This document shows, piece by piece, positions 1 to 64,000 of a stretch of DNA of 64,000 bases. A model generated the notes under the pieces. That model saw only the letters and a program-made list of their open reading frames with translations. It was not told the origin of the DNA and ran no database searches. The translations under genes and the position numbers were made by a program. This stretch comes from a virus. Where the stretch lies: the IMG/VR virus record IMGVR_UViG_3300028027_000001; one strand, given 5' to 3'. The first letter of the stretch is position 1, and the number at the start of each line of letters is the position of its first letter.

Positions 1-520
1 TTTCAAAGAATGATGGTTTATGTTTTTTACCTCTTAATAAGTGGGACCTGTTAGGATATGTTCTAGATTTTCGGGTGGCTATGGTTTTATCTATGACTTC
101 TTGGGGGACTTTATATCCTAATCTAGCTTTTGATTGGCGTTCCCTAGTTTCAATAGATCTCTTTTTCCCTTTATTAGATTGAGATCTTCTTTTATTTTGA
201 TCCTCAGTCCATACTATTCCCTTATTACCTCCTTCTCCCCCTTCACTAATGTTAACTAACATACCATTGGGATCTACATTTTTTCTCCCAAATTGTTTGA
301 TATAATTAATCTCCATTTCACATGCTTGTGATTTAGTTAAATTTTCATGAACTAATTTTACTGTGGGATCACCATGTTTTTCCACGTATCTTTTCCATAT
401 TGGGTTCCTCTCCCCAAAATTATAAGGTCTAGATTTAACTGATCCTATTCCTACATAAAATACTTCTTGTGTTGTAGGGTTTAGGTGAAAATAAACAAAA
501 TATATATTATCTTTTGACAT
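1..520 (-). CDS. Putative GIY-YIG-like homing endonuclease with NUMOD3-like basic repeats (3' end runs off the window)
   Basis: Hand translation from ATG at 520: MSKDNIYFVYFHLKPTTQEVFYVGIG...ACEMEINYIKQFGR...LVNISEGGEG, then a basic RSQSNKGKKRS tract; open to the window edge. Confidence 0.75.
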   Translation of the reverse strand, partial: MSKDNIYFVYFHLNPTTQEVFYVGIGSVKSRPYNFGERNPIWKRYVEKHGDPTVKLVHENLTKSQACEMEINYIKQFGRKNVDPNGMLVNISEGGEGGNKGIVWTEDQNKRRSQSNKGKKRSIETRERQSKARLGYKVPQEVIDKTIATRKSRTYPNRSHLLRGKKHKPSFFE

Positions 521-603
521 CGTTTTTGTATGGGAATATACAAAACGATATGTTAACATCCTAGTATTCTTTCTAAAAACCTTTACTTCTTTAATTATTT
601 TTA

Positions 604-741
604 TTATGAATCTCTTTTAGTTAATTTAACTCTAATTACTTCTCCTTGACCGACAATGATGTTGCCTATTTTAACTGACTTATCTTTAAGATAAAATGAT
701 GTTACCTTACCGGCTCTATTCTTAACATATATGTAAGGCAT
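604..741 (-). CDS. Small hypothetical protein (45 aa, not in ORF track)
   Basis: MPYIYVKNRAGKVTSFYLKDKSVKIGNIIVGQGEVIRVKLTKRDS; fills the gap between co-oriented genes. Confidence 0.55.
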   Translation of the reverse strand: MPYIYVKNRAGKVTSFYLKDKSVKIGNIIVGQGEVIRVKLTKRDS

Positions 742-742
742 A

Positions 743-994
743 TTATTCTATAGATGTTAAATACTTTAAACAATCATCGATACATTCTTCTATGGTTTCA
801 AATCCTTCCCAACAACATTCTGCCATAATAGCATTGCCTGGGAGTTGATGGTGTTTCCATATTATTCTATTTTCCCATTCACCACCCATTCGTTTAATGG
901 TATTTTGGAATGATATTGAATGTCCTGATTCAAATACTTGATTAAATTTTTCTGCTAGCATGTTATTTTGTCCTTTAATTATAACGTTAACCAT
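743..994 (-). CDS. Hypothetical protein
   Basis: ORF in a tightly packed minus-strand array. Confidence 0.65.
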   Translation of the reverse strand: MVNVIIKGQNNMLAEKFNQVFESGHSISFQNTIKRMGGEWENRIIWKHHQLPGNAIMAECCWEGFETIEECIDDCLKYLTSIE

Positions 995-1368
995 CCTCTA
1001 TCAATTAAGTATCTAACAACACATTTTAGTTCTGATATTCCTTGTTTTGATAGTGATTCTTGAGCTGATTCTATGGATTCAATATCATTCTTTAATACTC
1101 CTATTAAAAACTTATCGTTATCCCATATATCTTCAGTCCATTCTGTTCTATCAGAGTGCCGTTTATCAGTAAATTTAATAACAAGCCCGTCATAGAACGT
1201 TTCATCATCTCGATACATTCTCTCTACTTCAAATACACACTCATCAGTTTCAAATGTTAACCCTTCAGTGTGAACTGGGTTTAGTTCGATGCTGTCTTCG
1301 GGTTGGGTTGGTTGTAAATCTTCTCTAACATACCAAACACCATTAATTTCTACTCTGTCCATAACCAT
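979..1368 (-). CDS. Hypothetical acidic protein
   Basis: ORF with a promoter motif just upstream (~1393). Confidence 0.7.
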   Translation of the reverse strand: MVMDRVEINGVWYVREDLQPTQPEDSIELNPVHTEGLTFETDECVFEVERMYRDDETFYDGLVIKFTDKRHSDRTEWTEDIWDNDKFLIGVLKNDIESIESAQESLSKQGISELKCVVRYLIDRGWLTL

Positions 1369-1404
1369 TTTTATTTATTTTTTAATTTAACTGAATATAC
1401 GGCT

Positions 1405-1599
1405 TTATTTTTGAGTAACTTTGTCCCTCACTAATCTTACGTATCCTGTTTTCTTAAATCTACATTTATCAAATGTCATTTCATACCCTAAATCACATAC
1501 CACAGTATATCCGTGTTGTGTTTCAGCTAGTACTTGGTATTGTTGGTTTTTAGTTAAATAATCTTCCATTCCATTAATGTAGTTCCCGTAAACAATCAT
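1405..1599 (-). CDS. Hypothetical protein
   Basis: ORF packing. Confidence 0.6.
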   Translation of the reverse strand: MIVYGNYINGMEDYLTKNQQYQVLAETQHGYTVVCDLGYEMTFDKCRFKKTGYVRLVRDKVTQK

Positions 1600-1625
1600 A
1601 ATTAATCCGTTTTATTTAATTATAA

Positions 1626-1913
1626 CTATTTCTTTATTATTTCAAAGTTATTTAATTTTAACCATTCTAGGAATTCTACTACATCCCATTCTTTAGGATC
1701 CAATTCCCCCATCACACCATCACCAAATTGTTCAATAAACCTATTCAAATATGAATTTTCTATTTCATCACTAAAGTGAAATTGATTATTATGAGTAAAT
1801 GCTAATGCAGTTGGTTCATTTTCAATATCTTCTTGGGTGGTTTGAGGTAATTTACCTTCTTCCCTCAATATGTCTATACGAGCAAATACTCGTGCTATGT
1901 CTTCGTTATTCAT
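1626..1913 (-). CDS. Hypothetical protein
   Basis: ORF packing. Confidence 0.65.
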   Translation of the reverse strand: MNNEDIARVFARIDILREEGKLPQTTQEDIENEPTALAFTHNNQFHFSDEIENSYLNRFIEQFGDGVMGELDPKEWDVVEFLEWLKLNNFEIIKK

Positions 1914-1919
1914 AATATA

Positions 1920-2453
1920 TTATCTTTCAATTCCTAATTCTTCTAATGTTACTGGAGTGTAGTCTACATGCTCACAAGATACGCAGTGGTACCTATCGTC
2001 AGGCACTTCAGTATAAGACATTCCCGTCATCCATTCATCAACCCACTGAGTTTTCATTATCCGTTCTTCATGTATATGTCCGTGTATATTTCTAGGTACT
2101 CTAAATTCAAGTTCACGCTCATGTACAGGACAATGTGTTAACCATAACCCTTTATATCGAATCATCCCCGATACACTATGAACATATTTTAATAGTTCGG
2201 GTATGTCTTTAGCCATATCGTGGTTACCTAATACAACGCGTTTAAGTCCGTTCATTCTGTTTAGTAATGGGTATGGTTTACTGGATTCCATAGTTACATC
2301 ACCTAAGATATAAACTGTGTCACGTTTGGATACTTTCTTATTCCATTGTGAAATAATATGTTCGTCGTGTTCTTCGGCTGTAGAGAAACCACGTTTTTTA
2401 GCCATGTTTAAGTGGCCTAGATGTAGGTCTGCTATCATAAAAACTTTACTCAT
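1920..2453 (-). CDS. Calcineurin-like metallophosphoesterase
   Basis: DLHLGH, LGD, GNHD, TH and HGHIH motifs. Confidence 0.9.
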   Translation of the reverse strand: MSKVFMIADLHLGHLNMAKKRGFSTAEEHDEHIISQWNKKVSKRDTVYILGDVTMESSKPYPLLNRMNGLKRVVLGNHDMAKDIPELLKYVHSVSGMIRYKGLWLTHCPVHERELEFRVPRNIHGHIHEERIMKTQWVDEWMTGMSYTEVPDDRYHCVSCEHVDYTPVTLEELGIER

Positions 2454-2491
2454 AACTTTAATTTTTATTGAATATACGAACTATATTTTAA

Positions 2492-2944
2492 TTATTTTAG
2501 TCCTTCTCTCACTTCTTTAATATGTTTACAATTCTGTTTTGATCGAATGGCACCAAAACAATTACATTTTAATCCATTCGGTGTCATTCTTACCTCATAA
2601 AAACCACCACCACTAGATGATTCAAATTTCCAGGTTTTAGGTTTTTCGATTGGTTTAGGTTCGGTAACCGGTTTTTCTCCAATAATATCTAAATCTTTGT
2701 ATCGAGTGTGAGGAACACATTCAATTCCGTATGGAATTATTACCCATTTATTCAAAGCAGCATAATGTACAACGCCTATCGCTTTGGTAGGATGTTTAGG
2801 TACCTTATATTTGAACGGTTTATGATATGCGGACTGGATATTGTCGCGTTGTGGGTATAAAATGGCTTGCTCACCTGGTTTGGTGTGTATTATTTTGTGT
2901 TCGGTTCTACCGTCTTTGTATTCGATGTGGAGTTCGTGTAACAT
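2492..2944 (-). CDS. Protein with C-terminal SWIM-type zinc finger (start revised to 2944)
   Basis: YEV...KCNC...CKHI; ATG 2944 follows the AAAGGTTATG start motif and the promoter at ~2965. Confidence 0.7.
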   Translation of the reverse strand: MLHELHIEYKDGRTEHKIIHTKPGEQAILYPQRDNIQSAYHKPFKYKVPKHPTKAIGVVHYAALNKWVIIPYGIECVPHTRYKDLDIIGEKPVTEPKPIEKPKTWKFESSSGGGFYEVRMTPNGLKCNCFGAIRSKQNCKHIKEVREGLK

Positions 2945-2964
2945 AACCTTTATTTTTATAAGTG

Positions 2965-3002
2965 GAATATACGAAAGGATTATCGGTAATAAGCGTCCTT
3001 TA
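2965..3002 (-). repeat. Duplicated promoter cassette (second copy ~3986-4022)
   Basis: aatatacgaaaggattatcggtaata(ag/ga)cgtccttta occurs twice. Confidence 0.8.
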
Positions 3003-3200
3003 TTGGCTGTATTTCTCACTAGCTTTTAAGGCACTTGGAAGATAATCCCAACAACCACCTGTATTAACTTCTTTACCATTAACAGACATTATGGTATAGG
3101 CCCATTCATTATAGTGATTTTGTTCATGAATAATAACAGAATCCCCTTTTGAATTTTTAGTGTGGATTTTTCTGTAAGAAACATATTTATTTTTACCCAT
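3000..3200 (-). CDS. Hypothetical protein
   Basis: ORF packing. Confidence 0.6.
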   Translation of the reverse strand: MGKNKYVSYRKIHTKNSKGDSVIIHEQNHYNEWAYTIMSVNGKEVNTGGCWDYLPSALKASEKYSQ

Positions 3201-3202
3201 GA

Positions 3203-3715
3203 TTAATTTATTTTAGGATTACTAATTAAATTAGATTCTTCACCCCAAGAAGTTACCATTAAAAAACCTCCTTTAACTTTGCAAAAGACTATAGGATCAG
3301 GATCAAATTCAGCCGCGGCTCCAAACATAGTATGTGGAGCTAAAATATGGAAATGTGCTATTATTGAAGAACCATCAGATAACCACTCTCCTTCTGTTAA
3401 GTATTTTTTATCAATTTTAAAATTAAGAATGTCTTGTATATTTTTATATGGTATTGAATAAATATAATTATTAGATGTTCTAAATCTTAAATTTTGGTTT
3501 TCTACTAAAATTTCATTTATATTTTCTTCAGTTACAAATGGATTTTGAGGGAATAATAATTCATATACTCTAATTAAATCTTTAAACTCTTCTCGAATTA
3601 AAAAATCATCAACTGTGGTTGTTTTATTAAACCCTAAATCAATAAGTTTTTTACAATCATCAATTGTTAACTCATTGGATTGTTTAATTTTTTCTAAAAC
3701 TAATTCTTTTAACAT
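3203..3715 (-). CDS. Hypothetical protein
   Basis: ORF with AAAGGTTATG start; C-terminal DPIVF...SWG motif. Confidence 0.7.
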   Translation of the reverse strand: MLKELVLEKIKQSNELTIDDCKKLIDLGFNKTTTVDDFLIREEFKDLIRVYELLFPQNPFVTEENINEILVENQNLRFRTSNNYIYSIPYKNIQDILNFKIDKKYLTEGEWLSDGSSIIAHFHILAPHTMFGAAAEFDPDPIVFCKVKGGFLMVTSWGEESNLISNPKIN

Positions 3716-3764
3716 AACCTTTATTTTTTGTAAGTGAAATATATGATATTATTAGGGATAATTA

Positions 3765-3968
3765 TTAGATGCTATTATTGTATGTTTCACTGTAATACTT
3801 ATACCCTGTTTTAAATTCCTCTTCTTGTAGTTTTGCCTCTACCTTACCACATCTGTACGCGCGTACTATTTGGTGTTTTTCCATTTGAAATGCTTGATCA
3901 ACTAAATCAGATTCAATAAATCTTGTTTTATGTATTTCAGATATTAACCATTCTACTGCTGTTTTCAT
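3765..3968 (-). CDS. Small phage protein (MKTAVEWL type)
   Basis: TAVEWL...AFQMEK..I..AY pattern; promoter upstream. Confidence 0.7.
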   Translation of the reverse strand: MKTAVEWLISEIHKTRFIESDLVDQAFQMEKHQIVRAYRCGKVEAKLQEEEFKTGYKYYSETYNNSI

Positions 3969-4022
3969 ATTTTTTTATTTGATTAAATATACGAAAGGAT
4001 TATCGGTAATAGACGTCCTTTA

Positions 4023-4292
4023 TCATTTATTTTTATATTCGTCAATATAATAAGCACAACCAAAAATTAACCCTACTAATAGTAAAATTCTATCAACCCA
4101 AGTTGCACCTACGAAAGGTAGTGGAAAGTGTGTGGGTAATTTCCCCGTTACAAAACTACCAATGATTAATAAACTATACATCAAACCATAGAATGCATAG
4201 AATGGTGCTAGAACCATATGAAATACATTTATGTATTTAAATAATGTTTTAAAGAACATTACAATACCTAGTGAATTAAATAAATCTTTCAT
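4023..4292 (-). CDS. Membrane protein (start revised to 4292)
   Basis: Hydrophobic segments; AAAGTTATG start and promoter at ~4313. Confidence 0.65.
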   Translation of the reverse strand: MKDLFNSLGIVMFFKTLFKYINVFHMVLAPFYAFYGLMYSLLIIGSFVTGKLPTHFPLPFVGATWVDRILLLVGLIFGCAYYIDEYKNK

Positions 4293-4436
4293 AACTTTTA
4301 ATTTTATAGGTGAAATATATGAATAAAAAATGGAGAACAAACGTCCTCCATTAAAATCCAAGATAGTTAGCTCATTTCTATCCCACGTGTTTGTTCGGAA
4401 GTTCACTCTCCTTGATATGCATTGTGTGGTGGATTT

Positions 4437-4652
4437 TTATAATTTAAAAAATCGTTTTTTATAAAAACTGTGTGGTGATTGTACATCATCATGCCATTCA
4501 TCGTATGGCCGAGCATGGAAGCCACCAAATGATAATGATTTGTAAATAACTAATACTTCATCTGTTGTTGTGTGGTTACACATTCCAACTATTTCGTACT
4601 GGCCCCCTTTATAGTGCTGCCAAATTTCTCCTGGTTGTGGGTATTTTTTCAT
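4437..4652 (-). CDS. DUF1653-family protein
   Basis: PGEIWQHYKGGQY...VIYKSL...ARPY. Confidence 0.8.
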   Translation of the reverse strand: MKKYPQPGEIWQHYKGGQYEIVGMCNHTTTDEVLVIYKSLSFGGFHARPYDEWHDDVQSPHSFYKKRFFKL

Positions 4653-4656
4653 AATT

Positions 4657-5145
4657 TTAATGGTTTACTATATTTTGTAGTGCATTGTGAATTGCATTAT
4701 ATCGTGAAGCATATTCTAAATATTCTTCTTCTGGTATTTGTGTGTATTCTTTTAATTGTTTTTCAGTATATGATGAATTAACATGTCCTGATTCAAATTC
4801 TCTGTGATTAACACCCATTATGGAATTAAAATTATATATATCACCGTTTAATGCATAAGTGCGTTCCCATCTGTCTGTATATGATTCTGGGTTAATTGAT
4901 TTGATATACATAACAGATAATTCTGTTGCACCAAACCTGCTATCATTATCATGAAATTTTAAATATACATTTGTATATCTTTTAATTACCTTATTATCTT
5001 GTTTTATAAGATTTTCTTCATATTTCTCAATATTACTACTAGCTTTTTCTAATAAATCTTTTACTGACATGTTTTTATCAATATCAGAATTTTCTAATAT
5101 TTCAATTAATTGTCTACTTTTACGAATATTTACAACATCTTTCAT
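4657..5145 (-). CDS. Hypothetical protein
   Basis: ORF packing. Confidence 0.7.
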   Translation of the reverse strand: MKDVVNIRKSRQLIEILENSDIDKNMSVKDLLEKASSNIEKYEENLIKQDNKVIKRYTNVYLKFHDNDSRFGATELSVMYIKSINPESYTDRWERTYALNGDIYNFNSIMGVNHREFESGHVNSSYTEKQLKEYTQIPEEEYLEYASRYNAIHNALQNIVNH

Positions 5146-5157
5146 AATTTTATTTTT

Positions 5158-5352
5158 CTATAATTTTATTGATTTAATTTCTCCAGTTTTAACAAACTCC
5201 TCTAACAACTCAACAAATTTAATTGCAATTTGTTTTTTTAATGCTTTTTTCTTTTTACGAGGTAAAAATTCTAATTGTATCACCTCGGGAATAAATGGTA
5301 CTAGCATTTCAGTTTCGAAATACAATTTCTTTTTAGTTACTTTTGCTTTCAT
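5158..5352 (-). CDS. Hypothetical basic protein
   Basis: ORF with ATGA coupling. Confidence 0.6.
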   Translation of the reverse strand: MKAKVTKKKLYFETEMLVPFIPEVIQLEFLPRKKKKALKKQIAIKFVELLEEFVKTGEIKSIKL

Positions 5353-5609
5353 GACAATTTAATTCTAGGTTCATAAGTTGATGTATTTTGGAGTGCTTGT
5401 CTATACTTAATGTATAATTCGTTTAATACTTCATGGTAAAAATTTAAACTTTCCTCAGTTTGTAATATGTCTTCAATAGCCATTTCCACTAAGAAAATTG
5501 TATCTTCAATTTGCCTTAAACCCCAATAACCCATTAAATCATCTGGTTGTTTGTTTAATGGTGTTTCGTTAATAAGCCTATATGCTTCTGTTTTTGCGTC
5601 TAATGTCAT
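5349..5609 (-). CDS. Hypothetical protein
   Basis: ORF with AAAGTTATG start. Confidence 0.65.
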   Translation of the reverse strand: MTLDAKTEAYRLINETPLNKQPDDLMGYWGLRQIEDTIFLVEMAIEDILQTEESLNFYHEVLNELYIKYRQALQNTSTYEPRIKLS

Positions 5610-5614
5610 AACTT

Positions 5615-5842
5615 TTATTTTTTTAAATCAATAATCCAATTTCCTATTTGGTATAATAATCGTAGCATTAAGTAAATGTAACCTATAGCTATTACTACAA
5701 ACATTCCGTTAAAAAATACGACAATAATATCTTTTCTATTTATTTCACGGATTGAATCCATCATAAAAAGCCATAGTAAACCTATAAAATAAACTATAGT
5801 ACATACTCCTATTACACCCAATAATCCCATTAAAATTTCCAT
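5615..5842 (-). CDS. Two-TM membrane protein
   Basis: Two hydrophobic helices. Confidence 0.65.
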   Translation of the reverse strand: MEILMGLLGVIGVCTIVYFIGLLWLFMMDSIREINRKDIIVVFFNGMFVVIAIGYIYLMLRLLYQIGNWIIDLKK

Positions 5843-5847
5843 AACCT

Positions 5848-6180
5848 TTATTTATTGATGAAATATACGCTTTTTACTTTATTTGCTTCCATCCTTCTTT
5901 CTTGTTCTTTATGAAATTCAATTACATCATTTGCTTCTTGTTCGGTATGGAAAGGTGAAGGTGGGATGTGGTGGTGGATACTTATTGCTAATATTGTACG
6001 TTTACTATTTATGGGTATAATATCTAGCTCCTCTACATATTGGGGATATAAGTATTTCCAATCTAACCAAGGATAAACTGAATGTTTACCGATTGTTAAT
6101 TTGGGTGTTGCTACTTGAGGGATGTATTGTTTTTCACCGTTGTTTTTCTCCTCTACTTTAATTCTGTATTCGTATCTCAT
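5848..6180 (-). CDS. Hypothetical protein
   Basis: ORF with AAGGTTATG start. Confidence 0.65.
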   Translation of the reverse strand: MRYEYRIKVEEKNNGEKQYIPQVATPKLTIGKHSVYPWLDWKYLYPQYVEELDIIPINSKRTILAISIHHHIPPSPFHTEQEANDVIEFHKEQERRMEANKVKSVYFINK

Positions 6181-6184
6181 AACC

Positions 6185-6406
6185 TTATTTTAATTTATTT
6201 AAACAGTTTTTACATAGTATATCTTCAGAAATAATTTCTCTAGTGGGTTCTTTTAAAGGTAAATATAAAGCCCAATTCACATTTTCATATTGAATATAAG
6301 CCCAATTAAAATTTCTTGATTTAACATTGCATAGGGAGGCATTATTTGTAGTTCCTTCGAATAGATGCCACTTTTTGCTGGTAATACCTAAATTATATTT
6401 TTTCAT
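6185..6406 (-). CDS. Small putative Zn-binding protein
   Basis: H...SLC...CKNC. Confidence 0.6.
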   Translation of the reverse strand: MKKYNLGITSKKWHLFEGTTNNASLCNVKSRNFNWAYIQYENVNWALYLPLKEPTREIISEDILCKNCLNKLK

Positions 6407-6609
6407 GACTTCATATCTAATTTTAATCTGTTGATAGGCAATAAACTGATTTGTTTATATTCTCTGCTATTTGGATATGGTTGATAAGTAGCTGATGGGT
6501 GGATACAATAGGCCTCATTGTTATTGGTTGGGTTTAATCCTATAAAAATAAAAGTTAATCCACCCGCATATTTAACTCTATCACCATTCTTAAAATCTAT
6601 ATTTTCCAT
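6403..6609 (-). CDS. Hypothetical protein
   Basis: ORF packing. Confidence 0.6.
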   Translation of the reverse strand: MENIDFKNGDRVKYAGGLTFIFIGLNPTNNNEAYCIHPSATYQPYPNSREYKQISLLPINRLKLDMKS

Positions 6610-6615
6610 AACTTT

Positions 6616-6900
6616 TTATTTTATTGCATTAGATAATTGTGATTGAGCTTCTAGATAAACATCATTGAAATGTTTTTCTGTAGTTAAGCATGTTTCAAAA
6701 ATATAATTTTCTACTTGGAAATTCTCCTCTATGGATATAGTTAATTGATTCCATTCGTGTTTAATGGTGATTTTGTTATGTTCTGTAATTTTAACCAATT
6801 CATCTAGACCCATTTCATCCTGAAAATATAAATACACGGGTAAATCTAAATTTGTTTCAATTTCTTCTACTTTTCTTTTAATTACTTTTAGTTTACTCAT
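6616..6900 (-). CDS. Hypothetical protein
   Basis: ORF with promoter at ~6915. Confidence 0.65.
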   Translation of the reverse strand: MSKLKVIKRKVEEIETNLDLPVYLYFQDEMGLDELVKITEHNKITIKHEWNQLTISIEENFQVENYIFETCLTTEKHFNDVYLEAQSQLSNAIK

Positions 6901-6948
6901 AACCTTATTTTTGATTGAATATACGAAAAAATATTTGGTAAGACAAAT

Positions 6949-6973
6949 GAAGGCGACAATTTCTTGCCGCCTT
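6949..6973 (-). terminator. Hairpin (AAGGCG...CGCCTT) closing the ncRNA locus
   Basis: Inverted repeat aaggcgacaa/ttgccgcctt with an A-rich flank on the + strand. Confidence 0.5.
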
Positions 6974-7099
6974 ACTTACTAGGTCACCGATGCCTCCTAG
7001 CGTGATGGGTTATTTAATGTCATTTTGTCTAATTTCACTTTACGTGACATAGTCGCAGGGTCCCATTTAACTGACAAAACCCGATTCGGTATTAAGGTG

Positions 7100-7207
7100 T
7101 AGTTAGGACAGGATTCGAACCTGTGCAGGGTGTCATCCCCCGGAGCATCTAAAGTTTTGACGTACTTATTATTGAGCTCCTGCATTACCACTTTCTGCCA
7201 TCTAACT
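7100..7207 (-). ncRNA. tRNA-like RNA A (29-nt expanded anticodon loop, long variable arm)
   Basis: AGTTAGA/CCTAACT-A acceptor, D-loop with GG, GGAGC/GCTCC stem, T arm ACAGG-TTCGAAT-CCTGT. Confidence 0.7.
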
Positions 7208-7351
7208 ATTCCATAAATTGGTTCCGTAAGCATTTTTTGATATTGAAATTCTTATTACTACAAAAGGCAGTTGAATAACAATTTGCCCATCATAACAAAT
7301 ACCTAAAGTTATTTGCCATTTTCTATAAATGCTTAATCTATATTCTCCCAT
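7202..7351 (-). CDS. Small ORF (49 aa) inside the ncRNA locus
   Basis: MGEYRLSIYRKWQITLGICYDGQIVIQLPFVVIRISISKNAYGTNLWNS; A-rich leader; stop codon falls in the acceptor stem of RNA A. Confidence 0.45.
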   Translation of the reverse strand: MGEYRLSIYRKWQITLGICYDGQIVIQLPFVVIRISISKNAYGTNLWNS

Positions 7352-7372
7352 TATATTTATTTTAATTTTTAG

Positions 7373-7438
7373 TAGTTAGGATAGGAATTGAACCTACTGC
7401 CGATTTTTCACGAGGGCCACCATTGCCACTACCTAACT
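7373..7438 (-). ncRNA. tRNA-like RNA B (66 nt, no proper anticodon arm)
   Basis: Perfect AGTTAGG/CCTAACT-A acceptor; T arm GTAGG-TTCAATT-CCTAT. Confidence 0.65.
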
Positions 7439-7557
7439 TTAAACCAAATGCTTTAGTCGCCCGGAATCCATCTGGGGCTTATTACTAGATAACTTGTAGC
7501 TTACTTACCATGGTTCATACCGTTGCTACTAGGAAACCCAACATTGCATTTTATTAG

Positions 7558-7668
7558 TGGTGAGAACAGGACTCGAACCTATATGATAGCTGCAAGCAGT
7601 CTCCACGCTGGATACATTTTAGTGCACCATAACTATCTTTTCGCGTCTACCAATTCCGCCATCTCACC
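7558..7668 (-). ncRNA. tRNA-like RNA C (Leu-type D arm, large structured insert in place of the anticodon arm)
   Basis: GGTGAGA/TCTCACC-A acceptor; GCG-GAATTGGTAGA-CGC D arm; GATAGTT/AGCTATC stem; T arm ATAGG-TTCGAGT-CCTGT. Confidence 0.7.
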
Positions 7669-7836
7669 TTAATTACAGTAGGTTGTAAGGTACTTGTTAG
7701 TTAGACTTTCTCTTACCCCTTTATTAACCTGTATCAAAAATTTTTATTTTGGACCTAACTGGTGGAAACTTGAAAAAACCACCTCACGTATAGTACACTC
7801 ACCTAAGAACTACCAAAGACTTATGCCTAACTGTCG

Positions 7837-7915
7837 TAGTCAGATTAGGACTCGAACCTAAATTAAGATGCCTATTGGACTCATACTTCTCCTATTCCAA
7901 TTAGAGGATCTGACT
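7837..7915 (-). ncRNA. tRNA-like RNA D (aberrant anticodon arm with 11-nt loop)
   Basis: AGTCAGA/TCTGACT-A acceptor; T arm TTAGG-TTCGAGT-CCTAA. Confidence 0.65.
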
Positions 7916-8080
7916 ATAAAAAACAGGAAGCACCTGTTCAGATCTTGGACACTAGTATACTTATCCTCCTGTTTCGCCACCCATGCCTTTGGGTCAATCT
8001 GTTTTGTAGTTTTATGTTTTCACATCTACATGACTTTAACTACAAAAGTACGCGTAGTAATTTAATTCCCCACGCGGAAT

Positions 8081-8158
8081 GAGGTTGAGAGCCTCTGTGT
8101 TGTAATATATCAATTTAACATTCTTAATATTTATTCACTTCTCACATGAACAACACAT
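8081..8158 (-). ncRNA. Repeated structured motif, copy 1 (putative kissing-loop RNA)
   Basis: TGTGTTGT/ACAACACA stem; TGAGA loop complementary to the loop of GAGG-CTCTCAA-CCTC. Confidence 0.55.
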
Positions 8159-8244
8159 ATAACCAGTCGCTCGCTTTAGAGTCAGCCACCCACTAATGGA
8201 TCGCACAGGAATCTAATTTCTCACACCTGTACTGATTATTATTT

Positions 8245-8339
8245 GAGGTTGAGAACCACTGTGTTGTGAGTAAGATTCTTACTTTTCAGTATGTTTCTCT
8301 CCTTTACCTTCTTACGCCTTTCTCAAGGGAACAACACAT
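8245..8339 (-). ncRNA. Repeated structured motif, copy 2 (putative kissing-loop RNA)
   Basis: Same frame as copy 1 with an unrelated interior; TTGAGAA/TTCTCAA complementarity; starts just after the promoter at ~8352. Confidence 0.55.
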
Positions 8340-8365
8340 TTCTTTTTATACCTAAATATACGAAT

Positions 8366-8593
8366 TTATTCTGTAATCTCCAAATTTTCTTCTTCAATAA
8401 TCTCAGCTTCTTGAACTGTTTCTACAAATAAATAATGTGTTTCATTTCGTAAAACATGATCAACAAATGGTAAATAGTCTCTCCATGCCTTAATTTTGTC
8501 GGCATCTAATTGACCGTCTTTATTAATAAAGAACGTGTGAGCAATGCGTCTTCTTACAAGATAACATCGATCATTGTGTTTGTATAGTTCCAT
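8366..8593 (-). CDS. Hypothetical protein
   Basis: ORF packing. Confidence 0.65.
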   Translation of the reverse strand: MELYKHNDRCYLVRRRIAHTFFINKDGQLDADKIKAWRDYLPFVDHVLRNETHYLFVETVQEAEIIEEENLEITE

Positions 8594-8595
8594 GT

Positions 8596-8853
8596 TTAAA
8601 TCACGTTAATTTTAGTTACTTTATACTGTCTCATGTATCGATCAACAAACGACTTTCCAACACCTAAATCAATAACTTCATATTCGTTAGGAATCAGTGG
8701 TTTACGTTTTGATGAATCTAATACCTCATCTACAGTTACGTTTTGAAACGTAGATATAAATTGTCTTTTACCTTTTTTTAATACAACAACGGTTGTGATT
8801 GGTTCTTCTGATGGGCGACCTTTACCCGATGTCTGTTGAGTGTATGGATTCAT
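8596..8853 (-). CDS. Hypothetical protein
   Basis: ORF with promoter at ~8884. Confidence 0.65.
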   Translation of the reverse strand: MNPYTQQTSGKGRPSEEPITTVVVLKKGKRQFISTFQNVTVDEVLDSSKRKPLIPNEYEVIDLGVGKSFVDRYMRQYKVTKINVI

Positions 8854-8910
8854 AACCTTTATTATTTATTAATTTTATACCTGAAATATACGAATAGGAT
8901 ATTTGGTTTC

Positions 8911-9957
8911 CTAGTCTTTGATAATCATCTTTTTAGAGTCGATTACTTTATTGTCAACTATTAATCGGTAATAGTAGATTCCTGCAGGTAAATGTTCTTT
9001 TTCAATTTCAATTTTGTTTTTTTCAGGGTCTAATTCATATTTTAAATTAAAATTAGCATAAGTAGAATACTTAATGTCAATGTATGATTTTGAATGTTTA
9101 GGGACAATATATTCAATTACTGTTGAGTATTTGAATGGGTTTGGGTAATTTTGACCTAGTTTAGGTACAACTGTATCCTGTTTGTCTAGTATGGATTGGT
9201 TAGGTTTTAAATAATCAACTAAAATGGATTTTGATTGAACACACCCATTTTTATCTGTTACATTTACCAAATAAGTTCCCGCTTTTATTGTTTTTAGGTT
9301 TTGTGTTTTAGCACCATTACTCCAAGAATATGAGTATGGTGGTGTACCATAATTAACACTTATTGATATTGAACCATTACTAGCTGTTTTAGTGTTCGGT
9401 TTAATAACAGTTTCATCAATTGTCATTGGTGTTAAAGTATCTATAACATAATGAAAACCAACAGTTTCCATAGTACATCCCTTAGAATCAACTACTCTAA
9501 CCCTATATGCACCCGCTCCCACATTTCCAGTATTTGAAATGAATGGTTTATTGTTCCTATCAAAATAATAGAATGTATATGGAAACAACCCACCACTAAC
9601 AAAATTTTCCATATGAGATAAACCACCAGGACAAACTATTGGGGTAAATGTTGTTGTTAATCTAAGCTTAAGTGGTTGTGGAATTGAGTCAGAAACTGTT
9701 TTAACACATCCCTTGGTGTCTGTTACCTTAACCGTATATTTACCCGCCTTAGATTGCAGATTCTGCGCATTATACCCGTTAGACCACTCATATTTGTATG
9801 GGCCTGTTCCACCATCTACTTTAGTTAGTAATATTTTCCCATCTCCACCAAAACAATTTGCTGATACTGGTTTGGCTGTTACAATCATTTTTGAACAATC
9901 TTGAGTATAGGAAATGAAGGGGGTTAGAAAAATAGCAATTAAAGTAGATAGTTTCAT
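8911..9957 (-). CDS. Secreted SprB-repeat protein with type IX secretion (T9SS) C-terminal sorting domain
   Basis: Signal peptide; three repeats of C.G...G.I....GGT.PY.Y.WSNG...NL.AG.Y.V.VTD..GC; C-terminal LGQNYPNPF...LPAGIYYYRL......KKMII. Confidence 0.85.
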   Translation of the reverse strand: MKLSTLIAIFLTPFISYTQDCSKMIVTAKPVSANCFGGDGKILLTKVDGGTGPYKYEWSNGYNAQNLQSKAGKYTVKVTDTKGCVKTVSDSIPQPLKLRLTTTFTPIVCPGGLSHMENFVSGGLFPYTFYYFDRNNKPFISNTGNVGAGAYRVRVVDSKGCTMETVGFHYVIDTLTPMTIDETVIKPNTKTASNGSISISVNYGTPPYSYSWSNGAKTQNLKTIKAGTYLVNVTDKNGCVQSKSILVDYLKPNQSILDKQDTVVPKLGQNYPNPFKYSTVIEYIVPKHSKSYIDIKYSTYANFNLKYELDPEKNKIEIEKEHLPAGIYYYRLIVDNKVIDSKKMIIKD

Positions 9958-9967
9958 GGGGTTTTAA

Positions 9968-10216
9968 TTATAAATATTTGTTTTGGTAGTAAGGGACATA
10001 TTTGTTTCTGACATCCAGTCCTTTTTTAATATCACAAAACTTTGAAGACTCGGTTAATACAAATGCATCCATTTCTTCATCACTAGCACATTCACATATT
10101 ATATCCAATTCACTTGGTGTAATGTTATACATTGTATACATAAGGCTGTCAATCAAATAAGTTATGCCTCCACCTCCTGGTGCTCCTTCACTTACTTCTT
10201 TTCTTAGTTTTTTCAT
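9968..10216 (-). CDS. Hypothetical protein
   Basis: ORF packing. Confidence 0.65.
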   Translation of the reverse strand: MKKLRKEVSEGAPGGGGITYLIDSLMYTMYNITPSELDIICECASDEEMDAFVLTESSKFCDIKKGLDVRNKYVPYYQNKYL

Positions 10217-10226
10217 AACTATTTAA

Positions 10227-10640
10227 TTAAAATGAATTTCTTCTATCGGTAATATCTTTTATTATTCCTAAATCAGGAAATATTACAGATACTGTTCTTC
10301 CAAACTCTTTATTTGGGGTGAATTGATATGTTATTTCTTTTATAGGACCATATAATAAATTAATTGCAGTCTTTAAGTCTTCTACTTTATCTGCTTCATA
10401 TGGGGTTAAAGCAAATTTATAGACTAAGTCTTGAACATGAGTAACTGAAAATTGGTTTTCAAATATAATTATTGCCTCTGACTCACATTCAATGTATGGT
10501 AATAGAAAACCTAAAAAATCATCATTGAATATTTCTTGTTGGTTAGGGATAATATTAATTTGAGCTCCTTTAATTACATCAAACACATACCAAGTATTTG
10601 TGTCTTTATTTTTTCTAATTGATCCTAAATACGTTCTCAT
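10227..10640 (-). CDS. Hypothetical protein
   Basis: ORF packing. Confidence 0.65.
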   Translation of the reverse strand: MRTYLGSIRKNKDTNTWYVFDVIKGAQINIIPNQQEIFNDDFLGFLLPYIECESEAIIIFENQFSVTHVQDLVYKFALTPYEADKVEDLKTAINLLYGPIKEITYQFTPNKEFGRTVSVIFPDLGIIKDITDRRNSF

Positions 10641-10641
10641 A

Positions 10642-10830
10642 TTATTTTTCAGTTATAATTAAATTTTTTATAAATGTATCGTCTTGGTCATGTAAATCCA
10701 ATTCTAATCTACCTTCACCATTAGTATTCCATCTAATTATCCACCCATCGACCACAACTGAACCATCTTTTGGTTCGTTTGATACTTGGTTTGTTACTGT
10801 AAAATTAGGTAAATCACTCATATTAATCAA
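10642..10830 (-). CDS. Hypothetical protein
   Basis: ORF packing. Confidence 0.6.
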   Translation of the reverse strand: MINMSDLPNFTVTNQVSNEPKDGSVVVDGWIIRWNTNGEGRLELDLHDQDDTFIKNLIITEK

Positions 10831-11068
10831 GCATTATTCCATAACTAGTTAAAATCTCTCTAATCATCTCTCTGTAGCGTTCCGCTACTGAATCTTCTAC
10901 TGAGCATGCTTCTTTACCATGATTGATATGGGATTGAGCATATTTGGTAGTTTTTCTTAGTTCTTGATCTAAGTCCCACATAGCTAATTTCCACTTATAA
11001 CCATCAAGTGCTGTTCTAATATCATCTTGATCTTCTACAGCATCAAATTCTAATATAACCTTTGCCAT
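10823..11068 (-). CDS. Hypothetical phage protein
   Basis: ORF with promoter at ~11092. Confidence 0.7.
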   Translation of the reverse strand: MAKVILEFDAVEDQDDIRTALDGYKWKLAMWDLDQELRKTTKYAQSHINHGKEACSVEDSVAERYREMIREILTSYGIMLD

Positions 11069-11104
11069 CTTATTTATTTTTTAATTATGCTTGAATATAC
11101 GAAC

Positions 11105-11338
11105 TTATTTTTGATTTTCAAAATATAATTCAATTTCCTCATTGTGAGGTTTATTTAATTCTTCAAGTTTATCGGCGATCATCCTTAAACTAAATTCATT
11201 CCAATAACCTTGTTGTTTCGACCAAAACACCCAAAATCCATCAACTTCAGTATAAAAGTACCCCAAATGTTGGGTATGGAAGTATACTTCGTAGCGATAT
11301 TTGGATTCTGTGGATTGTAATTTTAGTTCTGGTTTCAT
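11105..11338 (-). CDS. Hypothetical phage protein
   Basis: EVDGFWVF...LRMIADKLEELN. Confidence 0.7.
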   Translation of the reverse strand: MKPELKLQSTESKYRYEVYFHTQHLGYFYTEVDGFWVFWSKQQGYWNEFSLRMIADKLEELNKPHNEEIELYFENQK

Positions 11339-11577
11339 TTAGTTACTGATTCTATTTTTTCAATGAGATATTTTTGTAATTCTTCAATTTCAATTTTAGT
11401 ACTTGGTGTATTGAAACATTCAAATTGAACCCCATCAACTCTATCAGTCATTATTAATAAGTGATAATCATCTGATATGGGATCCTGATTAAGTTGGGAT
11501 TTTACGGAATTGATCATTTCCACATTTTCCTCAAACTCTGCTTGTTGTGGTAATCTAATTACAAATATTGGTTTCAT
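11335..11577 (-). CDS. Hypothetical protein
   Basis: ORF packing. Confidence 0.65.
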   Translation of the reverse strand: MKPIFVIRLPQQAEFEENVEMINSVKSQLNQDPISDDYHLLIMTDRVDGVQFECFNTPSTKIEIEELQKYLIEKIESVTK

Positions 11578-11583
11578 ATTATT

Positions 11584-12630
11584 TCAATTTGATAATGGAA
11601 TTTTAATGGTTGGGTGTGATTGATAATTTTCTAAAGTAAAATCACTAATAGAATATGTCGGTAAACAATCACCCACAGCCCATTTAACAATTTCACTTTC
11701 AATTTTTAAAGTTGGTAGTGGGTATGGTTCTCTATTTAATTGTTCTTTAATTGGTTCAATTTGATTTGAATAGATATGACAATCCCCCATATTAGCAATT
11801 AGTTCATCCGGAATCATATTCACTTCTTTAGCGATTATTTCTAATAATAAGCCATAAGATGCTAGGTTGAATGGGGTGCCTAATGGAACATCTTGGCTTC
11901 GAGCATTATACATTAATGAGATTGCTCTTTTAGGAACAGTATCTCCATATATTTTAGGTTCACCTCTGTATAGGTATTTATTTGCCTCGTGTTTTGGGTC
12001 TTCAGCATTTCTAACCCAGTCTACGTTATCAATAACCCATTTCTGTCTTTCATCATCACTCAACTCTTTGGTGTAAAATTGAAAGCTATAGTGACATGGT
12101 CGTAAAATCATATTATCTAATTCACCAACATTCCAAGCTGAAACGATGATACCTCTATCGTCTGGGTTTGTTTTGAGTAGGTGGATTGCATTTGCTATTT
12201 GGTCTATTATTTTTCCATTATATTGAATTGATCTCCAGCCGGCACCATAGATGGGACCTAGATTAAACATTGAATCATGGAAGGAATGACCCCCAGTTTT
12301 TACCTTTTGTTTAATTTCTTCAAGTGTGTATGGGGAGGAACATGAGTTTTTATATTTTTTAAACCAATCCCCGTCCCAAATAGAAATGTTATCTTTCCAT
12401 AAATGTCTAATATCTGTTGAACCATTAAGAAACCATAAAAGTTCACCAACAATACTTTTCCAGTGAAGTTTTTTCGTAGTCAATAATGGAAACCCGTCTG
12501 ACATTTTATGTCTAATTTGTCTACCAAACACAGAAATTGTTCCAACTCCAGTCCTGTCTTGTTTTTTTACTCCATTATCTAAAATATCTTGAAGCAATGC
12601 TTGGTATTGTTTATCTAAATTGTTTGCCAT
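11584..12630 (-). CDS. thyA: Thymidylate synthase
   Basis: DRTG.GT, FPLLTTKK, ELLWFL, LGPIYG, PCH, RS.D..LG.PFN, GDCHIY. Confidence 0.95.
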   Translation of the reverse strand: MANNLDKQYQALLQDILDNGVKKQDRTGVGTISVFGRQIRHKMSDGFPLLTTKKLHWKSIVGELLWFLNGSTDIRHLWKDNISIWDGDWFKKYKNSCSSPYTLEEIKQKVKTGGHSFHDSMFNLGPIYGAGWRSIQYNGKIIDQIANAIHLLKTNPDDRGIIVSAWNVGELDNMILRPCHYSFQFYTKELSDDERQKWVIDNVDWVRNAEDPKHEANKYLYRGEPKIYGDTVPKRAISLMYNARSQDVPLGTPFNLASYGLLLEIIAKEVNMIPDELIANMGDCHIYSNQIEPIKEQLNREPYPLPTLKIESEIVKWAVGDCLPTYSISDFTLENYQSHPTIKIPLSN

Positions 12631-12660
12631 AACTTTTTTATTTGATTAAATATACGAATC

Positions 12661-12948
12661 CTATCGGCCTAGTACAATTCCTCTTTTAATATCATATTTG
12701 AATGGATCTGCCGGTCCTTTTCTAACAGCATTGTAATCTTCATGGTCACCATCCCACCAATCACCTCCATTCTCCTCACTATAAAAATCTCTACATACTT
12801 CGATATGTTCAATTCTATCTTTAGTTACATCTCTAAATCCACTTTCATATCCTTGAACGTATACTTCTAAATTACCATCTAATGTCATTAAATGGTTGAT
12901 TAATTCGTTAATAGTCATAACCGAATAATTTATCATATGAATAATCAA
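12661..12948 (-). CDS. Hypothetical protein
   Basis: MTINELI...VYVQGYESG pattern. Confidence 0.65.
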   Translation of the reverse strand: MIIHMINYSVMTINELINHLMTLDGNLEVYVQGYESGFRDVTKDRIEHIEVCRDFYSEENGGDWWDGDHEDYNAVRKGPADPFKYDIKRGIVLGR

Positions 12949-13072
12949 TCACTTCACCCCATCTTAACCCAGTTGTTAAAAATAGGAATGCTGGGATAAC
13001 AAATGTTATTAATAATAAGCTCCACATTGTGGAGATTAATAAAAATAATAATCTTTTAGCTAATAGTTTCAT
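12908..13072 (-). CDS. Small membrane protein (not in ORF track)
   Basis: MKLLAKRLLFLLISTMWSLLLITFVIPAFLFLTTG...; fills the gap. Confidence 0.5.
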   Translation of the reverse strand: MKLLAKRLLFLLISTMWSLLLITFVIPAFLFLTTGLRWGEVIDYSYDKLFGYDY

Positions 13073-13250
13073 CTTTTATTTCTTTTAAAAAAACACCACA
13101 ACCAAAGTCTTTGGTTTGGTTAATAATTCTGTGACTTAATGTCTTGTATTCTTTTTCTTTTAATAGGAACTGGAATTGTTCAAATTGAAATTCCTTTCCC
13201 TCACATACACATTCGTATGTTTTTCCTTCGAATTTAAACTGTAGTTTCAT
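13056..13250 (-). CDS. Hypothetical protein
   Basis: ORF packing. Confidence 0.6.
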   Translation of the reverse strand: MKLQFKFEGKTYECVCEGKEFQFEQFQFLLKEKEYKTLSHRIINQTKDFGCGVFLKEIKDETIS

Positions 13251-13575
13251 CTATTTTGGTTAATGTGTAATTACTGTTTTTTGTTTTAAATACTACTTTA
13301 TCAGGAGTAAATGAAATTAATTCGGTAATAGGTGTTGTTTGCCAAACATAATACTGGTTAAATGGGGACATAATCAATGATCTACCCACTGAGGGTTCTT
13401 TGTGTCTTGATTTAAATGTTGAATCATCATTCCACTCAATCCACGTAATATCAACGGATTTAACGATCATATTATCGTGTTCTCTAACAAGACACCACTT
13501 TGGGTGATCCACCGTTATTCCAATCATACTAGCAAAGGTATCTAAGTCAAAGGATGTGTTTTCTATTTTACTCAT
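13234..13575 (-). CDS. Hypothetical phage protein
   Basis: WQTTPITE...FKTKNSNYTL. Confidence 0.7.
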   Translation of the reverse strand: MSKIENTSFDLDTFASMIGITVDHPKWCLVREHDNMIVKSVDITWIEWNDDSTFKSRHKEPSVGRSLIMSPFNQYYVWQTTPITELISFTPDKVVFKTKNSNYTLTKIDETTV

Positions 13576-13876
13576 TTCTTATATTGTTTAATATATTCGT
13601 GTAATGATTTTAAATCAGTGCAAATTGGTAAACCGTTATCATCTGCTGTCAATCCCCATTTCCATAATTATTTTCATAGATGAACCAATTAATCCAATCA
13701 ATTCCTTCTACACTATAGTGACTTTTAAATGTTAATTGTAAAAGTTTATCTAAACCTTGCCATACCGGAAATTTTTCATTCTCTAAAAAGTCAAATCCCA
13801 AATTATACAACTCTTGGAATTGTTTAGTTGTTTGTTTATACTCTTTAATGATTTTTTTAAATTCTTTAAACTTCAT
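13572..13876 (-). pseudogene. Hypothetical protein with an apparent 1-nt frameshift near 13655
   Basis: The ORF stops at 13649, but another frame continues GLTADDNGLPICTDLKSLHEYIKQYKK to 13572 and abuts the next gene. Confidence 0.55.
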
Positions 13877-14040
13877 AACTTTATATTTAATTTTTCTTCT
13901 GTTAGATCATCTAATAGTTCGTGGCAATTAAGGCATTTTGGGTCACAATTCATATCTAATACTTCTTTAATATCAAATTGATGCTGACACACGTGTTCTA
14001 CTTTAAAATACTTTTTTACTCTCTTAATTACTCTTTTCAT
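13873..14040 (-). CDS. Small putative Zn-binding protein (not in ORF track)
   Basis: MKRVIKRV...CQHQF...CLNC; promoter at ~14060. Confidence 0.55.
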   Translation of the reverse strand: MKRVIKRVKKYFKVEHVCQHQFDIKEVLDMNCDPKCLNCHELLDDLTEEKLNIKL

Positions 14041-14081
14041 TATTTTTTTATTTATACTGGAATATACGAATGAGAATTTAA

Positions 14082-14291
14082 TTATCTCTGTCCTCTAATT
14101 TGAGAGAGTATTTCTTCGTTGGTTTGGTAATCGTGTGATTCGATTTCTTCTCCAATTAAAGCATCAATTCTACCTAATTGGTATGCTTTCTGTTCGAGTG
14201 ATGTGTTGAGGTGTTGAGGAAACACATCGTGTAAACTGTCGGTAAAACCCTTCATATACACTGCTAGTAGTTGTTCGTCGGTAATATTCAT
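14082..14291 (-). CDS. Hypothetical protein
   Basis: ORF packing. Confidence 0.65.
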   Translation of the reverse strand: MNITDEQLLAVYMKGFTDSLHDVFPQHLNTSLEQKAYQLGRIDALIGEEIESHDYQTNEEILSQIRGQR

Positions 14292-14292
14292 T

Positions 14293-14826
14293 TTATTTAT
14301 TTTTAGTTAAAATTAAACAACCATTTTCATCAAGTTTATAACCTGAATTTGGTGCGTGTTCTTCAAAACCTCTAACTTCTGATTCTGTTAATTCAGAACT
14401 GTATGGTAACATTTCAATCTCAACCTCTATTTCTGTTGGTTGTTGTAGCAGTAATTGTATAAATTCATCTACTGGTAATCTTGAAAGATAAATGTTTTCT
14501 GTTGACCTATCATATCCCCATACTATACCTTGTTTAAATTGCTCAAGTGTAAACAACTTATCTTTATTCAACTCCACGGCTTTGTTGAAACCTTTTAAAT
14601 AACCTATTCTAAAATAAGGGTCTTGTTTATACTTTTGACTATCCAATCTTAATGGGTCAGTATTGTTACATTCTTCTAAAGCTAATGCTCCAACATCTAT
14701 TATACCAAACATTTCATCACAGTTCTGTTTGGATAATCTTTTATAAGGAGATTCTTGGGTTGTAGCTATACAACTATCATCTTCGGCATATAACTTGTAT
14801 TCTTCACCAATTTTCTTTAATATCAT
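14293..14826 (-). CDS. Hypothetical phage protein
   Basis: LSKQNCDEMFG...LDENGCLIL; promoter upstream. Confidence 0.7.
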   Translation of the reverse strand: MILKKIGEEYKLYAEDDSCIATTQESPYKRLSKQNCDEMFGIIDVGALALEECNNTDPLRLDSQKYKQDPYFRIGYLKGFNKAVELNKDKLFTLEQFKQGIVWGYDRSTENIYLSRLPVDEFIQLLLQQPTEIEVEIEMLPYSSELTESEVRGFEEHAPNSGYKLDENGCLILTKNK

Positions 14827-14907
14827 AACCTTTGTTTTAATTTATTAATATGCTTGAATATACGAAACCTATTTAAGAAAACAAAAGCCCCTGTTGGGGC
14901 TTTAAAA

Positions 14908-15207
14908 TTATTTTTTCTCTAATATAATTATTGCATCCCGTATCTGGGCGCACACCTCATACAGCTCATTTTCTTCAAATATGGAGAGATTTTGTTTTAA
15001 GGTAGATAAAAATTCTTTCCTATCCACAGTAATGTCATATATTGTTTGTTCTTGTTCAACCAACACCGACAAAGCATGTAAGTGGCGTTTACGTCCCTTT
15101 AGGTTAGATAAGATAGTAGTAACCAATGCTTCAGCAATTCGCACATCTCTCTTAGTAATCAATTCCTCGAATTCATCACTATTAAATACAATAATTTCAC
15201 TTGCCAT
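14908..15207 (-). CDS. Hypothetical protein with UVR-like C-terminal helix
   Basis: ENELYEVCAQIRD. Confidence 0.65.
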   Translation of the reverse strand: MASEIIVFNSDEFEELITKRDVRIAEALVTTILSNLKGRKRHLHALSVLVEQEQTIYDITVDRKEFLSTLKQNLSIFEENELYEVCAQIRDAIIILEKK

Positions 15208-15208
15208 A

Positions 15209-15367
15209 TTAAAATAAATTTAAAAACCCAGGATCAATTGGTTTATCCTTGAGTTTTTGGTTACGCTCATCGTCTTTTAATAACCGAGTTGCTAACTTTT
15301 CTAAGTGTTTTTCCTTTTGTTTGTCGTAATCTTTAATTATACGTTGGTGTTTCTTAGACGGTTTCAT
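15209..15367 (-). CDS. Small basic protein (not in ORF track)
   Basis: MKPSKKHQRIIKDYDKQKEKHLEKLATRLLKDD... Confidence 0.55.
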   Translation of the reverse strand: MKPSKKHQRIIKDYDKQKEKHLEKLATRLLKDDERNQKLKDKPIDPGFLNLF

Positions 15368-15379
15368 ACTCATAAATAT

Positions 15380-16036
15380 TTACTTTTTTCTTGAAACCAA
15401 AGAATAAGGATCATCATCTACACTGTCATTCCATCCACCCAATTCCTCCAATTTAGATAAATGGTATTCGTCTAATTCAAAATGAACTAAATCAGAATGG
15501 AATTGACCTTGTCTACCTGTTTCAATCCACTGGATGTCACTTTTAGTGAATGTATTACCAATATATAGGAAATAACAATTGTAGCATAGTAATTGAACGT
15601 TATTTAATCCCCAATGGGTTCTATTTCCATCTATAAAATTAAGTAGTAATGGTGGTTTGTTATCAATTGTTCTACGTTGTGAAAAACCACACGCATAACA
15701 TTCCTCCTTCATATAACCAGATTCAATCATACTTGCTCTGATTTTATCTGGGTGGAAACTAGCTGCTGATACTTCTCCGTTTATTATTTTAAGTATATGG
15801 GGTAATGTTTTTGCATTTGGGTGAGGGCTAGATAAAAATTTCTTAATACCTTTACCACATTGGTTTTTATGCACGTCAAATAATGATTGTCCTGTGGCTT
15901 CATCGGTATAAGCCTTCATGTATCTTTTAACATGTTGGTAGGAACAATTCAAGTATCTTGAAGCGGCTCTAACTGACTTTGTCTGTGACATGGCCGCTAA
16001 AATCATTTCTTTAGTTAAATGTAAAGCTCTTGGCAT
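15380..16036 (-). CDS. HTH plus degenerate HNH-fold protein
   Basis: SVRAASRYLNCSY HTH; CYACG...LLNFIDGN...NVQLLCYNC. Confidence 0.7.
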   Translation of the reverse strand: MPRALHLTKEMILAAMSQTKSVRAASRYLNCSYQHVKRYMKAYTDEATGQSLFDVHKNQCGKGIKKFLSSPHPNAKTLPHILKIINGEVSAASFHPDKIRASMIESGYMKEECYACGFSQRRTIDNKPPLLLNFIDGNRTHWGLNNVQLLCYNCYFLYIGNTFTKSDIQWIETGRQGQFHSDLVHFELDEYHLSKLEELGGWNDSVDDDPYSLVSRKK

Positions 16037-16083
16037 ATTTTATTTTTTATTGAATATACAAAAAAAGCTTGGTAAAACCAAGC

Positions 16084-16341
16084 TTATTCTTCTTCTTCTG
16101 ATAATTTAGGATTTACAATATCGAGATGTTTCTTACTAATCGTTTCATATTTCTCGTATTGTTCGGGTTCCATAAATACTACATCGGTCCATGTGTGGTC
16201 CTTGTTTCCAAACATGGTAGTTACACCACGTTTAGCCCCCGTAGTAGAACAATCTACACAGGTTTTAGTTCCTGGGAGGGCTTTAATGCGGAGTGGGTTT
16301 ATTGGTTCTTTGCAATGGATGCAAGGTATAGATTCATTCAT
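16084..16341 (-). CDS. DksA/TraR-type C4 zinc finger protein
   Basis: CIHCKEPINPLRIKALPGTKTCVDCS. Confidence 0.8.
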   Translation of the reverse strand: MNESIPCIHCKEPINPLRIKALPGTKTCVDCSTTGAKRGVTTMFGNKDHTWTDVVFMEPEQYEKYETISKKHLDIVNPKLSEEEE

Positions 16342-16714
16342 ATTGTTTGATAAATTTGTATAATTGTTTTGGGGTTTTGATTATATGTTCGACATCGTTT
16401 TCATCTACTATACTACATTCTTCCCCATCTTCTGCTGTTCTTTCGAATACATACCATAAGATAACGGAGGATGGTATTTCTCCATATGTTTTAGCAAGTA
16501 AATTTTCAATTATCACCATATATCCCATATCGTATGCAAACAAGTTAATACCTAATTCTTCAGCTAATATGGATCTTTCACTAGCATCACATAACGCTTC
16601 AATTAAACTTAGGAAATACGCTTCATCTTGTTTTTTAGGTGATAATGTTTTTTCTTTTATTTCAACACCTTTCCCAATTAACTCAGATAGATGTTTCGTC
16701 TGTCTCTTCTCCAT
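16334..16714 (-). CDS. Hypothetical protein (probable paralog of 13572..13876)
   Basis: ILWYVFE...LYKFIKQY resembles INWFIYE...LHEYIKQY. Confidence 0.7.
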   Translation of the reverse strand: MEKRQTKHLSELIGKGVEIKEKTLSPKKQDEAYFLSLIEALCDASERSILAEELGINLFAYDMGYMVIIENLLAKTYGEIPSSVILWYVFERTAEDGEECSIVDENDVEHIIKTPKQLYKFIKQYE

Positions 16715-16868
16715 ATGCTTTTACGTTAAATATAGATATGAATTCATCTACTGTTAATTTTTTAATCTCAGCAAATATTTGAGCAGCTTCATAAGCATTA
16801 TTTGCTTTTACTTTGTGTATAGGCTCTGAATTTGAATCATAAGCACTAAAATAAACATAAGTTTCCAT
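16683..16868 (-). CDS. Hypothetical protein
   Basis: ORF packing. Confidence 0.6.
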   Translation of the reverse strand: METYVYFSAYDSNSEPIHKVKANNAYEAAQIFAEIKKLTVDEFISIFNVKAYGEETDETSI

Positions 16869-16869
16869 T

Positions 16870-18066
16870 TTATAAGTTTATTAATGTGTGAGATAAATCT
16901 TCTAAATGTTGGATATGGACCTTAAATATATCTGCTTCAAAATCTCCAGTAAATCCAGGACCATCTTTAATGATTTGTGGGAAGTTATGCAATATATGGA
17001 TACTATCAGTAGTCAATTGTTTAGCATCAAATTCAATTACAATGTCATTTTCACTAATAGGATCATTATGGCCAATACACATTACTCTTTTAGATAAATC
17101 GTATGTTGTATTATGCTGTTCCTGGTCAAGATAATGCGAATATAACACTTGCATTTCGTCCTCAATATAAATCCTGTCACACCACGGTTCAAACGCTTCT
17201 AACAACGCTAAATTACAGTTTTTAACAACATATGCAATGTTGTATACTGGTGGAATGATTGGGTACTGGAATTCATCATTTTTAATCCATGATTTCCATT
17301 TGCGCAAATAGTTACGTTGTGCTCGTTTAGATACTATTTTAAAATAATCATCATCCGTTCCCACTTTATCATTCCATCTGTGCCCACGACATGTTAAATG
17401 ATAGACAAAAGCATCTCTAGATTGAATTAATTCATACCCAGCTAGTATCCAACGTTGAAATATATCTGAGTCTTCATAAGGGAATGGAGCAAATAATGGG
17501 TCATGTCCTCCTATTGCTTGGAAATCTTTTTTATAGATAATCCAAGGTGCGAACATGCCTTTTGTTGTTTGATCTTTAAATTCAATTTGTGCGTCGGCAA
17601 CAAATGTTTCAAAAGCATCTATATCTAATGTGTCAAAATCCATTCCAAAATCACGAATGATTTTTTCTTTACCTTCAGGATGTAATGGTGGTTCGATTCT
17701 AGTACCACAAACAACAGTTCCAGGTTTGATATGTTTAACTAGGTTTTCAATATAATTAGGTCCTAGGATCATATCGGCATGGATAATACCTACAATTTCA
17801 TTAGTAGCTAACTCAATCCCTTTATCATATAAAATAGTATGACCTACTCGTTCTTCACTCCTAATAATTCTTGTTTTATTATTAGGTAATGTTTCTACTG
17901 TTTGCATCCATTCCCAAGTTCCATCAGTTGAACCATCATCTAATAAGATGATTTCAGCTTCTGGAGCATGTTTTAAGATAGAGGCATATGCATTTTGGAT
18001 ATGCTGGAGGTTGTTGTACGATGGTAATATTAAACTAATCATATTTTCTGTATTGTTAGTCCCCAT
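16870..18066 (-). CDS. Family 2 glycosyltransferase with C-terminal extension
   Basis: ISLILPSYN, DDGSTDGT, HAD, GGHD..F.P..YEDSD. Confidence 0.9.
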   Translation of the reverse strand: MGTNNTENMISLILPSYNNLQHIQNAYASILKHAPEAEIILLDDGSTDGTWEWMQTVETLPNNKTRIIRSEERVGHTILYDKGIELATNEIVGIIHADMILGPNYIENLVKHIKPGTVVCGTRIEPPLHPEGKEKIIRDFGMDFDTLDIDAFETFVADAQIEFKDQTTKGMFAPWIIYKKDFQAIGGHDPLFAPFPYEDSDIFQRWILAGYELIQSRDAFVYHLTCRGHRWNDKVGTDDDYFKIVSKRAQRNYLRKWKSWIKNDEFQYPIIPPVYNIAYVVKNCNLALLEAFEPWCDRIYIEDEMQVLYSHYLDQEQHNTTYDLSKRVMCIGHNDPISENDIVIEFDAKQLTTDSIHILHNFPQIIKDGPGFTGDFEADIFKVHIQHLEDLSHTLINL

Positions 18067-18728
18067 ATAACGTTAGGGGTGTTTATATCATAATATGGGT
18101 AATATTTTGGGTTATTAATTTCTGGTGAGGTTTCATCCCAATTTACATAATCTTGGGATATATAAAATTTCTCATTAGAAATATAATATCCATTCCTTTC
18201 TAATTCCTTTTTAATTAGGTTTTGTCTTCTATAATCATAGTACCTTAAAAATGGCTCACCCGTTTCTTCATAATTCATATACGGGCCTGCAGGTAATGTG
18301 ATTATTAATTTTGAGTTTTTATCCTTTAATAGTTTACATGACTTATTGATTCCCGCTAAATCATGATTCCATCTACAGGTATCATCTTCTGCTAAACCAT
18401 TTGCCATACGATCTCCAGCAAACCAAAAACCAAAATGTTCAAATACTGAAATTGATATTATATAATCGTATTGGTTATTTTCATCAAATTCAATAAAATC
18501 ACCTTGGATATGTGACCATTGAGTATTTTCTCTTAACCAACATCCAGGATTTGATGGTCTGATGTCGGTTGTGGTTACATTTTTAAAACCCAATTCATGA
18601 ATTGACTCTGATACTCCTTCTACTCCTCCCTCACATTCCCCAATAATTAAAACCGATTTGGTATTATCAGTTAATTGATCAGTAAAATAAGGTACTTCTA
18701 CTAATTTGGTTCCTCTTAAATTAATCAT
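18039..18728 (-). CDS. Class I SAM-dependent methyltransferase
   Basis: VLIIG, TTDI, GDF, YDYIISISVFEHFG, LIITLP. Confidence 0.8.
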   Translation of the reverse strand: MINLRGTKLVEVPYFTDQLTDNTKSVLIIGECEGGVEGVSESIHELGFKNVTTTDIRPSNPGCWLRENTQWSHIQGDFIEFDENNQYDYIISISVFEHFGFWFAGDRMANGLAEDDTCRWNHDLAGINKSCKLLKDKNSKLIITLPAGPYMNYEETGEPFLRYYDYRRQNLIKKELERNGYYISNEKFYISQDYVNWDETSPEINNPKYYPYYDINTPNVIWGLTIQKI

Positions 18729-18753
18729 GTGTTATTTTTTGGTTTATTATATC

Positions 18754-19563
18754 TTAATATTTTAAAGGGGCACCATAATATGGAGCATCCCAATTTGATT
18801 GCATAACTATACCCAAATATTGTTCTGAAATTTGTTGTTCTGTTATTTCTAAATGTTTGTATTCATCATATTGTTGTCCATAGTGGAATACTTTAAACAT
18901 CGGTTCTATGGGCCATATTTTGAAGTTATTTCTGTATAATAACCACTCCCCATACCATGTAAATTCACTCGGGCAGAATCCAATTAGATCAGCAAATGTT
19001 AAATTATTTGGCTTACAGTATTCTTCTTCTAATGTTTCCCAAACATTACAATTCCATATGGATGGGGTCGGACCAAAATCATACACTCTTCCAGGACGAG
19101 AAAATAAACTTTGGATCTTTTTTCTATCGTCTTTGAATGATATCCTACAATCAAATGGTAAATTATTAAATTTACTAGTTGCTACCCAAGTATGAAGTTC
19201 TTTTTGTTCATGCATACATGTATAAGGGGTATTTACATCAAACATAAAATCACTTATACTGAATGGTTTAATAAAATATGAATCTGAATCTATCAGTACA
19301 TAATTTTCACATATGTTTAGTTTCCAAAAACTGGATTTTACTATCTGTTGAGTTAGCCATCCTGGGCCTGAGACATTGTAAATAGTTTCATCAAATACTA
19401 AATGGGCATTTTCAAAAATTGAAAATAAATCTTGATCTTCTCTTGGGATACTGATGTAAAAAGGTATATTATCAGTATTGTGTTGTTGGATTGAGTTATA
19501 TAATACTTTAACTCTTTCTAAGTCACCCCTATATGACTTGCAGTATAAAACTATTTTATGCAT
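18754..19563 (-). CDS. GT-A fold nucleotide-sugar transferase-like protein
   Basis: GWLTQQIVK, YVLIDSD (DxD), SEFTWYG. Confidence 0.7.
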   Translation of the reverse strand: MHKIVLYCKSYRGDLERVKVLYNSIQQHNTDNIPFYISIPREDQDLFSIFENAHLVFDETIYNVSGPGWLTQQIVKSSFWKLNICENYVLIDSDSYFIKPFSISDFMFDVNTPYTCMHEQKELHTWVATSKFNNLPFDCRISFKDDRKKIQSLFSRPGRVYDFGPTPSIWNCNVWETLEEEYCKPNNLTFADLIGFCPSEFTWYGEWLLYRNNFKIWPIEPMFKVFHYGQQYDEYKHLEITEQQISEQYLGIVMQSNWDAPYYGAPLKY

Positions 19564-20425
19564 TTTTTAATCCGTTAATCATTCCTACTTCGTTGAATAT
19601 AGGAAAATTTCCCCACTTATCCAACCATTTTTGAATGTTCTTTTTTTCCGCTTCAACTTGCCTTGGATCACTTTTACCATCAAATAATTCTAAACGATGT
19701 GAACCTCGAGCTCCAAAATGCCATACTAGTGAAGACCCAGTTAATAAAAACTTGAATCCCTTTTGTAACATCCTTAAAAACAAATCCATATCTTCCCAGC
19801 TAGCTGGGGCGAATATAGGATCATTCCCTCCTATTTCATCCCAATCACGCTTACGGATTAATCCCGATACACCTTCTCCTTTAGGTATTTCATAGGTTTT
19901 ATTAGCCCACATAAATTCCATAGCATAATCTTCAAATTCTCTAGCATTAAAATCATGATAATACGCACCAAAAATTTCTTTATCTACGATATATGTTCCA
20001 GGCCTTGAGGAAGGATTATTAAACATATTGGGTTCCATTCTGTGAGATGACACCCACAATTTTTCATCAGGATACTTTTCCAGAGTATCTAGTAATGCTT
20101 TATCCCACCATTTACCAACGTAAAAGTCTGAGTGTAAAAACATGATATATTCGGTTTCAACGCGATCCGCACAAAAATTCATTCCACCACCTATACCAAC
20201 CGGTACTTCGTTTTTATCAATGAAATATGTTAAATTGTATTGCTTAGCATTTTGTTCTAACCACTCATCTGTCCCATCGGTACAATTTTCGGCATGGATT
20301 ATGAATGGAGCGTCTGTGAAAAAGCTGTTTTTCCTAACGGAATGAACAGCTAATTTAAGATAATCCAAATTATTATAAGTGGAAATGCAAAATGTAAGAT
20401 AATGATCTTTATTAAATACCTGCAT
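19556..20425 (-). CDS. Family 2 glycosyltransferase
   Basis: ISTYNN, CTDGT, FLHSD, IGGND..F...SWEDMD. Confidence 0.9.
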   Translation of the reverse strand: MQVFNKDHYLTFCISTYNNLDYLKLAVHSVRKNSFFTDAPFIIHAENCTDGTDEWLEQNAKQYNLTYFIDKNEVPVGIGGGMNFCADRVETEYIMFLHSDFYVGKWWDKALLDTLEKYPDEKLWVSSHRMEPNMFNNPSSRPGTYIVDKEIFGAYYHDFNAREFEDYAMEFMWANKTYEIPKGEGVSGLIRKRDWDEIGGNDPIFAPASWEDMDLFLRMLQKGFKFLLTGSSLVWHFGARGSHRLELFDGKSDPRQVEAEKKNIQKWLDKWGNFPIFNEVGMINGLKNA

Positions 20426-21050
20426 ATAGATTATTTTGAAGGATCTGACGTTTTAATGTTTTTGGATGGTACAAACTCCATTCTTCCTCAAATGGTAATC
20501 GGGATAATGTTTGGTAACCTTTTACTGTTTCGTGTACTTTACCTTCCCATCTAATATTTGGGTCGCGTCTGAAAATACGAAGTTGTGGGTCAAAAGCATT
20601 AATCCAACCTTTTTCATTCATTGTCCATCCCATTTGATTAACATATATGTCTATCTCATTTGCATCACCTGATAGAGTGTTGATTCGAGGGACCCAATAT
20701 GCGTCAATAGATGGATTTAATTCCAAGACAGCTGGTAGAGACTTAATTAAGTTCTCGTGTGGTAATTCATCTGCGTCTAAATTACAGATAAAATCTTTAT
20801 TACACATATCAATGAGTTTATTTTTCCATGATGCGAAATCACGGTCAAAGTGGCCTTTACCCCACATAAATTCATTGTTAATTGAATGGGTACGGAGAAA
20901 ATTCTCCACCTCGGGATCACCATTTGCTTCATCATATAAAATGACAATGTTATCTTGTGGTCGCTTGTGCTGAAGCAAAAAGTGCACTAAACGTTGAATC
21001 TCAAGGAATTCATTACACACAGTAACCGAGTATGAAATTGATGGACTCAT
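20412..21050 (-). CDS. Family 2 glycosyltransferase
   Basis: LDADE, VPRIN, DPQLRIF, W.GKVHE. Confidence 0.9.
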   Translation of the reverse strand: MSPSISYSVTVCNEFLEIQRLVHFLLQHKRPQDNIVILYDEANGDPEVENFLRTHSINNEFMWGKGHFDRDFASWKNKLIDMCNKDFICNLDADELPHENLIKSLPAVLELNPSIDAYWVPRINTLSGDANEIDIYVNQMGWTMNEKGWINAFDPQLRIFRRDPNIRWEGKVHETVKGYQTLSRLPFEEEWSLYHPKTLKRQILQNNLYAGI

Positions 21051-21107
21051 ATTTTTTATTTTATGTAAATATATGAAAAAAGCCTGGTTTAACCAAGCTT
21101 TCTTATT

Positions 21108-21569
21108 TTATTTAGGTAATACTCCTAGTTCCTCAAGTGCACCAATATAGTCGCGCTCTGGGAAGTATTTGATGTTTGCCATATCTGGTCTATGAGTCAT
21201 GTACTTTCCTTTTTGTCCTGGGATTGGGTGGTTTTTTTGTTCAGCTTCAGGTATTTCTACTTGTTTTACTACAGCCCATCCCCAATTATCTACAGATGTT
21301 CCACCAGCATAAATCATTCCTAATTCATTTTTAATTAGGTTTGGAAACCATACTAAACCTGTTTCAGGATCCTTCCAAGCTAATTCTTTATGTAACTCAG
21401 GTAAACCTTGGATGGTTTGCTCATAAAATTCACTACCTTCAGTTAGTAGTGTGTTTGAATAGAAACCACAAGATAAGGATAAGTAGTTATAAATACCTTT
21501 AGATACTTCTGTTTTGTAGCAGAGGTCCCCTTTTGATTTAGGACAATTGATTATTTCGTCGTTTTGCAT
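21108..21569 (-). CDS. Hypothetical phage protein
   Basis: ORF packing. Confidence 0.7.
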   Translation of the reverse strand: MQNDEIINCPKSKGDLCYKTEVSKGIYNYLSLSCGFYSNTLLTEGSEFYEQTIQGLPELHKELAWKDPETGLVWFPNLIKNELGMIYAGGTSVDNWGWAVVKQVEIPEAEQKNHPIPGQKGKYMTHRPDMANIKYFPERDYIGALEELGVLPK

Positions 21570-21575
21570 ATTATT

Positions 21576-22232
21576 TTATTTTAGGTATAAATGTTTAAGT
21601 ACTACTCTTTTAATTTGTTCTTTTATTAATTCATTTTTAGTTATACCCTTCAATTCTCTTTTTTTAGGATAAACTATTTTTTTATATGCCTCAGAAGGAG
21701 AGATTGATAAGTGTTCAGATAACCCCATTACTTTGTATTCATCAACGGGTGATAAATTTTTCTTAACAATCCAAACCCTATCATTAACCCAAGAAACATT
21801 ATATTTTTCAGATAATAATGATCTCCATCTTTCTAAAAAACTTTCATCTGAGTATATCCTTTCATGAGATTCAGTTAATCCACTAAAAGAAACTATGTCT
21901 GGGGAAATGGTAGATATAAATGAATATACTATTTTAAATAAAGTGGATGTTACTTTGAGAAAGCTTGAAGGGGTTTTTAGTTTATCAGATATATCACCCC
22001 ATTTCCAACTAACGTCCCAATATTTTGAAAGAGAATATTTTTTATGATCTATTGGGGCCCTATCAATGTCGTAATGATTTCTAAAATTTACAATAGCTAT
22101 TACATCTCCATCCAAAATGACTTTATATTCAAAATCATTTGACTTAAAGTAATCTAATGGAGAATCATATAACTCATTTAAAAAATGAGAATAATATTTT
22201 TTTACATATTCCTTAATTAACTTGGAATCCAT
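21576..22232 (-). CDS. Hypothetical protein, paralog family with 26969 and 46508
   Basis: FLKVTSTLFKIVYSFI...PDIVSFSG...IY. Confidence 0.7.
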   Translation of the reverse strand: MDSKLIKEYVKKYYSHFLNELYDSPLDYFKSNDFEYKVILDGDVIAIVNFRNHYDIDRAPIDHKKYSLSKYWDVSWKWGDISDKLKTPSSFLKVTSTLFKIVYSFISTISPDIVSFSGLTESHERIYSDESFLERWRSLLSEKYNVSWVNDRVWIVKKNLSPVDEYKVMGLSEHLSISPSEAYKKIVYPKKRELKGITKNELIKEQIKRVVLKHLYLK

Positions 22233-23527
22233 TATTGTTCTATTTTTTTAAGTTTAGGAAGAGTTGGGAGTGTTAGAGGAACCTGTTTAACTGGGGATGG
22301 AATAGCATCAAGGATTGTTTTGAATTTATCTTTCATATTATCGAATGAAAAATTATTTCTTGTATGGTAACCTTGGCGCTTAGCTAATTCAGCATACTTT
22401 TTATAATTGTCGAACATGTCTAAAATCACACTTGACGCCTGTTGAATATCAACGCTAAACCAGCTCGCTTCTTTCAACAGCATATTATTCGCTGCTGATT
22501 GATGAATAGGCGTTAAATTACCGCCTAAAAGCGCAGTAAACTCAGGTTTTAAATAATCTAATTGACCGCTCCACCCGGTAGTAATAATTGGTTTATTAAT
22601 TGATGAGAATTCACATAACGTTCTTCCCCAACCTTCTCCTTTAGTTAATGAAACCATACATTTTACTTTAGGATGATTATACAGCTTATTAATTTCTTCA
22701 TCTGTAAATTCACCATGTAACAAGTAAATATTAGGTAATGTATTCGCTACAACTGTTTTTTTAATTTCGTTAATTCGTTTAAGGATTTCTTCACGATCTG
22801 TATATGATGCTGAAACAGTAGATGTTTTAAGTATAAGTGCAGGAGTATTTTTCTTATTCTTGAATAATTCAAGGAATAACTTGATTAGCAATCCAACATT
22901 TTTTCTATCTTCACCAATTGGTGTATTTCCAACCCACATTGAATTGAATAAATAACAAAATTTTTCTGGGATTGTGTCTAGATTAAATTCAGAGTTATCA
23001 ACATCTGTTATTTTATATGTGTTTAGATCAACACCTTCTAATAATGTATCTCCTGGTTTAGTCCATTCAATTAAACCAATGTTTTGGTTTGTATTTTTGT
23101 CTACTTTATGGAATTTACTTGAACGTAACACATCAATTGTATGTTTTGATGAACCTAATACTAAATCCATACGTTGACATCCTTCTACCCAATCAGACGG
23201 AGCTATTGTAGATTCAATACCTGCGGTAATTCCACAATTCCATCCCCCAATTGGTTGAAATTCACCTGGGATGGTATGCATGAAGAAAAAATCAGGTTTA
23301 TATGTGATTTGTTTAGTAGGAAGAAAATATTCTTCTAAAAACTTCCATTCAGGATTAATATCAATAAAATTAGTTGGTGTGTTGCCCCAAGCACATGGTA
23401 GGATTTTAATATCCCACTCATCTTTTTTTAATTCGATTAATGCCTTTGCAATATTTCTCCCACACGCCCCGTAACCACTAAAAGTAGTTACTGGAGAGTA
23501 TAAGATGCATGTATATGCTTTTTTCAT
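22232..23527 (-). CDS. GT-B (GT4-like) glycosyltransferase
   Basis: SGYG, DRKNVG, TKGEGWGRTLCEF, PIITTGWSGQLDY. Confidence 0.9.
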   Translation of the reverse strand: MKKAYTCILYSPVTTFSGYGACGRNIAKALIELKKDEWDIKILPCAWGNTPTNFIDINPEWKFLEEYFLPTKQITYKPDFFFMHTIPGEFQPIGGWNCGITAGIESTIAPSDWVEGCQRMDLVLGSSKHTIDVLRSSKFHKVDKNTNQNIGLIEWTKPGDTLLEGVDLNTYKITDVDNSEFNLDTIPEKFCYLFNSMWVGNTPIGEDRKNVGLLIKLFLELFKNKKNTPALILKTSTVSASYTDREEILKRINEIKKTVVANTLPNIYLLHGEFTDEEINKLYNHPKVKCMVSLTKGEGWGRTLCEFSSINKPIITTGWSGQLDYLKPEFTALLGGNLTPIHQSAANNMLLKEASWFSVDIQQASSVILDMFDNYKKYAELAKRQGYHTRNNFSFDNMKDKFKTILDAIPSPVKQVPLTLPTLPKLKKIEQ

Positions 23528-23538
23528 ATTTGTTATTG

Positions 23539-24456
23539 TTATTTTAAATTATTAATATTAAATTTATCTATTTCATCTTCCCATATTCTATAAAGAGTAT
23601 ATCCTTTTTCCATAGCTAATTTATTTTTTACTCTATCATTAATTCTATTTCTCTTTTGGGTTTCATTTAAGTCATTATAGCCTTTATCTTTACCATGCCA
23701 ATATATACCATCAATTTCTATCAATATGTTTTTATGGGGAATGTAAAAATCATATACCTTGTATGGGGTTTTACCTCCCTTATATTCTATAACATGTTGG
23801 AATATATGAGAAACATTATGCTCATCCAATATTTGTTTAAATTTTAATTCAGGTTTTGTATTAGTTCCATTTAAACTACCGTTAATTTGGTTTTTTTCGA
23901 TGTTGGATTTACATAAACACTTTCTAGAGCAATAGCTACCTATATTTATCTTTCCTTCATAATACTTTATTAAAGAAGTATATACTATAAATTCTTTATC
24001 ACAATATAAACAATTATTTATTTGGGTTGCATTTTTAGTCCTTTGAAGGTTTTTACATGAAACCGAGCAGTATTTTTGGGATGAGTTCCAATTTTGGGTT
24101 GTAAAGGGTTTAGAACAATATTCACAACTATTTTTTAATTTTTCTTGAGTAATACTGTTATAAAAACATTTTCGACATACATCATTATTAGCTGAAGATG
24201 TTAAAAATGCAGGATATGTTTGAAACTTTTGAGTTTCCCCACATGATGGGCAATTTTTTACCCACAGGTCTGGGTTTTTAGATATTCCTGTGTATTTGTT
24301 TTTGTGTTGGCTACTTTTATCATATTCTTCTTTTTTGCATTGAGAGCATGAATAATTTAACCCATCTTTAGTAGCATTGTTTTTATAAAAATATTTTACA
24401 TCTTTTTCAATATTGCACCTACAACATTTCTTTTTTTTCTCTTCCATTTTCAACAT
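23539..24456 (-). CDS. Putative homing endonuclease with Zn-finger repeats and a Vsr/DUF559-like nuclease domain
   Basis: Many CxxC and YCS..C motifs; TKPE...YDFY...IEIDGIYWH...D..KN...RIWE. Confidence 0.8.
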   Translation of the reverse strand: MLKMEEKKKKCCRCNIEKDVKYFYKNNATKDGLNYSCSQCKKEEYDKSSQHKNKYTGISKNPDLWVKNCPSCGETQKFQTYPAFLTSSANNDVCRKCFYNSITQEKLKNSCEYCSKPFTTQNWNSSQKYCSVSCKNLQRTKNATQINNCLYCDKEFIVYTSLIKYYEGKINIGSYCSRKCLCKSNIEKNQINGSLNGTNTKPELKFKQILDEHNVSHIFQHVIEYKGGKTPYKVYDFYIPHKNILIEIDGIYWHGKDKGYNDLNETQKRNRINDRVKNKLAMEKGYTLYRIWEDEIDKFNINNLK

Positions 24457-24565
24457 ATTTAATAATAATTTGTTCTACCAATTTTTGTAATTTTAAGCCG
24501 TTCTCATCACAATATTGTTTTAATTGAGTGTGGACTTCTTCTCTGATAATAATTGATTTTTTCAT
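24419..24565 (-). CDS. Ribbon-helix-helix-like small protein (48 aa, not in ORF track)
   Basis: MKKSIIIREEVHTQLKQYCDENGLKLQKLVEQIIIKYVENGREKKEML; ATATTTATA motif directly upstream. Confidence 0.7.
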   Translation of the reverse strand: MKKSIIIREEVHTQLKQYCDENGLKLQKLVEQIIIKYVENGREKKEML

Positions 24566-24583
24566 TTTATTATAAATATGTAG

Positions 24584-24605
24584 AGGGTATACCAAAGTAT
24601 ACCCT
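24584..24605. promoter_or_regulatory. Perfect 9-bp inverted repeat (operator or terminator)
   Basis: AGGGTATAC-CAAA-GTATACCCT upstream of the RHH gene promoter. Confidence 0.5.
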
Positions 24606-24619
24606 TGTATAACTTGATT

Positions 24620-25561
24620 TTAATAAATTAGTTTTGTATTTCTTGTTGTGTCTGGAGTATACGAAGTAGCATTCACTAATTCAAATGTTTCTCTAGGTTC
24701 CCAAGTATTAAATAACACATCAATTGCTTCAATAGCACGTTGACCCATAATTTCACTTGTAAATCCCGCTTCGTTTAATGCCCATTCTCTACCAGCTAAA
24801 CCTCTACGTTTTCTTTCTGTTGATTCTAATGAGTAAATATTGAAAATTTGTTCAGCTGCATCTTCAGGTTTACATCTATCATCACTGATGTATGGTGTTT
24901 TAGGTGAACCTTGGATTGAAATATTGGTTGGGAATACAGGAAACGCCCATTCACCGTGGTTTTTGTATGTGCCTCTGTGGTTTGAAGGGAAATCAGCTGT
25001 GAAGTCTAACCATTCACCATTTTCATTTTCAAATCTCATTTGATCTTGCATACCACCTTGAACGTTTGCTATAATTGGTGTTCCTGATACTATGGCCTCA
25101 GCTAAAGATAACCCAAACCCCTCATTACTACTTAATAATATTTGAGCATCAGCCATATTGTATAACAAATTCATGGCGTCTGGTGAGTTGCGGTCAGTTG
25201 AAAAATAGATGTTTGATTTATAATCAGCTAATAAATAATCTACTACAGCAATTAAATCAGTCCCGTGGTCACTCACTGGTTCAGTGTGAAGAAGGAACGC
25301 ACATTTTTGTGCTTGCTCAGGGGTTAATTTATCTAAAAATAAACGAAACGCCAGCAATGCATCTGGGATTTGTTTGCGGCGCATATTTCTAGAGTTAAAG
25401 AATAATACGAAATCGTATTCTTTCTCTTTAAAGAATTTTTTCTTCATATCTACTAACTCAAGGGTGTTGGGATCTAATGGTTTAAATACATTATGATTAA
25501 CACCATGAGGAAGATAAGATAAAAGGATTGGACTGTTTCTATTTGTTTTCATTTTGTTCAT
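24620..25561 (-). CDS. GT-B glycosyltransferase, C-terminal part
   Basis: YLPHGV, NSRNMRRKQ, NEGFGLSLAEA, PIIANVQGGMQDQ; lacks the N-terminal Rossmann domain. Confidence 0.85.
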   Translation of the reverse strand: MNKMKTNRNSPILLSYLPHGVNHNVFKPLDPNTLELVDMKKKFFKEKEYDFVLFFNSRNMRRKQIPDALLAFRLFLDKLTPEQAQKCAFLLHTEPVSDHGTDLIAVVDYLLADYKSNIYFSTDRNSPDAMNLLYNMADAQILLSSNEGFGLSLAEAIVSGTPIIANVQGGMQDQMRFENENGEWLDFTADFPSNHRGTYKNHGEWAFPVFPTNISIQGSPKTPYISDDRCKPEDAAEQIFNIYSLESTERKRRGLAGREWALNEAGFTSEIMGQRAIEAIDVLFNTWEPRETFELVNATSYTPDTTRNTKLIY

Positions 25562-25691
25562 TTATATAATTTAAAACTGTTTTTTCGATAAAACCTCCAA
25601 TTTTTAAAGTATTGTCCTCACAATACTCTTTTATTTTAATATACGAATCTTCTCCGAAGGTCACAGTATATTTTTTCTTTTTTTCTTTCAT
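25539..25691 (-). CDS. Ribbon-helix-helix-like small protein (50 aa, not in ORF track)
   Basis: MKEKKKKYTVTFGEDSYIKIKEYCEDNTLKIGGFIEKTVLNYINEQNENK; ATGA-coupled to the HNH gene. Confidence 0.65.
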   Translation of the reverse strand: MKEKKKKYTVTFGEDSYIKIKEYCEDNTLKIGGFIEKTVLNYINEQNENK

Positions 25692-26344
25692 AATAACTTT
25701 TTTCCTTTGTTTCTGTTACCTATTTGATCTGTGTACCCGAATGACTCTGCTATTTCTGTTGTTTTGAATAAGGGTTGATGGTTAGAATAGTGAAAACATT
25801 TTTCCAAATCACCTTCTTGAGTAAAATCAAACGAGGCACATGGTAATATATGATCTATTTCCCAAACATCCCCGTGATTTTCCCAAGTCATTTCCGGTGA
25901 AAATAATGACTCAATATATTGTTTAAATTCTTCAACAGTACAACCTAATATCTCCATGGTTTTTTTAGATTTAGTAAAACCAGTTATCAAAGAATATATT
26001 CTAGATGTGGTAAGTTTTCTTAGTTTATAACTAATATCTTTCCCATATCTTCTTTGTTGGGCTAAATTATTATTTTTTAAATTAACTTTATTATATTCTT
26101 TTTGTCTATTAGGATGTTTTTGATCATACTCTTTTCTTTTTTGAGCAAATTTTTCTTTATTACTATGGTAATATTGGTTGTCATTTTGGTTTTTTCTTTT
26201 TCTATTTTCCTCATTACTTCTATACTCTATTTGGTATTGTTTTTCACAAGGAATGCACTTGCTAGAATGTCCACCTTTCACATGATTATTTATATAAAAT
26301 TCATTATATGGTTTATACTCTTTACATCTACAACATGTTTTCAT
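25688..26344 (-). CDS. HNH homing endonuclease
   Basis: N-terminal CxxC; LGC...MTWENHG..WEIDHILP...CFHYSNHQPL...N..K. Confidence 0.85.
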   Translation of the reverse strand: MKTCCRCKEYKPYNEFYINNHVKGGHSSKCIPCEKQYQIEYRSNEENRKRKNQNDNQYYHSNKEKFAQKRKEYDQKHPNRQKEYNKVNLKNNNLAQQRRYGKDISYKLRKLTTSRIYSLITGFTKSKKTMEILGCTVEEFKQYIESLFSPEMTWENHGDVWEIDHILPCASFDFTQEGDLEKCFHYSNHQPLFKTTEIAESFGYTDQIGNRNKGKKLL

Positions 26345-26405
26345 AATTATGTTTTTATTATAAATATGTTAAAAATAATGCAAAGTCATGAAACGGAATG
26401 AAAAA

Positions 26406-26963
26406 TTATGAAATTTTTTCTTTGTCAATATCAATATAAGGAATATCTCCCAATACTACCTTATTAACATTAAGGGTTTGTTTGGATATAGATAGTAACA
26501 TATCACAAGATTCATAATACGATTTGTTCCATAATGGATATGGTGTGGGTGAATCCCAAATATTTAGATAAATTATTGGGATTTGTTTTCTAACTTCATT
26601 TTCAATAGCAAACAACCACTCATAGTACCTAGGATCTGAAATAAATAAAATAGCATCAGGTTTCTCGGTTTTTAACAACGTGCGAATCAAATTAGCATCT
26701 CCATACCCACTTACAGGATATAAAAATACAGATGCATCTTCAACACCTGATGTTTTAGCAGTATCTGCAGATAAATCTAAACGTTTACCAGCTTCTGGGT
26801 GGTTTATGGCTCCTCCTATTGCTACAAAATTGTAGTGATGACATGTATTTAAGGTCAATTCACGGGCTACAGTCGCCACCCCGCTAAAAACCCTGAGATC
26901 GTCCGCAATTAATAATATTTTTTTCCTTTGTTCTTTAGGTATATAACCTGGTTTTTCTTTCAT
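26406..26963 (-). CDS. GT-B glycosyltransferase, N-terminal part
   Basis: KKILLIADD...SGVATVARE, EKPDAILF..DPRY, ESCD.LLSISKQT. Confidence 0.85.
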   Translation of the reverse strand: MKEKPGYIPKEQRKKILLIADDLRVFSGVATVARELTLNTCHHYNFVAIGGAINHPEAGKRLDLSADTAKTSGVEDASVFLYPVSGYGDANLIRTLLKTEKPDAILFISDPRYYEWLFAIENEVRKQIPIIYLNIWDSPTPYPLWNKSYYESCDMLLSISKQTLNVNKVVLGDIPYIDIDKEKIS

Positions 26964-26968
26964 ATAAC

Positions 26969-27493
26969 TTATTTTTTAGTTTTATAAACATTATATCCAT
27001 CATTTTTTGTTGATGATGAATACCCATTTATGGTTTTTAATTGTTTTAAAATATAAGCCCCATAGGTATTATTTTTTTGTTTTTCTCCTCCTTCACCAAC
27101 TTTACCACTACCTTCGATATAAAGACAATCGGGGTTATTTTTACTAATAAAATCTTTAACAATAACTGTTACTGTGGATAATATTCGGAGTAAATGTTTT
27201 ATTGAAGTTTTAACATATTGGTTATTATCACCCCCAACATCGTAACCTACATTATAATAAGTATTAAAATTTCTTAATGTTGGAGAAAAACAATATTTCC
27301 ATTCCTCACTACCAATCTCAAATTTATCAAAATTCACATCCACCACCACATTCTCCCCGTTCATTTCAATATGAAAAAAATAGTGGAGAGGTGATGTTGA
27401 TTTAAAATCGAGGGGGGGAATGTTAGATTCACCTATTTCATTTATTACAGATTCGGTAATAGTTTTAACTAAAATATTTTTAAAATTAGACAT
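26969..27493 (-). CDS. Hypothetical protein, paralog family with 21576 and 46508
   Basis: LLRILSTVTVIVKDFI...PDCLYIEG...TY. Confidence 0.7.
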   Translation of the reverse strand: MSNFKNILVKTITESVINEIGESNIPPLDFKSTSPLHYFFHIEMNGENVVVDVNFDKFEIGSEEWKYCFSPTLRNFNTYYNVGYDVGGDNNQYVKTSIKHLLRILSTVTVIVKDFISKNNPDCLYIEGSGKVGEGGEKQKNNTYGAYILKQLKTINGYSSSTKNDGYNVYKTKK

Positions 27494-27534
27494 AACTTAT
27501 TTTTTAATTTTAACGGGAATATACTAACTCCCTA

Positions 27535-27723
27535 TTACTTATCCAAATATTTTACCTCAGTTGTATGGATTAGTTTCCTAAATTCTGGGTCTGTGTTGTA
27601 CAGATGCATTGCTCTTTCGGTTAATTTTTGAAGAGAGAATTTTTGTTTTATCGTATTCACGCGAAATTCTTCAAATAGATCTTTGTCTACTTTTACTGAT
27701 GTTAATTGTTGGTTTGCACTCAT
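27535..27723 (-). CDS. Ribbon-helix-helix DNA-binding protein
   Basis: LTSVKVDKDLFEEFR...SLQKLTERAMHLY. Confidence 0.7.
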   Translation of the reverse strand: MSANQQLTSVKVDKDLFEEFRVNTIKQKFSLQKLTERAMHLYNTDPEFRKLIHTTEVKYLDK

Positions 27724-27794
27724 TTTAGTATATATTATAGTTCGTATATAAATATGGTGGAGGGATGTGTGAGTATATTCTTATATAACTTTAA

Positions 27795-27976
27795 TTATTT
27801 AACACCAATCCCCTCACCATCCAAATACACTAACTTTACTACCCTATCTCCATCTATAATGGATATTGTGGGGTACTCATCATCAGGTATAGGATGTGTT
27901 GGTTTAATTTCAATTTTATACTCCCAACAAAGTTTATCTACTTTACTTAAAAATTCTACTATTCTATCTTCCATAA
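27795..27976 (-). CDS. Hypothetical protein (start probably MEDRIV)
   Basis: AAAGTTATG start motif inside the longer listed ORF. Confidence 0.55.
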
Positions 27977-27978
27977 CT

Positions 27979-28923
27979 TTAACTATTATATGTTGCACTA
28001 CATAGTGATACTTTGTAAAAGGGACACCATTTACACCCATCACTCACTGTTGGTTTATGTTCCACTTTTTTATACCCACTCAAATCAAATGCTTCGTTAA
28101 TAAACGTATCTATTGATTGAGTTGCCTTGTTTAATTTAACTTTACCTGATGGAGGTGAAAACGTTTGAATACGGCGAATAACGAAATCCTCACTTTCGAA
28201 TAATTTACGTTTGACGATAAAGAATTCAATTTCAATTTTATCTACTGGATGGTTGAATATTTCGGATATGAATTTTTTGTATAGGATGAGCTGGAATTGT
28301 TTGTTTTCGTCTTTTTTCTCTTTGTCTCTCCATCCGTTACCCGAAGTTTTGATATCAATGATTTTAATTGTATCTGTTGGTTCATGATATAATACTACAT
28401 CAAGGTAACCTTGATATACAACATTAGGTAGTGAGGGGTTTTGTATTTTGGATACAGGTACCTCACACCCAACCAAATACCAACCACGTTTAGAGAAATG
28501 TTTGGATTTATTTTTAGCGAAATCACGGATAATTTCGATACCATCATCGAAAAATTCACGAAGTTGTTCAGGTGTGCAAAAGTGCTGGTTACCGTTTTTC
28601 TTGTATTGGGTCTTGTATTCAGCACGGAGTGCTTCCTCGAACATTTCTGATGTATTTAAACGGTCGGCTTCAGCAGCGCTTTGCTCATACATTACTGTTA
28701 AGTAGTGTTGGATCACAGTGTGGATGCTAGATCCGAATACTGTGTGAATGGTTGAGCTAAATTGTTTGTGCCCCTCTACATAGTTTAATGACCATTTCTT
28801 TCTACATTCATTAAACATGGATAACTGCGAGTACGAAATAAGTTTCTCGTTCGCCCAGTCCATTTCTTTCTGTTTATAGTTACGAATGTCCTGTACAATT
28901 TGGGGTATTTTCTTTTTAGCCAT
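27979..28923 (-). CDS. PD-(D/E)XK (RecB/Cas4-like) exonuclease
   Basis: ISYSQL...C, FGS..H, GYLD...IIDIKT, QL.LY, CKWCPF...C. Confidence 0.85.
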   Translation of the reverse strand: MAKKKIPQIVQDIRNYKQKEMDWANEKLISYSQLSMFNECRKKWSLNYVEGHKQFSSTIHTVFGSSIHTVIQHYLTVMYEQSAAEADRLNTSEMFEEALRAEYKTQYKKNGNQHFCTPEQLREFFDDGIEIIRDFAKNKSKHFSKRGWYLVGCEVPVSKIQNPSLPNVVYQGYLDVVLYHEPTDTIKIIDIKTSGNGWRDKEKKDENKQFQLILYKKFISEIFNHPVDKIEIEFFIVKRKLFESEDFVIRRIQTFSPPSGKVKLNKATQSIDTFINEAFDLSGYKKVEHKPTVSDGCKWCPFYKVSLCSATYNS

Positions 28924-28926
28924 AAC

Positions 28927-28965
28927 CGGAATATACAAAGAAAGCCTGGCAGAACCAAGCTTTTT
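28927..28965 (-). promoter_or_regulatory. Promoter-hairpin cassette (representative; near-identical copies at ~16051, 21065, 32674, 37266, 41387)
   Basis: Minus strand AAGCTTGG-n5-CCAGGCTTTCTTTGTATATTC immediately upstream of starts. Confidence 0.75.
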
Positions 28966-28987
28966 AAGTATTTTTGATAGTACTGGG

Positions 28988-29224
28988 TTATTTAATTATA
29001 CCAGCACGTACTTGAAATAGTTTACGCATTTCATCTAATTGTTCGGATTGACCAACAATAGAATCATATGATTCCATACCCAAACATTCACCTTCAGCGC
29101 TTAAACTGATTGCACGTTCAGCGGCATCATGTAAATCCATATCCGTTTTAGCGTCTTCTTTTGCGTATTCTAATAGACGAATGAATAACGGAACGTCTAC
29201 TGTGATTGTATCTTTTGGGTTCAT
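28988..29224 (-). CDS. Hypothetical protein, possibly virion-internal
   Basis: DVPLFIRLLEYAKED; C-terminal FQVRAGIIK motif. Confidence 0.7.
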   Translation of the reverse strand: MNPKDTITVDVPLFIRLLEYAKEDAKTDMDLHDAAERAISLSAEGECLGMESYDSIVGQSEQLDEMRKLFQVRAGIIK

Positions 29225-29243
29225 GTATTTTTATGTATAAATA

Positions 29244-29483
29244 TTATGAATTTTGTTCTCGTATGATTTTTTCCATTTTTTCCAGGTATAGAATACCATC
29301 CATTAATTCTTCACGTAAGTGTTTACAATAATCTAAAAAGTTTAAATCTGTACGTTCTAATCCAACACCATATTTTTCACGGCCGAATTGTGCACGTTCG
29401 ATAAATTTATCTATTACTGAATCAACAACATGGTCTGTTGTTGGGATAGTGCGGCTATTTTGTTTTTCTTGGTTTTCTTGCAT
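29244..29483 (-). CDS. All-alpha NTP pyrophosphatase-like small protein
   Basis: R...G..KYG..L.R.D......HLREELMDGILY. Confidence 0.6.
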   Translation of the reverse strand: MQENQEKQNSRTIPTTDHVVDSVIDKFIERAQFGREKYGVGLERTDLNFLDYCKHLREELMDGILYLEKMEKIIREQNS

Positions 29484-29880
29484 TTTTTTCAGGTTTTGAG
29501 TTGTCTATGCCCATTTTTAATAATATTTCGGTTACACCATTTTTACCTAGCAATTCCATATATTCTACAGCATCTCTCAAACTACATTCGTAGTAACGAG
29601 CTATATGTTCTGCTTCGGGAGGTGTTGATGTTTTGGTTTTACCAACCCATTTCAACCATACTTTACGTTTTGGGATTAAATTGCAATACGCAGTGTAAAT
29701 ATATTTCTTTTGGTCGTGTGGGATTTTTTGAACGTAATTGGCTAGCTCGATATAGTCTACGTTCATGGATATGAACTTATGGATCATATATGGTTGGAAG
29801 GACCCCCAGTCCCCCTCATCAAATGTGGAGGCTGGTTGTTTCTTCACTGTGATTTGCTCGAGCCAATCGAATAGAGTCAT
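29455..29880 (-). CDS. Clamp loader small subunit (T4 gp62-like)
   Basis: LFDWL..I, FQPYMIHKFISM, KW.K, IARYYECS...A.EY; next to the clamp loader ATPase. Confidence 0.8.
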   Translation of the reverse strand: MTLFDWLEQITVKKQPASTFDEGDWGSFQPYMIHKFISMNVDYIELANYVQKIPHDQKKYIYTAYCNLIPKRKVWLKWVGKTKTSTPPEAEHIARYYECSLRDAVEYMELLGKNGVTEILLKMGIDNSKPEKNARKPRKTK

Positions 29881-29882
29881 GG

Positions 29883-30113
29883 TTACAAGGAATGTTCTTT
29901 ATATTCATCACGTAACTCTTTTGGTAAAGAGTCTAAAACGATTTTTTTAGATTCGATATCGTAAAATACACTTATCGGAACCAAACCGTCTTCGTCTGAA
30001 CCAAGAATAAATTTGGAAATTTTACGTAAAATGTAACCTTGTTGGAAGATAATACCTCCGTCAAAACCTTCAACTGCTGTTGAATTAGCTAAATCAATTT
30101 GTGGTTGTTGCAT
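29883..30113 (-). CDS. Hypothetical phage protein
   Basis: IDL...F.QG.ILRKISKF...VPI.VFY. Confidence 0.7.
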   Translation of the reverse strand: MQQPQIDLANSTAVEGFDGGIIFQQGYILRKISKFILGSDEDGLVPISVFYDIESKKIVLDSLPKELRDEYKEHSL

Positions 30114-30126
30114 TGTTTATTTATTT

Positions 30127-30852
30127 TTATATGGTTTCTAAAATTTTAGCGATTGCAGCAAAGAAACATATTTCTTTATCTATCACGCTCGCACTCTGGA
30201 ACATATGATCATTTATTGTGATAATCACGAGTCCTTCATTTCCAGATGCATATTTTTCTACATCTGTGTATAGTTTTTTATATAGACTATCAAAATCACT
30301 CACATCACTATCCGCTATTAATTTACGGATTTCAGTAAATGTTTTTGAGTGTTTTTTAGATAGTAATTGAATTAAATTATTTTCAGTGTCTGCATCGTTG
30401 GTTAACGTTTGAGACAGCACAAGTTTATCGTCTATAATGTGTTTTTGCACATTGTTGATAATACGACGCAAATCAGGATAGTACGCGTTTATAATCGCCG
30501 CTACGTCGCTGATTTCGTACTGTATATTTTCAGTGTCGAGTATGTTTACTACGTGTTTGGCTACGTGTTTTTTGCTTGGTGGTTTCAAATTGTAGTCCTC
30601 CAAACGCGAACGCAACGGTTCAATTAAGCGTTCTGGGTAATTACCGGTTAATATGAATCGTGTATTTAAACTGTATGTTTCGATCATGTTTAGGAGCAAT
30701 ACTTGCCCTGCTTGCAGGATATGGGTGCAATTATGGGTTAATACGTCATTATTCTCACCTATAAAAAAATTATGATTTTTACTAACAGTTAAATCATACA
30801 CCTTTTTTTTTCCTTCAAGTTTTTTTACATTAACTATATTTAATTTTTTCAT
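30127..30852 (-). CDS. Split intein C-fragment fused to the C-terminal part of the clamp loader ATPase (gp44/RFC-like)
   Basis: VYDLTV..NHNFF...LTHN|C, then ...RFILTGNYPERLIEPLRSR...YPDLRRIIN. Confidence 0.92.
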   Translation of the reverse strand: MKKLNIVNVKKLEGKKKVYDLTVSKNHNFFIGENNDVLTHNCTHILQAGQVLLLNMIETYSLNTRFILTGNYPERLIEPLRSRLEDYNLKPPSKKHVAKHVVNILDTENIQYEISDVAAIINAYYPDLRRIINNVQKHIIDDKLVLSQTLTNDADTENNLIQLLSKKHSKTFTEIRKLIADSDVSDFDSLYKKLYTDVEKYASGNEGLVIITINDHMFQSASVIDKEICFFAAIAKILETI

Positions 30853-31973
30853 AACTTTAAACCTTTAATCATTTTATTATAATATACTAAAAAATTATCA
30901 CTCATACACACTTCTGGGTTTATGAAGTTGATTAAATTGGATTCGTTCACCCATATAAATTTATAATCATTTTCTAAACACCATTTTATAGCTCCATCCA
31001 TTTTATCAATTTGAGCAATATATTGACGTTTAGGCTTGAGTTCATATAATATTTTATTTTCCAAATCTATGAAATCAGGAATATATATTTTCCTCTCATT
31101 TTCTGTAACATATTGAATTCTTATAGACTCATATTCAAGTTTAGGATTTGAAATAAAAAAACACACCTCCCAACTACTTCTAAAGTAATAGGTTTTATTA
31201 TTGAATGGTATATCAATTCTTCTTTTAGTTCTATAATTATTTTGGGGAGAGAAGGTTCCATCCAATATGTTTTTTTTCTGAGAATCGGATGATTTTTTTC
31301 TTCTTATATTTTTTTCTTCTTCTGATATATTAAATAACCATGGGTGATCAATATTTTGGTGGGTTAATTTCATGTTTTCTCTCCAAATAGTATTCCTTGA
31401 GGGGTCATCTTTCATTTCATTCCATTTTTCCATTCTTTTCTCCACCACATCTGGGGATGTTAGTATTTGGGAATGGATTAAATTGTGGTCATTGATACTA
31501 AGGGATGAAATATATTTATTAAATAATGGGTTACACGGATGAGCAGTTTTAGCATTTTTGGATATTCTAAAATCATTAATGGTCAATGCCTGATTGGAAA
31601 ATATACAGGATGGAATTAAAGATGATTTTTTAAATAATTCATATACTATAATACGTCTATCATTCTCATTAAAAAAACACGCTAAATGATTAAATATTCT
31701 AGTATAACCATACCACTTGTTATCTACAGGAGATTTAATATGATTGTTTATGGGGTTTACATCCATCCTATCTAATATATCATTTAATTGATAGTTGGTG
31801 ATATAAACATACTTACTATCATATACATATTTGTATTCACTTGGGGTGAGGTATTTTTTTAGATCTGTCAAAAGAAGATTTCTCGATTCAAACTTATTAC
31901 CCGTTATAACATTTACCCACGGATAATGATATGTAATAAAGTTATTTTTTATTTCATCTAGATGTTTCATCAT
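30849..31973 (-). CDS. Free-standing putative endonuclease (TnsA-like PD-(D/E)XK C-terminal domain)
   Basis: YFRSSWE...EYE...I.Y...YIPDF...YELKP; lies between the split intein halves. Confidence 0.75.
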   Translation of the reverse strand: MMKHLDEIKNNFITYHYPWVNVITGNKFESRNLLLTDLKKYLTPSEYKYVYDSKYVYITNYQLNDILDRMDVNPINNHIKSPVDNKWYGYTRIFNHLACFFNENDRRIIVYELFKKSSLIPSCIFSNQALTINDFRISKNAKTAHPCNPLFNKYISSLSINDHNLIHSQILTSPDVVEKRMEKWNEMKDDPSRNTIWRENMKLTHQNIDHPWLFNISEEEKNIRRKKSSDSQKKNILDGTFSPQNNYRTKRRIDIPFNNKTYYFRSSWEVCFFISNPKLEYESIRIQYVTENERKIYIPDFIDLENKILYELKPKRQYIAQIDKMDGAIKWCLENDYKFIWVNESNLINFINPEVCMSDNFLVYYNKMIKGLKL

Positions 31974-32036
31974 ATTAATTTTGTTATAAATATATGATAA
32001 CCTTGGAGAGAATGGGAAATGTTGGTTGATTCGATG

Positions 32037-32657
32037 TTATATTGAAAGGACATAACCACATTCTATAACTTCTTTAGTAGTAACAACTATAGGATTGGAA
32101 TTTTCATCATTAATATACCATTTATGGGATTCAGTACATACAACTTTTTCTCCATTTTCAAATTCTATTTCATAACAATCTTGTTCCCCCTTATAAAATA
32201 ATTCAAAGGGCATCCACTGTATTTGGGATGTTTCTTCGTTATATGATTTTACTAAGTCGTTTTTTTCATCAAGGAATTTTATTGGGATTTTTACAATCTC
32301 CCCTTTTCTTAAAACAGTCACCAATGTTTGTTCTTCTAAACACTCATCTAATATTACTATTTTAGGTGCCGGTTTAAAAGACATTACCGACACAAAAGGA
32401 AGTATTTCATTCCTGATATCGTCTATACCCCTCTTATCTGTAGCATTGATCATGATATAGTCACAGTCAATGTTACGAGCGATGATTTTGGCTAAGGTGG
32501 TTTTACCGGATCCGGCTTTGCCAAAGAAACCTAACATAGGTATGTTCTGTTGTTCAATCCATCCCTCTACTTTTTGTTTAAGGTAATCATCACACACATA
32601 GCCCTCAAGTGTTGATGGTCTGTGTTTTTCGTTTAAAACATAATGTCTATCTTGCAT
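32037..32657 (-). CDS. Clamp loader ATPase N-terminal part fused to split intein N-fragment
   Basis: EKHRP, GKAGSGKTT, INATD, VILDE|CLEEQTLV...VCTESHKWY. Confidence 0.92.
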   Translation of the reverse strand: MQDRHYVLNEKHRPSTLEGYVCDDYLKQKVEGWIEQQNIPMLGFFGKAGSGKTTLAKIIARNIDCDYIMINATDKRGIDDIRNEILPFVSVMSFKPAPKIVILDECLEEQTLVTVLRKGEIVKIPIKFLDEKNDLVKSYNEETSQIQWMPFELFYKGEQDCYEIEFENGEKVVCTESHKWYINDENSNPIVVTTKEVIECGYVLSI

Positions 32658-32740
32658 AACTTATTTTTATAACCGGAATATACAAAGAAAGCCTGGCTAA
32701 GCCAAGCTTCTTTGATTAAATGGGATAGAATATGGGTGGG

Positions 32741-33811
32741 TTAAATTTCTTTCCCTTCATCTTTTAACATTTGTTTGATTTTAGATACACCGGATGATAT
32801 TCTTTCTGAAAAATTCTGAATAGTTGATAAGTGGGAAGATTGTTTATATTCTTCCTCAGTGATAATACCAGCCAATTTTTGCATGCGCAAGAATTCCTCG
32901 TTTACTGTAGGTGTAGCTTTAAGGGCATACGGAGCAAACAATTTAATCAAATCCAATTTTGCTTGTTGGTTTTTGACTTTATTAATAGTGATTACGTTGT
33001 TTGAATATTCGAAGTTTTTGTCGTATGTATTTTTCAAACGTTGAAGCAAACCATTAATTTCAACACGTTTACCTTTAATTTTAGCTGGGTCTAGGGTTAC
33101 TTTAAATGATACTGTTGCCTCAGAAGGTGCTGCTTTAGTTACACCTGGTGTTTCTGTATCGGTTGGTTCGATTCTTACAACATGATATTTAACTCCAGCA
33201 TTATCCATGATAGTTTTAACTACTTTCTCAAGATATGCTTTAGTTGCGAATGGGCTGTCTTTTTGTGGGAATGTGATTTCGTCTCCGTTTACAATGTAGT
33301 GAACGCCTTCCTCCATTTTGCCACTATATTTTTTAAGGTTTGCAGGTGTTTTTAATGGGAAATAGTTTTTTCCAAATTTACCAACAATCATTTTAGGTAA
33401 CGCTTTACCTGATAGTGTTTTCAAATATTCCTCAACAGTACCATCATTTCCTTCTGCTTGCCATGCTGCGTATCCTTTTTCCGCTTCTTTCAAACCAGCT
33501 TCGTATTCTTGAGGTTCACGAGCAGCAATATCTGCTAATTTGTTTTCTTTACCTTCATCGTCCAACTCGTCCCAGTGTTTCCATGCGGCTCCTGCTTTTT
33601 GTGCAGGGATTGATGGGCCAAATACTTTCTTGATTGCTTCTGGATCTCTCATGCTTTGGGCATAAGGGCCATAGTTGTCTATATTGTTTAGTGCGTCTAT
33701 GGCTGCTTGAGTTTCAGTTGATTGGATTGTTAAGTCGTAACTGTTACGGCCAAGGCCTTTCATTCCATCTTCTTCTCCATCCATTTCACGGATTATATCG
33801 AATAATTTCAT
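32741..33811 (-). CDS. Hypothetical protein, probably virion-associated
   Basis: MKLFDIIRE N-terminus; EFLRMQKLAGIITE motif; ATATTTATA upstream. Confidence 0.75.
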   Translation of the reverse strand: MKLFDIIREMDGEEDGMKGLGRNSYDLTIQSTETQAAIDALNNIDNYGPYAQSMRDPEAIKKVFGPSIPAQKAGAAWKHWDELDDEGKENKLADIAAREPQEYEAGLKEAEKGYAAWQAEGNDGTVEEYLKTLSGKALPKMIVGKFGKNYFPLKTPANLKKYSGKMEEGVHYIVNGDEITFPQKDSPFATKAYLEKVVKTIMDNAGVKYHVVRIEPTDTETPGVTKAAPSEATVSFKVTLDPAKIKGKRVEINGLLQRLKNTYDKNFEYSNNVITINKVKNQQAKLDLIKLFAPYALKATPTVNEEFLRMQKLAGIITEEEYKQSSHLSTIQNFSERISSGVSKIKQMLKDEGKEI

Positions 33812-33856
33812 ATTTGTATGTATGTTTATGTATAAATATACAAAAAGATGACGCTA

Positions 33857-34123
33857 TTAAATAGCGTCACCGTATAAATTGTATCTTTTTACAGGTTCTG
33901 GTTCGATTGCTTTCTCCTCAGTTCTGATAACATATAGTTTACTATCGAGTGGAGCTAAACGAAATTCAACTTGCTCTTGATTTTTGTCGAACCATGCTTC
34001 AAGTGCATCTGTTAGTGATGGATGGACTACTTTTTTAGTATCGCCTACTAGTATCCAGGAATCACCTTTACCCTTTACGCGCGTAGCCAACAATTCAAGT
34101 GTTTCTACTACCTGTGTTTCCAT
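33857..34123 (-). CDS. Hypothetical protein
   Basis: ORF directly downstream of groEL. Confidence 0.7.
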   Translation of the reverse strand: METQVVETLELLATRVKGKGDSWILVGDTKKVVHPSLTDALEAWFDKNQEQVEFRLAPLDSKLYVIRTEEKAIEPEPVKRYNLYGDAI

Positions 34124-34124
34124 A

Positions 34125-35771
34125 TTACATCATCATTTGAGATGGATCGTAAGCACCGTCTTCTTTTTTGTCTTCTGGTTTGTCTACGATAACACACTCT
34201 GTTAATAGAATAGTACTAGCAATACTGGATGCGTTGCTTAGGGCACTGCATGTTACTTTGGTTGGGTCGAGGATACCTGCTTCTTTCATGTTTACGATTT
34301 CCTCAGTTTTGATGTTAAATCCAAACCATGGGTTTGTTCCTGCATCACCCGCCTTTCCAATTTCTTGGTTAATTGGGTAAATCTCTTCAGCATCGTATCC
34401 TGCATTGATTAAAATTTGTTCGAATGGTTTACTACATATTTTGTATACTAAACGTTTACCAAAATTAAAATCAGATCCGTCTGCTTTTACCTCAGTAATT
34501 GCTTCTCTAGCATATAATAATGCAACACCACCACCAGGAACAATACCGTCTTCTAAGGCACATTTAGTTGCATGTAAAGCATCGTCTACACGATCTTTCT
34601 TTTCTTTCATTTCGGTTTCAGTATTTCCACCTACGTGTACTAAAGCAACACCACCAATGAATTTTGCTAAACGTTCTTGCAATTTTTCAGTTTCGAATGG
34701 AGTGGTTGATTTATCGATTTGTGCTTCTAATTCTTCAACACGTTGAGTGATTTTTTCTTCTGAACCTTGACCATCAACAATTGTGGTTTGTTCTTTGGTT
34801 ACAGTGATTGTACGTGCTTTTCCAAACCATTCATCCTGGAATTTGTCCAACTTCATGCCTTTATCTTTGTCGAATACAGTACCTCCAGTTAACACAGCAA
34901 TGTCTTCTAAGATTAACTTTCTACGATCACCAAAGTCAGGTGCTTTAACAGCAACTACTTTTAATGTACCACGCATTTTATTTACAATCAATGTTGCCAA
35001 TGCTTCCCCATCGATGTCTTCGGCAATGATAAGCAATGATTTTCCAGTACGAGCCACACCATCTAAGATAGGTAGCAATTCTTTCACTTGTGTGAATCTA
35101 TGATCAGCAATTAATACCAATGAATCATTTAATACCGCTGACATGTTGTTGTTGTTGGTAACGAAATATGGTGACTTGTATCCACGATCAAATTGCATAC
35201 CTTCAACTACCTCTAAATATGTTTCACCAGTACGAGATTCCTCAATGTGTACTACACCTTCACGACCTACTTTCTCCATTGCTCTAGCAATTAATTTCCC
35301 AGTTTCTGGGTCATTGTTTGCTGAAATAGAAGCAATTTGTTCAAGTTGTTCTTCAGATGTGATTTTTTCTGATGAATTTTTAAGTGATTCGATTACTTGC
35401 TTAACAGCAGCATCAATACCACGTTTAATTTCAACTGCATTTCCACCTTCATTTAAACGTTGTAAACCTTGTTTAACGATTTCACGAGCCAATAACGTAG
35501 ATGTAGTTGTACCATCACCAGCATTGTCTGCTGTTTTGATTGCGGCTTGTTTGATCATTTGCGCACCCAAATTTTCGATTGGGTCTTCCAATTCAGAAAT
35601 ATGTTTTGCGATTGATACACCATCTTTTGTAGATACTGCTACACCATCATGAAAATATACTGTATTTCTACCTTGTGGTCCTAAACTGGATACTACGGCA
35701 TCTGCCAAAATATCAATCCCGTTTGCTAATTTTTTACGTGCTTCAGCACCTAGTTTAATTTGTTTACTCAT
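34125..35771 (-). CDS. groEL: Chaperonin GroEL
   Basis: LGPQGRN, TKDGVSIA, AGDGTTT, GMQFDRGY.SPYF, KAPDFGDRRK, GIVPGGG. Confidence 0.98.
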   Translation of the reverse strand: MSKQIKLGAEARKKLANGIDILADAVVSSLGPQGRNTVYFHDGVAVSTKDGVSIAKHISELEDPIENLGAQMIKQAAIKTADNAGDGTTTSTLLAREIVKQGLQRLNEGGNAVEIKRGIDAAVKQVIESLKNSSEKITSEEQLEQIASISANNDPETGKLIARAMEKVGREGVVHIEESRTGETYLEVVEGMQFDRGYKSPYFVTNNNNMSAVLNDSLVLIADHRFTQVKELLPILDGVARTGKSLLIIAEDIDGEALATLIVNKMRGTLKVVAVKAPDFGDRRKLILEDIAVLTGGTVFDKDKGMKLDKFQDEWFGKARTITVTKEQTTIVDGQGSEEKITQRVEELEAQIDKSTTPFETEKLQERLAKFIGGVALVHVGGNTETEMKEKKDRVDDALHATKCALEDGIVPGGGVALLYAREAITEVKADGSDFNFGKRLVYKICSKPFEQILINAGYDAEEIYPINQEIGKAGDAGTNPWFGFNIKTEEIVNMKEAGILDPTKVTCSALSNASSIASTILLTECVIVDKPEDKKEDGAYDPSQMMM

Positions 35772-35777
35772 ATAACT

Positions 35778-36077
35778 TTATTTAATTTTGGATAAAACTG
35801 TTTTTTCGTTTCCGATGAAATATTCATCTCCATCATGTTCAATTTTAGTAAATCCTTGTGTTGGTAAAATTACCACATCACCCACTTTCAATACTGTTTC
35901 TACGAATGTTCCTGTTACTGTGTGTGAACCAGGACCAACAGCTACTACTGTTCCTTTTGGATTTCTATCTTTACCAGCATCTGGTACTACGATAGATCCA
36001 TACATTGTTTCCTCTGTTTCTAGTGGTTTAACGATAACCGCGTCGAATAGAGGTTCGAAAATTGTTTCGTTACTCAT
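35778..36077 (-). CDS. groES: Co-chaperonin GroES
   Basis: PLFD.VIV, GSIVVPD, G.VVAVGPG, LKVGD.V. Confidence 0.95.
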   Translation of the reverse strand: MSNETIFEPLFDAVIVKPLETEETMYGSIVVPDAGKDRNPKGTVVAVGPGSHTVTGTFVETVLKVGDVVILPTQGFTKIEHDGDEYFIGNEKTVLSKIK

Positions 36078-36442
36078 ATTTCTACTTTATTTAATAAATT
36101 ATTGATTCCGTCTTTTACTGTATTCCATGTATCGATATATTCTTTGATTGAAGAATACTGTCCTTTATTTACATAGAATTTTTGTTTTGCAATTGAATTA
36201 AGGGCATTTTTAAAATTACTATAGTAACCAATTACGTTTTCTGTTTCTTTACCTGAAGCTTCTGCTCCTCTAAATCCACGTTTAGCTGTAGTTCTTTCAA
36301 TTACTGTGAAATTAGAATTGTCTTTTGAAATGTAAAATGGTTCCATTACAGGATCTGTAATGATACATACGTTTGATTGAGCATCTACATTGTTTGCATC
36401 GCGAGCCGGACGACCCTTGCGTTTAGTTGTTGTTTCTACCAT
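36074..36442 (-). CDS. Hypothetical protein
   Basis: ORF with upstream promoter-hairpin. Confidence 0.7.
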   Translation of the reverse strand: MVETTTKRKGRPARDANNVDAQSNVCIITDPVMEPFYISKDNSNFTVIERTTAKRGFRGAEASGKETENVIGYYSNFKNALNSIAKQKFYVNKGQYSSIKEYIDTWNTVKDGINNLLNKVEI

Positions 36443-36513
36443 AACTTTATTTTAATTTATAACTAAATATACGAAAACTTATTGGCTAAGCCAAATATTT
36501 TTGATTATACATA

Positions 36514-37248
36514 TCAGAAGGTTGTTTGTTCTTTACGAATTAAGTAATATTCACTACTAGTATCCGATGTTTTAAATTCAAGTTTCATCAAACCACGGTA
36601 ACTTAATGATAATTTACCTTCTTCCATATCTTTATTAGCATTCAATATGTTACGGAATGCATCTGAATTGAATGGGATGGAGGATGGGGATGGGGTTAAA
36701 TTTGAATAGATCTGATATGTGATTTTGTTGTTATGTCCGTTTTCATCTCCAAAGGTAAATAAGATAATATCCTCATCATTTAAATCTTTACCAGTAGATA
36801 TCAACATGTTATTAACATCACCTAAAGCACCTTTTGCTTTGACTAAATTCACAATATCTTCCTTTTCTAGAATAGACACCGCATCCCATTGTGGAGCAGT
36901 TACAGAACCTACTTTACCCATTAGTAGCGGATCTGCCAATGCATATGTTAAATTGAATGCATTGTCAGCAATGTGTAATTTAGTATACACTGATTGTTTT
37001 TTCTCCAGGGTAAATATTAAATCACCAGCACATATATTTAGTAAACCCAGTAATTTTTTAGTATCATATATTGCCAAATCACTATCTTCTATGTCAATAT
37101 TGTTGTGTGTAATTTTACCAATAACTTCCTTACTTAACGACATAAAATCAATAGTAAGTTGTTTGTTGCGTGTAACCCATTTAACGGATTCAATTTCACC
37201 TAAGTGATATTTGTCTATAATTGACTTAAGTACTAATCTGTTGATCAT
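36514..37248 (-). CDS. DNA polymerase sliding clamp (T4 gp45-like)
   Basis: Size, beta-rich pattern, AIYD...LL..L motif; sits between polB and the clamp loader. Confidence 0.75.
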   Translation of the reverse strand: MINRLVLKSIIDKYHLGEIESVKWVTRNKQLTIDFMSLSKEVIGKITHNNIDIEDSDLAIYDTKKLLGLLNICAGDLIFTLEKKQSVYTKLHIADNAFNLTYALADPLLMGKVGSVTAPQWDAVSILEKEDIVNLVKAKGALGDVNNMLISTGKDLNDEDIILFTFGDENGHNNKITYQIYSNLTPSPSSIPFNSDAFRNILNANKDMEEGKLSLSYRGLMKLEFKTSDTSSEYYLIRKEQTTF

Positions 37249-37309
37249 ATAACTTTAATTTATGTTGAATATACAAAGAAAGCCTGGCAGAGCCAAGCTT
37301 TTCTATATT

Positions 37310-37579
37310 TTAAAATGTTTGATTAATGCGCTCAACACCAAGAGGTCTTAATTTATCCATGATTTCATTATTTTCCCTCTCTGCATCCTTCATTTGGCCA
37401 TAGTTATCAATGTACATATAGAATGCATCATATCTACTTGCCAAATCCATTATTTCATCGGTTAATTCATATCCATCTTTCATTACAATTTCTTGCCCTT
37501 CTTTAACCAATTGGGCTTTGTATTGACTTTCAGTAATTAAACCAGCCAACATTTGCATCCTAAGTGTTTCTTTGTTCAT
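37310..37579 (-). CDS. Hypothetical protein with LRMQMLAGLITE leader
   Basis: N-terminus shared with 41452. Confidence 0.7.
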   Translation of the reverse strand: MNKETLRMQMLAGLITESQYKAQLVKEGQEIVMKDGYELTDEIMDLASRYDAFYMYIDNYGQMKDAERENNEIMDKLRPLGVERINQTF

Positions 37580-37589
37580 AATATATTTG

Positions 37590-37625
37590 TTTATGTTTAT
37601 GCTTATGTTTATGTTTATGTTTATG
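37590..37625. repeat. Hexamer tandem repeat (TTTATG)x6
   Basis: tttatg tttatg cttatg tttatg tttatg tttatg between the promoter motif and the start of 37310..37579. Confidence 0.8.
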
Positions 37626-37663
37626 TATAAATATATGGATTTAAATTTAGGATGTCAAGTATC

Positions 37664-38566
37664 CTAGTCAAAGCTGAAGAAATCATCGATAAATGCATTC
37701 AATTTGAGGTCCCAACCAATATCTGAGTATAAGGTTTGGAGTTTGTTTCGCATAATTGAATCAAATAGGCCCTCACGGTCAATATATTTGTTTATGATTT
37801 CAATAATTTCTGGGGGATCGTTATAGCCATTAAATCCAATTACATCTATTTTATACGGGTTTGGTTTAAGCTGTGCATAATACATTTTATCACCCAAGGA
37901 AAACTCAGGGTATTTTGCTGATTGTTTCTTAAATCGGATAAAGTCGTTATATAATGATGCTGCTCTTGTATTAACGGGGCATTTTTTCTTGAGGGTGGAA
38001 AATAATTCACCAGGCATTGGTGGGCGCTCAATATACTCCCCTAGTTTTTTAAGTCCGGTTGGTTTGAGTAGATGCTTCCAATCTATGGTGTTTAACGACG
38101 CTTTGAATTCGAGTACATCTTTGTCTATATCTTCTTTCGATTTACCAAACAATATATCCTTGATTACCTTCTCTCCAAAGTTACGGAATATAGGGGGAAA
38201 GTTTGATTTTATCAAATCTAACCCTTTAGTATCTAATTCTTCAACTTTTACACCTTCTTTATCTATAATGTACTGGGCGTATCTTCGTTTACCTGACCAG
38301 TATACTCTTTTTATTATGTATTCAGGTTTAAGGTCTAGGTAATGTTCCTTTGAGTTAAAGCATCTAGATGCTATGTTGTTTTGGAAATCATTTAATTTAT
38401 CACCTATTGATAGTTGGAGTTTCTTTACCTCTTCAATAATGATTTCATCTGGGGTATTATCATAGTCGGGAAGTCTGTGTCTCAGTATTGATTCTAATCC
38501 AATAATAAGGGAATCGGTGTCACTACCTCTAACATGGGTATTAATTTCTTCTACATTAAACTGCAT
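37664..38566 (-). CDS. Family B DNA polymerase, C-terminal part (palm motif C and thumb)
   Basis: GSDTDS, KRRYA, KGLD..KS. Confidence 0.9.
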   Translation of the reverse strand: MQFNVEEINTHVRGSDTDSLIIGLESILRHRLPDYDNTPDEIIIEEVKKLQLSIGDKLNDFQNNIASRCFNSKEHYLDLKPEYIIKRVYWSGKRRYAQYIIDKEGVKVEELDTKGLDLIKSNFPPIFRNFGEKVIKDILFGKSKEDIDKDVLEFKASLNTIDWKHLLKPTGLKKLGEYIERPPMPGELFSTLKKKCPVNTRAASLYNDFIRFKKQSAKYPEFSLGDKMYYAQLKPNPYKIDVIGFNGYNDPPEIIEIINKYIDREGLFDSIMRNKLQTLYSDIGWDLKLNAFIDDFFSFD

Positions 38567-39477
38567 GGGATTATTTTTTCTAGTATATAATTTATATCAT
38601 TAAATTGCATATATGATATTCTAATCAAATTTATTTTATTTAACTCACAATATTTATTCTTAACTTGATCTAAATATTTTGCTTTTTCAAATGACTTTTT
38701 CCCTCCAAAAAATTTAACAGGTTTATAATGCAATTCCCCATCAAATTCTATACATAAGTTCAAATGAGGGATATAAAAATCAAATCTCAAAACTGCATTA
38801 GTTTCAGGATTTCTACAATCATCAAATGTCTTTTGGGCAATATACGAAATATTTTTTGTTTTTAAAAATAATTCTATAGATTCCTCTCCTTTACTCCAAC
38901 TACACCTAGGACATCGTTGCCCTTGTAGGTGGTTTGAAAGTTGTTGATTAAACCATCCGTGTTGGGGGCATTTTATTTTAAATTTATTATCAAAATACCC
39001 AACATAAGAATCCCAATCGTATTCATATCCTAAATTTAAATCGTTAACTCTTGATTTTAAATCATCTAAAGGTATTGGTTTTCTATGGTTTTTACATTTA
39101 GGGCATCTCTGTTTCCCATGAACGTGATTTGTCCACAACATTTCAAACAGTCCATGTTCCTTGCATATTATAGAAACCTTATCCATTGTCTGAAAATCTG
39201 ATGTTATTAAAGAATAATCATACAGCCCATCATGGATGTGATTGGCTGTTCTAATTTTATCTTCATATGTGTGGTTTTTTCCAACACATTTTGGGCATTT
39301 AGATTTTTTTGCAATATGGTTGTCTAAAGATACTTCCCACACCCCGTGGATTGAGCATATTATTGGGTATTTTTCCATAACCCCCCTATATTCTTTTATT
39401 AGGGAATAATCATATTTATCCCCATGCACATTTTTTGATTTTTGAATAGCTTCTTCTAATGTTAATCGTTTTCCCAT
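38551..39477 (-). CDS. Putative homing endonuclease (repeated Zn modules plus Vsr-like domain) splitting polB
   Basis: Three I.C..HG.....NH.....CPKC repeats; SKGE...LRFDFY...IEFDGELHY...D..KN.YC...LIRI. Confidence 0.85.
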   Translation of the reverse strand: MGKRLTLEEAIQKSKNVHGDKYDYSLIKEYRGVMEKYPIICSIHGVWEVSLDNHIAKKSKCPKCVGKNHTYEDKIRTANHIHDGLYDYSLITSDFQTMDKVSIICKEHGLFEMLWTNHVHGKQRCPKCKNHRKPIPLDDLKSRVNDLNLGYEYDWDSYVGYFDNKFKIKCPQHGWFNQQLSNHLQGQRCPRCSWSKGEESIELFLKTKNISYIAQKTFDDCRNPETNAVLRFDFYIPHLNLCIEFDGELHYKPVKFFGGKKSFEKAKYLDQVKNKYCELNKINLIRISYMQFNDINYILEKIIPCSLM

Positions 39478-39518
39478 GTGTGGCGTTTTAATGTCTTGTA
39501 CGGTTATACATATTAACA

Positions 39519-41366
39519 TTATTTGTTAAGATATTCACTTTCAATTAATTTATTAGCATAACGAATAGTTTCTTGTATACTTCTTTGTCCGAATGTGGTA
39601 ATAGCGGATGAACACATTTTGTATCCGTCTGTGTATCGCCATGAATTAATTGCGAAACAACCATAAACACTGTTCAATAGGATTTTTATGGAATGTTGTT
39701 TTTGATTATATAATTTCCCTTTATCTACATCCCCCGAGTTATATGCATCTTTCATTATTTTTTTATATTCTTGTCTAAGCCTAAACCAATCGGATAATAA
39801 TTCAGAGACAATACTGGTTTTACTAGTATCAAACATAACACCATTAGCTGAAATTGTCCAGTTATTTTTTTCAATCAGTGCTAACAGGTCTTTTACTGTT
39901 ATTTTACCTTGCTTTAACTTATATGACCTTCTATCTAATTTTTCTACTGTTAATATTTTGTCTGGGTCTTCTTCTTTAAGTTCTTCAAAACTGCACCAAC
40001 AATTATAATTAGGGTTTGGTACTACGATTCTTCCCTTCATGGTTTCAACACCTAAATTTAATGATCTAATAATAGATGGGTATAGGGAAGCATAGTCGGC
40101 ATTAATTAACCAACTGTGAAGCCCAACCATTGGGGGGAGTAAATAACCACCAGCATATCCGTCTTTTCTTTTAACAGTTCGAAGATTTCTTTGTATAAAA
40201 GAACCTGATATTGTTTTAACTATAATATTGTTTCCTTCAATACTATGGATATGACCTTCGATTGTTGGAGTACCACGTTGATGAACTACCAAATCACCTA
40301 CTTCTATCTCACGTATGCTGGGATTAGTGGTGGTTGGTTTATTTGGGGAGATTATACCCTTTCTCTTTAAGTAAGTCAAAATGGCTCCTTCATTTAAAAT
40401 TGTATTATAATATATAGATTCATAAGGCGTATGACATAAATGTGAAATCAATATGGTTAACTCGATAAATTTCAGTTTATCCTCTAACGCTTCCAATATT
40501 TCAACATCTCGAATGTTGTAATCTATATATTTGTTTGGATCTTCTCTGAACAATGTGTCAAGATTACCATCATATTCAATTTTACCTAGTTTGGCATATT
40601 TGATGCCAATATCCCCCAGTTTATACGACGGTTCTTCCTTCATGATGTACTTCTTAAGCAACAACATAAAGTCCAAACAGTTAACTAAACCAATACGAAT
40701 TGGGGAATTGGGGTTATTTATGTTTTCATCGATTTTACCAATTGGAGATAAACGATATACTTCATCACCTAAACGTTTTTTAATACGATAATACAAATAG
40801 GGCATATCGAAGAAATCACTGTTGAAACCAACACAAATAGTCGGATCCATCTGTTCCCACTTGCTTAAGAATTTACGTAACAACGTGTTTTCATCTACAC
40901 ATGGGAGTATTGATTTACCGTCTGCTGATATTTCTTCAATTTGATTTTGTTTATCTAAAATGAAACATATCTTTTCCTTAGTAGTAGCATCAATTAAAGC
41001 AATAGCGGTTACTTCAGCATTTGCTTCCCTAATAGTGGTTGGATTTAGTGGCCCAATAATTTCAATCTCAATATCCAGGTATACTAGGTTGTGATATGAG
41101 GGCATGTCATCTGTTTCGTAGTATAAATCACGTAACAAAACCAGTTCCTTATCTATATCGCGCTCCAATATTTTAGGGTCTTTCCAATCATACTTTCCGT
41201 ATACTGGGGAGCACTTGTCACCAAATAAAGTGGTGTGTTCTCCATATTCATCTAGTCTATAGACTGTTGGTCTGTATTGGAATTTGGAAATGCCAGATTT
41301 GTCGTCACGTAAGAAATAATGATACGCGTCTTCTCCGTTACGTGAATAGTATACACTTTGAAACAT
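39519..41366 (-). CDS. Family B DNA polymerase, N-terminal part (exonuclease, motifs A and B)
   Basis: LDIE, GFNSDFFD, YNIRD, YAGGY, DYASLYPSII, KILLNSVYG, ITTFGQ. Confidence 0.93.
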   Translation of the reverse strand: MFQSVYYSRNGEDAYHYFLRDDKSGISKFQYRPTVYRLDEYGEHTTLFGDKCSPVYGKYDWKDPKILERDIDKELVLLRDLYYETDDMPSYHNLVYLDIEIEIIGPLNPTTIREANAEVTAIALIDATTKEKICFILDKQNQIEEISADGKSILPCVDENTLLRKFLSKWEQMDPTICVGFNSDFFDMPYLYYRIKKRLGDEVYRLSPIGKIDENINNPNSPIRIGLVNCLDFMLLLKKYIMKEEPSYKLGDIGIKYAKLGKIEYDGNLDTLFREDPNKYIDYNIRDVEILEALEDKLKFIELTILISHLCHTPYESIYYNTILNEGAILTYLKRKGIISPNKPTTTNPSIREIEVGDLVVHQRGTPTIEGHIHSIEGNNIIVKTISGSFIQRNLRTVKRKDGYAGGYLLPPMVGLHSWLINADYASLYPSIIRSLNLGVETMKGRIVVPNPNYNCWCSFEELKEEDPDKILTVEKLDRRSYKLKQGKITVKDLLALIEKNNWTISANGVMFDTSKTSIVSELLSDWFRLRQEYKKIMKDAYNSGDVDKGKLYNQKQHSIKILLNSVYGCFAINSWRYTDGYKMCSSAITTFGQRSIQETIRYANKLIESEYLNK

Positions 41367-41451
41367 AAACTTTATTTTTAATTATTGGAATATACAAAGA
41401 AAGCCTGGCGGAGCCAAGCTTTCAATAACACAGCAGTAAGAGTTTTACTGG

Positions 41452-41805
41452 TTAAAATAAATGGTCTGGGGAACCAAATGTTATTTGCATTTCCCCAATT
41501 TTTACATCCATTAATCCAGATTTTACTCCATCCTCAGGATATTCATTTACTAGGTCATCGATTGAAAATGAAGCGTGGATAGTGCCTTCTCCTCCAGTTG
41601 AAGTTGCAACTTCCTTAGAAGTTTGCTCAAATGGAAAAAAAGTACTGTAGTCTACTCCAAAATGTTTGCTTTTTAATTCCATTTTTTCTAAAAATTCATC
41701 TTTATTTGAATTTAGGTAATTAGCTACATTTCCAATCCTTTCAGCATATTGAGCTTCAGTAATGATACCAGCTAACATTTGCATTCTTAATGATTCTTTA
41801 TTCAT
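41452..41805 (-). CDS. Hypothetical protein with LRMQMLAGIITE leader
   Basis: N-terminus shared with 37310. Confidence 0.7.
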   Translation of the reverse strand: MNKESLRMQMLAGIITEAQYAERIGNVANYLNSNKDEFLEKMELKSKHFGVDYSTFFPFEQTSKEVATSTGGEGTIHASFSIDDLVNEYPEDGVKSGLMDVKIGEMQITFGSPDHLF

Positions 41806-41832
41806 ATTTATTTACTTTTATGTATAAATATA

Positions 41833-42066
41833 TTATTTTTTAGCAGTTGTTGTTTTTGCTTTAGGTGCTTCAACGGTTTCCTCAACTGTTTCAACTACTG
41901 CCTCTACTTTAGCTGGTTTTTCTGCTTTTTCGATTGTAGTTTTAACGTTTGCTAATACTGTTTCTAATTCATCAATTAATGCAATGAATTCGTTGTATCT
42001 TACGTTTGGTTGAGACCATTCAGTTGTATGTCTCAAATCTGCTAAAATTTGTTGTGCTGTTCTCAT
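41833..42066 (-). CDS. Hypothetical protein with low-complexity C-terminus
   Basis: ORF packing. Confidence 0.65.
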   Translation of the reverse strand: MRTAQQILADLRHTTEWSQPNVRYNEFIALIDELETVLANVKTTIEKAEKPAKVEAVVETVEETVEAPKAKTTTAKK

Positions 42067-42624
42067 TTATTTTGTTTTTGAATTAAATTTACTAAGTTCG
42101 TCTTGCGTGAAGAATTGCGTTAAATTTGGCGAGAAATATTTTACGTTTTTCATTACCTTCATATCATCTCGGTAAACCACATAACCTTCACCAACTTTTT
42201 TATAACGGCATGGTCGACCTTGTTGTTCTGAGCGTATTTTAGCAGTTTCAAGAGCATCTTCTTCCGTCATACATATTTTGGATAAATTAGAGGCTTGGAC
42301 TTCAGCATATCCTGCTTCAAATTTGTCCTTTAAACCGAATACTAACGCACCATTTCCAGTACATACATATGTTATATCCAACAACGCGTCAAAAACACCT
42401 ACAATGTCATTAGCAGCAACCGCTTCTTTCAATTCGTCCAGTTCTTCCTGGATAAAATTAATTACGAAGTCAGCATCTGCTGCCTCGATGGTTGGTTCAG
42501 TTCGGTTTTGGTATGACTTACCCATCATGATGTTAAATTCTTCTACTTCACTGATGAATGGAATGTATTTTGATTTGAATAGGTTAGTACTCAAATCTGC
42601 TAGTTTTTTGTATATAGTTTTCAT
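42067..42624 (-). CDS. MazG-like (PRA-PH type) NTP pyrophosphohydrolase
   Basis: V.EFN, IQEELDEL.EA, DALLDITYV..G, EV..SNLSK, KV.K. Confidence 0.85.
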   Translation of the reverse strand: MKTIYKKLADLSTNLFKSKYIPFISEVEEFNIMMGKSYQNRTEPTIEAADADFVINFIQEELDELKEAVAANDIVGVFDALLDITYVCTGNGALVFGLKDKFEAGYAEVQASNLSKICMTEEDALETAKIRSEQQGRPCRYKKVGEGYVVYRDDMKVMKNVKYFSPNLTQFFTQDELSKFNSKTK

Positions 42625-42626
42625 AA

Positions 42627-43337
42627 TTATTTAAATTTGATCATTTCAATTACTTCTTGTTTTGCTGTTTTTTCATGATTAGCAAACACCCCAGATACTT
42701 CAGATGTAACCATAGATGCACCTTGATGTTTCACCCCTCTACAACTTACACAAGAGTGAGCAGAATCAATCATTACCATCACACCAATATTACCTACACA
42801 AATTTTAGAGATGGCATTATGTATAGCTACAGTTAATTGTTCTTGGATGGCTCCACGACGGCCAAAATGTTCTACAATGCGATTAAGTTTAGACAAACCT
42901 ACAACGTGTCCGTCTTTCCCAGGAATATATGCTATATGTACGTTTCCTCGAATGGTTTGGTGGTGGTGGGAACACTGGCTGGTTAAGGGGATGTTTTTTT
43001 CTAATACGATTCCATTATATCCGTCGGATGGGAACGAAGTAACGTCTGACATTAATTCGTATCGGCCTTTCCATAAGTCATTTACATAAGCTTTAGCTAC
43101 ACGACGTGGGGTATTGTCTGAATTTGGGTCGTCTTGCCACTTACACCCAAGGGCTGTTAAAAACTCCCCATATTTTAATGCCGCGGCATCAATAATTTGG
43201 GATTTTTCTTCATCATTTAATGAACGGTGTTCACCTTTAGCGATTAATTCAGCTAAATAAGTGGAAATACCATTAGCATGTCCTGCTGTTGCAATTTCGA
43301 GTTCCTCTACTTTTACTTTCTTTTCGTTTCTACTCAT
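42627..43337 (-). CDS. folE: GTP cyclohydrolase I
   Basis: TPRRVAK, SQCSHH, GLSKLNRIV, IQEQLT, HSCVSCRGV. Confidence 0.97.
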   Translation of the reverse strand: MSRNEKKVKVEELEIATAGHANGISTYLAELIAKGEHRSLNDEEKSQIIDAAALKYGEFLTALGCKWQDDPNSDNTPRRVAKAYVNDLWKGRYELMSDVTSFPSDGYNGIVLEKNIPLTSQCSHHHQTIRGNVHIAYIPGKDGHVVGLSKLNRIVEHFGRRGAIQEQLTVAIHNAISKICVGNIGVMVMIDSAHSCVSCRGVKHQGASMVTSEVSGVFANHEKTAKQEVIEMIKFK

Positions 43338-43389
43338 ATGTGTTTTTGTTTTTTATGTGAATATACAAATTTGGATTGTTATATCCAAA

Positions 43390-43893
43390 TTAAATTTTAT
43401 AAATTGCGTCTAAATTTCGACAATAACCACCATTATTGTCCATACCATAACCATACACCCATTCTTTATTTACTTCAATCCCATAAATAAATGGACAAGT
43501 TGGTCGTTTACAACGATATCTTTTAAGTAAAGTAACGGCCGTTAACGACGCAGGGTTATGCGATTTTAAGTGAGAATGAACCGCGTTCATAGTATTACCC
43601 GAGTCAAAGAAGTCATCAACTATATACACATGTTTCCCAGTTAAATCTAACTCGATATCCTTGATTATTTGTAGCTCGGATTGTTCCTGCCCACTATATG
43701 ACTTTACTCGCATAAAATCACATTGGATATTTAAGTCGATTTCGCGTACTAGGTCAGCGAAAAACATAAATCCACCATTTAACAGGCCTACCATCACCAC
43801 ATTGTTTAAATCAGGTTGGTGTTTTTTGGTGATAGCATTTCCCATTCTGCGAACGTGGTTTCTTATTACGGTTTTGGATATTATTTGTGACAT
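43390..43893 (-). CDS. Purine phosphoribosyltransferase (HPRT-like)
   Basis: LLNGGFMFFADL, KSY, PRPP loop VYIVDDFFDSGNT, WVYGYGMD...RNL. Confidence 0.9.
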   Translation of the reverse strand: MSQIISKTVIRNHVRRMGNAITKKHQPDLNNVVMVGLLNGGFMFFADLVREIDLNIQCDFMRVKSYSGQEQSELQIIKDIELDLTGKHVYIVDDFFDSGNTMNAVHSHLKSHNPASLTAVTLLKRYRCKRPTCPFIYGIEVNKEWVYGYGMDNNGGYCRNLDAIYKI

Positions 43894-43914
43894 GGTTGTG
43901 TGTATTTAGTTAAA

Positions 43915-44751
43915 TCAAACATAGCGGTTTTTCCCAAACATGAGGATGTGCAAACGAGGACAAAATCTCCACCCACGCTTAAGTGCTTGTTCAGCTACCC
44001 ACCCTGTTCTTGAGTTTAATGTATTTACATCTACTCCCTCTGGCATTAAGCATATGTCTGATGGTTGGAAGTGTCTAAGTTGAGATAATATACTTTCAAT
44101 CTCCTCAATATCTTGCTCAGTAGCAACAACAAATTTCAATTGGAAGTCGCATTCTCTAAATCTTCGATCATTTATGTATCGTTGTATTACTGTAATATCA
44201 ATACGATCGCGCTCATGACGTTCAGCCCACTTTTGTTTATATTCAACACCGGAATTTTTCAAATTAGCTACCCATGGGGTTGATGATGCTAATTTAGGTG
44301 ACATAGACATTAAATCTGAATATCTTGAAATACGATCATCGTATATGGTGGCATTGGTTTCAATGGTAATATGGTAATGTAATTCATGTAATTGTTTACA
44401 TAACTCAGCTAATGCGTCTGTTTGCATAGTAGGTTCACCACCCGAAATAACAACATGGTTAATGTTTTGATCATCTGTATTTTCTAATACGATTTTAACG
44501 ATATCCTCAATTTCCATTTGGTTTTTTTCCGGGTTGTGGCTGGAATATGGGGTGTCGCATAGTGAGCCGTTTCCGTCTAGTCCAACCCATGCACATCTCA
44601 AATTACAAGCAGATGTACGAATGAACAGACATGCGGTTCCTGTTAACTTTCCTTCTCCTTGAAATGTGCCACTATATTGGAATCCAGTGGAGTCCTCATT
44701 TAGTTTGCCTTTGATTGGGAATATACCCCCATGTACTAAATTTAATTTCAT
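43915..44751 (-). CDS. queE: 7-carboxy-7-deazaguanine synthase (radical SAM)
   Basis: TFQGEG, FIRTSACNLRC...CDTPYS, ISGGEP, IETNA, SPKL, LKFVV, RLH. Confidence 0.93.
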   Translation of the reverse strand: MKLNLVHGGIFPIKGKLNEDSTGFQYSGTFQGEGKLTGTACLFIRTSACNLRCAWVGLDGNGSLCDTPYSSHNPEKNQMEIEDIVKIVLENTDDQNINHVVISGGEPTMQTDALAELCKQLHELHYHITIETNATIYDDRISRYSDLMSMSPKLASSTPWVANLKNSGVEYKQKWAERHERDRIDITVIQRYINDRRFRECDFQLKFVVATEQDIEEIESILSQLRHFQPSDICLMPEGVDVNTLNSRTGWVAEQALKRGWRFCPRLHILMFGKNRYV

Positions 44752-44805
44752 ATAACTTATTTTTGGTTAAAGATACAAATGGCTCCTTTTGGAGCCAAAT
44801 GTTTT

Positions 44806-45048
44806 TTAAGATAACATACTCCTCAATTGCCCCTCAGTTAATACACCTGATTTTTTATCAATTGCTCTACCATTTTCTAATACTACTACAGTAGGTACTG
44901 AGCGGATACCATATTCCGCCACGGTTTGTGGGTCTTGGTCTACGTCTATGAATTTTACTGGGTGGTATTGACTTATAGCATCAATAGTGGGTCTGAATGA
45001 TTTGCATGGGTTGCAAAATGTTCCGTAAAAGTAGATTAGTTGTTTCAT
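44806..45048 (-). CDS. Thioredoxin-like protein (start revised to 45048)
   Basis: FCNPCK, IDVD, IRSVPT. Confidence 0.85.
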   Translation of the reverse strand: MKQLIYFYGTFCNPCKSFRPTIDAISQYHPVKFIDVDQDPQTVAEYGIRSVPTVVVLENGRAIDKKSGVLTEGQLRSMLS

Positions 45049-45138
45049 TTGATTATGTATTTTACAATAAGTGGGTGATGAAATTCGGGATCCCATGAGG
45101 TGGTATACGTCCAAACTGGGTGGATGTTACCATATTGG

Positions 45139-45634
45139 CTAATTGTTTGGGTATCCATATGTATCTTCTTGATATATTGATGAGTTGTTGTCGTTTTCAA
45201 AACATTCCACTTTGATTACTTTACAACGCCCACCATCGGTTTTGGATAGGACATCATTGAATTTGTCGAATACAAGTTTAGCACATGATTCAGCACCCAT
45301 CTTGTCCATAACTCTCAACGCACATAAACCTTCCATGGCCATTGATTCGAAAAAATCTAAATATGGATCATCTTTCTCAATTAACATGGTGTGATCCCAC
45401 ATATAATTCATCCATGATTTTAGACCGTTACCCACAGGTGCATCTTTAAACCCTCCATAATCCACGATCCAGTTCATATCGTCCAATTGGTTTTCTTCAA
45501 TTGGTTCATTGGATGCAAACCATACTTTGAATTTCAAAGAGTAGCCATGAGTTAGTTGACAGTGACTGTGAGATGCCTTCCATTGTCTCAAGGCAACAGA
45601 ATAGTTGTCGAATTTTTTTAGTTGAAATGTACAT
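45139..45634 (-). CDS. queD: 6-carboxytetrahydropterin synthase; natural start separated by a 1-nt frameshift in an A7 run
   Basis: HSHCQLTHGY, WIVDYG, WDH, GAES.A, VECFE; upstream MYISTKK is out of frame with FDNYSVALRQ. Confidence 0.85.
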
Positions 45635-45635
45635 A

Positions 45636-46301
45636 TTATTTTGATTTAAAAATTATTTTGATTGAATCATATTTGAATGTTTCTTTAGGGTGGGTAACCG
45701 ACCAATTGGAACAATCCCAAAATATTTTGGAATATACGGAAATAGTATCACCAACAAAATATCCTGGTATAGGTCCCACTATTTTTTTACTCCAGAGCAT
45801 GCCTGATTCTGGTTTATATTCGTCTGCGGGTTGATACATATTACCTTCAAAGTATTTTTTTAAATAAATTCCATATTCGCTAACCATGGGAACCAGGGTA
45901 TTTTTGAATTGATCTAAGCGAAGAAAAGTATCTTTTACTGCTATTGGTTTGCCTGTTGGGAATTTATAACTACCGAAGGGTTGGTATAGTGGTAATATTA
46001 TTCCTAAATCTTCTCCAAGTATCCCCAAACACCAGTATGAACTGCAATCAAATGTGGCTTCAATTACAGTTACACCGTTGTATTTGTAGTGGTCGATAAG
46101 ATCGGAAGCCTCTACATACATGTTTATTCGATTTGAATTTGAATTGGAATCAATGGGTACCAAATAGTACCCGTTGATATCCCTTTCATAATTCATTGTT
46201 AATTTGGACTGTTTCCCATTTAAAAATGGGTATGGGTCGACTTCTACTTTTTTACAACCCACAGTAGCTAAAATTGCTACTAAATATAACCACGTTTTCA
46301 T
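45636..46301 (-). CDS. Putative lipoprotein
   Basis: MKTWLYLVAILATVG-C-KKVEVD lipobox with charged residues after the Cys. Confidence 0.65.
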   Translation of the reverse strand: MKTWLYLVAILATVGCKKVEVDPYPFLNGKQSKLTMNYERDINGYYLVPIDSNSNSNRINMYVEASDLIDHYKYNGVTVIEATFDCSSYWCLGILGEDLGIILPLYQPFGSYKFPTGKPIAVKDTFLRLDQFKNTLVPMVSEYGIYLKKYFEGNMYQPADEYKPESGMLWSKKIVGPIPGYFVGDTISVYSKIFWDCSNWSVTHPKETFKYDSIKIIFKSK

Positions 46302-46348
46302 ATAACCTTTATTTTTAATCATGTTGGAATATACGAATTAGCATTTGA

Positions 46349-46504
46349 TTAAACAAGTTCTTCTGCAATTCCTATTATTTCAGATACTACCAAAGCAGAT
46401 ACTGCTAAAGGAATGTTTACTAATAAAAGCAAATATCCTACAATGCGTACTCCGGATTTTACGAAGCTAACTAGTTGATGTAATTTTGGATCTGGTTGTT
46501 TCAT
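46349..46504 (-). CDS. Small membrane protein (51 aa, not in ORF track)
   Basis: MKQPDPKLHQLVSFVKSGVRIVGYLLLLVNIPLAVSALVVSEIIGIAEELV. Confidence 0.65.
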   Translation of the reverse strand: MKQPDPKLHQLVSFVKSGVRIVGYLLLLVNIPLAVSALVVSEIIGIAEELV

Positions 46505-46507
46505 TGT

Positions 46508-47050
46508 TTATATGCGATTTAAGATTATACTATGCATGTCTCCCAAGTCTGGGTGATGCCACGATATTATGGATTTTCTGGAATATCCTGGTATTTTGTT
46601 TGTTTTGGTTAGTTGGGAGTATATTGGGAAATATCCACTTGAATCTGTACACGATATAGATAGATATTGTGGGTGTTTAGAAGTGGATGCATCTTGTATT
46701 ATTTTATGTATAGTTGAATATATTTTAATTAAATTTTCCCTACCACCTTTGGGTTCGGTTAATGGGATGTCTCCTTTAGGAGTAAAACCAATATCTAATA
46801 TACCACCAACAAATAATGTTTTGGATTTATCACCAGGAAATATAAATCGAATGGGTAATTCGTTTAATACAAATGAATACATAGTGTCACCTGTAGTGAA
46901 ATAACCACCGTCTCCTTCATACGTTACCTCAAATGCGTTCTCTGGGTTGAGTGATATTTCTTTTACTACTTGTTTACTTTCAACTAAATAGTGATTTGGT
47001 ATGCGGTTTGAAGGTAAAACGGATTGAAGGAGATCGGTAAGTTTAATCAT
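46508..47050 (-). CDS. Hypothetical protein, paralog family with 21576 and 26969
   Basis: MIKLTDLL leader; LIKIYSTIHKII...PQYLSIS...IY. Confidence 0.7.
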   Translation of the reverse strand: MIKLTDLLQSVLPSNRIPNHYLVESKQVVKEISLNPENAFEVTYEGDGGYFTTGDTMYSFVLNELPIRFIFPGDKSKTLFVGGILDIGFTPKGDIPLTEPKGGRENLIKIYSTIHKIIQDASTSKHPQYLSISCTDSSGYFPIYSQLTKTNKIPGYSRKSIISWHHPDLGDMHSIILNRI

Positions 47051-47052
47051 GG

Positions 47053-47967
47053 TTATGCATTATGAGTGGATAAAATATGTTCAGCGTGTGCTCGAGCTAC
47101 TTCCCAACTTACTTCACCAGTTTCGTCTTCATATTGTACTGGGTCTGGTTTGCCTAATTTGATGAATGCCTCAATGCGTTCAACTGAGGATGCTGATTTA
47201 TAGTCTGAATTACCTGATGGGTATGGTTTGTATGATGTGTTTGTGCGTTTGTACACCTCATTAAATTCCAGTCCTAATTCACGGCATAATATTTCCCCAT
47301 CTTGTAAAATAGTAAATTTATCTCCATGTAAGTATGGTGTAAAATATCCTACTTTTTCTGCACCCCAGTTTCCTAAACGAAACGCATGGTCGTCAGCATC
47401 ACGAAATTCTTGTCTGCAGTCAGGATAAACTCCAAAATCACCCGCGTGGATTCCTAGAGCAATATCACATGGTTCATCAGTTTTACCAGATATAGATAAT
47501 GCAATCGCTTGTACAATGGATGCAAACATCTTGTTACGGTTTGGAACTACGGTTTGCCTTTGATTTTCCTCAGCGTAGTGGCCTTCAGGTACGTCTTCCC
47601 CACCTTCTACTAATGTGGAATTAAGTAAATCAACTAAACCGTCTAGTTTAATTACACGGTAGTTAATTAGAGATTTATTTGATGCTGATTCTTTCCATTC
47701 CTTCTGCATTTTATCCAAGTCTAACCCTTCTTGTTTGTCTCCAGGGATGCCGTCTTTTACAGAAATATTATTAATTTTTTGGGATATGTAACCATTAATA
47801 TAATCAACTAATGATTGAGCGCGCTCCAATTCTACTCTATGTTTTTGACCATAGTCAAATGAAATAGCTGTTACAGTATCGAATTCTTTTAAGCAACGAA
47901 GTAACAATGTACTCGAGTCCATCCCACCACTCAGTGAAACTACGGCGTGTTTTCTTGTGTTTTTCAT
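47053..47967 (-). CDS. queC: 7-cyano-7-deazaguanine synthase
   Basis: SLSGGMDS, FDYGQKH..E, VVPNRN, GIHAGD..YPDCR.EF. Confidence 0.95.
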   Translation of the reverse strand: MKNTRKHAVVSLSGGMDSSTLLLRCLKEFDTVTAISFDYGQKHRVELERAQSLVDYINGYISQKINNISVKDGIPGDKQEGLDLDKMQKEWKESASNKSLINYRVIKLDGLVDLLNSTLVEGGEDVPEGHYAEENQRQTVVPNRNKMFASIVQAIALSISGKTDEPCDIALGIHAGDFGVYPDCRQEFRDADDHAFRLGNWGAEKVGYFTPYLHGDKFTILQDGEILCRELGLEFNEVYKRTNTSYKPYPSGNSDYKSASSVERIEAFIKLGKPDPVQYEDETGEVSWEVARAHAEHILSTHNA

Positions 47968-47968
47968 A

Positions 47969-48220
47969 TTATTTTATTTTGTTTTCAAATATTTGATTAA
48001 ATGTGTTTTCTAAATCATCTAATATTCCATCTAAATAATCGAATAAATAATCTTCTTGTTCAATATCCAAAGTACCATCCAATACATCAATGAAAGGAAT
48101 CTCAACATTACTATAGAACATTTTAACTAGATCTGGCTCATTGGATTGGATGTATAATAAGGCATTGTCTAATCTTTTACCCAAATATACTAAATCACTT
48201 ACTTCTTCTTCGTAACTCAT
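47969..48220 (-). CDS. Hypothetical acidic protein
   Basis: ORF packing. Confidence 0.55.
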   Translation of the reverse strand: MSYEEEVSDLVYLGKRLDNALLYIQSNEPDLVKMFYSNVEIPFIDVLDGTLDIEQEDYLFDYLDGILDDLENTFNQIFENKIK

Positions 48221-48377
48221 CTGTTAATGTTTTAATTCCATCTCCCAATTTCTCTACTTTTAATTTAAATTCGGGATCTATACCGTCATTTTGCTCACTA
48301 ATCCCTGCTAATTTTTGCATGCGTCTTCTTTCTTCGTATGCTTTAACAATAGTTTCACATCTGTTTTCTTTTTTCAT
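48195..48377 (-). CDS. Hypothetical protein with RMQKLAGISE motif
   Basis: Shared motif. Confidence 0.6.
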   Translation of the reverse strand: MKKENRCETIVKAYEERRRMQKLAGISEQNDGIDPEFKLKVEKLGDGIKTLTDELRRRSK

Positions 48378-48511
48378 AATTTATCTGATATTTGTTGTAA
48401 CGTATCTAAATCTTCCTCACTTAAGCGTAAACGAACAAATCTACTATATAGTTTTTTAATCATAGCTAGATATTGTTCATCCATGATGTTTGATTGGTTT
48501 GAATAACTCAT
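48374..48511 (-). CDS. Small protein (45 aa, not in ORF track)
   Basis: MSYSNQSNIMDEQYLAMIKKLYSRFVRLRLSEEDLDTLQQISDKL; ATGA-coupled. Confidence 0.5.
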   Translation of the reverse strand: MSYSNQSNIMDEQYLAMIKKLYSRFVRLRLSEEDLDTLQQISDKL

Positions 48512-48522
48512 AATAATATATT

Positions 48523-48774
48523 TTAAATAAATGGACAATCTTGTAAGTCACCTAATGTAGCATCGTCCATTGGGTCTGGTTCAGCGAAAAAACCATCTAA
48601 GAAGTCCTTCGGGTATAAAAATACCATACCTGCAAATGTGGGGTTGGATATAGGACGCTGTTTTGGTTGTATTTTACTTTTGTAAGCTGCTGATGCTACT
48701 TTTCTACCTAATTCAGGACCAGCTGCTTTTCCTAAATAGTCGTACAATGATAAAAATGTTTCTCTTGATTCCAT
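48523..48774 (-). CDS. Hypothetical phage protein
   Basis: SLYDYLGKAAG.ELG...V.LYP..FL. Confidence 0.7.
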   Translation of the reverse strand: MESRETFLSLYDYLGKAAGPELGRKVASAAYKSKIQPKQRPISNPTFAGMVFLYPKDFLDGFFAEPDPMDDATLGDLQDCPFI

Positions 48775-48828
48775 AACTTTTATTTTTAAATTTGATTGAA
48801 TATACGAACTTGATCTATGGACTCCAAA

Positions 48829-49623
48829 TTAGAGCCCATTAATTTCACGAAATTTTCTTACATTGTACTCCACTAATTCCATAGCAATATCATCCATTGG
48901 TATGTCCTGGTAGTTGTTCATGTTTGATGTGGGTTTACGGTTTACTCCGTCTTCTCTATATACAGTACCATCTAAAGCAGCCATGACTGGGTTTGATGTA
49001 TCTAGTGATTCGATGAATGGCATCTCTCTATATAGGGAAAATTCAGCAGGCCACGCCGTACCAAGTAAATGTACTCTATCACTACTTAATAATATACCTT
49101 CTTCGTACATTTTGGATATGGCTATGAAACGGCCTATTGCTTTACCAAAGTCTGGGTTTAATGCGGGGCATAGTTTGTTGTAATATGATGCACCATATGA
49201 AAATGCGAATTTTTTGTAACCTAAATCACGATATGCTTGAACGCATAATATTGCTTCATGGAATGACTTTGCTTGGATTACAGCACATTTAGTAGTTGTT
49301 TCGGGTACTACTATGGTTGACCATCTCCTCGCGTTTACAACTGATGTATCGTAGTCTTCCCACGCATCAGGAATGAAGAATGTAGTTGGTTCTAGAATGT
49401 TTACCCATTTTGTAAGTAATTCATCTGATACACTTTCTCCTAATTCGTGTAAGCTGTTGTCGAGGTATATTTCGATACCGTCTGTTTTACATTGCAAAAA
49501 ATGATTACGGTATTGCTCGTTTTCCTCCATTAAGTGAGGAAGACAGTACTGATATGGCATGTGTTTTTTACTCCATTCAAGTAATGCGAAGGGCACCTCA
49601 TGGCTGTACTTTACTTTTTTCAT
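48829..49623 (-). CDS. TGT-fold protein, DpdA-like deazapurine transglycosylase
   Basis: LDNS, IPD, VIQ, VHLLG and SLDTS in the order typical of TGT barrels; adjacent to queC. Confidence 0.7.
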   Translation of the reverse strand: MKKVKYSHEVPFALLEWSKKHMPYQYCLPHLMEENEQYRNHFLQCKTDGIEIYLDNSLHELGESVSDELLTKWVNILEPTTFFIPDAWEDYDTSVVNARRWSTIVVPETTTKCAVIQAKSFHEAILCVQAYRDLGYKKFAFSYGASYYNKLCPALNPDFGKAIGRFIAISKMYEEGILLSSDRVHLLGTAWPAEFSLYREMPFIESLDTSNPVMAALDGTVYREDGVNRKPTSNMNNYQDIPMDDIAMELVEYNVRKFREINGL

Positions 49624-49677
49624 ATAACTTTAATTTGTGTTGAATATACAAAGGCTCCTTTTGAGAGCCAATGTTTT

Positions 49678-49932
49678 TTAATTTAATGCGTAATTATGGT
49701 TTGAACATTCATTATATGAATACTCTACTTCTCTAAAGCGATCGGCTCGATATCCTACCCAACGCATGCCCATCTTGGTGATGCCTTCGTTTACGGCGCC
49801 TTTAATAATGTATACTCGCTGATCTAACGCGTTTATATATTCGTGTTCAACTTCGTATTCTTCATCGAACATAACATATGCTCCTTCTGGTAAATTTGTG
49901 TCATTAACACAGATTACTTGCTTCATTGCCAT
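49678..49932 (-). CDS. Hypothetical protein
   Basis: VICVND...Y.ADRF. Confidence 0.65.
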   Translation of the reverse strand: MAMKQVICVNDTNLPEGAYVMFDEEYEVEHEYINALDQRVYIIKGAVNEGITKMGMRWVGYRADRFREVEYSYNECSNHNYALN

Positions 49933-50456
49933 TCTATTTTATGATTATGTACTCTAATTGCGTACCCATTAATGCAAGGATAACCACAGTTATATGCACC
50001 AAATGTGGTTTTCCAATCACCATATAAATTATGTAATTTACGTAATAATTTCATTGAAGTCATTACATTATATTCAATGTCGTTTCGCAATTTGGATGCG
50101 CTTACAGTTTCGTGGTTAATATATTTTGCCGTAGCCACCATTACTTGCATTGCACCTTGAGCTCCTGCCCCCGATGTTTGATTATGTTTGTATTTCCAGT
50201 GGAATGGACCTTTATATCCGGTCTCACTGGATGCTATCCCGTATGCAAATCTTTTTGGTATGTTGAATGAATCTGCATATTTTTCAATGTAGTAGTACAT
50301 CTGTAAACATGGTGGGTCTGTTCTACTTACCGGAGAGCGTAGGGGTGGTAATTCCAATACGTTGGGGTCTTTTGGAGCAGGTTTGGGGTGTTCTCTAAAT
50401 GCTACTAGAGCCACTAAAACAATAGCGGCTACTAGTAAAAATCTTATTTGGTTCAT
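49923..50456 (-). CDS. Membrane-anchored lytic transglycosylase (SLT-like)
   Basis: N-terminal TM; catalytic SET; SGAGAQGAMQV; AYNCG. Confidence 0.85.
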   Translation of the reverse strand: MNQIRFLLVAAIVLVALVAFREHPKPAPKDPNVLELPPLRSPVSRTDPPCLQMYYYIEKYADSFNIPKRFAYGIASSETGYKGPFHWKYKHNQTSGAGAQGAMQVMVATAKYINHETVSASKLRNDIEYNVMTSMKLLRKLHNLYGDWKTTFGAYNCGYPCINGYAIRVHNHKIEWQ

Positions 50457-50788
50457 GGTTGGGTAGCGTTTTGGTAAATTCTATATGAATACATTTTAAA
50501 TATGCACATACCTACTGAATCTGAATATACCTGGTATTTTCCAGTTTGTTTATTGATTAATAGTAATTCATTATGTTCATCAACAGCAATAGATATGTCT
50601 TTGGTTGAGCGCATGCTGCGATATGGGTTGTCTTTGTAGGTGTTTTTTGACATATTATTGGTAACTTCAATTTTGTGAGTATATTTACCTACAAAAAATC
50701 CTATTACTAGTGCAATTACAATTATAGAATATTGCATAACTTTATTTAACGTTGGTACAACGTTTTCCTTGTTCAAAACTGATTTCAT
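50453..50788 (-). CDS. Single-TM membrane protein
   Basis: Hydrophobic helix; coupled to the SLT gene. Confidence 0.65.
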   Translation of the reverse strand: MKSVLNKENVVPTLNKVMQYSIIVIALVIGFFVGKYTHKIEVTNNMSKNTYKDNPYRSMRSTKDISIAVDEHNELLLINKQTGKYQVYSDSVGMCIFKMYSYRIYQNATQP

Positions 50789-50806
50789 ATTATGGGATTT
50801 TATTGG

Positions 50807-51085
50807 TTACTTGGTTTTATTTGGGCATCCGTTTGCACCAAATTTGTCTAAAGATACTCCACACACACAAGTGCGAGATAGCACATCAAATTCACAATTA
50901 CGATAAGATGACTTTTTTGTTTGAAGGTAAATATACACTTCAGTGTCTAACGGAGATAAAGTCTTATCTGGGTATACTGTGTGGGAGATAAGTAGTTTTT
51001 TGAGTGGTTTTGGTTTGGAGATTTTACATAAAAATCCATTACGTCTCAAAAATAATAAGAAATGTGTTTTCAAATTGCGTTTCAT
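50807..51085 (-). CDS. Hypothetical protein
   Basis: AAAGGTTATG start, promoter at ~51110. Confidence 0.55.
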   Translation of the reverse strand: MKRNLKTHFLLFLRRNGFLCKISKPKPLKKLLISHTVYPDKTLSPLDTEVYIYLQTKKSSYRNCEFDVLSRTCVCGVSLDKFGANGCPNKTK

Positions 51086-51140
51086 AACCTTTATTTTTTA
51101 AATTATACTTGAATATACGAACAAATATTCTGATTATCAA

Positions 51141-51296
51141 CTATCCTTTCAATAGTTCACGAGTATCTTTTTTCTCTTCTGGTTCTTCCAATGGGAGAGG
51201 GGGCATCTTAAATATTACATACGCTACATACATCCCAGAAATGATTAAAATAGACATAACTATTATTATAAATGATAAAAGAATTAATATAGCCAT
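51141..51296 (-). CDS. Small membrane protein
   Basis: MAILILLSFIIIVMSILIISGMYVAYVIF. Confidence 0.5.
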   Translation of the reverse strand: MAILILLSFIIIVMSILIISGMYVAYVIFKMPPLPLEEPEEKKDTRELLKG

Positions 51297-51536
51297 AATA
51301 ATATATTTTGTTTTTAAAAACTCAACCAAAAACCCACACGTCTGTGGGTATGGTTGAGGGTGATGCAGGTTATACAACGGTTACTCGAGTGACACATTGC
51401 TTTCCCTTACATCTAAAAAGTCCAGCAAGCAGTTCTTATGGTATAGTTACTGGAGCATTTAACCTACCGAATAGAACCGATAGGGGGGTAAAAGACACAC
51501 CCTGGGACGCTGTTCGAATGGGTAGCGTGGTGTGTA

Positions 51537-51977
51537 CTATTTGGTTAAGTATATTTCTATAGTCATGTTTTCATGTCGTTCCAAATGATGGAAATCTCGA
51601 TGGCAATTAGAACAGAGTAATACACATTTTGATATTTCTTCTTCTAACAATTTATAGCTGGTTTGGTTAGCTCCGATATCAAATTTTTTTTGTGTTGGGT
51701 CTCTGTGGTGAAAATCAATAACATGGATTCTATCATCCCCACATCTTTCACACCCTGGTTTTTTATGATTATTTATCCATTCTAATTTACGTGAACGGGT
51801 AACTTTATTTCTTTCCAACCAAACCTCAGGCTGTTCAGAATATGTTTTTTTATACGATTTTTTCTCTTCTTCTCTAGAGCATACTCTACATATTCTTTGC
51901 AAACCATCTTTTTTTGATTTGTTCTTATTAAACTCGCTTACGGGTTTAATTATTGTACATTTTGGGCATTGTTTCAT
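51537..51977 (-). CDS. HNH endonuclease next to the tRNA cluster
   Basis: CPKC...CRVC, CERCG...DFHH.DP..K...KCVLLCSNCHR. Confidence 0.85.
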   Translation of the reverse strand: MKQCPKCTIIKPVSEFNKNKSKKDGLQRICRVCSREEEKKSYKKTYSEQPEVWLERNKVTRSRKLEWINNHKKPGCERCGDDRIHVIDFHHRDPTQKKFDIGANQTSYKLLEEEISKCVLLCSNCHRDFHHLERHENMTIEIYLTK

Positions 51978-52067
51978 GGTTATACATATATGAAACATAT
52001 GGCAGAATCGAACTCCTCTTGAGAGATTACAAATCAAACACAATGCCTGCAAAGCAGGAAGAAATTG

Positions 52068-52140
52068 AGCCTCTGGCCGGCTACGATCCGACGACCTTTT
52101 GATTACAAATCAAATGCTCTACCAACTGAGCTACAGAGGC
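52068..52140 (-). tRNA. tRNA-Thr(UGU)
   Basis: GCCTCTG acceptor; TTTGA-TTTGTAA-TCAAA anticodon arm; atypical T-loop ATCGTAG. Confidence 0.88.
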
Positions 52141-52146
52141 AATAAG

Positions 52147-52233
52147 CGGAAAAGGTAGGATTCAAACCTACGGAACCCTTGCGAGTTCGCCGCATTTCAA
52201 GTGCGGTGCATTAGATCGCTCTGCCACTTTTCC
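52147..52233 (-). tRNA. tRNA-Ser(UGA)
   Basis: GGAAAAG/CTTTTCC-G; CCGCA-CTTGAAA-TGCGG; long variable arm. Confidence 0.92.
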
Positions 52234-52235
52234 AG

Positions 52236-52460
52236 TTCCCATTTAACTAAGCCAAATGGGGAAAATGCTTTGAGTAAAACTACCTACTAGGCAGCAATAC
52301 TCATATGGTTTGTGTTGCCGTTTAAAGCGTTAAATAATTCTCAATATATCGTACCTCACATGCAATCAAAGCCAAAAACACGCCCATATGTGATGTATTG
52401 TCGGTTTGTGTGTGGACGTGCCGAGAGTCGAACTCGGGTCTTACATGTTTTCCAATATAA
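52236..52460 (-). ncRNA. ssrA: Circularly permuted (two-piece) tmRNA, tag GNTNHMSIAA
   Basis: Acceptor piece ACATGTAA-GAC-CCGAG-TTCGACT-CTCGG-CACGTCC-A (52448-52413) precedes the 5' end GGGCGTG (52385); G3:U70 pair; TTGCATGT/ACATGTAA helix; tag ORF 52319-52287; outer ends approximate. Confidence 0.88.
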
Positions 52461-52476
52461 ATCAACGAACTATTCG

Positions 52477-52548
52477 TATTCGATACGGGAATCGAACCCG
52501 TGCCTCTGCCGTGAAAGGGCAGCGTGTTAACCGCTTCACTAATCGAAC
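52477..52548 (-). tRNA. tRNA-Glu(UUC)
   Basis: CTGCC-CTTTCAC-GGCAG; T arm ACGGG-TTCGATT-CCCGT. Confidence 0.92.
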
Positions 52549-52685
52549 ATATGTATGTTTTTTGAAATTGCCCCAGAACATACAAACTGTGCCGACATAC
52601 GATTCGGAGCCGAGTGTGCTATTTTGTATACAACATTGCGTTTATATACCGCCTTGCGCTGCCTTCGTTCCCTTGTACTTCGGGC

Positions 52686-52832
52686 TTATTTTTTTAATGC
52701 GTCTCGCATAATTTGATCTAAAGATACTTTAGATTCACGAACTACACGTTGTTTTACAGGGGATTTTTTACCTAAACTGTTCATCCACCCTTGTAAACAT
52801 TCTACTCTTTGTCTTGTTGATGTTTTTGACAT
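52686..52832 (-). CDS. Small basic protein (48 aa, not in ORF track)
   Basis: MSKTSTRQRVECLQGWMNSLGKKSPVKQRVVRESKVSLDQIMRDALKK; promoter at ~52860. Confidence 0.55.
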   Translation of the reverse strand: MSKTSTRQRVECLQGWMNSLGKKSPVKQRVVRESKVSLDQIMRDALKK

Positions 52833-52959
52833 ATTTTTTTATTTTCTTTATTATGATTGAATATACGAATAAAATATATGATATCCAAGCATTTTTTGAA
52901 AGAAATAGCATCTCTTTTTGGAGATGCTAAATCATTGGGTAACGCGGGGTTGCGCGTAG

Positions 52960-53033
52960 TGGAGAAAACAGGAATCGAACCTGCGACCCTCTGCGTGCAA
53001 GGCAGATGCTCTAGCCAACTGAGCTACTTCCCC
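52960..53033 (-). tRNA. tRNA-Ala(UGC)
   Basis: GGGGAAG acceptor with G3:U70; TCTGC-CTTGCAC-GCAGA. Confidence 0.93.
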
Positions 53034-53093
53034 ATCTTATATCCATACATATGGGTAAATATGGTTAAAGTCGCATATTATGTGAAAGATAAT

Positions 53094-54032
53094 TTATTCT
53101 TGGTATATTAAATGGGTGGATAAGTCTGAGTATATTACTATTACCCACCCCTTGTAATCTCCATTAATATATCTTCCATTCATGTCAATTATATGGGATA
53201 TCTGTTTTGTGGCTGTTGGGTTAAATAGGGAAACTAGTTCACATTCGTGTTCACTACCATCAAAATCAGTTTGAGTTAGTTTATAGTATACAATTTTTTC
53301 TGAGATATATTCATCGGTATTTTGATAGTATGTTTTATTTGGTGTTGTACCTGCACCCTCTTGTTTTATTATAGGTACCCACACATATCCGTCTCCACTA
53401 CGATATATGCTGAAGTACCAGTTTCTAGTTTCAGTAGCGCTGCACCATTGAATTAGGTTGTGGGTAGGGGTGGGAGTTACTTTAAAATAAAGCAATTCAA
53501 TAGGTAGAGATGTGGGGGTTGATTCGGAAATGTTCATATCATCTAAGTATACAGATGTTGGTCCACCGTATACAGTACCAATTAATATTTGAATATATGC
53601 ACTTCCGCTATATGTTGAGGTTAAGTTTATATTCCATGTATACCAAGTGGAGAAATTAGATGAACATGATGAATTACTTTGAGTTTGGGATGCTATCAGT
53701 GTTGTTTGGTTTGCGGTCTCGTTTAAATTAACAGTAACATCACATGCCCTTTTTGTGTAAAAGGTAACATTATATGTGTTCCCACTTACTACAGTAACAG
53801 GAACATAAATGTATTTCCCATTACCAGTAGCAGCAGAAGATAATCTTGCGGAACGCGTTCCAGATACACTATTAGATGTTGCGGTAGCATCGTATGTGAA
53901 ACTCCATGAAGATGAAGTTGATGACCACCCCGAAGGAGCAGTAGATGAAAATGCTTCGCTAACGATGGTAGTTTGGACCCACCCCAAAAACGGGAGGAGG
54001 AAGAAAATATTTAATATTGACCACTTCATCAC
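53094..54032 (-). CDS. Secreted carbohydrate-binding-like protein with Bacteroidota LPIEL Ig-like domain and probable T9SS CTD
   Basis: Signal peptide; S/T-rich beta-sandwich ending VYLDDM; SLPIELLYF...W.SATE...F.IYRS.DG...YYKLTQTDFDG; C-terminal IIDMNGR...G.VIVIYSD. Confidence 0.75.
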   Translation of the reverse strand: MMKWSILNIFFLLPFLGWVQTTIVSEAFSSTAPSGWSSTSSSWSFTYDATATSNSVSGTRSARLSSAATGNGKYIYVPVTVVSGNTYNVTFYTKRACDVTVNLNETANQTTLIASQTQSNSSCSSNFSTWYTWNINLTSTYSGSAYIQILIGTVYGGPTSVYLDDMNISESTPTSLPIELLYFKVTPTPTHNLIQWCSATETRNWYFSIYRSGDGYVWVPIIKQEGAGTTPNKTYYQNTDEYISEKIVYYKLTQTDFDGSEHECELVSLFNPTATKQISHIIDMNGRYINGDYKGWVIVIYSDLSTHLIYQE

Positions 54033-54038
54033 AACATG

Positions 54039-54350
54039 TTATTGTAAGTTTCTACTATGAATTACTACTTTCCCATTTACCAAATGTACCAGCGGTTTAC
54101 CTTCACCCCACCCAACACTAGTGAAAAATTCAGGATTGATGAATTCGTCTATTGTTTCAATATAGCACTGCCCATAATCACAAGATATTTGCTCATATAA
54201 TTCCTCTATTATTTTTGGGTCAATTTCAACAACCCCATCAATTCGAGTTACGGCCATTTGGGACGTACTAGCTAACACATGGGTGTTGTCTTCTGATAAA
54301 ATGTATGGTTCATTTTCTAGATATACCATATTGGCTTTGGTTAATTTCAT
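54039..54350 (-). CDS. Hypothetical protein
   Basis: ORF packing. Confidence 0.65.
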   Translation of the reverse strand: MKLTKANMVYLENEPYILSEDNTHVLASTSQMAVTRIDGVVEIDPKIIEELYEQISCDYGQCYIETIDEFINPEFFTSVGWGEGKPLVHLVNGKVVIHSRNLQ

Positions 54351-54601
54351 CGCAATGATTTGTTTAGGTTTTGGGTAATTGTTTGTATATGTTCGGGAAG
54401 TGTTTTGTGTATGTTTACTACAGCTTCTCCTGCTTTTTTAAATATTATTGAATACTGAAATGAAGGATTGAATGTATGAAGTTTATTGAATTCTTTGTCG
54501 AGGCATTTAATAGCATCTGGTTCATCTATGGTCATGCCTGGGAATGGTTTAACTAGGTGGGATTTCCATTTAGTATTGAATTCGTTTAATGTCATCTCCA
54601 A
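54347..54601 (-). CDS. Hypothetical protein
   Basis: ORF packing. Confidence 0.65.
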   Translation of the reverse strand: MEMTLNEFNTKWKSHLVKPFPGMTIDEPDAIKCLDKEFNKLHTFNPSFQYSIIFKKAGEAVVNIHKTLPEHIQTITQNLNKSLR

Positions 54602-55308
54602 ATAATTTCGTTAGTGATGTGGTTCCAATCAAAGGTAAATGGTAAATTAGCATATGAATATCGCTCGTTTAATACAGCTGCGTTAAAGTGGTGGGTATGC
54701 CCATCGTAGTAGTAACCATGACCCGAATGAATGTGCCCACAAACATGTATTTTTGGTCGGATTACATCGATACGTTCACGCAATAATTCACAACCTAAAT
54801 GAGTGTCGCGACGGTATTGAGTTGTATCGTTGTATCCCCAAGCAGGACCATGTGTGATTAGTATATCTGTGTTGTCAGGTATAGCGGCCCATTTTTGCTT
54901 GAGTTCCTCTCCATTGCGTGGAAGGTTGAAAGCCCAATCGAAGAAAGCGGGTTGATGTGGTGAGCCATAAATGCGAATATTGTTTTCTGGCTCATCTCCA
55001 TTATGCCCATCATAGTATAACACACAAGTATCGTCTTCAAGATAGTCTATGGTTTTATATCCTGTTAACATACCTTGCATTGTTTCCGGGTGGTTTTGCA
55101 TAACGCGGTCGTGATTACCAGCAATGAATATTTTTGTTTCATATGTGGTAATAGCGTCAAACCATTCAAAAAATTGTTTTGCTTCTGTTTTGCTATAACC
55201 ATCGGTCATAAAATCACCAGCATGGATGAGAATATTTCCTTCTCCAAGATCACCATTTAATTGGTTGTGTTTTGCGTGAGTATCACTCAATAGTGTAATT
55301 CTATACAT
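54592..55308 (-). CDS. Calcineurin-like metallophosphoesterase
   Basis: SDTH, HAGD, AGNHD, ITHGP, CGHIH. Confidence 0.92.
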   Translation of the reverse strand: MYRITLLSDTHAKHNQLNGDLGEGNILIHAGDFMTDGYSKTEAKQFFEWFDAITTYETKIFIAGNHDRVMQNHPETMQGMLTGYKTIDYLEDDTCVLYYDGHNGDEPENNIRIYGSPHQPAFFDWAFNLPRNGEELKQKWAAIPDNTDILITHGPAWGYNDTTQYRRDTHLGCELLRERIDVIRPKIHVCGHIHSGHGYYYDGHTHHFNAAVLNERYSYANLPFTFDWNHITNEIIWR

Positions 55309-55324
55309 ATCTTCTAAATATACG

Positions 55325-55879
55325 TTAATCCCATAAGTTTTCCAAATGTCTTTCCATCAATTGAAAGAGCAATTTTTTACAGCGTTGTTGATTATAATCT
55401 GCTATATACATCGCTACTATTTGGCTGTCGTGTGGTATTGTGTTTCCACCCAAGGTATTAATTTTACCCGCAAGTACTTGCTTGTATGCGCGAGGATACA
55501 TAGCGAAATATTCCTGCAAGTTGTCTGAAATGATGGAGGTTTCCAAAGTACTACAGGATGGTTTATCTGGTATGGATTTAAATTCGAAATCCATTTCAAA
55601 ATACCCAAAATATTCATCGGCGTAATAACCATCACGGCAACGCTCAATTAATTTAGACATAACGTTAGCCCTGGATATATAGTGCGGGGTGTTTACAAAT
55701 GGGTTACGTTTTGTTAAATATTTTGATTGTTGTTCCAGTTTGAATTGCATTACATTATATGTGAAAGAAAAATCCCAGTCACGATCTTTCCATACAATGG
55801 GAAACCATTTGATTAAATTGTGGATACTTACGCCCATTTCACGTATTCTCCACGAAGTTGTATGGAATATATTTTTCAT
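55325..55879 (-). CDS. Hypothetical phage protein
   Basis: WFPIVWKDRDWD...LF.LM......WD. Confidence 0.75.
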   Translation of the reverse strand: MKNIFHTTSWRIREMGVSIHNLIKWFPIVWKDRDWDFSFTYNVMQFKLEQQSKYLTKRNPFVNTPHYISRANVMSKLIERCRDGYYADEYFGYFEMDFEFKSIPDKPSCSTLETSIISDNLQEYFAMYPRAYKQVLAGKINTLGGNTIPHDSQIVAMYIADYNQQRCKKLLFQLMERHLENLWD

Positions 55880-56382
55880 ATGCTTTGTTTTTTTGGTCTA
55901 CCTCTACGTTCTACTTTGGTTGTGCGAGGAGAGTATGTTTTTTGAATGTGAATATACAATTCTTCTAGTGTACCGTCAAATGTTTCTGCTTCTTGTTGGT
56001 ATTGTCTGTCGGTTATATTGAATTCAATGGTAAAATTTTTACATATTTCCTGTAACATGTTTGTTTCATGTGTGTTGAAGTCTTCCCATAATCGTTTGCG
56101 GCGAGCAAAATCTACGGCATGGTTTTCTAGCATTTTTTGCATATCACCACCACACGCTGAATATTTTTGGTTGATTTCTTGTTCACAGTGTTGTGCTTGC
56201 CAAAAGTAGTGGCTAAATTCAAATTCACCATTGCGTATACGTTGATAGAAAGATGTACCTTTGGGTAGTGGTTTGAATTTAGTGTCAAATCGTCTCCACC
56301 ATCTAAACTGGTTGTAGTTGAGAGGTTGGAGTTTGGATATTTGTTTTTGTAGGTATTCGGGTGAGGGAATAGCATATAACAT
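55876..56382 (-). CDS. Hypothetical phage protein
   Basis: YNQFRWWR; C-terminal RGRPKK. Confidence 0.75.
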   Translation of the reverse strand: MLYAIPSPEYLQKQISKLQPLNYNQFRWWRRFDTKFKPLPKGTSFYQRIRNGEFEFSHYFWQAQHCEQEINQKYSACGGDMQKMLENHAVDFARRKRLWEDFNTHETNMLQEICKNFTIEFNITDRQYQQEAETFDGTLEELYIHIQKTYSPRTTKVERRGRPKKQSI

Positions 56383-56409
56383 AACCTTTATTTTTAATTG
56401 TTTTATGCG

Positions 56410-56443
56410 TAAAGATACAAATGGCTCCTTGCGGAGCCAAATG
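56410..56443 (-). promoter_or_regulatory. Promoter-hairpin cassette, GGCTCC type (also ~44768, 49640, 59406)
   Basis: Minus strand TTTGGCTCC-GCAA-GGAGCCATTTGTATCTTTA; TTTG and TAnnTTT resemble Bacteroidota -33/-7 elements. Confidence 0.7.
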
Positions 56444-56462
56444 TTTTTTGAAATTATTTAAA

Positions 56463-56681
56463 TTACATTGGTAATTCACTCACAACTGGGTTATGAGGGA
56501 TTTCTGGTAAATTGTGGATCCATTCGAAGGAACCATTTTGATGGGTGCAATTATTTATTTCCTCATTTGAGATAAACCAGTTCCCATTTATATCTAAGGT
56601 TGGGTTGAAGAATTGAACACCATCATAAGTTTGCCCAACCAATGCGTCTTTTTGTTCGTTTGTTAATTGTCTTACTATCAT
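56463..56681 (-). CDS. Small protein, copy 1 of duplicated module
   Basis: Near-identical to 60363..60581. Confidence 0.8.
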   Translation of the reverse strand: MIVRQLTNEQKDALVGQTYDGVQFFNPTLDINGNWFISNEEINNCTHQNGSFEWIHNLPEIPHNPVVSELPM

Positions 56682-56702
56682 TGTGTAATATTATTAGGTA
56701 AA

Positions 56703-57539
56703 TTAAACTTGCCTTCCAAGTGTTGTTTGATATGTTTGGACTGCTGCATATAAGTTAGCTGATTCTGTGTCTGTTAATCCTTCACCAATAGATGAGAATA
56801 AACATGTTTTATCAGTAAAACCAATAGCTACACCATTATTATTTGAACACCCAAAAAATATTGGTTTGGTAGGGGTGCTCAATCCCGTAGAAGCGGTTGT
56901 ATTTGATGCTTGTAATGTGTTATTTCTAAATAATTTAATTGTGGTAGCTAATTGTGTTCCAACTAAGAAACCAGTACCTGTTGTACCCGTTGAATTACTT
57001 GCTACATCATATGTTGATCCTATATTATTCGAAAAATAAGCTTGTAAATTAGTATTTCTTCTTCCAATTAACGCCAATGCACTGGTGGCGTCACCTCCAC
57101 CCATAACATATTCAAATGATTTTTGGGAGTTAGTTGAGGAGTAATAAGACAAATGTGCAAAATTAGCTATTGTCATGTGGGTTGATGGTGTTAAAAAGGT
57201 ATTAGCATAGGCATTGGTCCCATTTGGTATAACCCCATTACCGTGTGTCCAACCACCTATAAATGCCAATCTGTATGCAGCATCCAAGTCTCTTGGGTCT
57301 TTTAGATTAAATTTATGTGATGTAGCATTCCCCCCAACAAATGGATAAATAGCTTTCATTTTACTCCAAATACCGTAACCTTTAAGGTCGGTTACCAACG
57401 TATTGATTGCGTTTTGTTGGGTTGTGTTGGTGATTGTAGCAGCCGTTATAAATGCTAACGCGTCTGAATCTTGCCCAGAAGATGTCCCCACAACACCTGC
57501 GACACGCCATCCTACCTGCCCATTAATTAATAATCCCAT
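56703..57539 (-). CDS. Putative virion beta-sandwich (lectin-like) protein, copy 1
   Basis: Paralog of 60603..61418; G/S/T/N-rich. Confidence 0.75.
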   Translation of the reverse strand: MGLLINGQVGWRVAGVVGTSSGQDSDALAFITAATITNTTQQNAINTLVTDLKGYGIWSKMKAIYPFVGGNATSHKFNLKDPRDLDAAYRLAFIGGWTHGNGVIPNGTNAYANTFLTPSTHMTIANFAHLSYYSSTNSQKSFEYVMGGGDATSALALIGRRNTNLQAYFSNNIGSTYDVASNSTGTTGTGFLVGTQLATTIKLFRNNTLQASNTTASTGLSTPTKPIFFGCSNNNGVAIGFTDKTCLFSSIGEGLTDTESANLYAAVQTYQTTLGRQV

Positions 57540-57644
57540 AATGTTTAAATTGTTTAAAGTTATTACTATTATACATATCGAATAAAGAACAAAAATGGCT
57601 CCTTTTGGGAGCCTATTTTGTGTAACTAACTTTAAATATATCCA

Positions 57645-58358
57645 TTAATCGTATTGGATGGTTTTGAATTTACCGTTCATACTTTCAAATGAGCGGATTC
57701 CGTCTTTTGGTATAAGTGAAACTGATACGCTGATTAGTTCATATACTGCTAGTGTTCTGTGAAAGTTTGTTGTATGAAATGAACTTGCAAATATAGCATC
57801 TATTCTTGAATTAATTGATGCGCGAGTTTCATTTCTCCATTTTTCAAATAACTCAACAACATATGCTGCATCTTTTTTGGTTAATCCTTTATCGATTAAA
57901 TGGCGCTCGCCTTTTAAGCAATAATTATCTACGATAGTGTTTAGTACTTTACGAATAATTTGTTTCAATTCATCACGTGATACCTCTCCATTTTTATGTT
58001 GTACAGCAATCATAACGATGAGTTTTTTCATGTTTTGATGTATTTCCTCTAACATAATATTGAGAAAATCATGAAATACCTTGGTTTTTACCTCATCACC
58101 AGTAAATTGGTGGAATTTTACAAGTGATTTTACTTCAAATATAACGTTAAATACATCATGGGAGTGTAAATCTTCGAATCTATATAGATCATTATCATTA
58201 TTTTCCCCACCACTTCTTTGTAATTTGTATTCTTTGATTTTATTTGATATAGCATCTTTAAAAAAATATGACACAATCAATAGCACCATCACCACAAACG
58301 CGAGGATTGGTGGTAAATTACCAAATTTGTTTACAAATGTTTTAAATACTTCTTCCAT
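57645..58358 (-). CDS. Single-TM protein in the lysis-like region
   Basis: N-terminal TM plus helical domain. Confidence 0.65.
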   Translation of the reverse strand: MEEVFKTFVNKFGNLPPILAFVVMVLLIVSYFFKDAISNKIKEYKLQRSGGENNDNDLYRFEDLHSHDVFNVIFEVKSLVKFHQFTGDEVKTKVFHDFLNIMLEEIHQNMKKLIVMIAVQHKNGEVSRDELKQIIRKVLNTIVDNYCLKGERHLIDKGLTKKDAAYVVELFEKWRNETRASINSRIDAIFASSFHTTNFHRTLAVYELISVSVSLIPKDGIRSFESMNGKFKTIQYD

Positions 58359-58437
58359 CTAATATAATGTTAATGTGTAATACATAAACAAAACAGTCCA
58401 CAGCCATAGTGGTTATGACCATACATATACATTGATT

Positions 58438-59400
58438 TTAATACGTTATGGAATTATCGTCATCATTAAATAATATCTTCTTTACTTGTGCCGCAGTTTG
58501 GGGTTCCACCATATCCTCTACAGGTTTTATAATATCTGGGTGAGTGGTAAGGGGCTCATGTAATGGTTCTGTTTTTGGTTCGCCGTATATATTAATTTTT
58601 GGTCGGTTTGCCTCGAATGCTTGGTTGGTGGCTATAACTAGTGTGATTGCTAGTGGATCAAACACAAATATAAGTAATAAGATAAATACATTTGCTATCC
58701 CCTTCATGCTCCATCCTGTTAACTCGTGGATGTATTTGATTACCCCCAATTCACCTGATGAGTTTTCAGTATTTTCTAGATCCAACACATGAATGTCCAG
58801 AGAGGTAATTGAATCATTTAATGCCTCTATTTTATTTGTGAGTTCTGTTCGGTTTTGGGAAGTTTCACGTAATTGTGTTTCGTATGCTTTACGATTACCA
58901 GCACTTTCATCGCGCGTAACAATTCCAGTATTTTTATCTATATGTAGTATGGTGGTATTGGTAGACAAGGCATTTCTAAGCGCAGATATATCTTTGTCTA
59001 GCGCATGTTTTTCTTGCATGTATTCTTGCTTGATTTCCTCGTAGCGTTGTTTTTTGGTGTCTACGCTTTTGATTACGCGTTCACCTACTTCTAGTTTGGA
59101 TATATTTTGCTGGAATCCACCACTTAATAAACCGTATATGCCTAGTGAGGTGATGAATGATAGTATAATTACTGCTGTAACTAAATATACTTTAAGCATG
59201 GTGTATATTTTACTCCATGAGTTGTGTAAGTAAGTAGCAATAGATAGTTTGGATATTTCCAAAAATGTACCCATGATTATAACAGGGATAGCTACACTGG
59301 AAAATACAATTGATAAGCCTATTACACTGTAATATGCTGCTGTGGTTGATAGCCCCAATGCGCAGAAAAGAAGGAGCCAAGGTAAATATGTTTTTTTCAT
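58438..59400 (-). CDS. Multi-TM coiled-coil membrane protein
   Basis: AAYYSV.GL, LE..KL, TSLGIYG.LS, coiled coil, IFVFDPLAI.L. Confidence 0.75.
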   Translation of the reverse strand: MKKTYLPWLLLFCALGLSTTAAYYSVIGLSIVFSSVAIPVIIMGTFLEISKLSIATYLHNSWSKIYTMLKVYLVTAVIILSFITSLGIYGLLSGGFQQNISKLEVGERVIKSVDTKKQRYEEIKQEYMQEKHALDKDISALRNALSTNTTILHIDKNTGIVTRDESAGNRKAYETQLRETSQNRTELTNKIEALNDSITSLDIHVLDLENTENSSGELGVIKYIHELTGWSMKGIANVFILLLIFVFDPLAITLVIATNQAFEANRPKINIYGEPKTEPLHEPLTTHPDIIKPVEDMVEPQTAAQVKKILFNDDDNSITY

Positions 59401-59458
59401 GGTAGGGAATATACAAAGGCCCCCAATGGGGGCCTAGTTTTTTGAAATGATTGGTTAA

Positions 59459-60055
59459 TTATTTGATATCGGCAGATTCAATTAATGTGTATGTGAATGA
59501 ATTACCATGGATTTTTGCTGATTTTTTAACGATTTTCATAAATTCGTCAAAATCTTTAACGCGTTTGAATACTTGACACCCTTCACTCCAATTTTCAACC
59601 CATGTTGAATCTTGTCCTGCTTTGTGGATATTGATTCCGAAAATACCCTCGTCAACTGTAGTTTCATCAAACGTTAAATCTTTATTTGGGTCACGATATA
59701 CCTTCACAGATTTTGCTTGTTTTAGTGCTTCGTATTTTCCTTGGTGAAGACCCAATGCATGTGATCCTCTATATTGACCTTCAACAAGTCTTGCAACACC
59801 TTTTGCATTATGGTATTCCATCACACCTTTTTTACCAGGTTCTGTTGTGTTAGCCCACTCAAAGTATTTCCATTCACCGTTTTCTTTGAATGAAATTGTG
59901 ATTACATCATCAAACACGTTGGTAACTTTATTACCAGTTGATGAATTTCTTACTCCAACGATATTTACATCGTATCCTTTATTTGCTTTGTCTTCAAACC
60001 AAACATATCCTTTTGATTTTACTGCAGCCTCGATTTTTTCTCTTGTGTATAGCAT
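59459..60055 (-). CDS. Putative endolysin (YkuD/L,D-transpeptidase-like cysteine peptidase)
   Basis: FGINIHKAG...WSEGCQVF His/Cys motif; next to a holin-like gene. Confidence 0.65.
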   Translation of the reverse strand: MLYTREKIEAAVKSKGYVWFEDKANKGYDVNIVGVRNSSTGNKVTNVFDDVITISFKENGEWKYFEWANTTEPGKKGVMEYHNAKGVARLVEGQYRGSHALGLHQGKYEALKQAKSVKVYRDPNKDLTFDETTVDEGIFGINIHKAGQDSTWVENWSEGCQVFKRVKDFDEFMKIVKKSAKIHGNSFTYTLIESADIK

Positions 60056-60061
60056 ATATTT

Positions 60062-60289
60062 TTACTTTTTATTGTTTGTATATTTGTCTACTGCTGTTAA
60101 TGATAATGCACTTACTGCAAGGGTTAATACTGCATATATTAGTGCATCAGATGGGGATGATTTGTAGTGAATCGCAACATTTACTAGCAACGCTATTACC
60201 AATGATAGAGCGCAAATCACACCTACGGTACGTTTAGATGAAATGGATCCTTTTTCATCTGTTAACATTTTTTTTAAAAATTCACTCAT
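60062..60289 (-). CDS. Putative holin (two TM)
   Basis: ISSKR, two hydrophobic helices, basic C-terminus. Confidence 0.6.
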   Translation of the reverse strand: MSEFLKKMLTDEKGSISSKRTVGVICALSLVIALLVNVAIHYKSSPSDALIYAVLTLAVSALSLTAVDKYTNNKK

Positions 60290-60312
60290 ATTTTGTTTTG
60301 TGTATAAATATA

Positions 60313-60341
60313 AAAAAAGCCACCTTTTTGGGGTGGCTATT
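60313..60341 (-). terminator. Intrinsic terminator
   Basis: AGCCACC/GGTGGCT hairpin followed by a U-run on the minus strand. Confidence 0.7.
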
Positions 60342-60362
60342 TGAATTTTGGGTTATAGTTAA

Positions 60363-60581
60363 TTACATTGGTAATTCGCTTACAACTGGGTTGTGGTTGA
60401 TTTCTGGTAAATCGTGGATCCACTCAAATGCACCGTTTTCATGTATGCAATTGTTTACTTCCTCGTTTGAGATGAACCAGTTTCCATCAGCGTCAAGGGT
60501 AGGATTGAAGTATTGAACACCGTCGTATGTTTGGCCAACTAATTGGTCTTTTTGTTCGATTGTTAATTGTCTTACTGTCAT
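60363..60581 (-). CDS. Small protein, copy 2 of duplicated module
   Basis: Near-identical to 56463..56681. Confidence 0.8.
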   Translation of the reverse strand: MTVRQLTIEQKDQLVGQTYDGVQYFNPTLDADGNWFISNEEVNNCIHENGAFEWIHDLPEINHNPVVSELPM

Positions 60582-60602
60582 TGTGTAATATTGTTAGGTA
60601 AA

Positions 60603-61418
60603 TTAAACTTGTCTGCCTAGTGTGGTTTGGAATTTTTGGACTGCTGTATATAAGTTAGTTGATTCTGAATTTGTTAAACCCTCACCAATTGATGCGAAAG
60701 CTGATTCTTTTGTTCCAAATTGAGAAGCTATACCTGTATTATTCCCGGCACCCAAATAAATATTAGCAGTATTTCTTGAACTGGATGTTGAACCCAATGT
60801 TGATTTTAAAACGCCGTTTTTATAACTTTGAATTGTAGCACTTGAAATTTTTGAAAATGTATATAAACCCTGTGATACATCTCCAGGCATTGATGTAGAA
60901 TAAACGGTTGAAGTGTTGAGTAATCCGTACATCACACCACCTGTATATTTAATATGCGCATGATGGTAAACAGTCCCAACATAAGAACCCATATCAATAG
61001 CTGTAGAAGCGGGAGCAGCAGTTCTTGAGTAGTAACTCATGTGTGTGCTATCTAATAATCCATCAGATGGTTTATAGAACGTATTAGCATATCCGGTTGT
61101 TCCATTTGGTAATGCACCCGTTGAACTATGTGTCCACCCACCACTAAATGTCAATCTATAAGCTGCATCCAAATCACGTGGGTCCTTCAAATTGAATTTA
61201 TGTGTAGTTGCAGTTCCACCAACAAAAGGATAAATTGCTTTCATTTTGCTCCAAATGCCGTAACCTTTAAGATCGGTTACTAGGGTATTGATAGCGTTTT
61301 TTTGTGTTGTGTCAGTGATTGCAGCCGCGGTTATGAATGATAACGCATCAGCATCTTGTCCGGATACCGGGTTAACATTAATAGCAGATCTCCAACCTAC
61401 TTGTCCATAAATGTTCAT
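60603..61418 (-). CDS. Putative virion beta-sandwich (lectin-like) protein, copy 2
   Basis: Paralog of 56703..57539. Confidence 0.75.
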   Translation of the reverse strand: MNIYGQVGWRSAINVNPVSGQDADALSFITAAAITDTTQKNAINTLVTDLKGYGIWSKMKAIYPFVGGTATTHKFNLKDPRDLDAAYRLTFSGGWTHSSTGALPNGTTGYANTFYKPSDGLLDSTHMSYYSRTAAPASTAIDMGSYVGTVYHHAHIKYTGGVMYGLLNTSTVYSTSMPGDVSQGLYTFSKISSATIQSYKNGVLKSTLGSTSSSRNTANIYLGAGNNTGIASQFGTKESAFASIGEGLTNSESTNLYTAVQKFQTTLGRQV

Positions 61419-61521
61419 AAATTAAATAATTTTAAAGTTATTACTGTCATAAATATCGTGCAGCAGCAAAAAAATAGCTACTCGTTTCCAAGTAGCTAAA
61501 TATTTTCATATAACACTTTAA

Positions 61522-62553
61522 TTATGCATGGCAGCTGATACACTCATTGTCTGTAGCAATACTATCACCACGTAATGAACTTTCACTGCGCATATAATAA
61601 AGGGTTTTGATTCCCTCTTTCCATGCCAATTTATGCACATCACTAATTACTTTTGGTGGAGTGTTTGGATCAAACATAAGATTAAGTGATATGGCTTGGT
61701 CAACATATTTTTGACGTATACCATTTTGTCTAACGATTTCAAATGGGTTGATTTCCTTGAATGTTAAGAACACCTCTTTTTCCTCGTCCGATAAAATATA
61801 GTCTGGTAAATTAAGTACACTTCCTTTGTCTTCTTGGATTTGCTTCCAAACACTGTCGATATTGTAACCTTTCGCCTCTAATACGCGCTCAAGCACTGGG
61901 TTTTTCTTGATGAATGTACCTTTTGCTGTTTTCAAGTTGAATACATTTGCTGGGATTGGCTCGATTGAGGCTGATACACCTCCAGAAATATTTGCATTTG
62001 ATACTGTTGGAGCTACTGCAACGTGGTGGGTATGGCGCAATCCTGTTCCTTTACACCATTCTGGTTCACCATATAATTCGGCTTGTTCTCTAGATGCACG
62101 CAATGCACCTTGTTCAATTTTATCAAACATTAAACGTGTGTACGAATTTGCTTGTAAACCGACAAATGGGATGTTGTGTTCTTGGAGGAATGTATGCCAT
62201 CCCAACACACCAATACCAATTGCTCTACCTTTTACTGCAGACCGGTATGTGTTTTCTAATAATTTTACGTTTTTGGAACGGTCGATGAATTCTTGTAATA
62301 CACCTTCCAAAAACCAACATGCTAGTTCGGGTAAGTCCATCCCATTTTCGAATTTGTAGTCTTTCCACTCGTCCCAACGAGCCAAGTTAAGTGACGATAA
62401 ACAGCAAATGAATGAGTGAAGTTCATCTGTGTATAACGTTATTTCTGAACAATTATGTACTACTGCGCCGTTTGCATAGAAGTTGTGGTTGTCTTGTACC
62501 GTTACATCATATACCGGTTTTGTTGTGTTTACTTTTGTAATTTTTAATGCCAT
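61522..62553 (-). CDS. nrdA: Split intein C-fragment fused to the C-terminal part of class I ribonucleotide reductase alpha
   Basis: VYDVTVQDNHNFYANGAVVHN|CSEI; CCLSSLNL, GIGVLG, APT, DQAISLN, KTLYY, C-terminal CxxC. Confidence 0.92.
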   Translation of the reverse strand: MALKITKVNTTKPVYDVTVQDNHNFYANGAVVHNCSEITLYTDELHSFICCLSSLNLARWDEWKDYKFENGMDLPELACWFLEGVLQEFIDRSKNVKLLENTYRSAVKGRAIGIGVLGWHTFLQEHNIPFVGLQANSYTRLMFDKIEQGALRASREQAELYGEPEWCKGTGLRHTHHVAVAPTVSNANISGGVSASIEPIPANVFNLKTAKGTFIKKNPVLERVLEAKGYNIDSVWKQIQEDKGSVLNLPDYILSDEEKEVFLTFKEINPFEIVRQNGIRQKYVDQAISLNLMFDPNTPPKVISDVHKLAWKEGIKTLYYMRSESSLRGDSIATDNECISCHA

Positions 62554-62556
62554 AAT

Positions 62557-63357
62557 TTATTGTGTTTTAAATTTCCATATATAACCGTATATGGTGGTGT
62601 ATTTTCCTTTAGCGCATTGTCCTATCGCCGCTCCTGTTTTTTTACCCAAAGCACGACCTGCTTCTGTTGTACTGGCAAATTCCCGAATGAATATACCATC
62701 TTTGCTGTACTGAAACACGGGTTTGTTGTTTTTTCCCAAATTGTTCAATCGTGCCTTTTCTTTTGATTCGGGTGATTGGGTTTTTCCTTTCATAGGCGAT
62801 ACTCTACCTTTGTGTCCCTTTGATTTACCAACATGGGCTTCGCCTATTTTTCTACTGTGTTCTTCACTGCGTGGGGGTTTTGGTTTTTGATTGGCCAAAC
62901 TAATTTTCTGTTTAATTTCATCGTTCATGAAATCGGGTCTAGGTATACCTTTGTGCGAGTGTTCCTTTGAATGTTTCTTACCAATTTTACCTTCGGACAT
63001 TCTACGTTTAGTTTCTTCACTTTTGGGACCTGACCCATTGTCATATAAATCACAAAATAACGCCATTTCCCACCCAAATTCTTCTATGTGCTGTAATTTG
63101 TAATGCAGTTCACGCTCTAATAGTATGTCAATATCACATATTTCCAGTAAATAAAATGTATGGTTTTCAAACCCATATTTGTTGAATGATCTGTGTATCC
63201 TAGGTTGCGATTTTGTGTGTCCATTTTTGTATATGTTCATCCTAGCTTGCATATGTTGTGATTTACCAATATATACCTTCCCACTAGGGGATACAATTTT
63301 ATATATCCCGGATATCTCTTCCTTTTGATTCGCGATACTTTCTTTTAAGTTTTTCAT
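62557..63357 (-). CDS. GIY-YIG homing endonuclease with NUMOD3/NUMOD1-like repeats
   Basis: SGIYKI.SPSGKVYIGKS; SEETKRRMS; C-terminal VFQYS.DG.FI.EF.S..EA...GYIWKF. Confidence 0.9.
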   Translation of the reverse strand: MKNLKESIANQKEEISGIYKIVSPSGKVYIGKSQHMQARMNIYKNGHTKSQPRIHRSFNKYGFENHTFYLLEICDIDILLERELHYKLQHIEEFGWEMALFCDLYDNGSGPKSEETKRRMSEGKIGKKHSKEHSHKGIPRPDFMNDEIKQKISLANQKPKPPRSEEHSRKIGEAHVGKSKGHKGRVSPMKGKTQSPESKEKARLNNLGKNNKPVFQYSKDGIFIREFASTTEAGRALGKKTGAAIGQCAKGKYTTIYGYIWKFKTQ

Positions 63358-63454
63358 CGATTGCTTGCTTATTTGCCCAGTAGTATTTTTTACTGTATTC
63401 TCGTTGGGCGAGAACACGTTCTTCTTCTGTTTGGAATTTTTTAATACGTCCCAT
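63299..63454 (-). CDS. Small basic protein (51 aa, not in ORF track) overlapping the GIY-YIG start
   Basis: MGRIKKFQTEEERVLAQREYSKKYYWANKQAIDEKLKRKYRESKGRDIRDI; ATATTTATA just upstream. Confidence 0.6.
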   Translation of the reverse strand: MGRIKKFQTEEERVLAQREYSKKYYWANKQAIDEKLKRKYRESKGRDIRDI

Positions 63455-63508
63455 ATCGGTTATAAATATTACAGGTCTAAGAACAAGTCGCAGAAAAACA
63501 AAAGTATT

Positions 63509-63829
63509 TTACAACATTTGCTGCTTCAAGTTAAATATCTCTTGGTTATATAAATTAGTAAATTGTTCATTTGATTCAATAGTAATGGTTGAATCGGTTA
63601 ATACGTTGTATTCAATTTCATGACACACAACATTGTTACCCACACCTAAAAACCATATATTTTCCCAGTTACCCTGGATGAATACTAGTAAGTTTGGGTC
63701 GCTAGGGGAAATAAAAAAATAATCTCCTACTTCAAGGTTACGAGTGGATAGGTCTTTTGGCAGACCCATGAATCGACCACGCGAAGTAGGGATTGGTTCA
63801 GTGTAGTGTTGTTTAGTATACAAGCTCAT
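63509..63829 (-). CDS. Hypothetical protein inside the fractured nrdA locus
   Basis: 106-aa ORF overlapping the stop of the N-intein ORF. Confidence 0.6.
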   Translation of the reverse strand: MSLYTKQHYTEPIPTSRGRFMGLPKDLSTRNLEVGDYFFISPSDPNLLVFIQGNWENIWFLGVGNNVVCHEIEYNVLTDSTITIESNEQFTNLYNQEIFNLKQQML

Positions 63830-64000
63830 CTTCTTCAGTTAAATGTTGTGCCTCAACCCAACCACGGTTTTTGGTTAAGATTTTATGCTCAGGTGTACAT
63901 TGCAATTTAAATCCAGTTGACTCGTCCTCGATTTCCAACAATTCTGCGTCTGGGTGGGTCAAGCCAAAATTAGTTACTAGTTTAAATTCTTGTGCATTGG
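63813..64000 (-). CDS. 3' end of the split intein N-fragment, presumably fused to NrdA-N (5' end is outside the window)
   Basis: Hand translation ...THPDAELLEIEDESTGFKLQCTPEHKILTKNRGWVEAQHLTEEDELVY-stop; block B TxxH. Confidence 0.85.
   Translation of the reverse strand, partial: NAQEFKLVTNFGLTHPDAELLEIEDESTGFKLQCTPEHKILTKNRGWVEAQHLTEEDELVY

Follow-up and report, generated by a model that had tools for sequence, protein, structure and literature searches.

Two stable RNAs of phage T5, RNA1 and RNA2, carry the misc_RNA annotation "tRNA-like stable RNA with unknown functions" (GenBank AY543070) and lie in a phage tRNA and non-coding RNA region where they are interspersed with other stable RNAs and micro-ORFs. 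In RNA1, the acceptor stem spans 6-7 bp and is accompanied by a Leu-type D arm (CCGGAATTGGTAGACGG), about 80 nt of middle sequence and a T arm with the pairing GAAGG/CCTTC. RNA2 combines an acceptor stem with a GG-bearing D-like arm, about 60 nt of middle sequence and the T arm GCAGGTTCGAATCCTGT. Another stable small RNA, T4 rnaC (species 1 RNA), is likewise a neighbor of phage tRNAs, beside rnaD in the T4 tRNA cluster, and its 3' 92 nt combine a canonical T arm and an acceptor-like helix with a middle that is not tRNA-like. The tmRNA also joins an acceptor stem and T arm to a long non-tRNA domain in place of the anticodon arm, and it is processed by RNase P and aminoacylated. In the engineered tRNA scaffold of Ponchon and Dardel, dating from 2007, an RNA of interest reportedly replaces the anticodon arm and is then processed and stabilized by the cell. 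In the tRNA punctuation of mitochondrial transcripts and of MALAT1-mascRNA, an embedded tRNA or tRNA-like fold guides RNase P and RNase Z to free its neighbors, and the phage regulatory RNAs C4 (of P1/P7) and M3 are matured by RNase P (PMC11143913). The tRNA-Leu of E. coli is still charged without its anticodon and variable arms, and the requirements of LeuRS are A73, A15-U48, G18G19, A20a and the D/T loop contacts (PMC9976931); as that paper relates them, the minimalist tRNA-Leu substrates of Larkin et al. (2002) possess neither an anticodon nor a variable arm, retain the acceptor stem, A73 and the D and T arms with their tertiary contacts, and are still leucylated by E. coli LeuRS.

The locus described here lies in the window, that is, the whole 64-kb stretch of DNA analyzed, whose source is a large freshwater phage and whose host probably belongs to the Bacteroidota. 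Its four tRNA-like elements share their architecture with T5 RNA1 and RNA2 and with the 3' part of T4 rnaC, and the term "undescribed system" used in the preliminary description is therefore too strong. However, the T5 RNAs form a separate sequence family, reaching only 22.7-23.7 bits under the models of the family to which the elements belong (the Leu-type chassis family), below the T5 tRNAs, and a large family with exchangeable inserts is established for the chassis only; T4 rnaC differs in its 46-nt 5' extension, in having no Leu-type D arm and in its score of 23 bits, below that of T4 tRNA-Leu. The G3-U70 alanine identity, reduced D loop, pseudoknots, tag frame and SmpB of tmRNA have no equivalent in the elements, all four of which have T-A at acceptor position 3-70. 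The minimalist tRNA-Leu substrates, as related, are laboratory constructs, whereas charging of the phage RNAs by a Bacteroidota LeuRS is a candidate activity, and the engineered scaffold is a man-made tool of which the phage family is a putative natural counterpart. The principle proposed here is that of tRNA punctuation and of C4 and M3 maturation; unlike in tRNA punctuation, the chassis unit itself bears the variable domain, and cleavage at the locus is putative.

Organization of the operon and its tRNA-like elements

The elements belong to a non-coding operon of about 1.4 kb on the minus strand (Table 1), bracketed by the phage promoter motif at 8364-8355 and the terminator at 6973-6950, which agrees with the earlier claims of an own promoter and of a closing hairpin near 6960. 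The motif TTCGTATATT occurs in 17 copies in the window, on the minus strand every time, against an expected 0.47; the copy following that of the operon is at 6927-6918, and the motif is phage-specific and is also found upstream of genes in the relative L003. The hairpin placed earlier at about 7920-7975 is present, its position being 7939-7921, where it forms a second terminator-like site that is kept in the relatives L139 and L141. Because this internal terminator separates the promoter from the four elements, their transcription requires read-through or an undetected start site. The description of the locus as nearly free of open reading frames has to be qualified by the 49-aa frame between elements 2 and 1.

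Table 1. Features of the non-coding operon, with positions in the window.
Feature	Position	Strand	Evidence
Promoter motif TTCGTATATT heading the operon	8355-8364	-	motif count
Kissing-loop leader motif, copy 1 (LM1)	8244-8338	-	model R2, 71 bits
Module closed by a hairpin between LM1 and LM2, ends AATAATCAGT...ACTGGTTAT	8162-8241	-	read from sequence
Kissing-loop leader motif, copy 2 (LM2)	8080-8157	-	model R2, 77.7 bits; alignment A2
Conserved RNA module 3, contains ...ACAGATTGACCCAAAGGCATGGGTGG	7977-8079	-	RNA-library contigs, homologous stretches
Internal terminator-like hairpin GAACAGGTGCTTCCTGTTT and T run, immediately 5' of element 4	7921-7939	-	
tRNA-like element 4, 79 nt	7837-7915	-	R3 43.9 bits
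Spacer module between elements 4 and 3	7669-7836	-	no ATG-started frame on the minus strand
tRNA-like element 3, 111 nt	7558-7668	-	Rfam tRNA 36.2 bits, R3 53.2 bits
Conserved RNA module sp32, final base abutting +1 of element 2	7439-7557	-	95-98% identity in relatives
tRNA-like element 2, 66 nt, minimal form	7373-7438	-	Rfam tRNA 26.3 bits, R3 30.0 bits
Micro-ORF, 49 aa, predicted, within the spacer between elements 2 and 1	7202-7351	-	
tRNA-like element 1, 108 nt	7100-7207	-	Rfam tRNA 33.8 bits, R3 46.2 bits
Conserved tail RNA module 3' of the last element	6974-7099	-	77-91% identity in relatives
Intrinsic terminator, operon end	6950-6973	-	

Each of the four elements contains a 7-bp acceptor stem, a T arm and A73, the discriminator A being found throughout as reported earlier (4/4), and none (0/4) contains a usable anticodon loop. 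Alignments to RF00005 and to the covariance model R3 display the canonical upper half of a tRNA (7-bp acceptor, GGTTCRANTCC-type T loop and GG D loop), in keeping with the GG-containing D loops and canonical T arms of the preliminary description except for element 2, whose D arm is degenerate; the 5-bp anticodon stem with a 7-nt loop, U33 and a readable anticodon is absent from the elements. Element 1 has the acceptor AGTTAGA/CCTAACT with a single A-C mismatch, a T arm identical to the family consensus, a long variable arm and a 5-bp stem (GGAGC/GCTCC) around a 29-nt loop, while in element 2 (AGTTAGG/CCTAACT) about 17 nt in total replace the anticodon and variable arms. Element 3 (GGTGAGA/TCTCACC) carries the D arm GGCGGAATTGGTAGACGC, which is of the canonical tRNA-Leu type, and a 7-bp helix (GATAGTT/AGCTATC) that closes a 53-nt middle; element 4 (AGTCAGA/TCTGACT), with a GG-containing D-like arm and the T arm TTAGG/CCTAA, has no anticodon arm beyond a weak 3-bp stem that closes an 11-nt loop. 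The anticodon domains thus differ in each element, as had been noted, and the middles are unrelated to one another and to the 98 family inserts. The covariation claimed for the acceptors was also observed, with pairs 1-72, 4-69 and 7-66 varying together among the four elements. The bases 3' of A73 are CAC, CTA, CTA and CGA, and base -1 is T for elements 4 and 1 and A for elements 3 and 2. Single-sequence folding of the elements gave z values of -0.2 to -1.1, which are uninformative taken alone. The four elements descend from a leucine tRNA that has lost its decoding arm, and the parts retained, namely the acceptor stem, T arm, D/T elbow and A73, are exactly those read by tRNA end-processing enzymes.

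The model R3, built solely from IMG/VR members with the window rows excluded, recovered all four elements, on the minus strand, at the positions given in the preliminary description (30.0-53.2 bits, E 4e-11 to 4e-5), whereas the true tRNAs of the window scored at most 25.5 bits under this model, below all four. The pseudo or absent tRNA calls that had been predicted were obtained with ARAGORN with introns off, which called 0 of 4 elements, and in part with RF00005, which matched elements 1, 2 and 3, two of them above the gathering score of 29, and missed element 4. Once introns were allowed, ARAGORN assigned element 1 to tRNA-Leu(tag), placing an insert of 22 nt at position 32/33. An Rfam scan of the locus and 19 array loci, covering ribozymes, riboswitches and tRNA mimics such as skipping-rope and YrlA, found the locus empty of these and detected no intron family; the sole window match of the Rfam tmRNA models, at 52287-52462, lies outside the locus.

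The leucine-type chassis family and its exchange in relatives

The 25-nt 3' frame of the chassis was detected in at least 120 IMG/VR contigs, with 145 copies of which 138 are distinct; nearly all members begin with AGTCAGGTGGCGGAATTGGTAGACGC, and their total length ranges from 54 to 211 nt. The frame occurs in almost no cellular genome and is phage-restricted, with arrays of up to five or more elements in one contig. Clustering of the 98 distinct inserts gives 85 groups, 76 of which have a single member, and in the smallest members a hairpin with a 4-nt loop stands where the anticodon arm belongs. Across 60 distinct members the stems are paired in 98% of cells, against 32-42% with the partners slid, and double changes were observed in 13 of the 15 stem pairs, amounting to 66 cells versus 10.6 in shuffles, a level reached by none of 500 shuffles. 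Covariation also extends into the inserts of small families, for example L017 and L044 (GTTGAA/TTCAAC versus GAGCAA/TTGCTC, with the loop retained). The inserts fold only modestly more stably than shuffled sequence does (mean z -0.9). The flanks follow the rules obeyed by the four true tRNAs of the window, position -1 being U in 100 of 113 members and the discriminator being followed by C in 110; CCA is encoded in only 3 of 113, and U48 is present in 101 of 113. Together with the swaps in relatives, the number of contigs, the unrelated middles and the stem covariation bear out the earlier suggestion of a tRNA scaffold carrying variable cargo.

Exchange and loss of whole units were observed in the relatives. 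Element 2 is identical at 65 of 66 nt in L156, where the sole change converts a T-stem G-U into G-C, and the element at this position is 130 nt long in L157 and L159 and 147 nt long in L158. The counterpart of element 3 in L158 keeps an identical acceptor on a different body of 159 nt. The spacer between elements 2 and 1, together with the 5' part of element 1, gives way to a 123-nt spacer in L157 and L159 and is missing from L156, where the T arm of element 2 leads into the tail. In L001 the entire promoter-to-terminator unit is missing, and the same terminator stands directly 3' of the upstream protein gene. The commonest frame is near-invariant, stems included, across phages whose proteins share only about 50% identity, which suggests an extra constraint, such as a sequence-specific partner or recombination.

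A DNA search with the whole locus gave no match in 50,697 cultured phage records, and searches with two natural chassis elements returned tRNA-Leu D arms or lone T arms and no record with both halves. IMG/VR contained no exact copy of the 26-nt 5' half of element 3 or of element 1, and no related locus was recovered with the downstream 94-aa protein as query. Among 40 window proteins scanned with Pfam, there was no RNA ligase, nuclease, CCA-adding enzyme or synthetase attributable to the locus. The complementarity of inserts to other RNAs that had been proposed was not borne out in the window, where all 13 pieces into which the locus was divided gave only chance-level antisense matches to the remainder of the 64 kb (all E at least 0.1). 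Full-text literature searches, whose coverage leaves most subscription journals outside, gave no description of the family, and we could not find an account of its size, its near-constant Leu-type frame or its insert swapping.

Modules between the elements and RNA-library contigs

The stretches between the elements are conserved folded modules. In LM1 a closing helix (GTGTTGT/ACAACAC) surrounds a hairpin with the loop TTGAGAA, a variable middle and a 3' hairpin with the complementary loop TTCTCAA; in alignment A2 of the leader motif 96% of cells are paired, and in 15 of the 36 contexts the motif stops 0-6 nt upstream of a chassis element or tRNA. The frame of the module at 8162-8241 recurs in L135 around another center, also flanked by two copies of the leader motif, and counterparts of module 3 are present in L139, L141 and L153. 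The spacer at 7669-7836 shares 81% identity over 170 nt with the sequence 3' of a chassis element in L010. The ends of sp32 pair as AAATGC/GCATTT, and the module retains its 95-98% identity in L156-L159 despite differing neighbors; it is conserved in five contexts, two of them immediately 3' of a protein gene. The tail module, found in L156, L157, L158 and L048, displays compensatory long-range pairs and a variable center.

Assembled RNA-library contigs from four studies contain modules of the locus, although such contigs cannot reveal cleavage sites and DNA carry-over is possible; they span parts of the locus only, and the uncovered parts, among them the inserts of the four elements, are uninformative as to expression. 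The stretch 7977-8104 (module 3 and the 3' end of LM2) is present at an identity of at least 95% in contigs from four studies, which share the ends 7977/79 and 8103/04 and have dissimilar flanks. The kissing-loop motif reaches high depth in RNA-library contigs, and sp32 is found in those of three studies. An adapter-flanked contig at 7913-8001 hints at a short abundant fragment, whose RNA ends are undefinable from the contig.

Possible roles of the tRNA-like elements

There is, in our judgment, an even chance that the elements are tRNA mimics through which RNase P, RNase Z and the CCA-adding enzyme, and perhaps LeuRS, are brought in to excise and stabilize small RNAs. Host RNase P would cleave the 5' end of every element, RNase Z would cleave 3' of A73, and the CCA-adding enzyme would act on the freshly made 3' end, so that a long transcript would yield discrete, probably stable small RNAs, namely the elements with their different folded inserts and the conserved modules between them; the excised modules would be the kissing-loop motif, sp32 and the tail. 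The role as processing signals considered in the preliminary description is consistent with the flanks, which obey the rules of true tRNAs, and with modules that end exactly at +1 of an element. The elements may be leucylated too, which is possible because bacterial LeuRS is independent of the anticodon and of the variable arm, and the chassis frame retains every LeuRS requirement listed in PMC9976931. The near-constant ends may double as recombination joints, through which units would be gained, lost and traded between phages. Since an acceptor/T minihelix alone suffices for RNase P, RNase Z and the CCA-adding enzyme, processing by itself does not explain why the Leu-type D arm is so strictly conserved.

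The retention of the full L-shape, with its D/T elbow and LeuRS identity set, beyond the needs of end processing would fit decoys or sponges, in which anticodon-less bodies titrate host factors that attack or bind the tRNA body or 3' end, protecting phage translation, and in which the middle matters less than the body; candidate targets are acceptor-end toxins of defence systems, tRNA-modifying enzymes, LeuRS and EF-Tu. The nearly invariant frame sequence and the phage-restricted arrays of up to five or more elements per contig point in the same direction. However, 85 different middles would be superfluous for a pure decoy, the compensatory changes and conserved loops within insert families mean that the inserts themselves are under selection, and no tRNA-targeting defence or counter-defence gene was found near the locus in the Pfam scans of window proteins, so a decoy role is considered unlikely. 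An even less probable reading is a role at the level of DNA, in which the constant 25-nt ends are homology joints for shuffling small cassettes, likened to the promoter-stem-loop cassettes of T4-type phages, and the RNA shape is a relic of ancestral tRNA genes. The end points of the L156 deletion lie within the T arm/acceptor of two elements, L157-L159 swap units at one position, spacers are common to otherwise unlike contigs, and the entire operon is present or absent between the duplicated promoter motif and the common terminator. Nevertheless, 13 of the 15 stem pairs show compensatory double changes, which indicate selection on RNA pairing, beyond DNA identity, and the rules for U at -1 and C at 74 are the same as those of real tRNAs; this reading is also compatible with the processing explanation and does not exclude it.

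Decaying tRNA pseudogenes without function might be expected to include a copy like element 1, which resembles tRNA-Leu(UAG) with 22 bases added to the anticodon loop, or like element 2 with its degenerate D arm and only 30 bits, and ARAGORN is silent on the elements. Against such decay, which is very improbable here as the preliminary description had already argued, stand a frame that persists in more than 100 contigs around replaced middles, the covariation of the stems, the maintained flank rules and the near-identity of element 2 in L156, where the single change restores a Watson-Crick pair. True decoding tRNAs with intron inserts, or tRNAs reading unusual codons, are the explanation to which we attach hardly any probability. 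ARAGORN with introns on does fit 96 of the 138 family members, including the tRNA-Leu(tag) reading of element 1, but the isotypes and intron positions so obtained are scattered and inconsistent, the inserts are far below the size of group I or group II introns, a bulge-helix-bulge motif was not seen, and excision would leave a normal anticodon arm in element 1 only. Bulge-helix-bulge introns are not known to be spliced in bacteria. The removal of the inserts to give ordinary tRNAs, named in the preliminary description as a possible outcome, is made unlikely by this inconsistency of the anticodon and by the minimal members, in which a tetraloop hairpin takes the place of the arm.

Returning to the processing explanation, we tentatively extend it, at somewhat less than even probability, to a natural tRNA-scaffold expression system of phages from lakes and other waters, in which the near-constant Leu-tRNA chassis, pared down to what RNase P, RNase Z, the CCA-adding enzyme and LeuRS need for recognition, would have the host excise, stabilize and perhaps leucylate unrelated structured RNAs with putative functions of their own. 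The ends would allow cassette exchange, and the same punctuation would also define the ends of the kissing-loop motif, sp32 and the tail as additional cargo RNAs. Annotation is affected in that such elements are overlooked or mislabelled, either as pseudo-tRNAs or as tRNAs with introns and a random isotype. With the LeuRS identity set retained, the question arises of whether a non-decoding RNA can be charged, and to what use. If the elements are processed as proposed, phages would employ the tRNA shape as a general-purpose handle for small-RNA production, a natural version of the laboratory tRNA scaffolds, and the family would offer a function-first entry to hundreds of unannotated metagenomic phage RNAs and to the stable RNAs of T4 and T5, which have been unexplained for decades.

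Limits and contents of the non-coding operon

The 10-nt motif TTCGTATATT was observed in 17 copies in the window, compared with an expectation of 0.47, and every copy is on the minus strand. From its position before genes in both the window and its relatives, it was read as the core of the phage promoter. One copy and a terminator enclose 1.4 kb in which a long open frame is absent, so the operon that the preliminary description had placed between its own promoter and a closing hairpin is confirmed. The four tRNA-shaped elements named there are likewise real, with three matching the Rfam tRNA model (36.2, 33.8 and 26.3 bits) and all four matching R3 (53.2, 46.2, 43.9 and 30.0 bits), a covariance model of the chassis family trained on 36 IMG/VR members with the window sequences excluded, with which the authentic tRNAs of the window score at most 25.5 bits. 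Each element has A as its discriminator and a T arm of canonical form, and the acceptor covariation claimed earlier was recovered, as all four form the 7-bp stem and pairs 1-72, 4-69 and 7-66 covary; ARAGORN called none of the four, as had been anticipated. Element 1 without 22 nt of its loop would give a plausible tRNA-Leu(UAG), a partial exception to the non-decoder reading that we read as a trace of ancestry.

Features of the window and of comparison loci, with their coordinates
Feature	Coordinates	Strand	Description
Promoter motif	8364-8355	minus	opens non-coding operon
LM copy 1	8244-8338	minus	after promoter
LM copy 2	8080-8157	minus	after promoter
Adapter-flanked RNA-library contig	7913-8001		run X24
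Element 4	7915-7837	minus	decoding arm replaced by weak 3-bp stem, 11-nt loop
Element 3	7668-7558	minus	decoding arm replaced by 53-nt domain, 7-bp closing helix
sp32, spacer before element 2	7557-7439	minus	95-98% identity in five otherwise different contexts
Element 2	7438-7373	minus	decoding arm replaced by ~17 nt in total
Element 1	7207-7100	minus	decoding arm replaced by 5-bp stem, 29-nt loop
Terminator	6973-6950	minus	closes non-coding operon
SprB-repeat protein	8911-9957	minus	348 aa
Interrupted replication genes	30127-32657, 37664-41366, 61522-63417	minus
GTP cyclohydrolase I, QueE-like and QueC proteins	42627-43337, 43915-44751, 47053-47967	minus
Putative permuted tmRNA	52287-52462	minus	between tRNA-Glu and tRNA-Ser
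L134 GOLLD, tmRNA, freshwater-1 RNAs	11836-12243, 13561-13958, 3348-3409		coordinates as listed together
L156, L157 ncRNAs	1010-1400, 2030-2105		after stop codon
T5 (L177) tRNA-Met	4042-4114

The window, with a G+C of ~32% and all genes of at least 200 aa on the minus strand, encodes thymidylate synthase, a GroEL-like chaperonin, a fragmented family B DNA polymerase, an intein-bearing ribonucleotide reductase, many glycosyltransferases, and FolE, QueE-like and QueC proteins. It represents a large phage, probably of a Bacteroidota host. The SprB-repeat protein, with its type IX secretion C-terminal sorting domain, points to such a host, and the proteins resembling GTP cyclohydrolase I, a QueE-like radical-SAM enzyme and QueC suggest a 7-deazaguanine pathway, as in phages modifying their own DNA. 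Replication genes are interrupted by intein pieces and homing-endonuclease-like genes; for instance, intein halves occur in a clamp-loader-like AAA+ gene, the family B polymerase is split over two ORFs, the large subunit of the reductase carries a remnant intein, and a GIY-YIG/NUMOD gene is present. The true tRNAs (Thr, Ser, Glu and Ala) lie at 52-53 kb, where the Rfam permuted-tmRNA model RF04321 has a hit (53.5 bits, gathering score 47) and ARAGORN also reports a permuted tmRNA, with the tag GNTNHMSIAA; the phage tRNA cluster would then include a small tmRNA made of two pieces.

Spread, fold and exchange of the chassis family

IMG/VR was scanned with a 25-nt T-arm/acceptor string of element 1, degenerate at two positions, which was found in at least 120 contigs as at least 145 copies, at least 138 of them distinct. 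Among the matches listed, nearly all copies start with AGTCAGGTGGCGGAATTGGTAGACGC, which comprises an acceptor strand and then the D arm of bacterial tRNA-Leu, an arm that the 3' search pattern did not impose, total lengths range from 54 to 211 nt, and 98 cleanly delimited inserts, which replace the anticodon arm, fall into 85 unrelated clusters, including 76 singletons. Many contigs carry arrays, frequently within large tRNA clusters; that of L134, one of the fetched comparison loci (L numbers, mostly IMG/VR contigs), adjoins GOLLD (317 bits), tmRNA and freshwater-1 RNAs in one ncRNA-rich stretch. The pattern was found just 15 times in 185,579 species genomes, always in metagenome-assembled-genome contigs from scattered bins, and the frame with both halves in none of the cultured phages of the searched collection; the chassis, a near-constant Leu-type tRNA body, is a phage element and not a host tRNA.

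Across 60 distinct members whose acceptor stems vary, aligned by fitting to the model, which favours pairing, 98% of cells are paired, against 32-42% with the 3' partners slid; in 66 cells both sides had changed, against 10.6 in shuffles, none of 500 reaching 66. A genuine fold is nevertheless indicated by the slid controls and the double changes, and the covariation foreseen for the stems extends to the family, with compensatory double changes in 13 of 15 pairs. In the few insert families with at least two members, such as those of L017 and L044, stems vary on both sides and loops are kept, and the inserts are themselves under selection.

Relatives of the operon were also compared. In L001, whose upstream protein is 85% identical, the gene is followed immediately by the terminator and then by the next promoter. 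In the window, a promoter copy and the whole 1.4-kb operon are inserted ahead of the same terminator. L156 retains sp32, element 2 (65 of 66 nt identical, the sole change converting a G-U to a G-C pair) and the tail after element 1, without the micro-ORF spacer and the element 1 body, the junction lying inside the T arm/acceptor common to elements 1 and 2. The element 2 position is occupied by elements of 130 nt in L157, 113 nt in L159 and 147 nt in L158, the last with a 159-nt element bearing the element 3 acceptor further upstream. Frame and position are constant and the middle is replaced, with units gained or lost at the constant ends. In L156 and L157, sp32, a chassis element and the tail come directly after a protein gene's stop codon, without their own promoter, and would be excised from the mRNA 3' untranslated region.

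Companion modules and their occurrence in RNA libraries

LM, a kissing-loop leader motif, is closed by a helix (GTGTTGT/ACAACAC) and contains a TTGAGAA-loop hairpin, 25-100 nt of variable sequence and, on the 3' side, a second hairpin whose TTCTCAA loop is exactly complementary to the first, both loops being of 7 nt. Its covariance model, R2, detected 48 copies in the fetched loci, carried besides the window by L128-L155, L017, L022, L030, L055, L058, L071, L073 and L095; in L022 the proposed loop-loop contact is preserved by a compensatory change (TGATAA with TTATCA), and the 3' stem covaries in L095. Of 36 distinct contexts, 15 have the 3' end of LM 0-6 nt ahead of a chassis element or a tRNA; no Rfam family matched the motif, and it may be a leader, stability or antitermination element of phage tRNA/ncRNA operons. 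The ends of sp32 pair, and it halts exactly at +1 of the next element; long-range pairs of the tail covary around a variable centre, and the spacer 3' of element 4 recurs after a chassis element in L010.

The top DNA match for the locus is a subsurface metagenome, possibly the one from which it came, and freshwater runs contain parts of the locus. In Logan data, which are assembled contigs with RNA ends not visible and DNA carry-over possible, LM, module 3 (7977-8079) and sp32 are found between dissimilar flanks, with identities of at least 95%, in four metatranscriptome studies, LM reaching a summed contig depth of 300-445 in one run, which hints at transcription of these modules, as distinct from the four inserts. 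One RNA-library contig has Illumina adapter on both sides, indicating a short, abundant cDNA insert spanning the internal terminator.

Possible roles and known phage RNAs

Among 113 family members, U stands at -1 in 100, C follows A73 in 110 and CCA is encoded in just 3; the four true tRNAs of the window agree with this (T at -1, a C following the discriminator, CCA not encoded), so the elements sit in surroundings like those of real substrates for RNase P, RNase Z and the CCA-adding enzyme. What the elements keep of a tRNA is precisely what tRNA end-processing enzymes recognise, and they are directly adjoined by conserved neighbour RNAs, resembling tRNA punctuation and the maturation of phage RNAs C4 and M3 by RNase P (PMC11143913). 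On these grounds we favour, at roughly even chance, tRNA mimics through which host tRNA end-processing would be directed and small RNAs stabilised. The frame also keeps the whole requirement set of E. coli LeuRS (A73, A15-U48, G18G19, A20a and D/T loop contacts), and since this enzyme still charges tRNA-Leu stripped of its anticodon and variable arms (PMC9976931), leucylation of the elements is a concrete prediction.

Rival readings are decoys for tRNA-binding host factors, which we consider unlikely, and elements acting mainly as DNA-level recombination joints, a still less probable reading that is compatible with tRNA mimics directing processing. Pseudogenes, set beside the compensated stems, are highly improbable. 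Unusual decoding tRNAs are the least credible of all: with introns allowed, ARAGORN fits most members, but isotypes and intron positions are scattered, and the shortest members have a tetraloop hairpin in place of the anticodon arm, so the chassis RNAs were judged not to be decoders or to contain spliceable introns.

In the T5 record, RNA1 and RNA2 carry the label 'tRNA-like stable RNA with unknown functions'; their neighbours are tRNAs, micro-ORFs and further stable RNAs. Read from its sequence, RNA1 combines an acceptor helix with a D arm of Leu type, a ~80-nt middle and a T arm; the layout of RNA2 is similar, T4 rnaC is comparable in its 3' part, and annotated 'tRNA-like elements' are also present in Bacillus phage 0305phi8-36. 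RNA1, RNA2 and rnaC reach just 22-24 bits with the chassis models, below the tRNAs of their own phages, and share the architecture and not the sequence family. The T5 tRNA-Met, whose acceptor (AGTTAG.../...CTAACTA) is almost identical to those of elements 1 and 2, scores 36.7 bits with the chassis model, above RNA1 or RNA2. In the literature covered, with subscription journals mostly outside the search, no description was found of this Leu-type family, of its constant frame or of insert exchange; the earlier suggestion of an undescribed system nevertheless goes too far, as phage tRNA-like stable RNAs were already known. The chassis RNAs are a real, selected and widespread phage RNA family, four divergent members of which lie within the modular non-coding operon of the window, and the family belongs with the known yet unexplained tRNA-like stable RNAs of phages.

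What the first reader, a model, noticed from the sequence alone, without database searches (positions are those of the whole stretch)
8081..8339. Two copies of an unrecognised kissing-loop RNA motif with a variable interior
Seen on the minus strand: ATGTGTTGTTC, a small hairpin with a TGAGAA loop, a variable 30-50 nt stretch, ACAACACA, then G(A/T)GG-(C/T)TCTCAA-CCTC. The outer 8-bp stem is identical in both copies. The inner hairpin stems differ in sequence but both pair (TTCAT/GTGAA and CCT/AGG). The two loops are complementary (TGAGA/TCTCA). A third TGAGAA-containing hairpin (ACAGG..CCTGT, ~8203-8230) lies between them. Inference: a conserved tertiary fold at the 5' end of the tRNA-like transcript, such as a ribozyme, nuclease-blocking knot or protein sponge. 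I cannot match it to a family I know.
Basis: partly seen in the sequence, partly recalled or inferred. Interest (0 to 1): 0.7.

Follow-up and report, generated by a model that had tools for sequence, protein, structure and literature searches.

The report
Kissing-loop RNA of phage tRNA operons
The two repeats are genuine genes of a widespread, uncatalogued family of small folded RNAs that uncultured lake phages place at the head of, or inside, their tRNA operons; matched mutations confirm the predicted loop-to-loop contact, but what the RNA does is still unknown.

Summary
Observation confirmed. Two minus-strand copies (8244-8339, 8081-8158) share the ends UGUGUUGU...ACAACACA plus a 3' hairpin, with unrelated interiors.

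They belong to a large family. None occurs in GenBank phages or isolate bacterial genomes.

The fold is a three-way junction:
- P1, 7-8 bp, conserved in sequence.
- P2, a hairpin with the 7-nt loop UUGAGAA.
- P3, a replaceable arm.
- P4, a 3' hairpin whose loop UCUCA pairs with the P2 loop.

The loop-loop pairing is kept through at least five compensatory variants (for example UGAUA/UAUCA, UUGGAA/UUCCAA, UGAGCA/UGCUCA). P4 and P3 also covary.

No Rfam 15 family matches, even at E<=10. About half of the copies end 4-6 nt before a tRNA or tRNA-shaped gene. Copy 1 starts about 15 nt after a phage promoter-like motif. Large phage contigs carry one or two copies.

Best reading: a compact small RNA co-transcribed with tRNAs and cut out by tRNA-processing enzymes. 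Its target is unknown. A ribozyme, antitermination, nuclease-block or oligomer role is not excluded.

This scan has already met the same family on other phage DNA (e1-5392361, e1-5679601, e1-5706451).

The parts
8355..8364 (-). Phage promoter-like motif TTCGTATATT, about 15 nt upstream of copy 1
   Evidence: 17 copies in the window, all on the minus (gene) strand, against 0.47 expected. Further copies at 8885-8894 and 6918-6927 lie upstream of ORFs.
8244..8339 (-). Kissing-loop RNA copy 1. P1 8331-8338 pairs with 8260-8267. P2 spans 8316-8330, with loop L2 UUGAGAA at 8320-8326. The A-rich J2/3 and the P3 arm (AGUAAG/CUUACU, 8269-8283) follow. P4 is GUGG/CCUC at 8245-8259, with loop L4 UUCUCAA at 8249-8255.
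   Evidence: Sequence; covariance model R1 72.5 bits, E 1e-13; the same interior as L029:6232-6329.
8160..8243 (-). Separate conserved RNA module between the copies, closed by AAUCAGU/ACUGGUU. It holds the 'third' ACAGG/CCUGU hairpin.
   Evidence: Homologues in L012, L134 and L166 have the same ends but a different middle. Fold z = -2.65.
8081..8158 (-). Kissing-loop RNA copy 2. P1 8150-8157 pairs with 8096-8103. P2 is UUCAU/GUGAA at 8134-8150, with loop GUGAGAA at 8139-8145. The interior with P3 is 8104-8133. P4 is GAGG/CCUC at 8081-8095, with loop CUCUCAA at 8085-8091.
   Evidence: Sequence; R1 79 bits, E 3e-15. A syntenic copy in L134 has the same neighbours but a different interior.
7921..8080 (-). 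Downstream conserved module (contains ACAGAUUGACCCAAAGGCAUGGGU), ending in a terminator-like hairpin at 7921-7939 just before a tRNA-shaped gene
   Evidence: The same string follows the motif in L002, L134 and L151.
6950..7915 (-). Rest of the non-coding operon: tRNA-shaped genes with enlarged anticodon regions (7558-7668, 7373-7438, 7100-7207, and a T-arm at 7830-7860), closed by a terminator-like hairpin at 6950-6973
   Evidence: Rfam tRNA hits of 36.2, 26.3 and 33.8 bits with 17-53 nt inserts; T-arm repeat family D1; hairpin.

Best explanation
Each copy is a gene for a small non-coding RNA of about 80-100 nt, from a large family specific to uncultured phages.

Fold (shown by comparison):
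- A 7-8 bp closing helix P1 (GUGUUGU/ACAACAC, conserved in sequence).
- P1 opens into a three-way junction.
- P2 is a 4-5 bp hairpin with the 7-nt loop YUGAGAA.
- A purine-rich J2/3 follows.
- P3 is a replaceable arm that abuts P1.
- One base after P1 comes the P4 hairpin, 4-5 bp. Its 7-9 nt loop (UCUCA) forms 5-7 base pairs with the P2 loop.

Expression (inferred): in this window the two copies are the first elements of a 1.4-kb untranslated operon, transcribed from the phage promoter-like motif at 8355-8364.

Mechanism (inferred): the RNA is released by the enzymes that mature the neighbouring tRNAs and tRNA-shaped RNAs (RNase P at the downstream 5' end, RNase Z or E upstream). The loop-loop lock buries both termini, which would make a stable particle. 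The invariant core (P1, junction, kissing helix) would be the surface recognised by a conserved partner. P3 would be an exchangeable second module, giving a Y-RNA-like adaptor logic. The partner and the biological effect are unknown.
For: Family size: 38, 51, at least 120 and at least 120 IMG/VR stretches with four different exact patterns. 106 covariance-model hits, 104 distinct.

Structure:
- 92.7% of cells are paired, against 32-48% when partners are slid.
- 7 pairs change on both sides.
- 0 of 500 shuffles reach any measure.
- P4 is 99.3% paired, with GAGG/CCUC, AAGG/CCUU, GAAG/CUUC, AAUG/CAUU and AAGGG/CCCUU.
- P3 is always present but with unrelated sequences, 0-1 nt from P1.

Kissing helix:
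- 96.7% paired.
- Compensatory variants: L157 UGAUA/UAUCA, L162 UUGGAA/UUCCAA, L168 UGAGCA/UGCUCA, L169 UGAGC/GCUCA, L143b GAAA/UUUC.
- G-U variants are also seen.
- In L143 two copies in one contig carry different loop pairs, each matching itself.

RNA strand: 40 G-U cells against 18 A-C cells; same strand as all genes and tRNAs.

Context:
- 23 of 104 copies are followed by an ARAGORN tRNA 2-4 nt after the model end.
- 26 more are followed by an RGUCNNG tRNA-like 5' end.
- 70 of 104 have a same-strand tRNA within 1 kb.
- Promoter motif.
- One or two copies per large contig, including two complete genomes.

P3 types are individually conserved and are shared between different scaffolds, for example L123 versus L070 and L130. 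One type occurs with at least six P4 variants.

Precedent: T4 makes two stable RNAs of unknown role from its tRNA cluster (PMC3014915).
Against:
- Release by RNase P/Z is inferred from spacing only.
- About half of the copies abut other RNA modules rather than tRNAs.
- The homologue set was gathered with exact patterns, so conservation of P1 and the loops is partly by construction.
- No candidate partner was found. No protein family is linked (best 19 of 178 loci), and there is no Ro60/TROVE in 5 contigs.
- By my own rough helix-length estimate, a one-base P1-P4 linker strains an intramolecular kiss unless P4 bends across. The pairing could therefore be between molecules.
- The MFE folds prefer a CCUU/AAGG-GAGA tetraloop register for P2, which competes with the kiss.
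Confidence: 0.45

Rival explanations
1. Cis-acting leader element of long untranslated RNA operons. The folded RNA stays on the nascent transcript and either makes RNA polymerase resistant to termination (like HK022 put or EAR) or shields the transcript 5' region from end-dependent decay.
For: - Copy 1 starts about 15 nt after the promoter-like motif.
- The larger class-B form was found at the head of RNA or tRNA arrays in the loci I read, after AT-rich non-RNA sequence.
- Copy number is low, one or two per genome.
- The sequence is near-invariant across many phages, which fits a universally conserved target such as RNA polymerase.
- A terminator-like hairpin (7921-7939) lies inside the window operon. 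No further copy of the promoter motif precedes the tRNA-shaped genes.
Against: - Many copies lie inside arrays, 2-4 nt from tRNAs on one or both sides. RNase P/Z cleavage would sever the tether that put-type RNAs need.
- Individually conserved P3 types are not explained.
- No Rfam antitermination family matched.
Confidence: 0.22
2. A new class of small self-cleaving ribozyme that trims the neighbouring tRNA precursor, as proposed for the HDV-like theta ribozymes of gut phages.
For: - It is a pseudoknotted, compact RNA of about 45 conserved nucleotides with a dispensable peripheral arm.
- It sits a few bases from tRNA ends.
- Precedent: ribozymes are associated with phage tRNAs (PMC10879173).
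Against: - Few conserved unpaired nucleotides could form an active site. Conservation lies mainly in the helices.
- No Rfam ribozyme family matches at E<=10.
- The helix order is incompatible with the HDV nested double pseudoknot.
- Most copies lie 5' of tRNAs, where RNase P already acts.
Confidence: 0.1
3. The complementary loops pair between molecules, so the RNA forms dimers or rings. This would resemble phi29 packaging RNA or the ROOL and GOLLD cages.
For: - Covariation cannot distinguish cis pairing from homomeric trans pairing.
- By my rough helix-length estimate, the one-base P1-P4 linker makes a standard coaxial intramolecular kiss difficult.
- ROOL and GOLLD, also encoded near phage tRNA islands, assemble through RNA-RNA contacts (PMC12286853).
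Against: - In the class-B form the partner strand is not in a hairpin loop. It follows P1 after a 7-nt linker, an ordinary H-type pseudoknot that can form in cis.
- Two copies within one contig keep self-matching, mutually different loops (L143). This excludes pairing between copies, but not homodimers.
Confidence: 0.08
4. The conserved ends are kept mainly at the DNA level, as recombination linkers or nuclease sites that let phages swap the interior cassettes. The RNA fold would then be incidental.
For: - The same interiors occur in different scaffolds, and syntenic copies carry different interiors: window copy 2 versus L134, and L123 versus L070 and L130.
- GIY-YIG and HNH homing nucleases are the commonest annotated neighbours.
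Against: - Compensatory changes in the loop-loop helix, P4 and P3 preserve RNA pairing.
- G-U outnumbers A-C 40 to 18.
- The strand is fixed relative to the tRNAs.
Confidence: 0.03

Closest known systems
Phage T4 RNA D and RNA C (species 2 and species 1 stable RNAs, rnaD/rnaC)
   Same: - They are small stable RNAs encoded next to tRNA-Arg in the tRNA cluster of a T4-type phage, on the tRNA strand.
- Their roles are unknown (PMC3014915; PMC9697503).
- The window phage is itself a distant T4-like phage by its DNA polymerase.
- T4 rnaD contains CUGAUGGUUCCCUGAGUAAGGAA...CAUCACAG. This resembles P1 plus P2, with a U-A to A-U swap in P1.
- rnaD homologues also have constant ends and a variable middle.
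   Different: - The covariance model gives rnaD only 8.6 bits, E 0.6.
- The AGGAA half of the P2-like hairpin is not kept in JS98, ECO4 or SP1.
- rnaD has no P4 hairpin or loop partner.
- rnaD has an extra outer stem and a 5' hairpin.
- Homology is possible but not shown.
HK022 putL/putR and EAR processive-antitermination RNAs
   Same: Compact, sequence-conserved folded RNAs placed early in long operons, with one or two copies per genome (established knowledge, recalled from memory; a lead also raised in scan note e1-5392361).
   Different: - No sequence or structural match was tested beyond Rfam, where nothing matched.
- Many motif copies lie between tRNAs, where processing would detach them.
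- put RNAs have no loop-loop pseudoknot or exchangeable arm.
Theta (minimal HDV-like) ribozymes next to phage tRNAs
   Same: Small pseudoknotted RNAs that abut tRNA genes of uncultured Caudoviricetes. They are proposed to process tRNA ends (PMC10879173).
   Different: - Theta ribozymes lie 3' of tRNAs and have the HDV nested double pseudoknot.
- This motif has the helix order P1-P2-P3-P1'-P4, with one loop-loop helix.
- It mostly lies 5' of tRNAs.
- It matches no HDV model.
GOLLD and ROOL ornate RNAs
   Same: Phage RNAs of unknown function encoded near tRNA islands (PMC12286853).
   Different: They are roughly six to ten times larger (about 580-nt ROOL, size from memory; over 800-nt GOLLD, PMC12286853), and their Rfam models do not match the window or 12 related loci.
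phi29 pRNA; flavivirus and plant-virus xrRNAs (structural analogues only)
   Same: - pRNA: a three-way junction with two loops whose complementarity covaries.
- xrRNA: a three-way junction or stem whose apical loop pairs with sequence just 3' of the closing helix, forming a ring.
- Both points are from established knowledge.
   Different: - pRNA loops pair between molecules, and the RNA serves DNA packaging.
- xrRNAs block the eukaryotic exonuclease Xrn1.
- Neither is associated with tRNAs, and no sequence relationship is seen.
STnc100 / PasD prophage small RNAs (Rfam RF02076)
   Same: Prophage-encoded structured small RNAs with a conserved scaffold and differing target-pairing (seed) regions (bioRxiv 10.64898/2026.05.13.724894).
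   Different: - They are enterobacterial, Hfq-dependent base-pairing RNAs.
- RF02076 does not match here.
- I found no significant complementarity between the motif interiors and the window.

Membership tests
Any Rfam 15 family | Covariance-model score at or near the family's gathering threshold | tested here: not met
   There is no hit over 8081-8339 at gathering threshold or at E<=10 with permissive filters. Class-B relatives also have no hit.
HDV-like / theta ribozymes | Nested double pseudoknot (P1, P2, P3, P1.1, P4) with P1 at the cleavage site | tested here: not met
   The helix order found is P1-P2-P3-P1'-P4 with one loop-loop helix. No HDV-family model matches.
HDV-like / theta ribozymes | Self-cleavage | not testable with these tools
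   This needs in vitro transcription.
T4 RNA D / RNA C | Encoded inside the tRNA cluster of a T4-type phage, on the tRNA strand | tested here: met
   Window context. Polymerase relationship to T4-like phages, at most 30% identity. T4 annotation.
T4 RNA D / RNA C | Detectable sequence or structure homology to rnaD or rnaC | tested here: inconclusive
   R1 gives 8.6 bits, E 0.6, inside rnaD. There is a P1/P2-like string in T4, but its 3' half is not conserved in T-even homologues.
tRNA / tRNA-like structure | Cloverleaf with a T-loop and acceptor end | tested here: not met
   The Rfam tRNA model hits the neighbouring elements but not the motif, and ARAGORN finds nothing there. By my own reading, the 7-nt loop UUGAGAA lacks the U54-A58 T-loop pattern.
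GOLLD / ROOL | Match to RF01998 or RF03087; length 500-800 nt | tested here: not met
   No hit. The motif is 80-160 nt.
STnc100 / PasD | Match to RF02076 | tested here: not met
   No hit.
Bacterial Y RNA (YrlA) with Ro60 | Ro60/TROVE gene in the same genome | tested here: not met
   PF05731 is absent from 5 motif-bearing contigs, including two that are 99-100% complete, and the controls worked. A host Ro60 was not testable.
Exonuclease-resistant RNA (xrRNA) | Blocks a 5'-3' exonuclease through a ring-forming pseudoknot | not testable with these tools
   Only the topology (an apical loop pairing just 3' of P1) is analogous. No Rfam xrRNA family matched.

The most novel reading that the evidence does not exclude
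The whole 1.4-kb locus, and its counterparts in hundreds of lake phages, is a natural 'RNA display' system. Constant, nuclease-proof scaffolds each carry an exchangeable structured cargo arm, and are cut apart by the host's tRNA-processing enzymes. The scaffolds are the kissing-loop three-way junction, module X, and the tRNA-shaped RNAs without an anticodon arm. The cargo arms, conserved as discrete types and shuffled between scaffolds, would be aptamer-like decoys or adaptors aimed at host factors such as tRNA-targeting defence nucleases.
Probability: 0.15. Interest if true: 0.85.

Novelty: new variant of a known kind. Interest (0 to 1): 0.6.

Why it matters
For fifty years, phage tRNA clusters have been known to encode extra stable RNAs (T4 RNA C and D) whose function nobody has explained.

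This family has several useful properties:
- It is a sequence-defined and very widespread member of that niche.
- It has a compact fold proven by covariation.
- It has an almost invariant core.
- It has a swappable arm.

That makes it an unusually tractable entry point. It is small enough for structure determination and for ribozyme, RNase P and exonuclease assays. Its conservation implies a universal partner.

If it proves to be a ribozyme, an RNA-polymerase modifier or a decoy scaffold, it would add a new functional RNA class to phage biology. It might also explain the T4 RNAs.

Tried and rejected
- Rfam at gathering threshold and at E<=10 on the window and on 12 related loci: only tRNA, tmRNA and noise.
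- GenBank phages, by megablast and blastn with the 1.4-2 kb region and with a consensus member: no true match. The Streptomyces, Clostridium and Pseudoalteromonas phage hits are 20-25 nt chance matches, mostly inside annotated genes.
- Bacterial and archaeal species genomes: only 8 contigs, all lake or other metagenome-assembled bins from unrelated phyla, probably mis-binned phage. No host could be inferred.
- Own genome not held.
- Antisense idea: the interiors of both copies have no complementarity to the 64-kb window beyond shuffled controls. The longest matches were 9 and 12 nt, against shuffle means of 10.6 and 11.7.
- Linked protein partner: all-against-all clustering of 1,753 ORFs from 178 loci gave no family in more than 19 loci. 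The annotated ones are GIY-YIG and HNH homing nucleases, an RNase H-like protein and a Band 7 protein.
- Ro60/TROVE: absent.
- Cas13b direct-repeat mimicry (GUUG...CAAC ends with a CCUU/AAGG hairpin) was considered from memory only. I dropped it because the P4 kiss and the long interior have no counterpart, and no tool could test it.
- tRNA-minihelix mimicry (P1+P2 = 12 bp plus a 7-nt loop, with G1-C72 and A73-like positions) was considered. By my own helix-length estimate, coaxial P1/P2 stacking is incompatible with the covarying L2-L4 helix, and L2 is not a T-loop.
- Literature: no paper in the library contains the motif strings. The 10,006-motif viral catalogue (PMC10690425) may include it, but its tables are not held.

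Full report
**1.

On the minus strand there are two elements with the same ends and unrelated middles.
- Copy 1 spans 8244-8339.
- Copy 2 spans 8081-8158.
- Each begins with UGUGUUGU followed by a small hairpin. That hairpin is UUCCC/AGG.. with loop UUGAGAA in copy 1, and UUCAU/GUGAA with loop GUGAGAA in copy 2.
- Each ends with ACAACACA followed by G(U/A)GG-(U/C)UCUCAA-CCUC.

The 23-nt 3' block occurs twice in 64 kb and never in 100 shuffles. The arm pair is likewise unexpected.

Free energies of the window copies are not exceptional (z = -0.04 and -1.25). The sequence alone would therefore not prove a structure.

**2. It is a large family.**

Scans of IMG/VR viral contigs with exact patterns gave:
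- 38 stretches for the 3' block with two free positions.
- 51 stretches with the whole 3' loop left free.

A covariance model (R1), built from 25 members (alignment A1), found 106 copies, 104 of them distinct, in 89 stretches at E<=6e-5.

Distribution elsewhere:
- GenBank phages contain no member.
- Among 185,579 species genomes, only eight contigs of metagenome-assembled bins from unrelated phyla carry it. These are most simply mis-binned phage DNA.
- The window's own phage is a distant T4-like phage. Its family-B polymerase is at most 30% identical to those of Microcystis phage Mel-JY01, Synechococcus phage S-CRM01 and the T-even phages.
- It carries GroEL, ThyA and an intein-containing ribonucleotide reductase. 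It also encodes proteins with Bacteroidota-type secretion signals.

**3. The fold.**

Comparison defines a three-way junction plus a 3' hairpin.
- P1 (GUGUUGU/ACAACAC) is 95% paired. It is nearly invariant even where the search pattern did not force it. Rare compensated variants exist, UGCGUUG/CAACGCA in L130 and L143.
- P2 is a 4-5 bp hairpin. Its stem covaries: UUCCC/AGGAA, UUCAU/AUGAA, UUCUU/AAGGAA, ACC/GGU.
- The P2 loop is always 7 nt, YUGAGAN.
- J2/3 is purine-rich and of variable length. It often ends in AAG, AAA or UAA.
- P3 is a helix of at least 4 bp in the copies that could be scored. Its sequences are unrelated, and it lies 0-1 nt from the 3' strand of P1.
- P4 follows P1 after one base and is 99% paired. 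Variants are GAGG/CCUC, AAGG/CCUU, GAAG/CUUC, AAUG/CAUU and AAGGG/CCCUU.

On the 104 distinct sequences:
- 92.7% of cells are paired, against 32-48% when partners are slid by 1-3 columns.
- Seven pairs change on both sides.
- None of 500 shuffles reaches any of the five measures.

G-U outnumbers A-C by 40 to 18. This fits an RNA read from the gene strand.

Minimum-energy folds of typical members reproduce P1-P4 (z down to -3.05). They prefer a CCUU/AAGG stem with a GAGA tetraloop for P2, which would compete with the kiss.

**4. The kissing loops are real.**
- In the commonest form the two loops are perfect 7-mer complements (UUGAGAA/UUCUCAA).
- In the alignment the 5-bp helix is 96.7% paired.
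- With the loop left free in the search, variants appeared whose partner had changed to match: L157 UGAUA/UAUCA, L162 UUGGAA/UUCCAA, L168 UGAGCA/UGCUCA, L169 UGAGC/GCUCA, and L143 GAAA/UUUC.
- Several G-U variants were also seen: UCUUA in L042 and L166, and UUUCA in L047.
- Exceptions are few. L138 keeps 3 of 6 pairs. The AACUCAA loops keep four pairs.
- In L143 two copies on one contig have different loop pairs, each self-consistent. The contact is therefore within a copy, or between identical molecules, and not between different copies.

**5. A second architecture.**

About a quarter of the hits share P1, P2, the exchangeable arm and the same covarying loop partner. In these, UUCUCA is not in a small hairpin.
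- It follows P1 after AAAUGAG.
- It runs into a longer conserved domain (GC..GACCCUAC..hairpin..GAGGGUGCUAAA, with an optional inserted stem).
- The whole is preceded by a covarying hairpin (CUAUC-AGUAAU-GGUAG and variants).

This 120-330 nt 'class B' RNA stands at the head of RNA or tRNA arrays in the loci I read (for example L081). It also has no Rfam match. Intermediates such as L107, L096 and L153 link the two forms.

Identical P3 arms occur in both classes (L123 versus L070 and L130). One arm type occurs with at least six different P4 hairpins, and an internal hairpin of that arm itself covaries in L039. The 'variable interior' is therefore a set of alternative arms, each conserved, and not junk.

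**6. Context.**

In the window:
- The motif TTCGTATATT occurs 17 times, always on the gene strand, against 0.47 expected.
- One copy lies at 8355-8364, about 15 nt before copy 1.
- The next copy lies at 6918-6927, just after a terminator-like hairpin at 6950-6973.
- Between them is a 1.4-kb stretch with only short (78 aa or less) minus-strand ORFs. It reads copy 1, module X, copy 2, a conserved module ending in a terminator-like hairpin (7921-7939), then tRNA-shaped genes with enlarged anticodon regions.

Across the family:
- 23 of 104 copies are followed by a canonical tRNA that starts 2-4 nt after the model end. Leu and Phe are the most frequent.
- 26 more are followed by the 5' end of tRNA-shaped RNAs (RGUCNNG...).
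- Nine are preceded by a tRNA 3' end within about 1 nt of the model start.
- 70 have a same-strand tRNA within 1 kb.
- The remaining neighbours are other recurrent RNA modules.
- Large contigs, including two estimated 99-100% complete (270 and 362 kb), carry one or two copies. This argues against a generic spacer between tRNAs.
- No protein family is linked.

**7. What it is not, and the T4 lead.**
- No Rfam 15 family matches, even at E<=10.
- The helix order excludes the HDV-like fold of theta ribozymes.
- GOLLD, ROOL and STnc100 models do not match.
- No Ro60 gene is present in five contigs.

T4 encodes rnaD and rnaC next to tRNA-Arg. Their roles are still unknown (PMC3014915). T4 rnaD contains a string much like P1 plus P2, and T-even rnaD homologues also have constant ends and a variable middle. 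However, the model scores rnaD at only 8.6 bits (E 0.6). The 3' half of the hairpin is not conserved in JS98, ECO4 or SP1, and there is no P4. I treat homology as possible but unproven.

**8. How it most likely works.**

Shown: a compact fold in which both termini are base-paired and a loop-loop helix ties the 3' hairpin to the junction.

Inferred:
- Transcription from the promoter motif.
- Excision by RNase P at the downstream tRNA and by RNase Z or E upstream, giving a stable small RNA.
- The invariant core as a recognition surface for a conserved partner, with P3 as a second, exchangeable module.

My own rough geometry (helix lengths, not a computed model) has two consequences. The kiss cannot coexist with coaxial P1/P2. 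It needs P1 to stack on P3, P2 to fold back along P1, and P4 to bridge across as a closed ring, which is the topology of exonuclease-resistant RNAs. Otherwise the loops must pair between molecules, as in phi29 pRNA.

The position at operon heads, the low copy number and the internal terminator-like hairpin keep a put-like antitermination or leader role alive. Proximity to tRNA ends keeps a ribozyme role alive. None of these can be decided in silico.

**9. Novelty.**

The family is absent from Rfam 15, and its strings occur in no paper of the searchable library. It may be an unnamed entry in the 10,006-motif viral catalogue (PMC10690425), whose tables I could not read.

Earlier notes of this same scan describe the same family on other phage DNA and likewise found no function:
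- e1-5392361: more than 220 stretches.
- e1-5679601.
- e1-5706451 and e1-5706463.
- Probably also e1-5669156 and e1-5632922.

These are AI notes, not independent evidence. I re-derived the family, the fold and the covariation here.

Noticed in passing
window 8160-8243 (-): An 84-nt module lies between the two copies, closed by AAUCAGU/ACUGGUU. Homologues in L012, L134 and L166 have the same ends (…GACUGACUCUAAAGCGAGCGACUGRUUA) but a different middle. This is another RNA with constant ends and a variable middle.
   Followed up: partly
window 7940-8080 (-); also L002, L134, L151: A conserved module containing ACAGAUUGACNCAAAGGCAUGGGU follows the kissing-loop RNA in several phages. It has no Rfam match, and its function is unknown.
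   Followed up: no
window 7558-7668, 7373-7438, 7100-7207, 7830-7915 (-): tRNA-shaped genes with a normal acceptor, D and T arms but 17-53 nt inserted at the anticodon region. ARAGORN does not call them. Many family members elsewhere are followed by similar AGUCAGGUGGCGGAAUGGUAGACGC... elements.
   Followed up: partly
window, 17 sites on the minus strand (e.g. 2471-2480, 8355-8364, 52860-52869): TTCGTATATT is a strongly over-represented, strand-specific motif upstream of genes. It is probably a phage promoter element. The same motif occurs in L081.
   Followed up: partly
window 52287-52462 (-): An Rfam permuted-tmRNA hit (53.5 bits, gathering score 47) lies inside a second tRNA cluster (Thr, Ser, Glu, Ala).
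   Followed up: no
L058, L060, L081, L087, L102, L115 and about 30 others: 'Class B' RNA of 120-330 nt: the same P1/P2/P3 core and covarying pseudoknot, plus a 5' covarying hairpin and a 3' GACCCUAC...GAGGGUGCUAAA domain. It stands at the head of tRNA arrays and has no Rfam match.
   Followed up: partly
about 17 loci, e.g. L001, L006, L013, L036 (just upstream of the motif): A recurrent string GGAGCGAGACGGGUACUCCAUCACUAUCAA directly precedes many copies. It looks like the 3' end of yet another conserved RNA module.
   Followed up: no
L179 (T4) 2554-2672 (-): T4 rnaD carries a P1/P2-like string. Its T-even homologues have invariant ends and a hypervariable middle, the same design as the family studied here.
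   Followed up: partly
window 8911-9957 (-) and 61522-62553 (-): A phage protein with SprB repeats and a type IX secretion C-terminal sorting domain hints at a Bacteroidota host. A ribonucleotide reductase fragment carries an intein splicing domain.
   Followed up: no

Follow-up and report, generated by a model that had tools for sequence, protein, structure and literature searches.

A phosphoribosyltransferase within a DpdA3-type 7-deazaguanine DNA-modification cluster of an uncultured phage may salvage guanine for GTP cyclohydrolase

Our analysis of a 64,000-nucleotide stretch of DNA from an uncultured phage (hereafter the window) shows that positions 42067-49623 encode a DpdA3-type set for 7-deazaguanine DNA modification like those of Flavobacterium phage immuto, Cellulophaga phage phiST and Campylobacter phage CP220. 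Embedded in this cluster is a gene for a phosphoribosyltransferase (PRTase), for which salvage of guanine to supply FolE is the best-fitting explanation, with a probability that we put at roughly 55%. Read along the minus strand, the genes encode a DpdA3-type transglycosylase, QueC, QueD, thioredoxin, QueE, the Hpt-like PRTase, FolE and a MazG-like protein, followed by a split PolB (Table 1). Profile and tblastn searches of the window recovered all nine genes named in the initial annotation, in the order given there, and its view of them as a 7-deazaguanine system using a DpdA-family enzyme was right; features that it did not include are two ORFs between queC and queD, small conserved ORFs, a frameshift in queD and the split of polB.

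Table 1. Features of the modification cluster and of neighbouring DNA, in window coordinates.
Feature	Position	Strand	Length	Matches and remarks
DpdA3-subfamily transglycosylase	48829..49623	-	264 aa	phrog_19058 7e-27
Four small ORFs	47969..48774	-	83, 54, 60, 83 aa	no assigned function
QueC, long form	47053..47967	-	304 aa	PF06508 1.2e-34, phrog_1550 9e-40
ORF	46508..47050	-	180 aa	without family hit
Predicted lipoprotein	45636..46322	-	228 aa	signal peptide ending in Cys (translation)
QueD (6-carboxytetrahydropterin synthase)	45139..45634	-		PF01242 4.6e-10, phrog_2389 2.6e-29
Thioredoxin	44806..45114	-		PF00085 3.3e-15
QueE (radical-SAM 7-carboxy-7-deazaguanine synthase)	43915..44751	-		phrog_2076 8e-50, TIGR03365 1e-21, PF04055
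Hpt-like 6-oxopurine PRTase	43390..43893	-	167 aa	PF00156 5e-22, TIGR01203 HGPRTase 6e-40
FolE (GTP cyclohydrolase I)	42627..43337	-		first pathway enzyme; PF01227 3e-43, phrog_2197 2e-59
MazG-like all-alpha NTP pyrophosphohydrolase	42067..42624	-	185 aa	PF01503 1e-8, phrog_671 1.7e-23
Conserved ORF	41833..42066	-	77 aa	3' of MazG-like gene in relatives
Family B DNA polymerase, two pieces	37664..41366	-		39519-41366 (N-part) and 37664-38566; NCBIfam, Pfam
DUF723 homing-endonuclease-like gene	38551-39519			separates the two polB pieces
RNR large subunit, piece	61522-62553			in window

The transglycosylase is 33% identical to the immuto 'DNA guanine transglycosylase' (2e-37) and 28% identical to its CP220 counterpart (4e-23; both by tblastn), and more than 2100 homologues occur in metagenomes. 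Its AF2 model (pLDDT 94) is a minimal TGT-fold barrel without the CxCxxC zinc motif, which Foldseek matches to TGT with a probability of 1.0; structurally it comes closest to DpdA 7ui4 and TGT/arcTGT, all with Z of ~17 (17.3 over 233 residues for 7ui4; VIA). The enzyme is presumed to act on DNA. According to Hutinet/Cui et al. 2023 (PMC10516641), immuto, phiST and CP220 have all of their guanine replaced. The same authors did not succeed in demonstrating DpdA3 activity in E. coli, and they cite the detection of ADG nucleoside in CP220-infected cells.

The window shares with these three phages FolE, QueD, QueE, the long form of QueC and the MazG-like protein; FolE and QueC are each 64% identical to their immuto counterparts (tblastn 2.6e-131 for QueC). 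Profile matches to QueD fall on an ORF at 45139-45591, and the natural ATG at 45634 is put out of frame by an A7 run at 45613-45619, as judged from the sequence and its alignment with relatives. Thioredoxin is a conserved cluster gene in almost every relative and occurs in most of 80 DpdA3 loci. The first small ORF (48523-48774) also adjoins DpdA3 in relatives L002-L006 (43-89% identity) and in immuto (42%), and the 77-aa ORF recurs in L002, L004, L005 and L006 (39-92% identity; all by tblastn). The 180-aa ORF, with no match in Pfam, PHROG or NCBIfam and none by tblastn in L001-L009, is probably a lineage-specific insert; the 228-aa predicted lipoprotein, likewise unmatched in the three profile collections and with tblastn homologues among the related loci in L002 and L003 only, is probably not a pathway enzyme. 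Unlike the DpdA3 phages, the window yielded no QueF, DpdN, DpdL or P-loop kinase; for queF, queries with immuto QueF and DpdN, together with Pfam searches of 50 of the window's ORFs, are consistent with its reported absence from the window in the initial annotation.

The MazG-like protein carries the EExxE...DxxD motif and appears to be an active NTP pyrophosphohydrolase. It is 61% identical to immuto gp208, which sits between immuto FolE and DpdA3. Its relatives are found in many phages without que genes, and PDB sequence searches detected no similarity to any solved MazZ. As in the DpdA3 phages, the cluster lies next to the replicative polymerase, but theirs is PolA, whereas that of the window is a PolB split in two; in L002, L005 and L006 the two polB parts are adjacent and the endonuclease is absent (tblastn).

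From its sequence, the embedded PRTase is predicted to be a true phosphoribosyltransferase for 6-oxopurines (guanine/hypoxanthine). Against TIGR01203 it scores 136.7 bits, slightly below the 150-bit cut-off, and its alignment with E. coli Hpt (1g9s, 2.6e-28) spans the full length. Like bacterial Hpt (E. coli, 1G9S), it has the PRPP loop (DD..D[ST]G) with its N7 Asp, a Ser-Tyr catalytic loop (KSY), an aromatic stacking residue and the C-terminal Asp/Arg; unlike bacterial Hpt, it has Trp for the stacking Phe and Arg for the O6 Lys, and its gene lies in a DNA-modification operon of a phage. The last Asp of the PRPP loop (human D137), which contacts purine N7 in HGPRT, is present in 23 of 23 cluster PRTases; 151 aligned sequences (the query and its 150 nearest cluster representatives) have Asp here in 145 cases and Glu in 6. 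Where the canonical motif (LLxK) has its O6-binding Lys, the cluster PRTases invariably have Arg, a possible sign of an altered base pocket, though Arg also stands there in 52 of the 151. Window-type PRTases fill the slot in seven IMG/VR contigs (43-86% identity); across relatives with differing QueC types they remain 84-86% identical, so that the sequence does not follow the end-product module. Tblastn with the window PRTase gave no good phage matches outside the present group; the matches obtained look like bacterial Hpt from records that are contaminated or fragmentary.

A PRTase is present in 27 of the 37 related clusters fully in view, where the slot is occupied by two unrelated 6-oxopurine types (17 Hpt-like, 10 Gpt-like); the Gpt-like type also keeps the N7 Asp (invariant D71). 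In all 30 loci showing both genes, the PRTase lies within 733 bp of a GTP cyclohydrolase, in either gene order and with either FolE or the non-homologous FolE2, although synteny among the 80 DpdA3 loci is partly inherited and these adjacencies are not independent events. The linkage can also be physical: in Vibrio phage VpKK5 (gp32, 300 aa) and Pseudomonas phage Baskent_P4_1, FolE begins with a Gpt-like PRTase domain whose motifs are intact (hhalign 98%), encoded inside a queE-queC-queD-folE cluster, a covalent fusion unlike the separate Hpt-like protein of the window. Immuto, phiST and CP220, all fully substituted, each encode a PRTase as well, of a small Gpt-like type rather than the Hpt-like type of the window; that of immuto adjoins FolE, as in the window. 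Searches with PF00156 or a custom profile found no PRTase in the complete genome G003 or the 96%-complete G006, both of which have DpdA3 and a cyclohydrolase. The PRTase is thus conserved yet optional, being dispensable in complete relatives. The literature that we searched holds no discussion of its pairing with deazaguanine genes; the initial annotation had placed a PRTase outside the canonical pathway, which agrees with that literature, but immuto, phiST and CP220 already carry the gene, which had drawn no comment.

We propose that FolE, QueD, QueE and QueC would convert GTP into a 7-deazaguanine base, most plausibly preQ0 or ADG given that the searches yielded no QueF, and that DpdA3 would exchange guanine for this base, freeing one guanine per swap. 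The PRTase would join the released guanine, its presumed substrate, to PRPP to give GMP, and host kinases would phosphorylate GMP to GTP, on which the adjacent FolE acts, closing the loop. Salvage would also clear guanine, which is poorly soluble and would be a competitor to the deazaguanine base during base exchange. The PRTase would be a flux-boosting helper, replaceable by host Hpt or Gpt and not obligatory. We favour this reading because the PRTase tracks the cyclohydrolase and is fused to FolE in some phages, because two guanine-type families fill the slot and keep the N7 Asp, and because the gene is dispensable. Several points count against it: the invariant Arg could mean an altered base pocket, GMP is two kinase steps short of FolE's substrate, the PRTases of phiST and CP220 lie ~19 kb and ~54 kb from FolE, and the presence of the gene in each of the three phages with full substitution would also suit a function linked to total replacement of G.

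Of the two models in the initial annotation, guanine salvage fits the comparative evidence best, and we favour it over the other, a pre-replicative route that we consider unlikely and disfavour as the main one. There, the PRTase would turn CDG, preQ0 or ADG into a nucleotide, kinases and the phage RNR would carry it to the dNTP, the MazG-like enzyme would destroy dGTP, PolB would incorporate the analogue, and DpdA3 would at most mop up residual G. Full replacement is easier to imagine via the nucleotide pool; the window does hold an RNR gene, with an NTP pyrophosphohydrolase and PolB downstream of the PRTase and FolE genes, and the PRTase common to the fully substituted phages, its Arg in the base pocket, the failed DpdA3 demonstration and the ADG nucleoside (PMC10516641) all suit this route. 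The chemistry it needs is that of TubE of tubercidin biosynthesis, which has been proven by experiment to be a CDG-PRPP phosphoribosyltransferase (Liu et al. 2018, PMC6112128) and shows that 7-carboxy-7-deazaguanine can be loaded onto PRPP by an enzyme of the purine PRTase type; TubE and, reportedly, ToyH of toyocamycin biosynthesis are likewise encoded among FolE, QueD and QueE genes. However, those clusters have no nucleic-acid insertion enzyme, unlike the window, and their GMP-reductase, decarboxylase and phosphatase tailoring genes are absent from the window cluster. To S. solfataricus GpT-2 (4Z1O), the solved structure with which the supplement of the TubE paper aligns TubE (PMC6112128), the window PRTase is only distantly similar (7.7e-8), being much nearer to Hpt; it is the Gpt-like type that shares a broad clade with 4Z1O. 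The PRTase-FolE fusion in VpKK5, a member of the Queuovirinae with an annotated TGT/DpdA-type gene, also speaks against this route, since a dNTP route cannot give the partial, motif-specific modification measured in members of that subfamily (PMC10484667). Neither the window nor the flanks of relatives yielded a dedicated NMP kinase. Both PRTase types keep the N7-contacting Asp, which likewise counts against the route: the C7 cyano or carboxyl group of a deazaguanine would, on structural reasoning, face this residue. We disfavour the route because DpdA3 is present, because some complete DpdA3 genomes encode no PRTase and because the MazG-like protein, with its many relatives in phages without que genes, gives no sign of dGTP specificity.

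Two other readings retain a DpdA3-independent or a nucleotide-level role. General purine salvage, in which the PRTase makes GMP or IMP from cellular guanine or hypoxanthine, giving GTP for FolE and nucleic acids with no special link to DpdA3, is rather unlikely; it overlaps guanine salvage from base exchange and differs solely in the origin of the guanine. The ordinary Hpt-like sequence of the window PRTase, the phiST PRTase adjoining ribonucleotide reductase in a nucleotide-metabolism block, the PRTase of complete genome G004 ~100 kb from the cluster and the Gpt-like PRTases of jumbo Pseudomonas phages (PA5oct group) agree with it, but not the tight adjacency or fusion to GTP cyclohydrolase in most clusters, nor the lack of good phage tblastn matches to the window PRTase outside the group. 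Least probable, and quite improbable, is an exchange on free nucleotides, with the MazG-like enzyme taking dGTP to dGMP, DpdA3 swapping the base, a kinase and then PolB following, and the PRTase salvaging guanine. A P-loop kinase-like gene flanks DpdA3 in immuto (gp203), CP220 (gp057) and phiST (CGPG_00066), with an NTP hydrolase nearby in each, yet searches of the window and of the DNA up to 10 kb from DpdA3 in relatives yielded no such kinase. The minimal barrel without a zinc subdomain motif would suit this exchange, as would the unsuccessful attempt to demonstrate DpdA3 activity (PMC10516641), but structurally the DNA preQ0 insertase DpdA matches best, level with tRNA enzymes, and the MazG-like protein belongs to a widespread family. 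Phages with 2-aminoadenine (dZ) in their DNA (PurZ, MazZ, DatZ, DpoZ) offer a precedent in MazZ, which performs the dGTP to dGMP step. Their resemblance is purely logical, in that genes for a non-canonical purine adjoin those of an NTP pyrophosphohydrolase and a dedicated polymerase; unlike them, the cluster has no PurZ-like nucleotide-level synthase and no HD-type dATPase/dGTPase, and has a base-exchange enzyme.

Together, the genes suggest an uncultured phage that would replace guanine in its own DNA with a 7-deazaguanine base by means of a DpdA3-type set. That set was already known, and the PRTase inside it would most likely be a guanine-recycling helper rather than the entry to a novel DNA-modification route.

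[quoted passage not shown] In the stretch running from QueE through the embedded Hpt-like phosphoribosyltransferase (PRTase) and FolE to the MazG-like protein, intergenic gaps range from a short overlap up to ~50 bp, and a single operon is therefore probable. The list had passed over two ORFs between queC and queD, neither of which matches any family, as well as several small conserved ORFs elsewhere in the cluster. The absence of a queF, which had also been stated, agrees with our searches: no QueF homologue was found within the window, nor in the related phage contigs G003, G005 and G006, which suggests that the modified nucleoside of this phage is probably dPreQ0 or dADG. No homologue of DpdN or DpdL was found in the window.

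Genes of the window cluster and kinase-like genes of characterised DpdA3-type phages
Feature	Location	Strand	Basis or name
DpdA-like	48829-49623	-	tblastn to immuto DpdA and a CP220 protein; AF2 model
QueC	47053-47967	-	profile searches
QueD	45139-45591	-	profile searches
Thioredoxin	44806-45114	-	profile searches
QueE	43915-44751	-	profile searches
PRTase	43390-43893	-	profile searches
FolE	42627-43337	-	profile searches
MazG-like protein	42067-42624	-	profile searches
PolB	41366 downward	-	profile searches
P-loop kinase-like	L011:13478-14002		immuto gp203
P-loop kinase-like	L012:12810-13352		CP220 gp057
P-loop kinase-like	L010:7570-8049		phiST CGPG_00066

Several features of the window accompany this arrangement. 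Between queC and queD lies an inserted gene for a predicted lipoprotein (45636-46322; signal peptide with a lipobox-like Cys), found otherwise only in the closest relatives, the viral loci L002 and L003. The natural start of queD is an ATG at 45634, one base past the upstream stop, from which the frame reads M-Y-I-S-T-K-K as in relatives; this frame is lost at an A7 run (45613-45619), where A6 would give read-through into the QueD body, and the longest ORF in the QueD frame begins only at a TTG at 45591. Sequencing error, slippage and a genuine frameshift are all conceivable causes of the break. PolB (37664-41366) is divided into two ORFs around a DUF723 homing-endonuclease-like gene (38551-39519) that is also present in locus L004; in L002, L005 and L006 the PolB parts are adjacent without the endonuclease, yet still appear as separate tblastn segments. 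A partial RNR large subunit is present as well: its C-terminal part, within 61522-63417 (PF02867, 2e-46), opens with an intein C-terminal splicing motif and follows a GIY-YIG/NUMOD endonuclease gene, and the RNR gene therefore looks interrupted. Finally, a run of glycosyltransferase genes (19556-25561; two GT2 and two GT1/GT4, one matching ‘GT4 in conflict systems’) stands alongside a gene for a protein whose N-domain gives a weak PvuRts1I-like match.

Pfam searches with the DpdA-like protein returned nothing beyond a weak DUF6610 match. By tblastn, it matches the annotated DpdA of the Flavobacterium phage immuto (33% identity, 2e-37) and a protein of the Campylobacter phage CP220 (4e-23), members of a group named DpdA3 by Hutinet/Cui et al. 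(PMC10516641). An AF2 model built from an alignment of 30 homologues (pLDDT 94) has the bacterial DNA preQ0 insertase DpdA (7ui4; Z 17.3, 233 residues, rmsd 3.3 Å), arcTGT and bacterial TGT (Z ~17) among its best structural matches. With 264 residues, the protein forms a minimal barrel lacking the CxCxxC zinc motif; D55, D86 and D208, invariant across the 30 homologues, are candidate catalytic Asp residues, and the motif order is TGT-like. In the DpdA3 phages immuto, CP220 and phiST (Cellulophaga), all G is replaced (PMC10516641), and published papers assert post-replicative exchange for phages of this type. Judged from its genes, the window cluster is a member of this published DpdA3-type kind of 7-deazaguanine DNA modification.

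The alignment of the window PRTase with E. coli Hpt (1g9s, 2.6e-28) is full-length; the enzyme scores well over the cut-off of PF00156 and reaches 136.7 bits against TIGR01203, under that family's 150-bit cut-off (E 6e-40). It keeps the PRPP loop (an acidic pair plus D-S-G-x-T) and the K-S-Y catalytic loop, and the aromatic stacking residue and the C-terminal Asp and Arg are also conserved. In HGPRT, purine N7 is contacted by the Asp of the D-[ST]-G motif (human D137); adenine, orotate and uracil PRTases have a residue other than Asp at the corresponding position. This Asp is invariant in the PRTases from DpdA3 clusters (23/23). When the query was aligned with the closest 150 representatives of 50%-identity clusters (151 sequences in total), 145 had D at this position and 6 had E. 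Where LLxK normally has the O6-binding Lys, the window enzyme and every one of the 23 cluster PRTases have Arg. We rejected the idea that this change is a trait unique to phage clusters, since 52 of the 151 sequences in the alignment also have Arg there, with enrichment among the closest relatives, and it is therefore a natural variant.

A deazaguanine-related comparison is offered by TubE, the PRTase of tubercidin biosynthesis, and, by report, ToyH of toyocamycin biosynthesis. In the supplement of the TubE paper, S. solfataricus GpT-2 (4Z1O) is the structure to which TubE is aligned (PMC6112128), and this structure served here to gauge likeness to the TubE clade; the window PRTase matched it at 7.7e-8, against 2.6e-28 for Hpt. 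Clusters of the TubE/ToyH type have no nucleic-acid insertion enzyme and contain GMP reductase, decarboxylase and phosphatase tailoring genes (bioRxiv 10.64898/2026.04.15.718813). The window cluster, in contrast, does carry a predicted insertion-type enzyme, DpdA3, and no PF00478 or PF01977-type match indicative of nucleotide tailoring was found among the 10 cluster ORFs searched with Pfam, PHROG and NCBIfam, so that it departs from the TubE/ToyH type on both counts.

Seven IMG/VR contigs have the same PRTase in the QueE-FolE interval (43-86% identity). For a broader view, 80 viral loci were fetched by DpdA3 and each was scored for cluster genes. The whole cluster is in view in 37 loci, where an Hpt-like PRTase occurs in 17, a small Gpt-like PRTase (130-150 aa) in 10, and neither in the remaining 10. 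The nearest solved relatives of the Gpt-like type are P. horikoshii 1VDM, S. solfataricus GpT-1/GpT-2 and E. coli XGPRT. All three fully substituted phages encode a PRTase of this type, which adjoins FolE in immuto (gp211) and is far from FolE in phiST (CGPG_00045) and CP220 (163869-164282); the CP220 copy was missed by PF00156 and recovered by a profile of our own. In all 30 loci showing both genes, the distance from PRTase to GTP cyclohydrolase is at most 733 bp, in either order, and in three of them the cyclohydrolase is FolE2 (PF02649), which is non-homologous to FolE. FolE2 (~1e-70) is found at the position of FolE in L059:16496-17581, L064:14168-15205, L027:16406-17416 and L020, and the PRTase, where present, still neighbours it in such DpdA3 clusters.

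The PRTase is optional in DpdA3 phages, as checked by whole-contig searches of related genomes. No PRTase was found anywhere on G003 (166 kb, terminal repeats, 100% complete), which has DpdA3 and FolE, or on G006 (96% complete), which has FolE2; in G004, the PRTase is located ~100 kb away from the cluster. We rejected G005 as an independent case of PRTase and FolE moving together, because a 9.5-kb insertion there displaces the entire PRTase-FolE-MazG-PolB block and hence says nothing specific about the pairing. A distant relative, L007, at first resembles a DpdA-less phage but is a 23%-complete fragment; it encodes FolE, QueD, QueE, an Hpt-like PRTase, PolB and DpdL, with no DpdA3 match across the whole contig and no QueC in the fetched locus. 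Its DpdL gene (L007:14167-14511), located after PolB, is a homologue of the proposed CDG decarboxylase DpdL of phiST (38% identity), and this phage probably makes dDG.

A tblastn search with the immuto PRTase also matched the first ~120 residues of a ‘GTP cyclohydrolase’ from VpKK5, a Vibrio phage assigned to the Queuovirinae, along with Sphingomonas, Stenotrophomonas and 42-kb Pseudomonas phages. VpKK5 gp32 (L018:5998-6900) is a two-domain protein with an N-terminal Gpt-like PRTase domain followed by FolE, and Pseudomonas phage Baskent_P4_1 (L017:5971-6864) has the same build. Both fusions are ~300 residues long, with Pfam FolE starting at residue ~117; their N-terminal part retains the RGG..PA, VDDIxDSG and WVVFPWE motifs and matches our Gpt-like profile with 98% probability. 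In VpKK5, an annotated TGT/DpdA-type gene lies directly 3' of FolE. We found no mention of this fusion in the phage 7-deazaguanine literature examined, and we read it as the strongest argument that the PRTase may act with the cyclohydrolase end of the pathway.

The MazG-like protein scores 35.9 bits against PF01503 (cut-off 21.3), and an EExxE...DxxD metal-binding motif is visible in it and invariant in six homologues. It is 61% identical to immuto gp208, which is located between FolE and DpdA3, and in almost every relative its gene comes after that of the cyclohydrolase; many phages without que genes encode more distant homologues (27-45% identity). As for kinship with the dGTP-specific pyrophosphohydrolase MazZ, sequence and profile searches of the PDB gave non-significant matches only (E ≥ 0.14). 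A deeper homologue search recovered close relatives only, and an AF2 model from the six-sequence alignment (pLDDT 53) was too poor for use. Next to or near DpdA3, immuto, CP220 and phiST have a P-loop kinase-like gene (AAA_28 / AAA_18); searches of the window and of the flanks of its close relatives recovered no counterpart.

Together, these results fit a guanine/hypoxanthine PRTase that would supply the GTP pool for FolE. We favour this role because two guanine-type PRTase families occupy the same slot, with the N7 Asp retained, and because the PRTase is linked to FolE or FolE2 and fused to FolE in VpKK5, itself a carrier of a DpdA-type gene; that otherwise complete DpdA3 genomes do without it, and that it is indifferent to QueC type, point the same way. 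Guanine expelled by DpdA3 would be the obvious source of substrate. Since guanine is a competing substrate for TGT-type enzymes, its removal should favour complete base exchange. By a rough estimate, a ~160 kb genome with 33% GC and a burst of 100 corresponds to ~5 million guanines freed per cell, a millimolar amount far above the solubility of guanine, which is tens of micromolar, making product removal plausible as a real constraint.

An alternative that we consider unlikely is that the cluster PRTases phosphoribosylate CDG, preQ0 or ADG, that RNR would then lead to a deazaguanine dNTP from which fully substituted phages would build their DNA, and that the MazG-like protein removes dGTP. TubE provides a genuine precedent for a deazaguanine-nucleotide route of this kind (PMC6112128), and the invariant Arg at the usual O6-binding Lys site, the occurrence of a PRTase in every fully substituted phage, and the failure of attempts to demonstrate DpdA3 activity in E. 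coli (PMC10516641) are all consistent with it. The fusion argues the other way, as the Queuovirinae, which include VpKK5, have modification that is partial and motif-specific where measured (PMC10484667), a pattern that a dNTP-pool route cannot yield. Were the nucleotide route nevertheless true, it would constitute a pre-replicative pathway parallel to that of dZ phages, with DpdA3 secondary or different in role.

GenBank entries for immuto, phiST and CP220 already annotate the PRTase. In the literature searched, we found no discussion of a phage PRTase in deazaguanine pathways, and the term ‘phosphoribosyl’ is absent from the phage 7-deazaguanine papers examined, including PMC10516641 and PMC10484667. 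Replacement of every guanine is known only from DpdA3-type phages; most of their clusters link a guanine-type PRTase to the GTP cyclohydrolase gene, and in other deazaguanine phages the two are fused. The PRTase would represent a concrete helper step that closes a guanine-recycling loop or, less likely, would reveal a nucleotide-pool route. As the DpdA3 family has more than 2100 metagenomic homologues, this step would be ecologically common.
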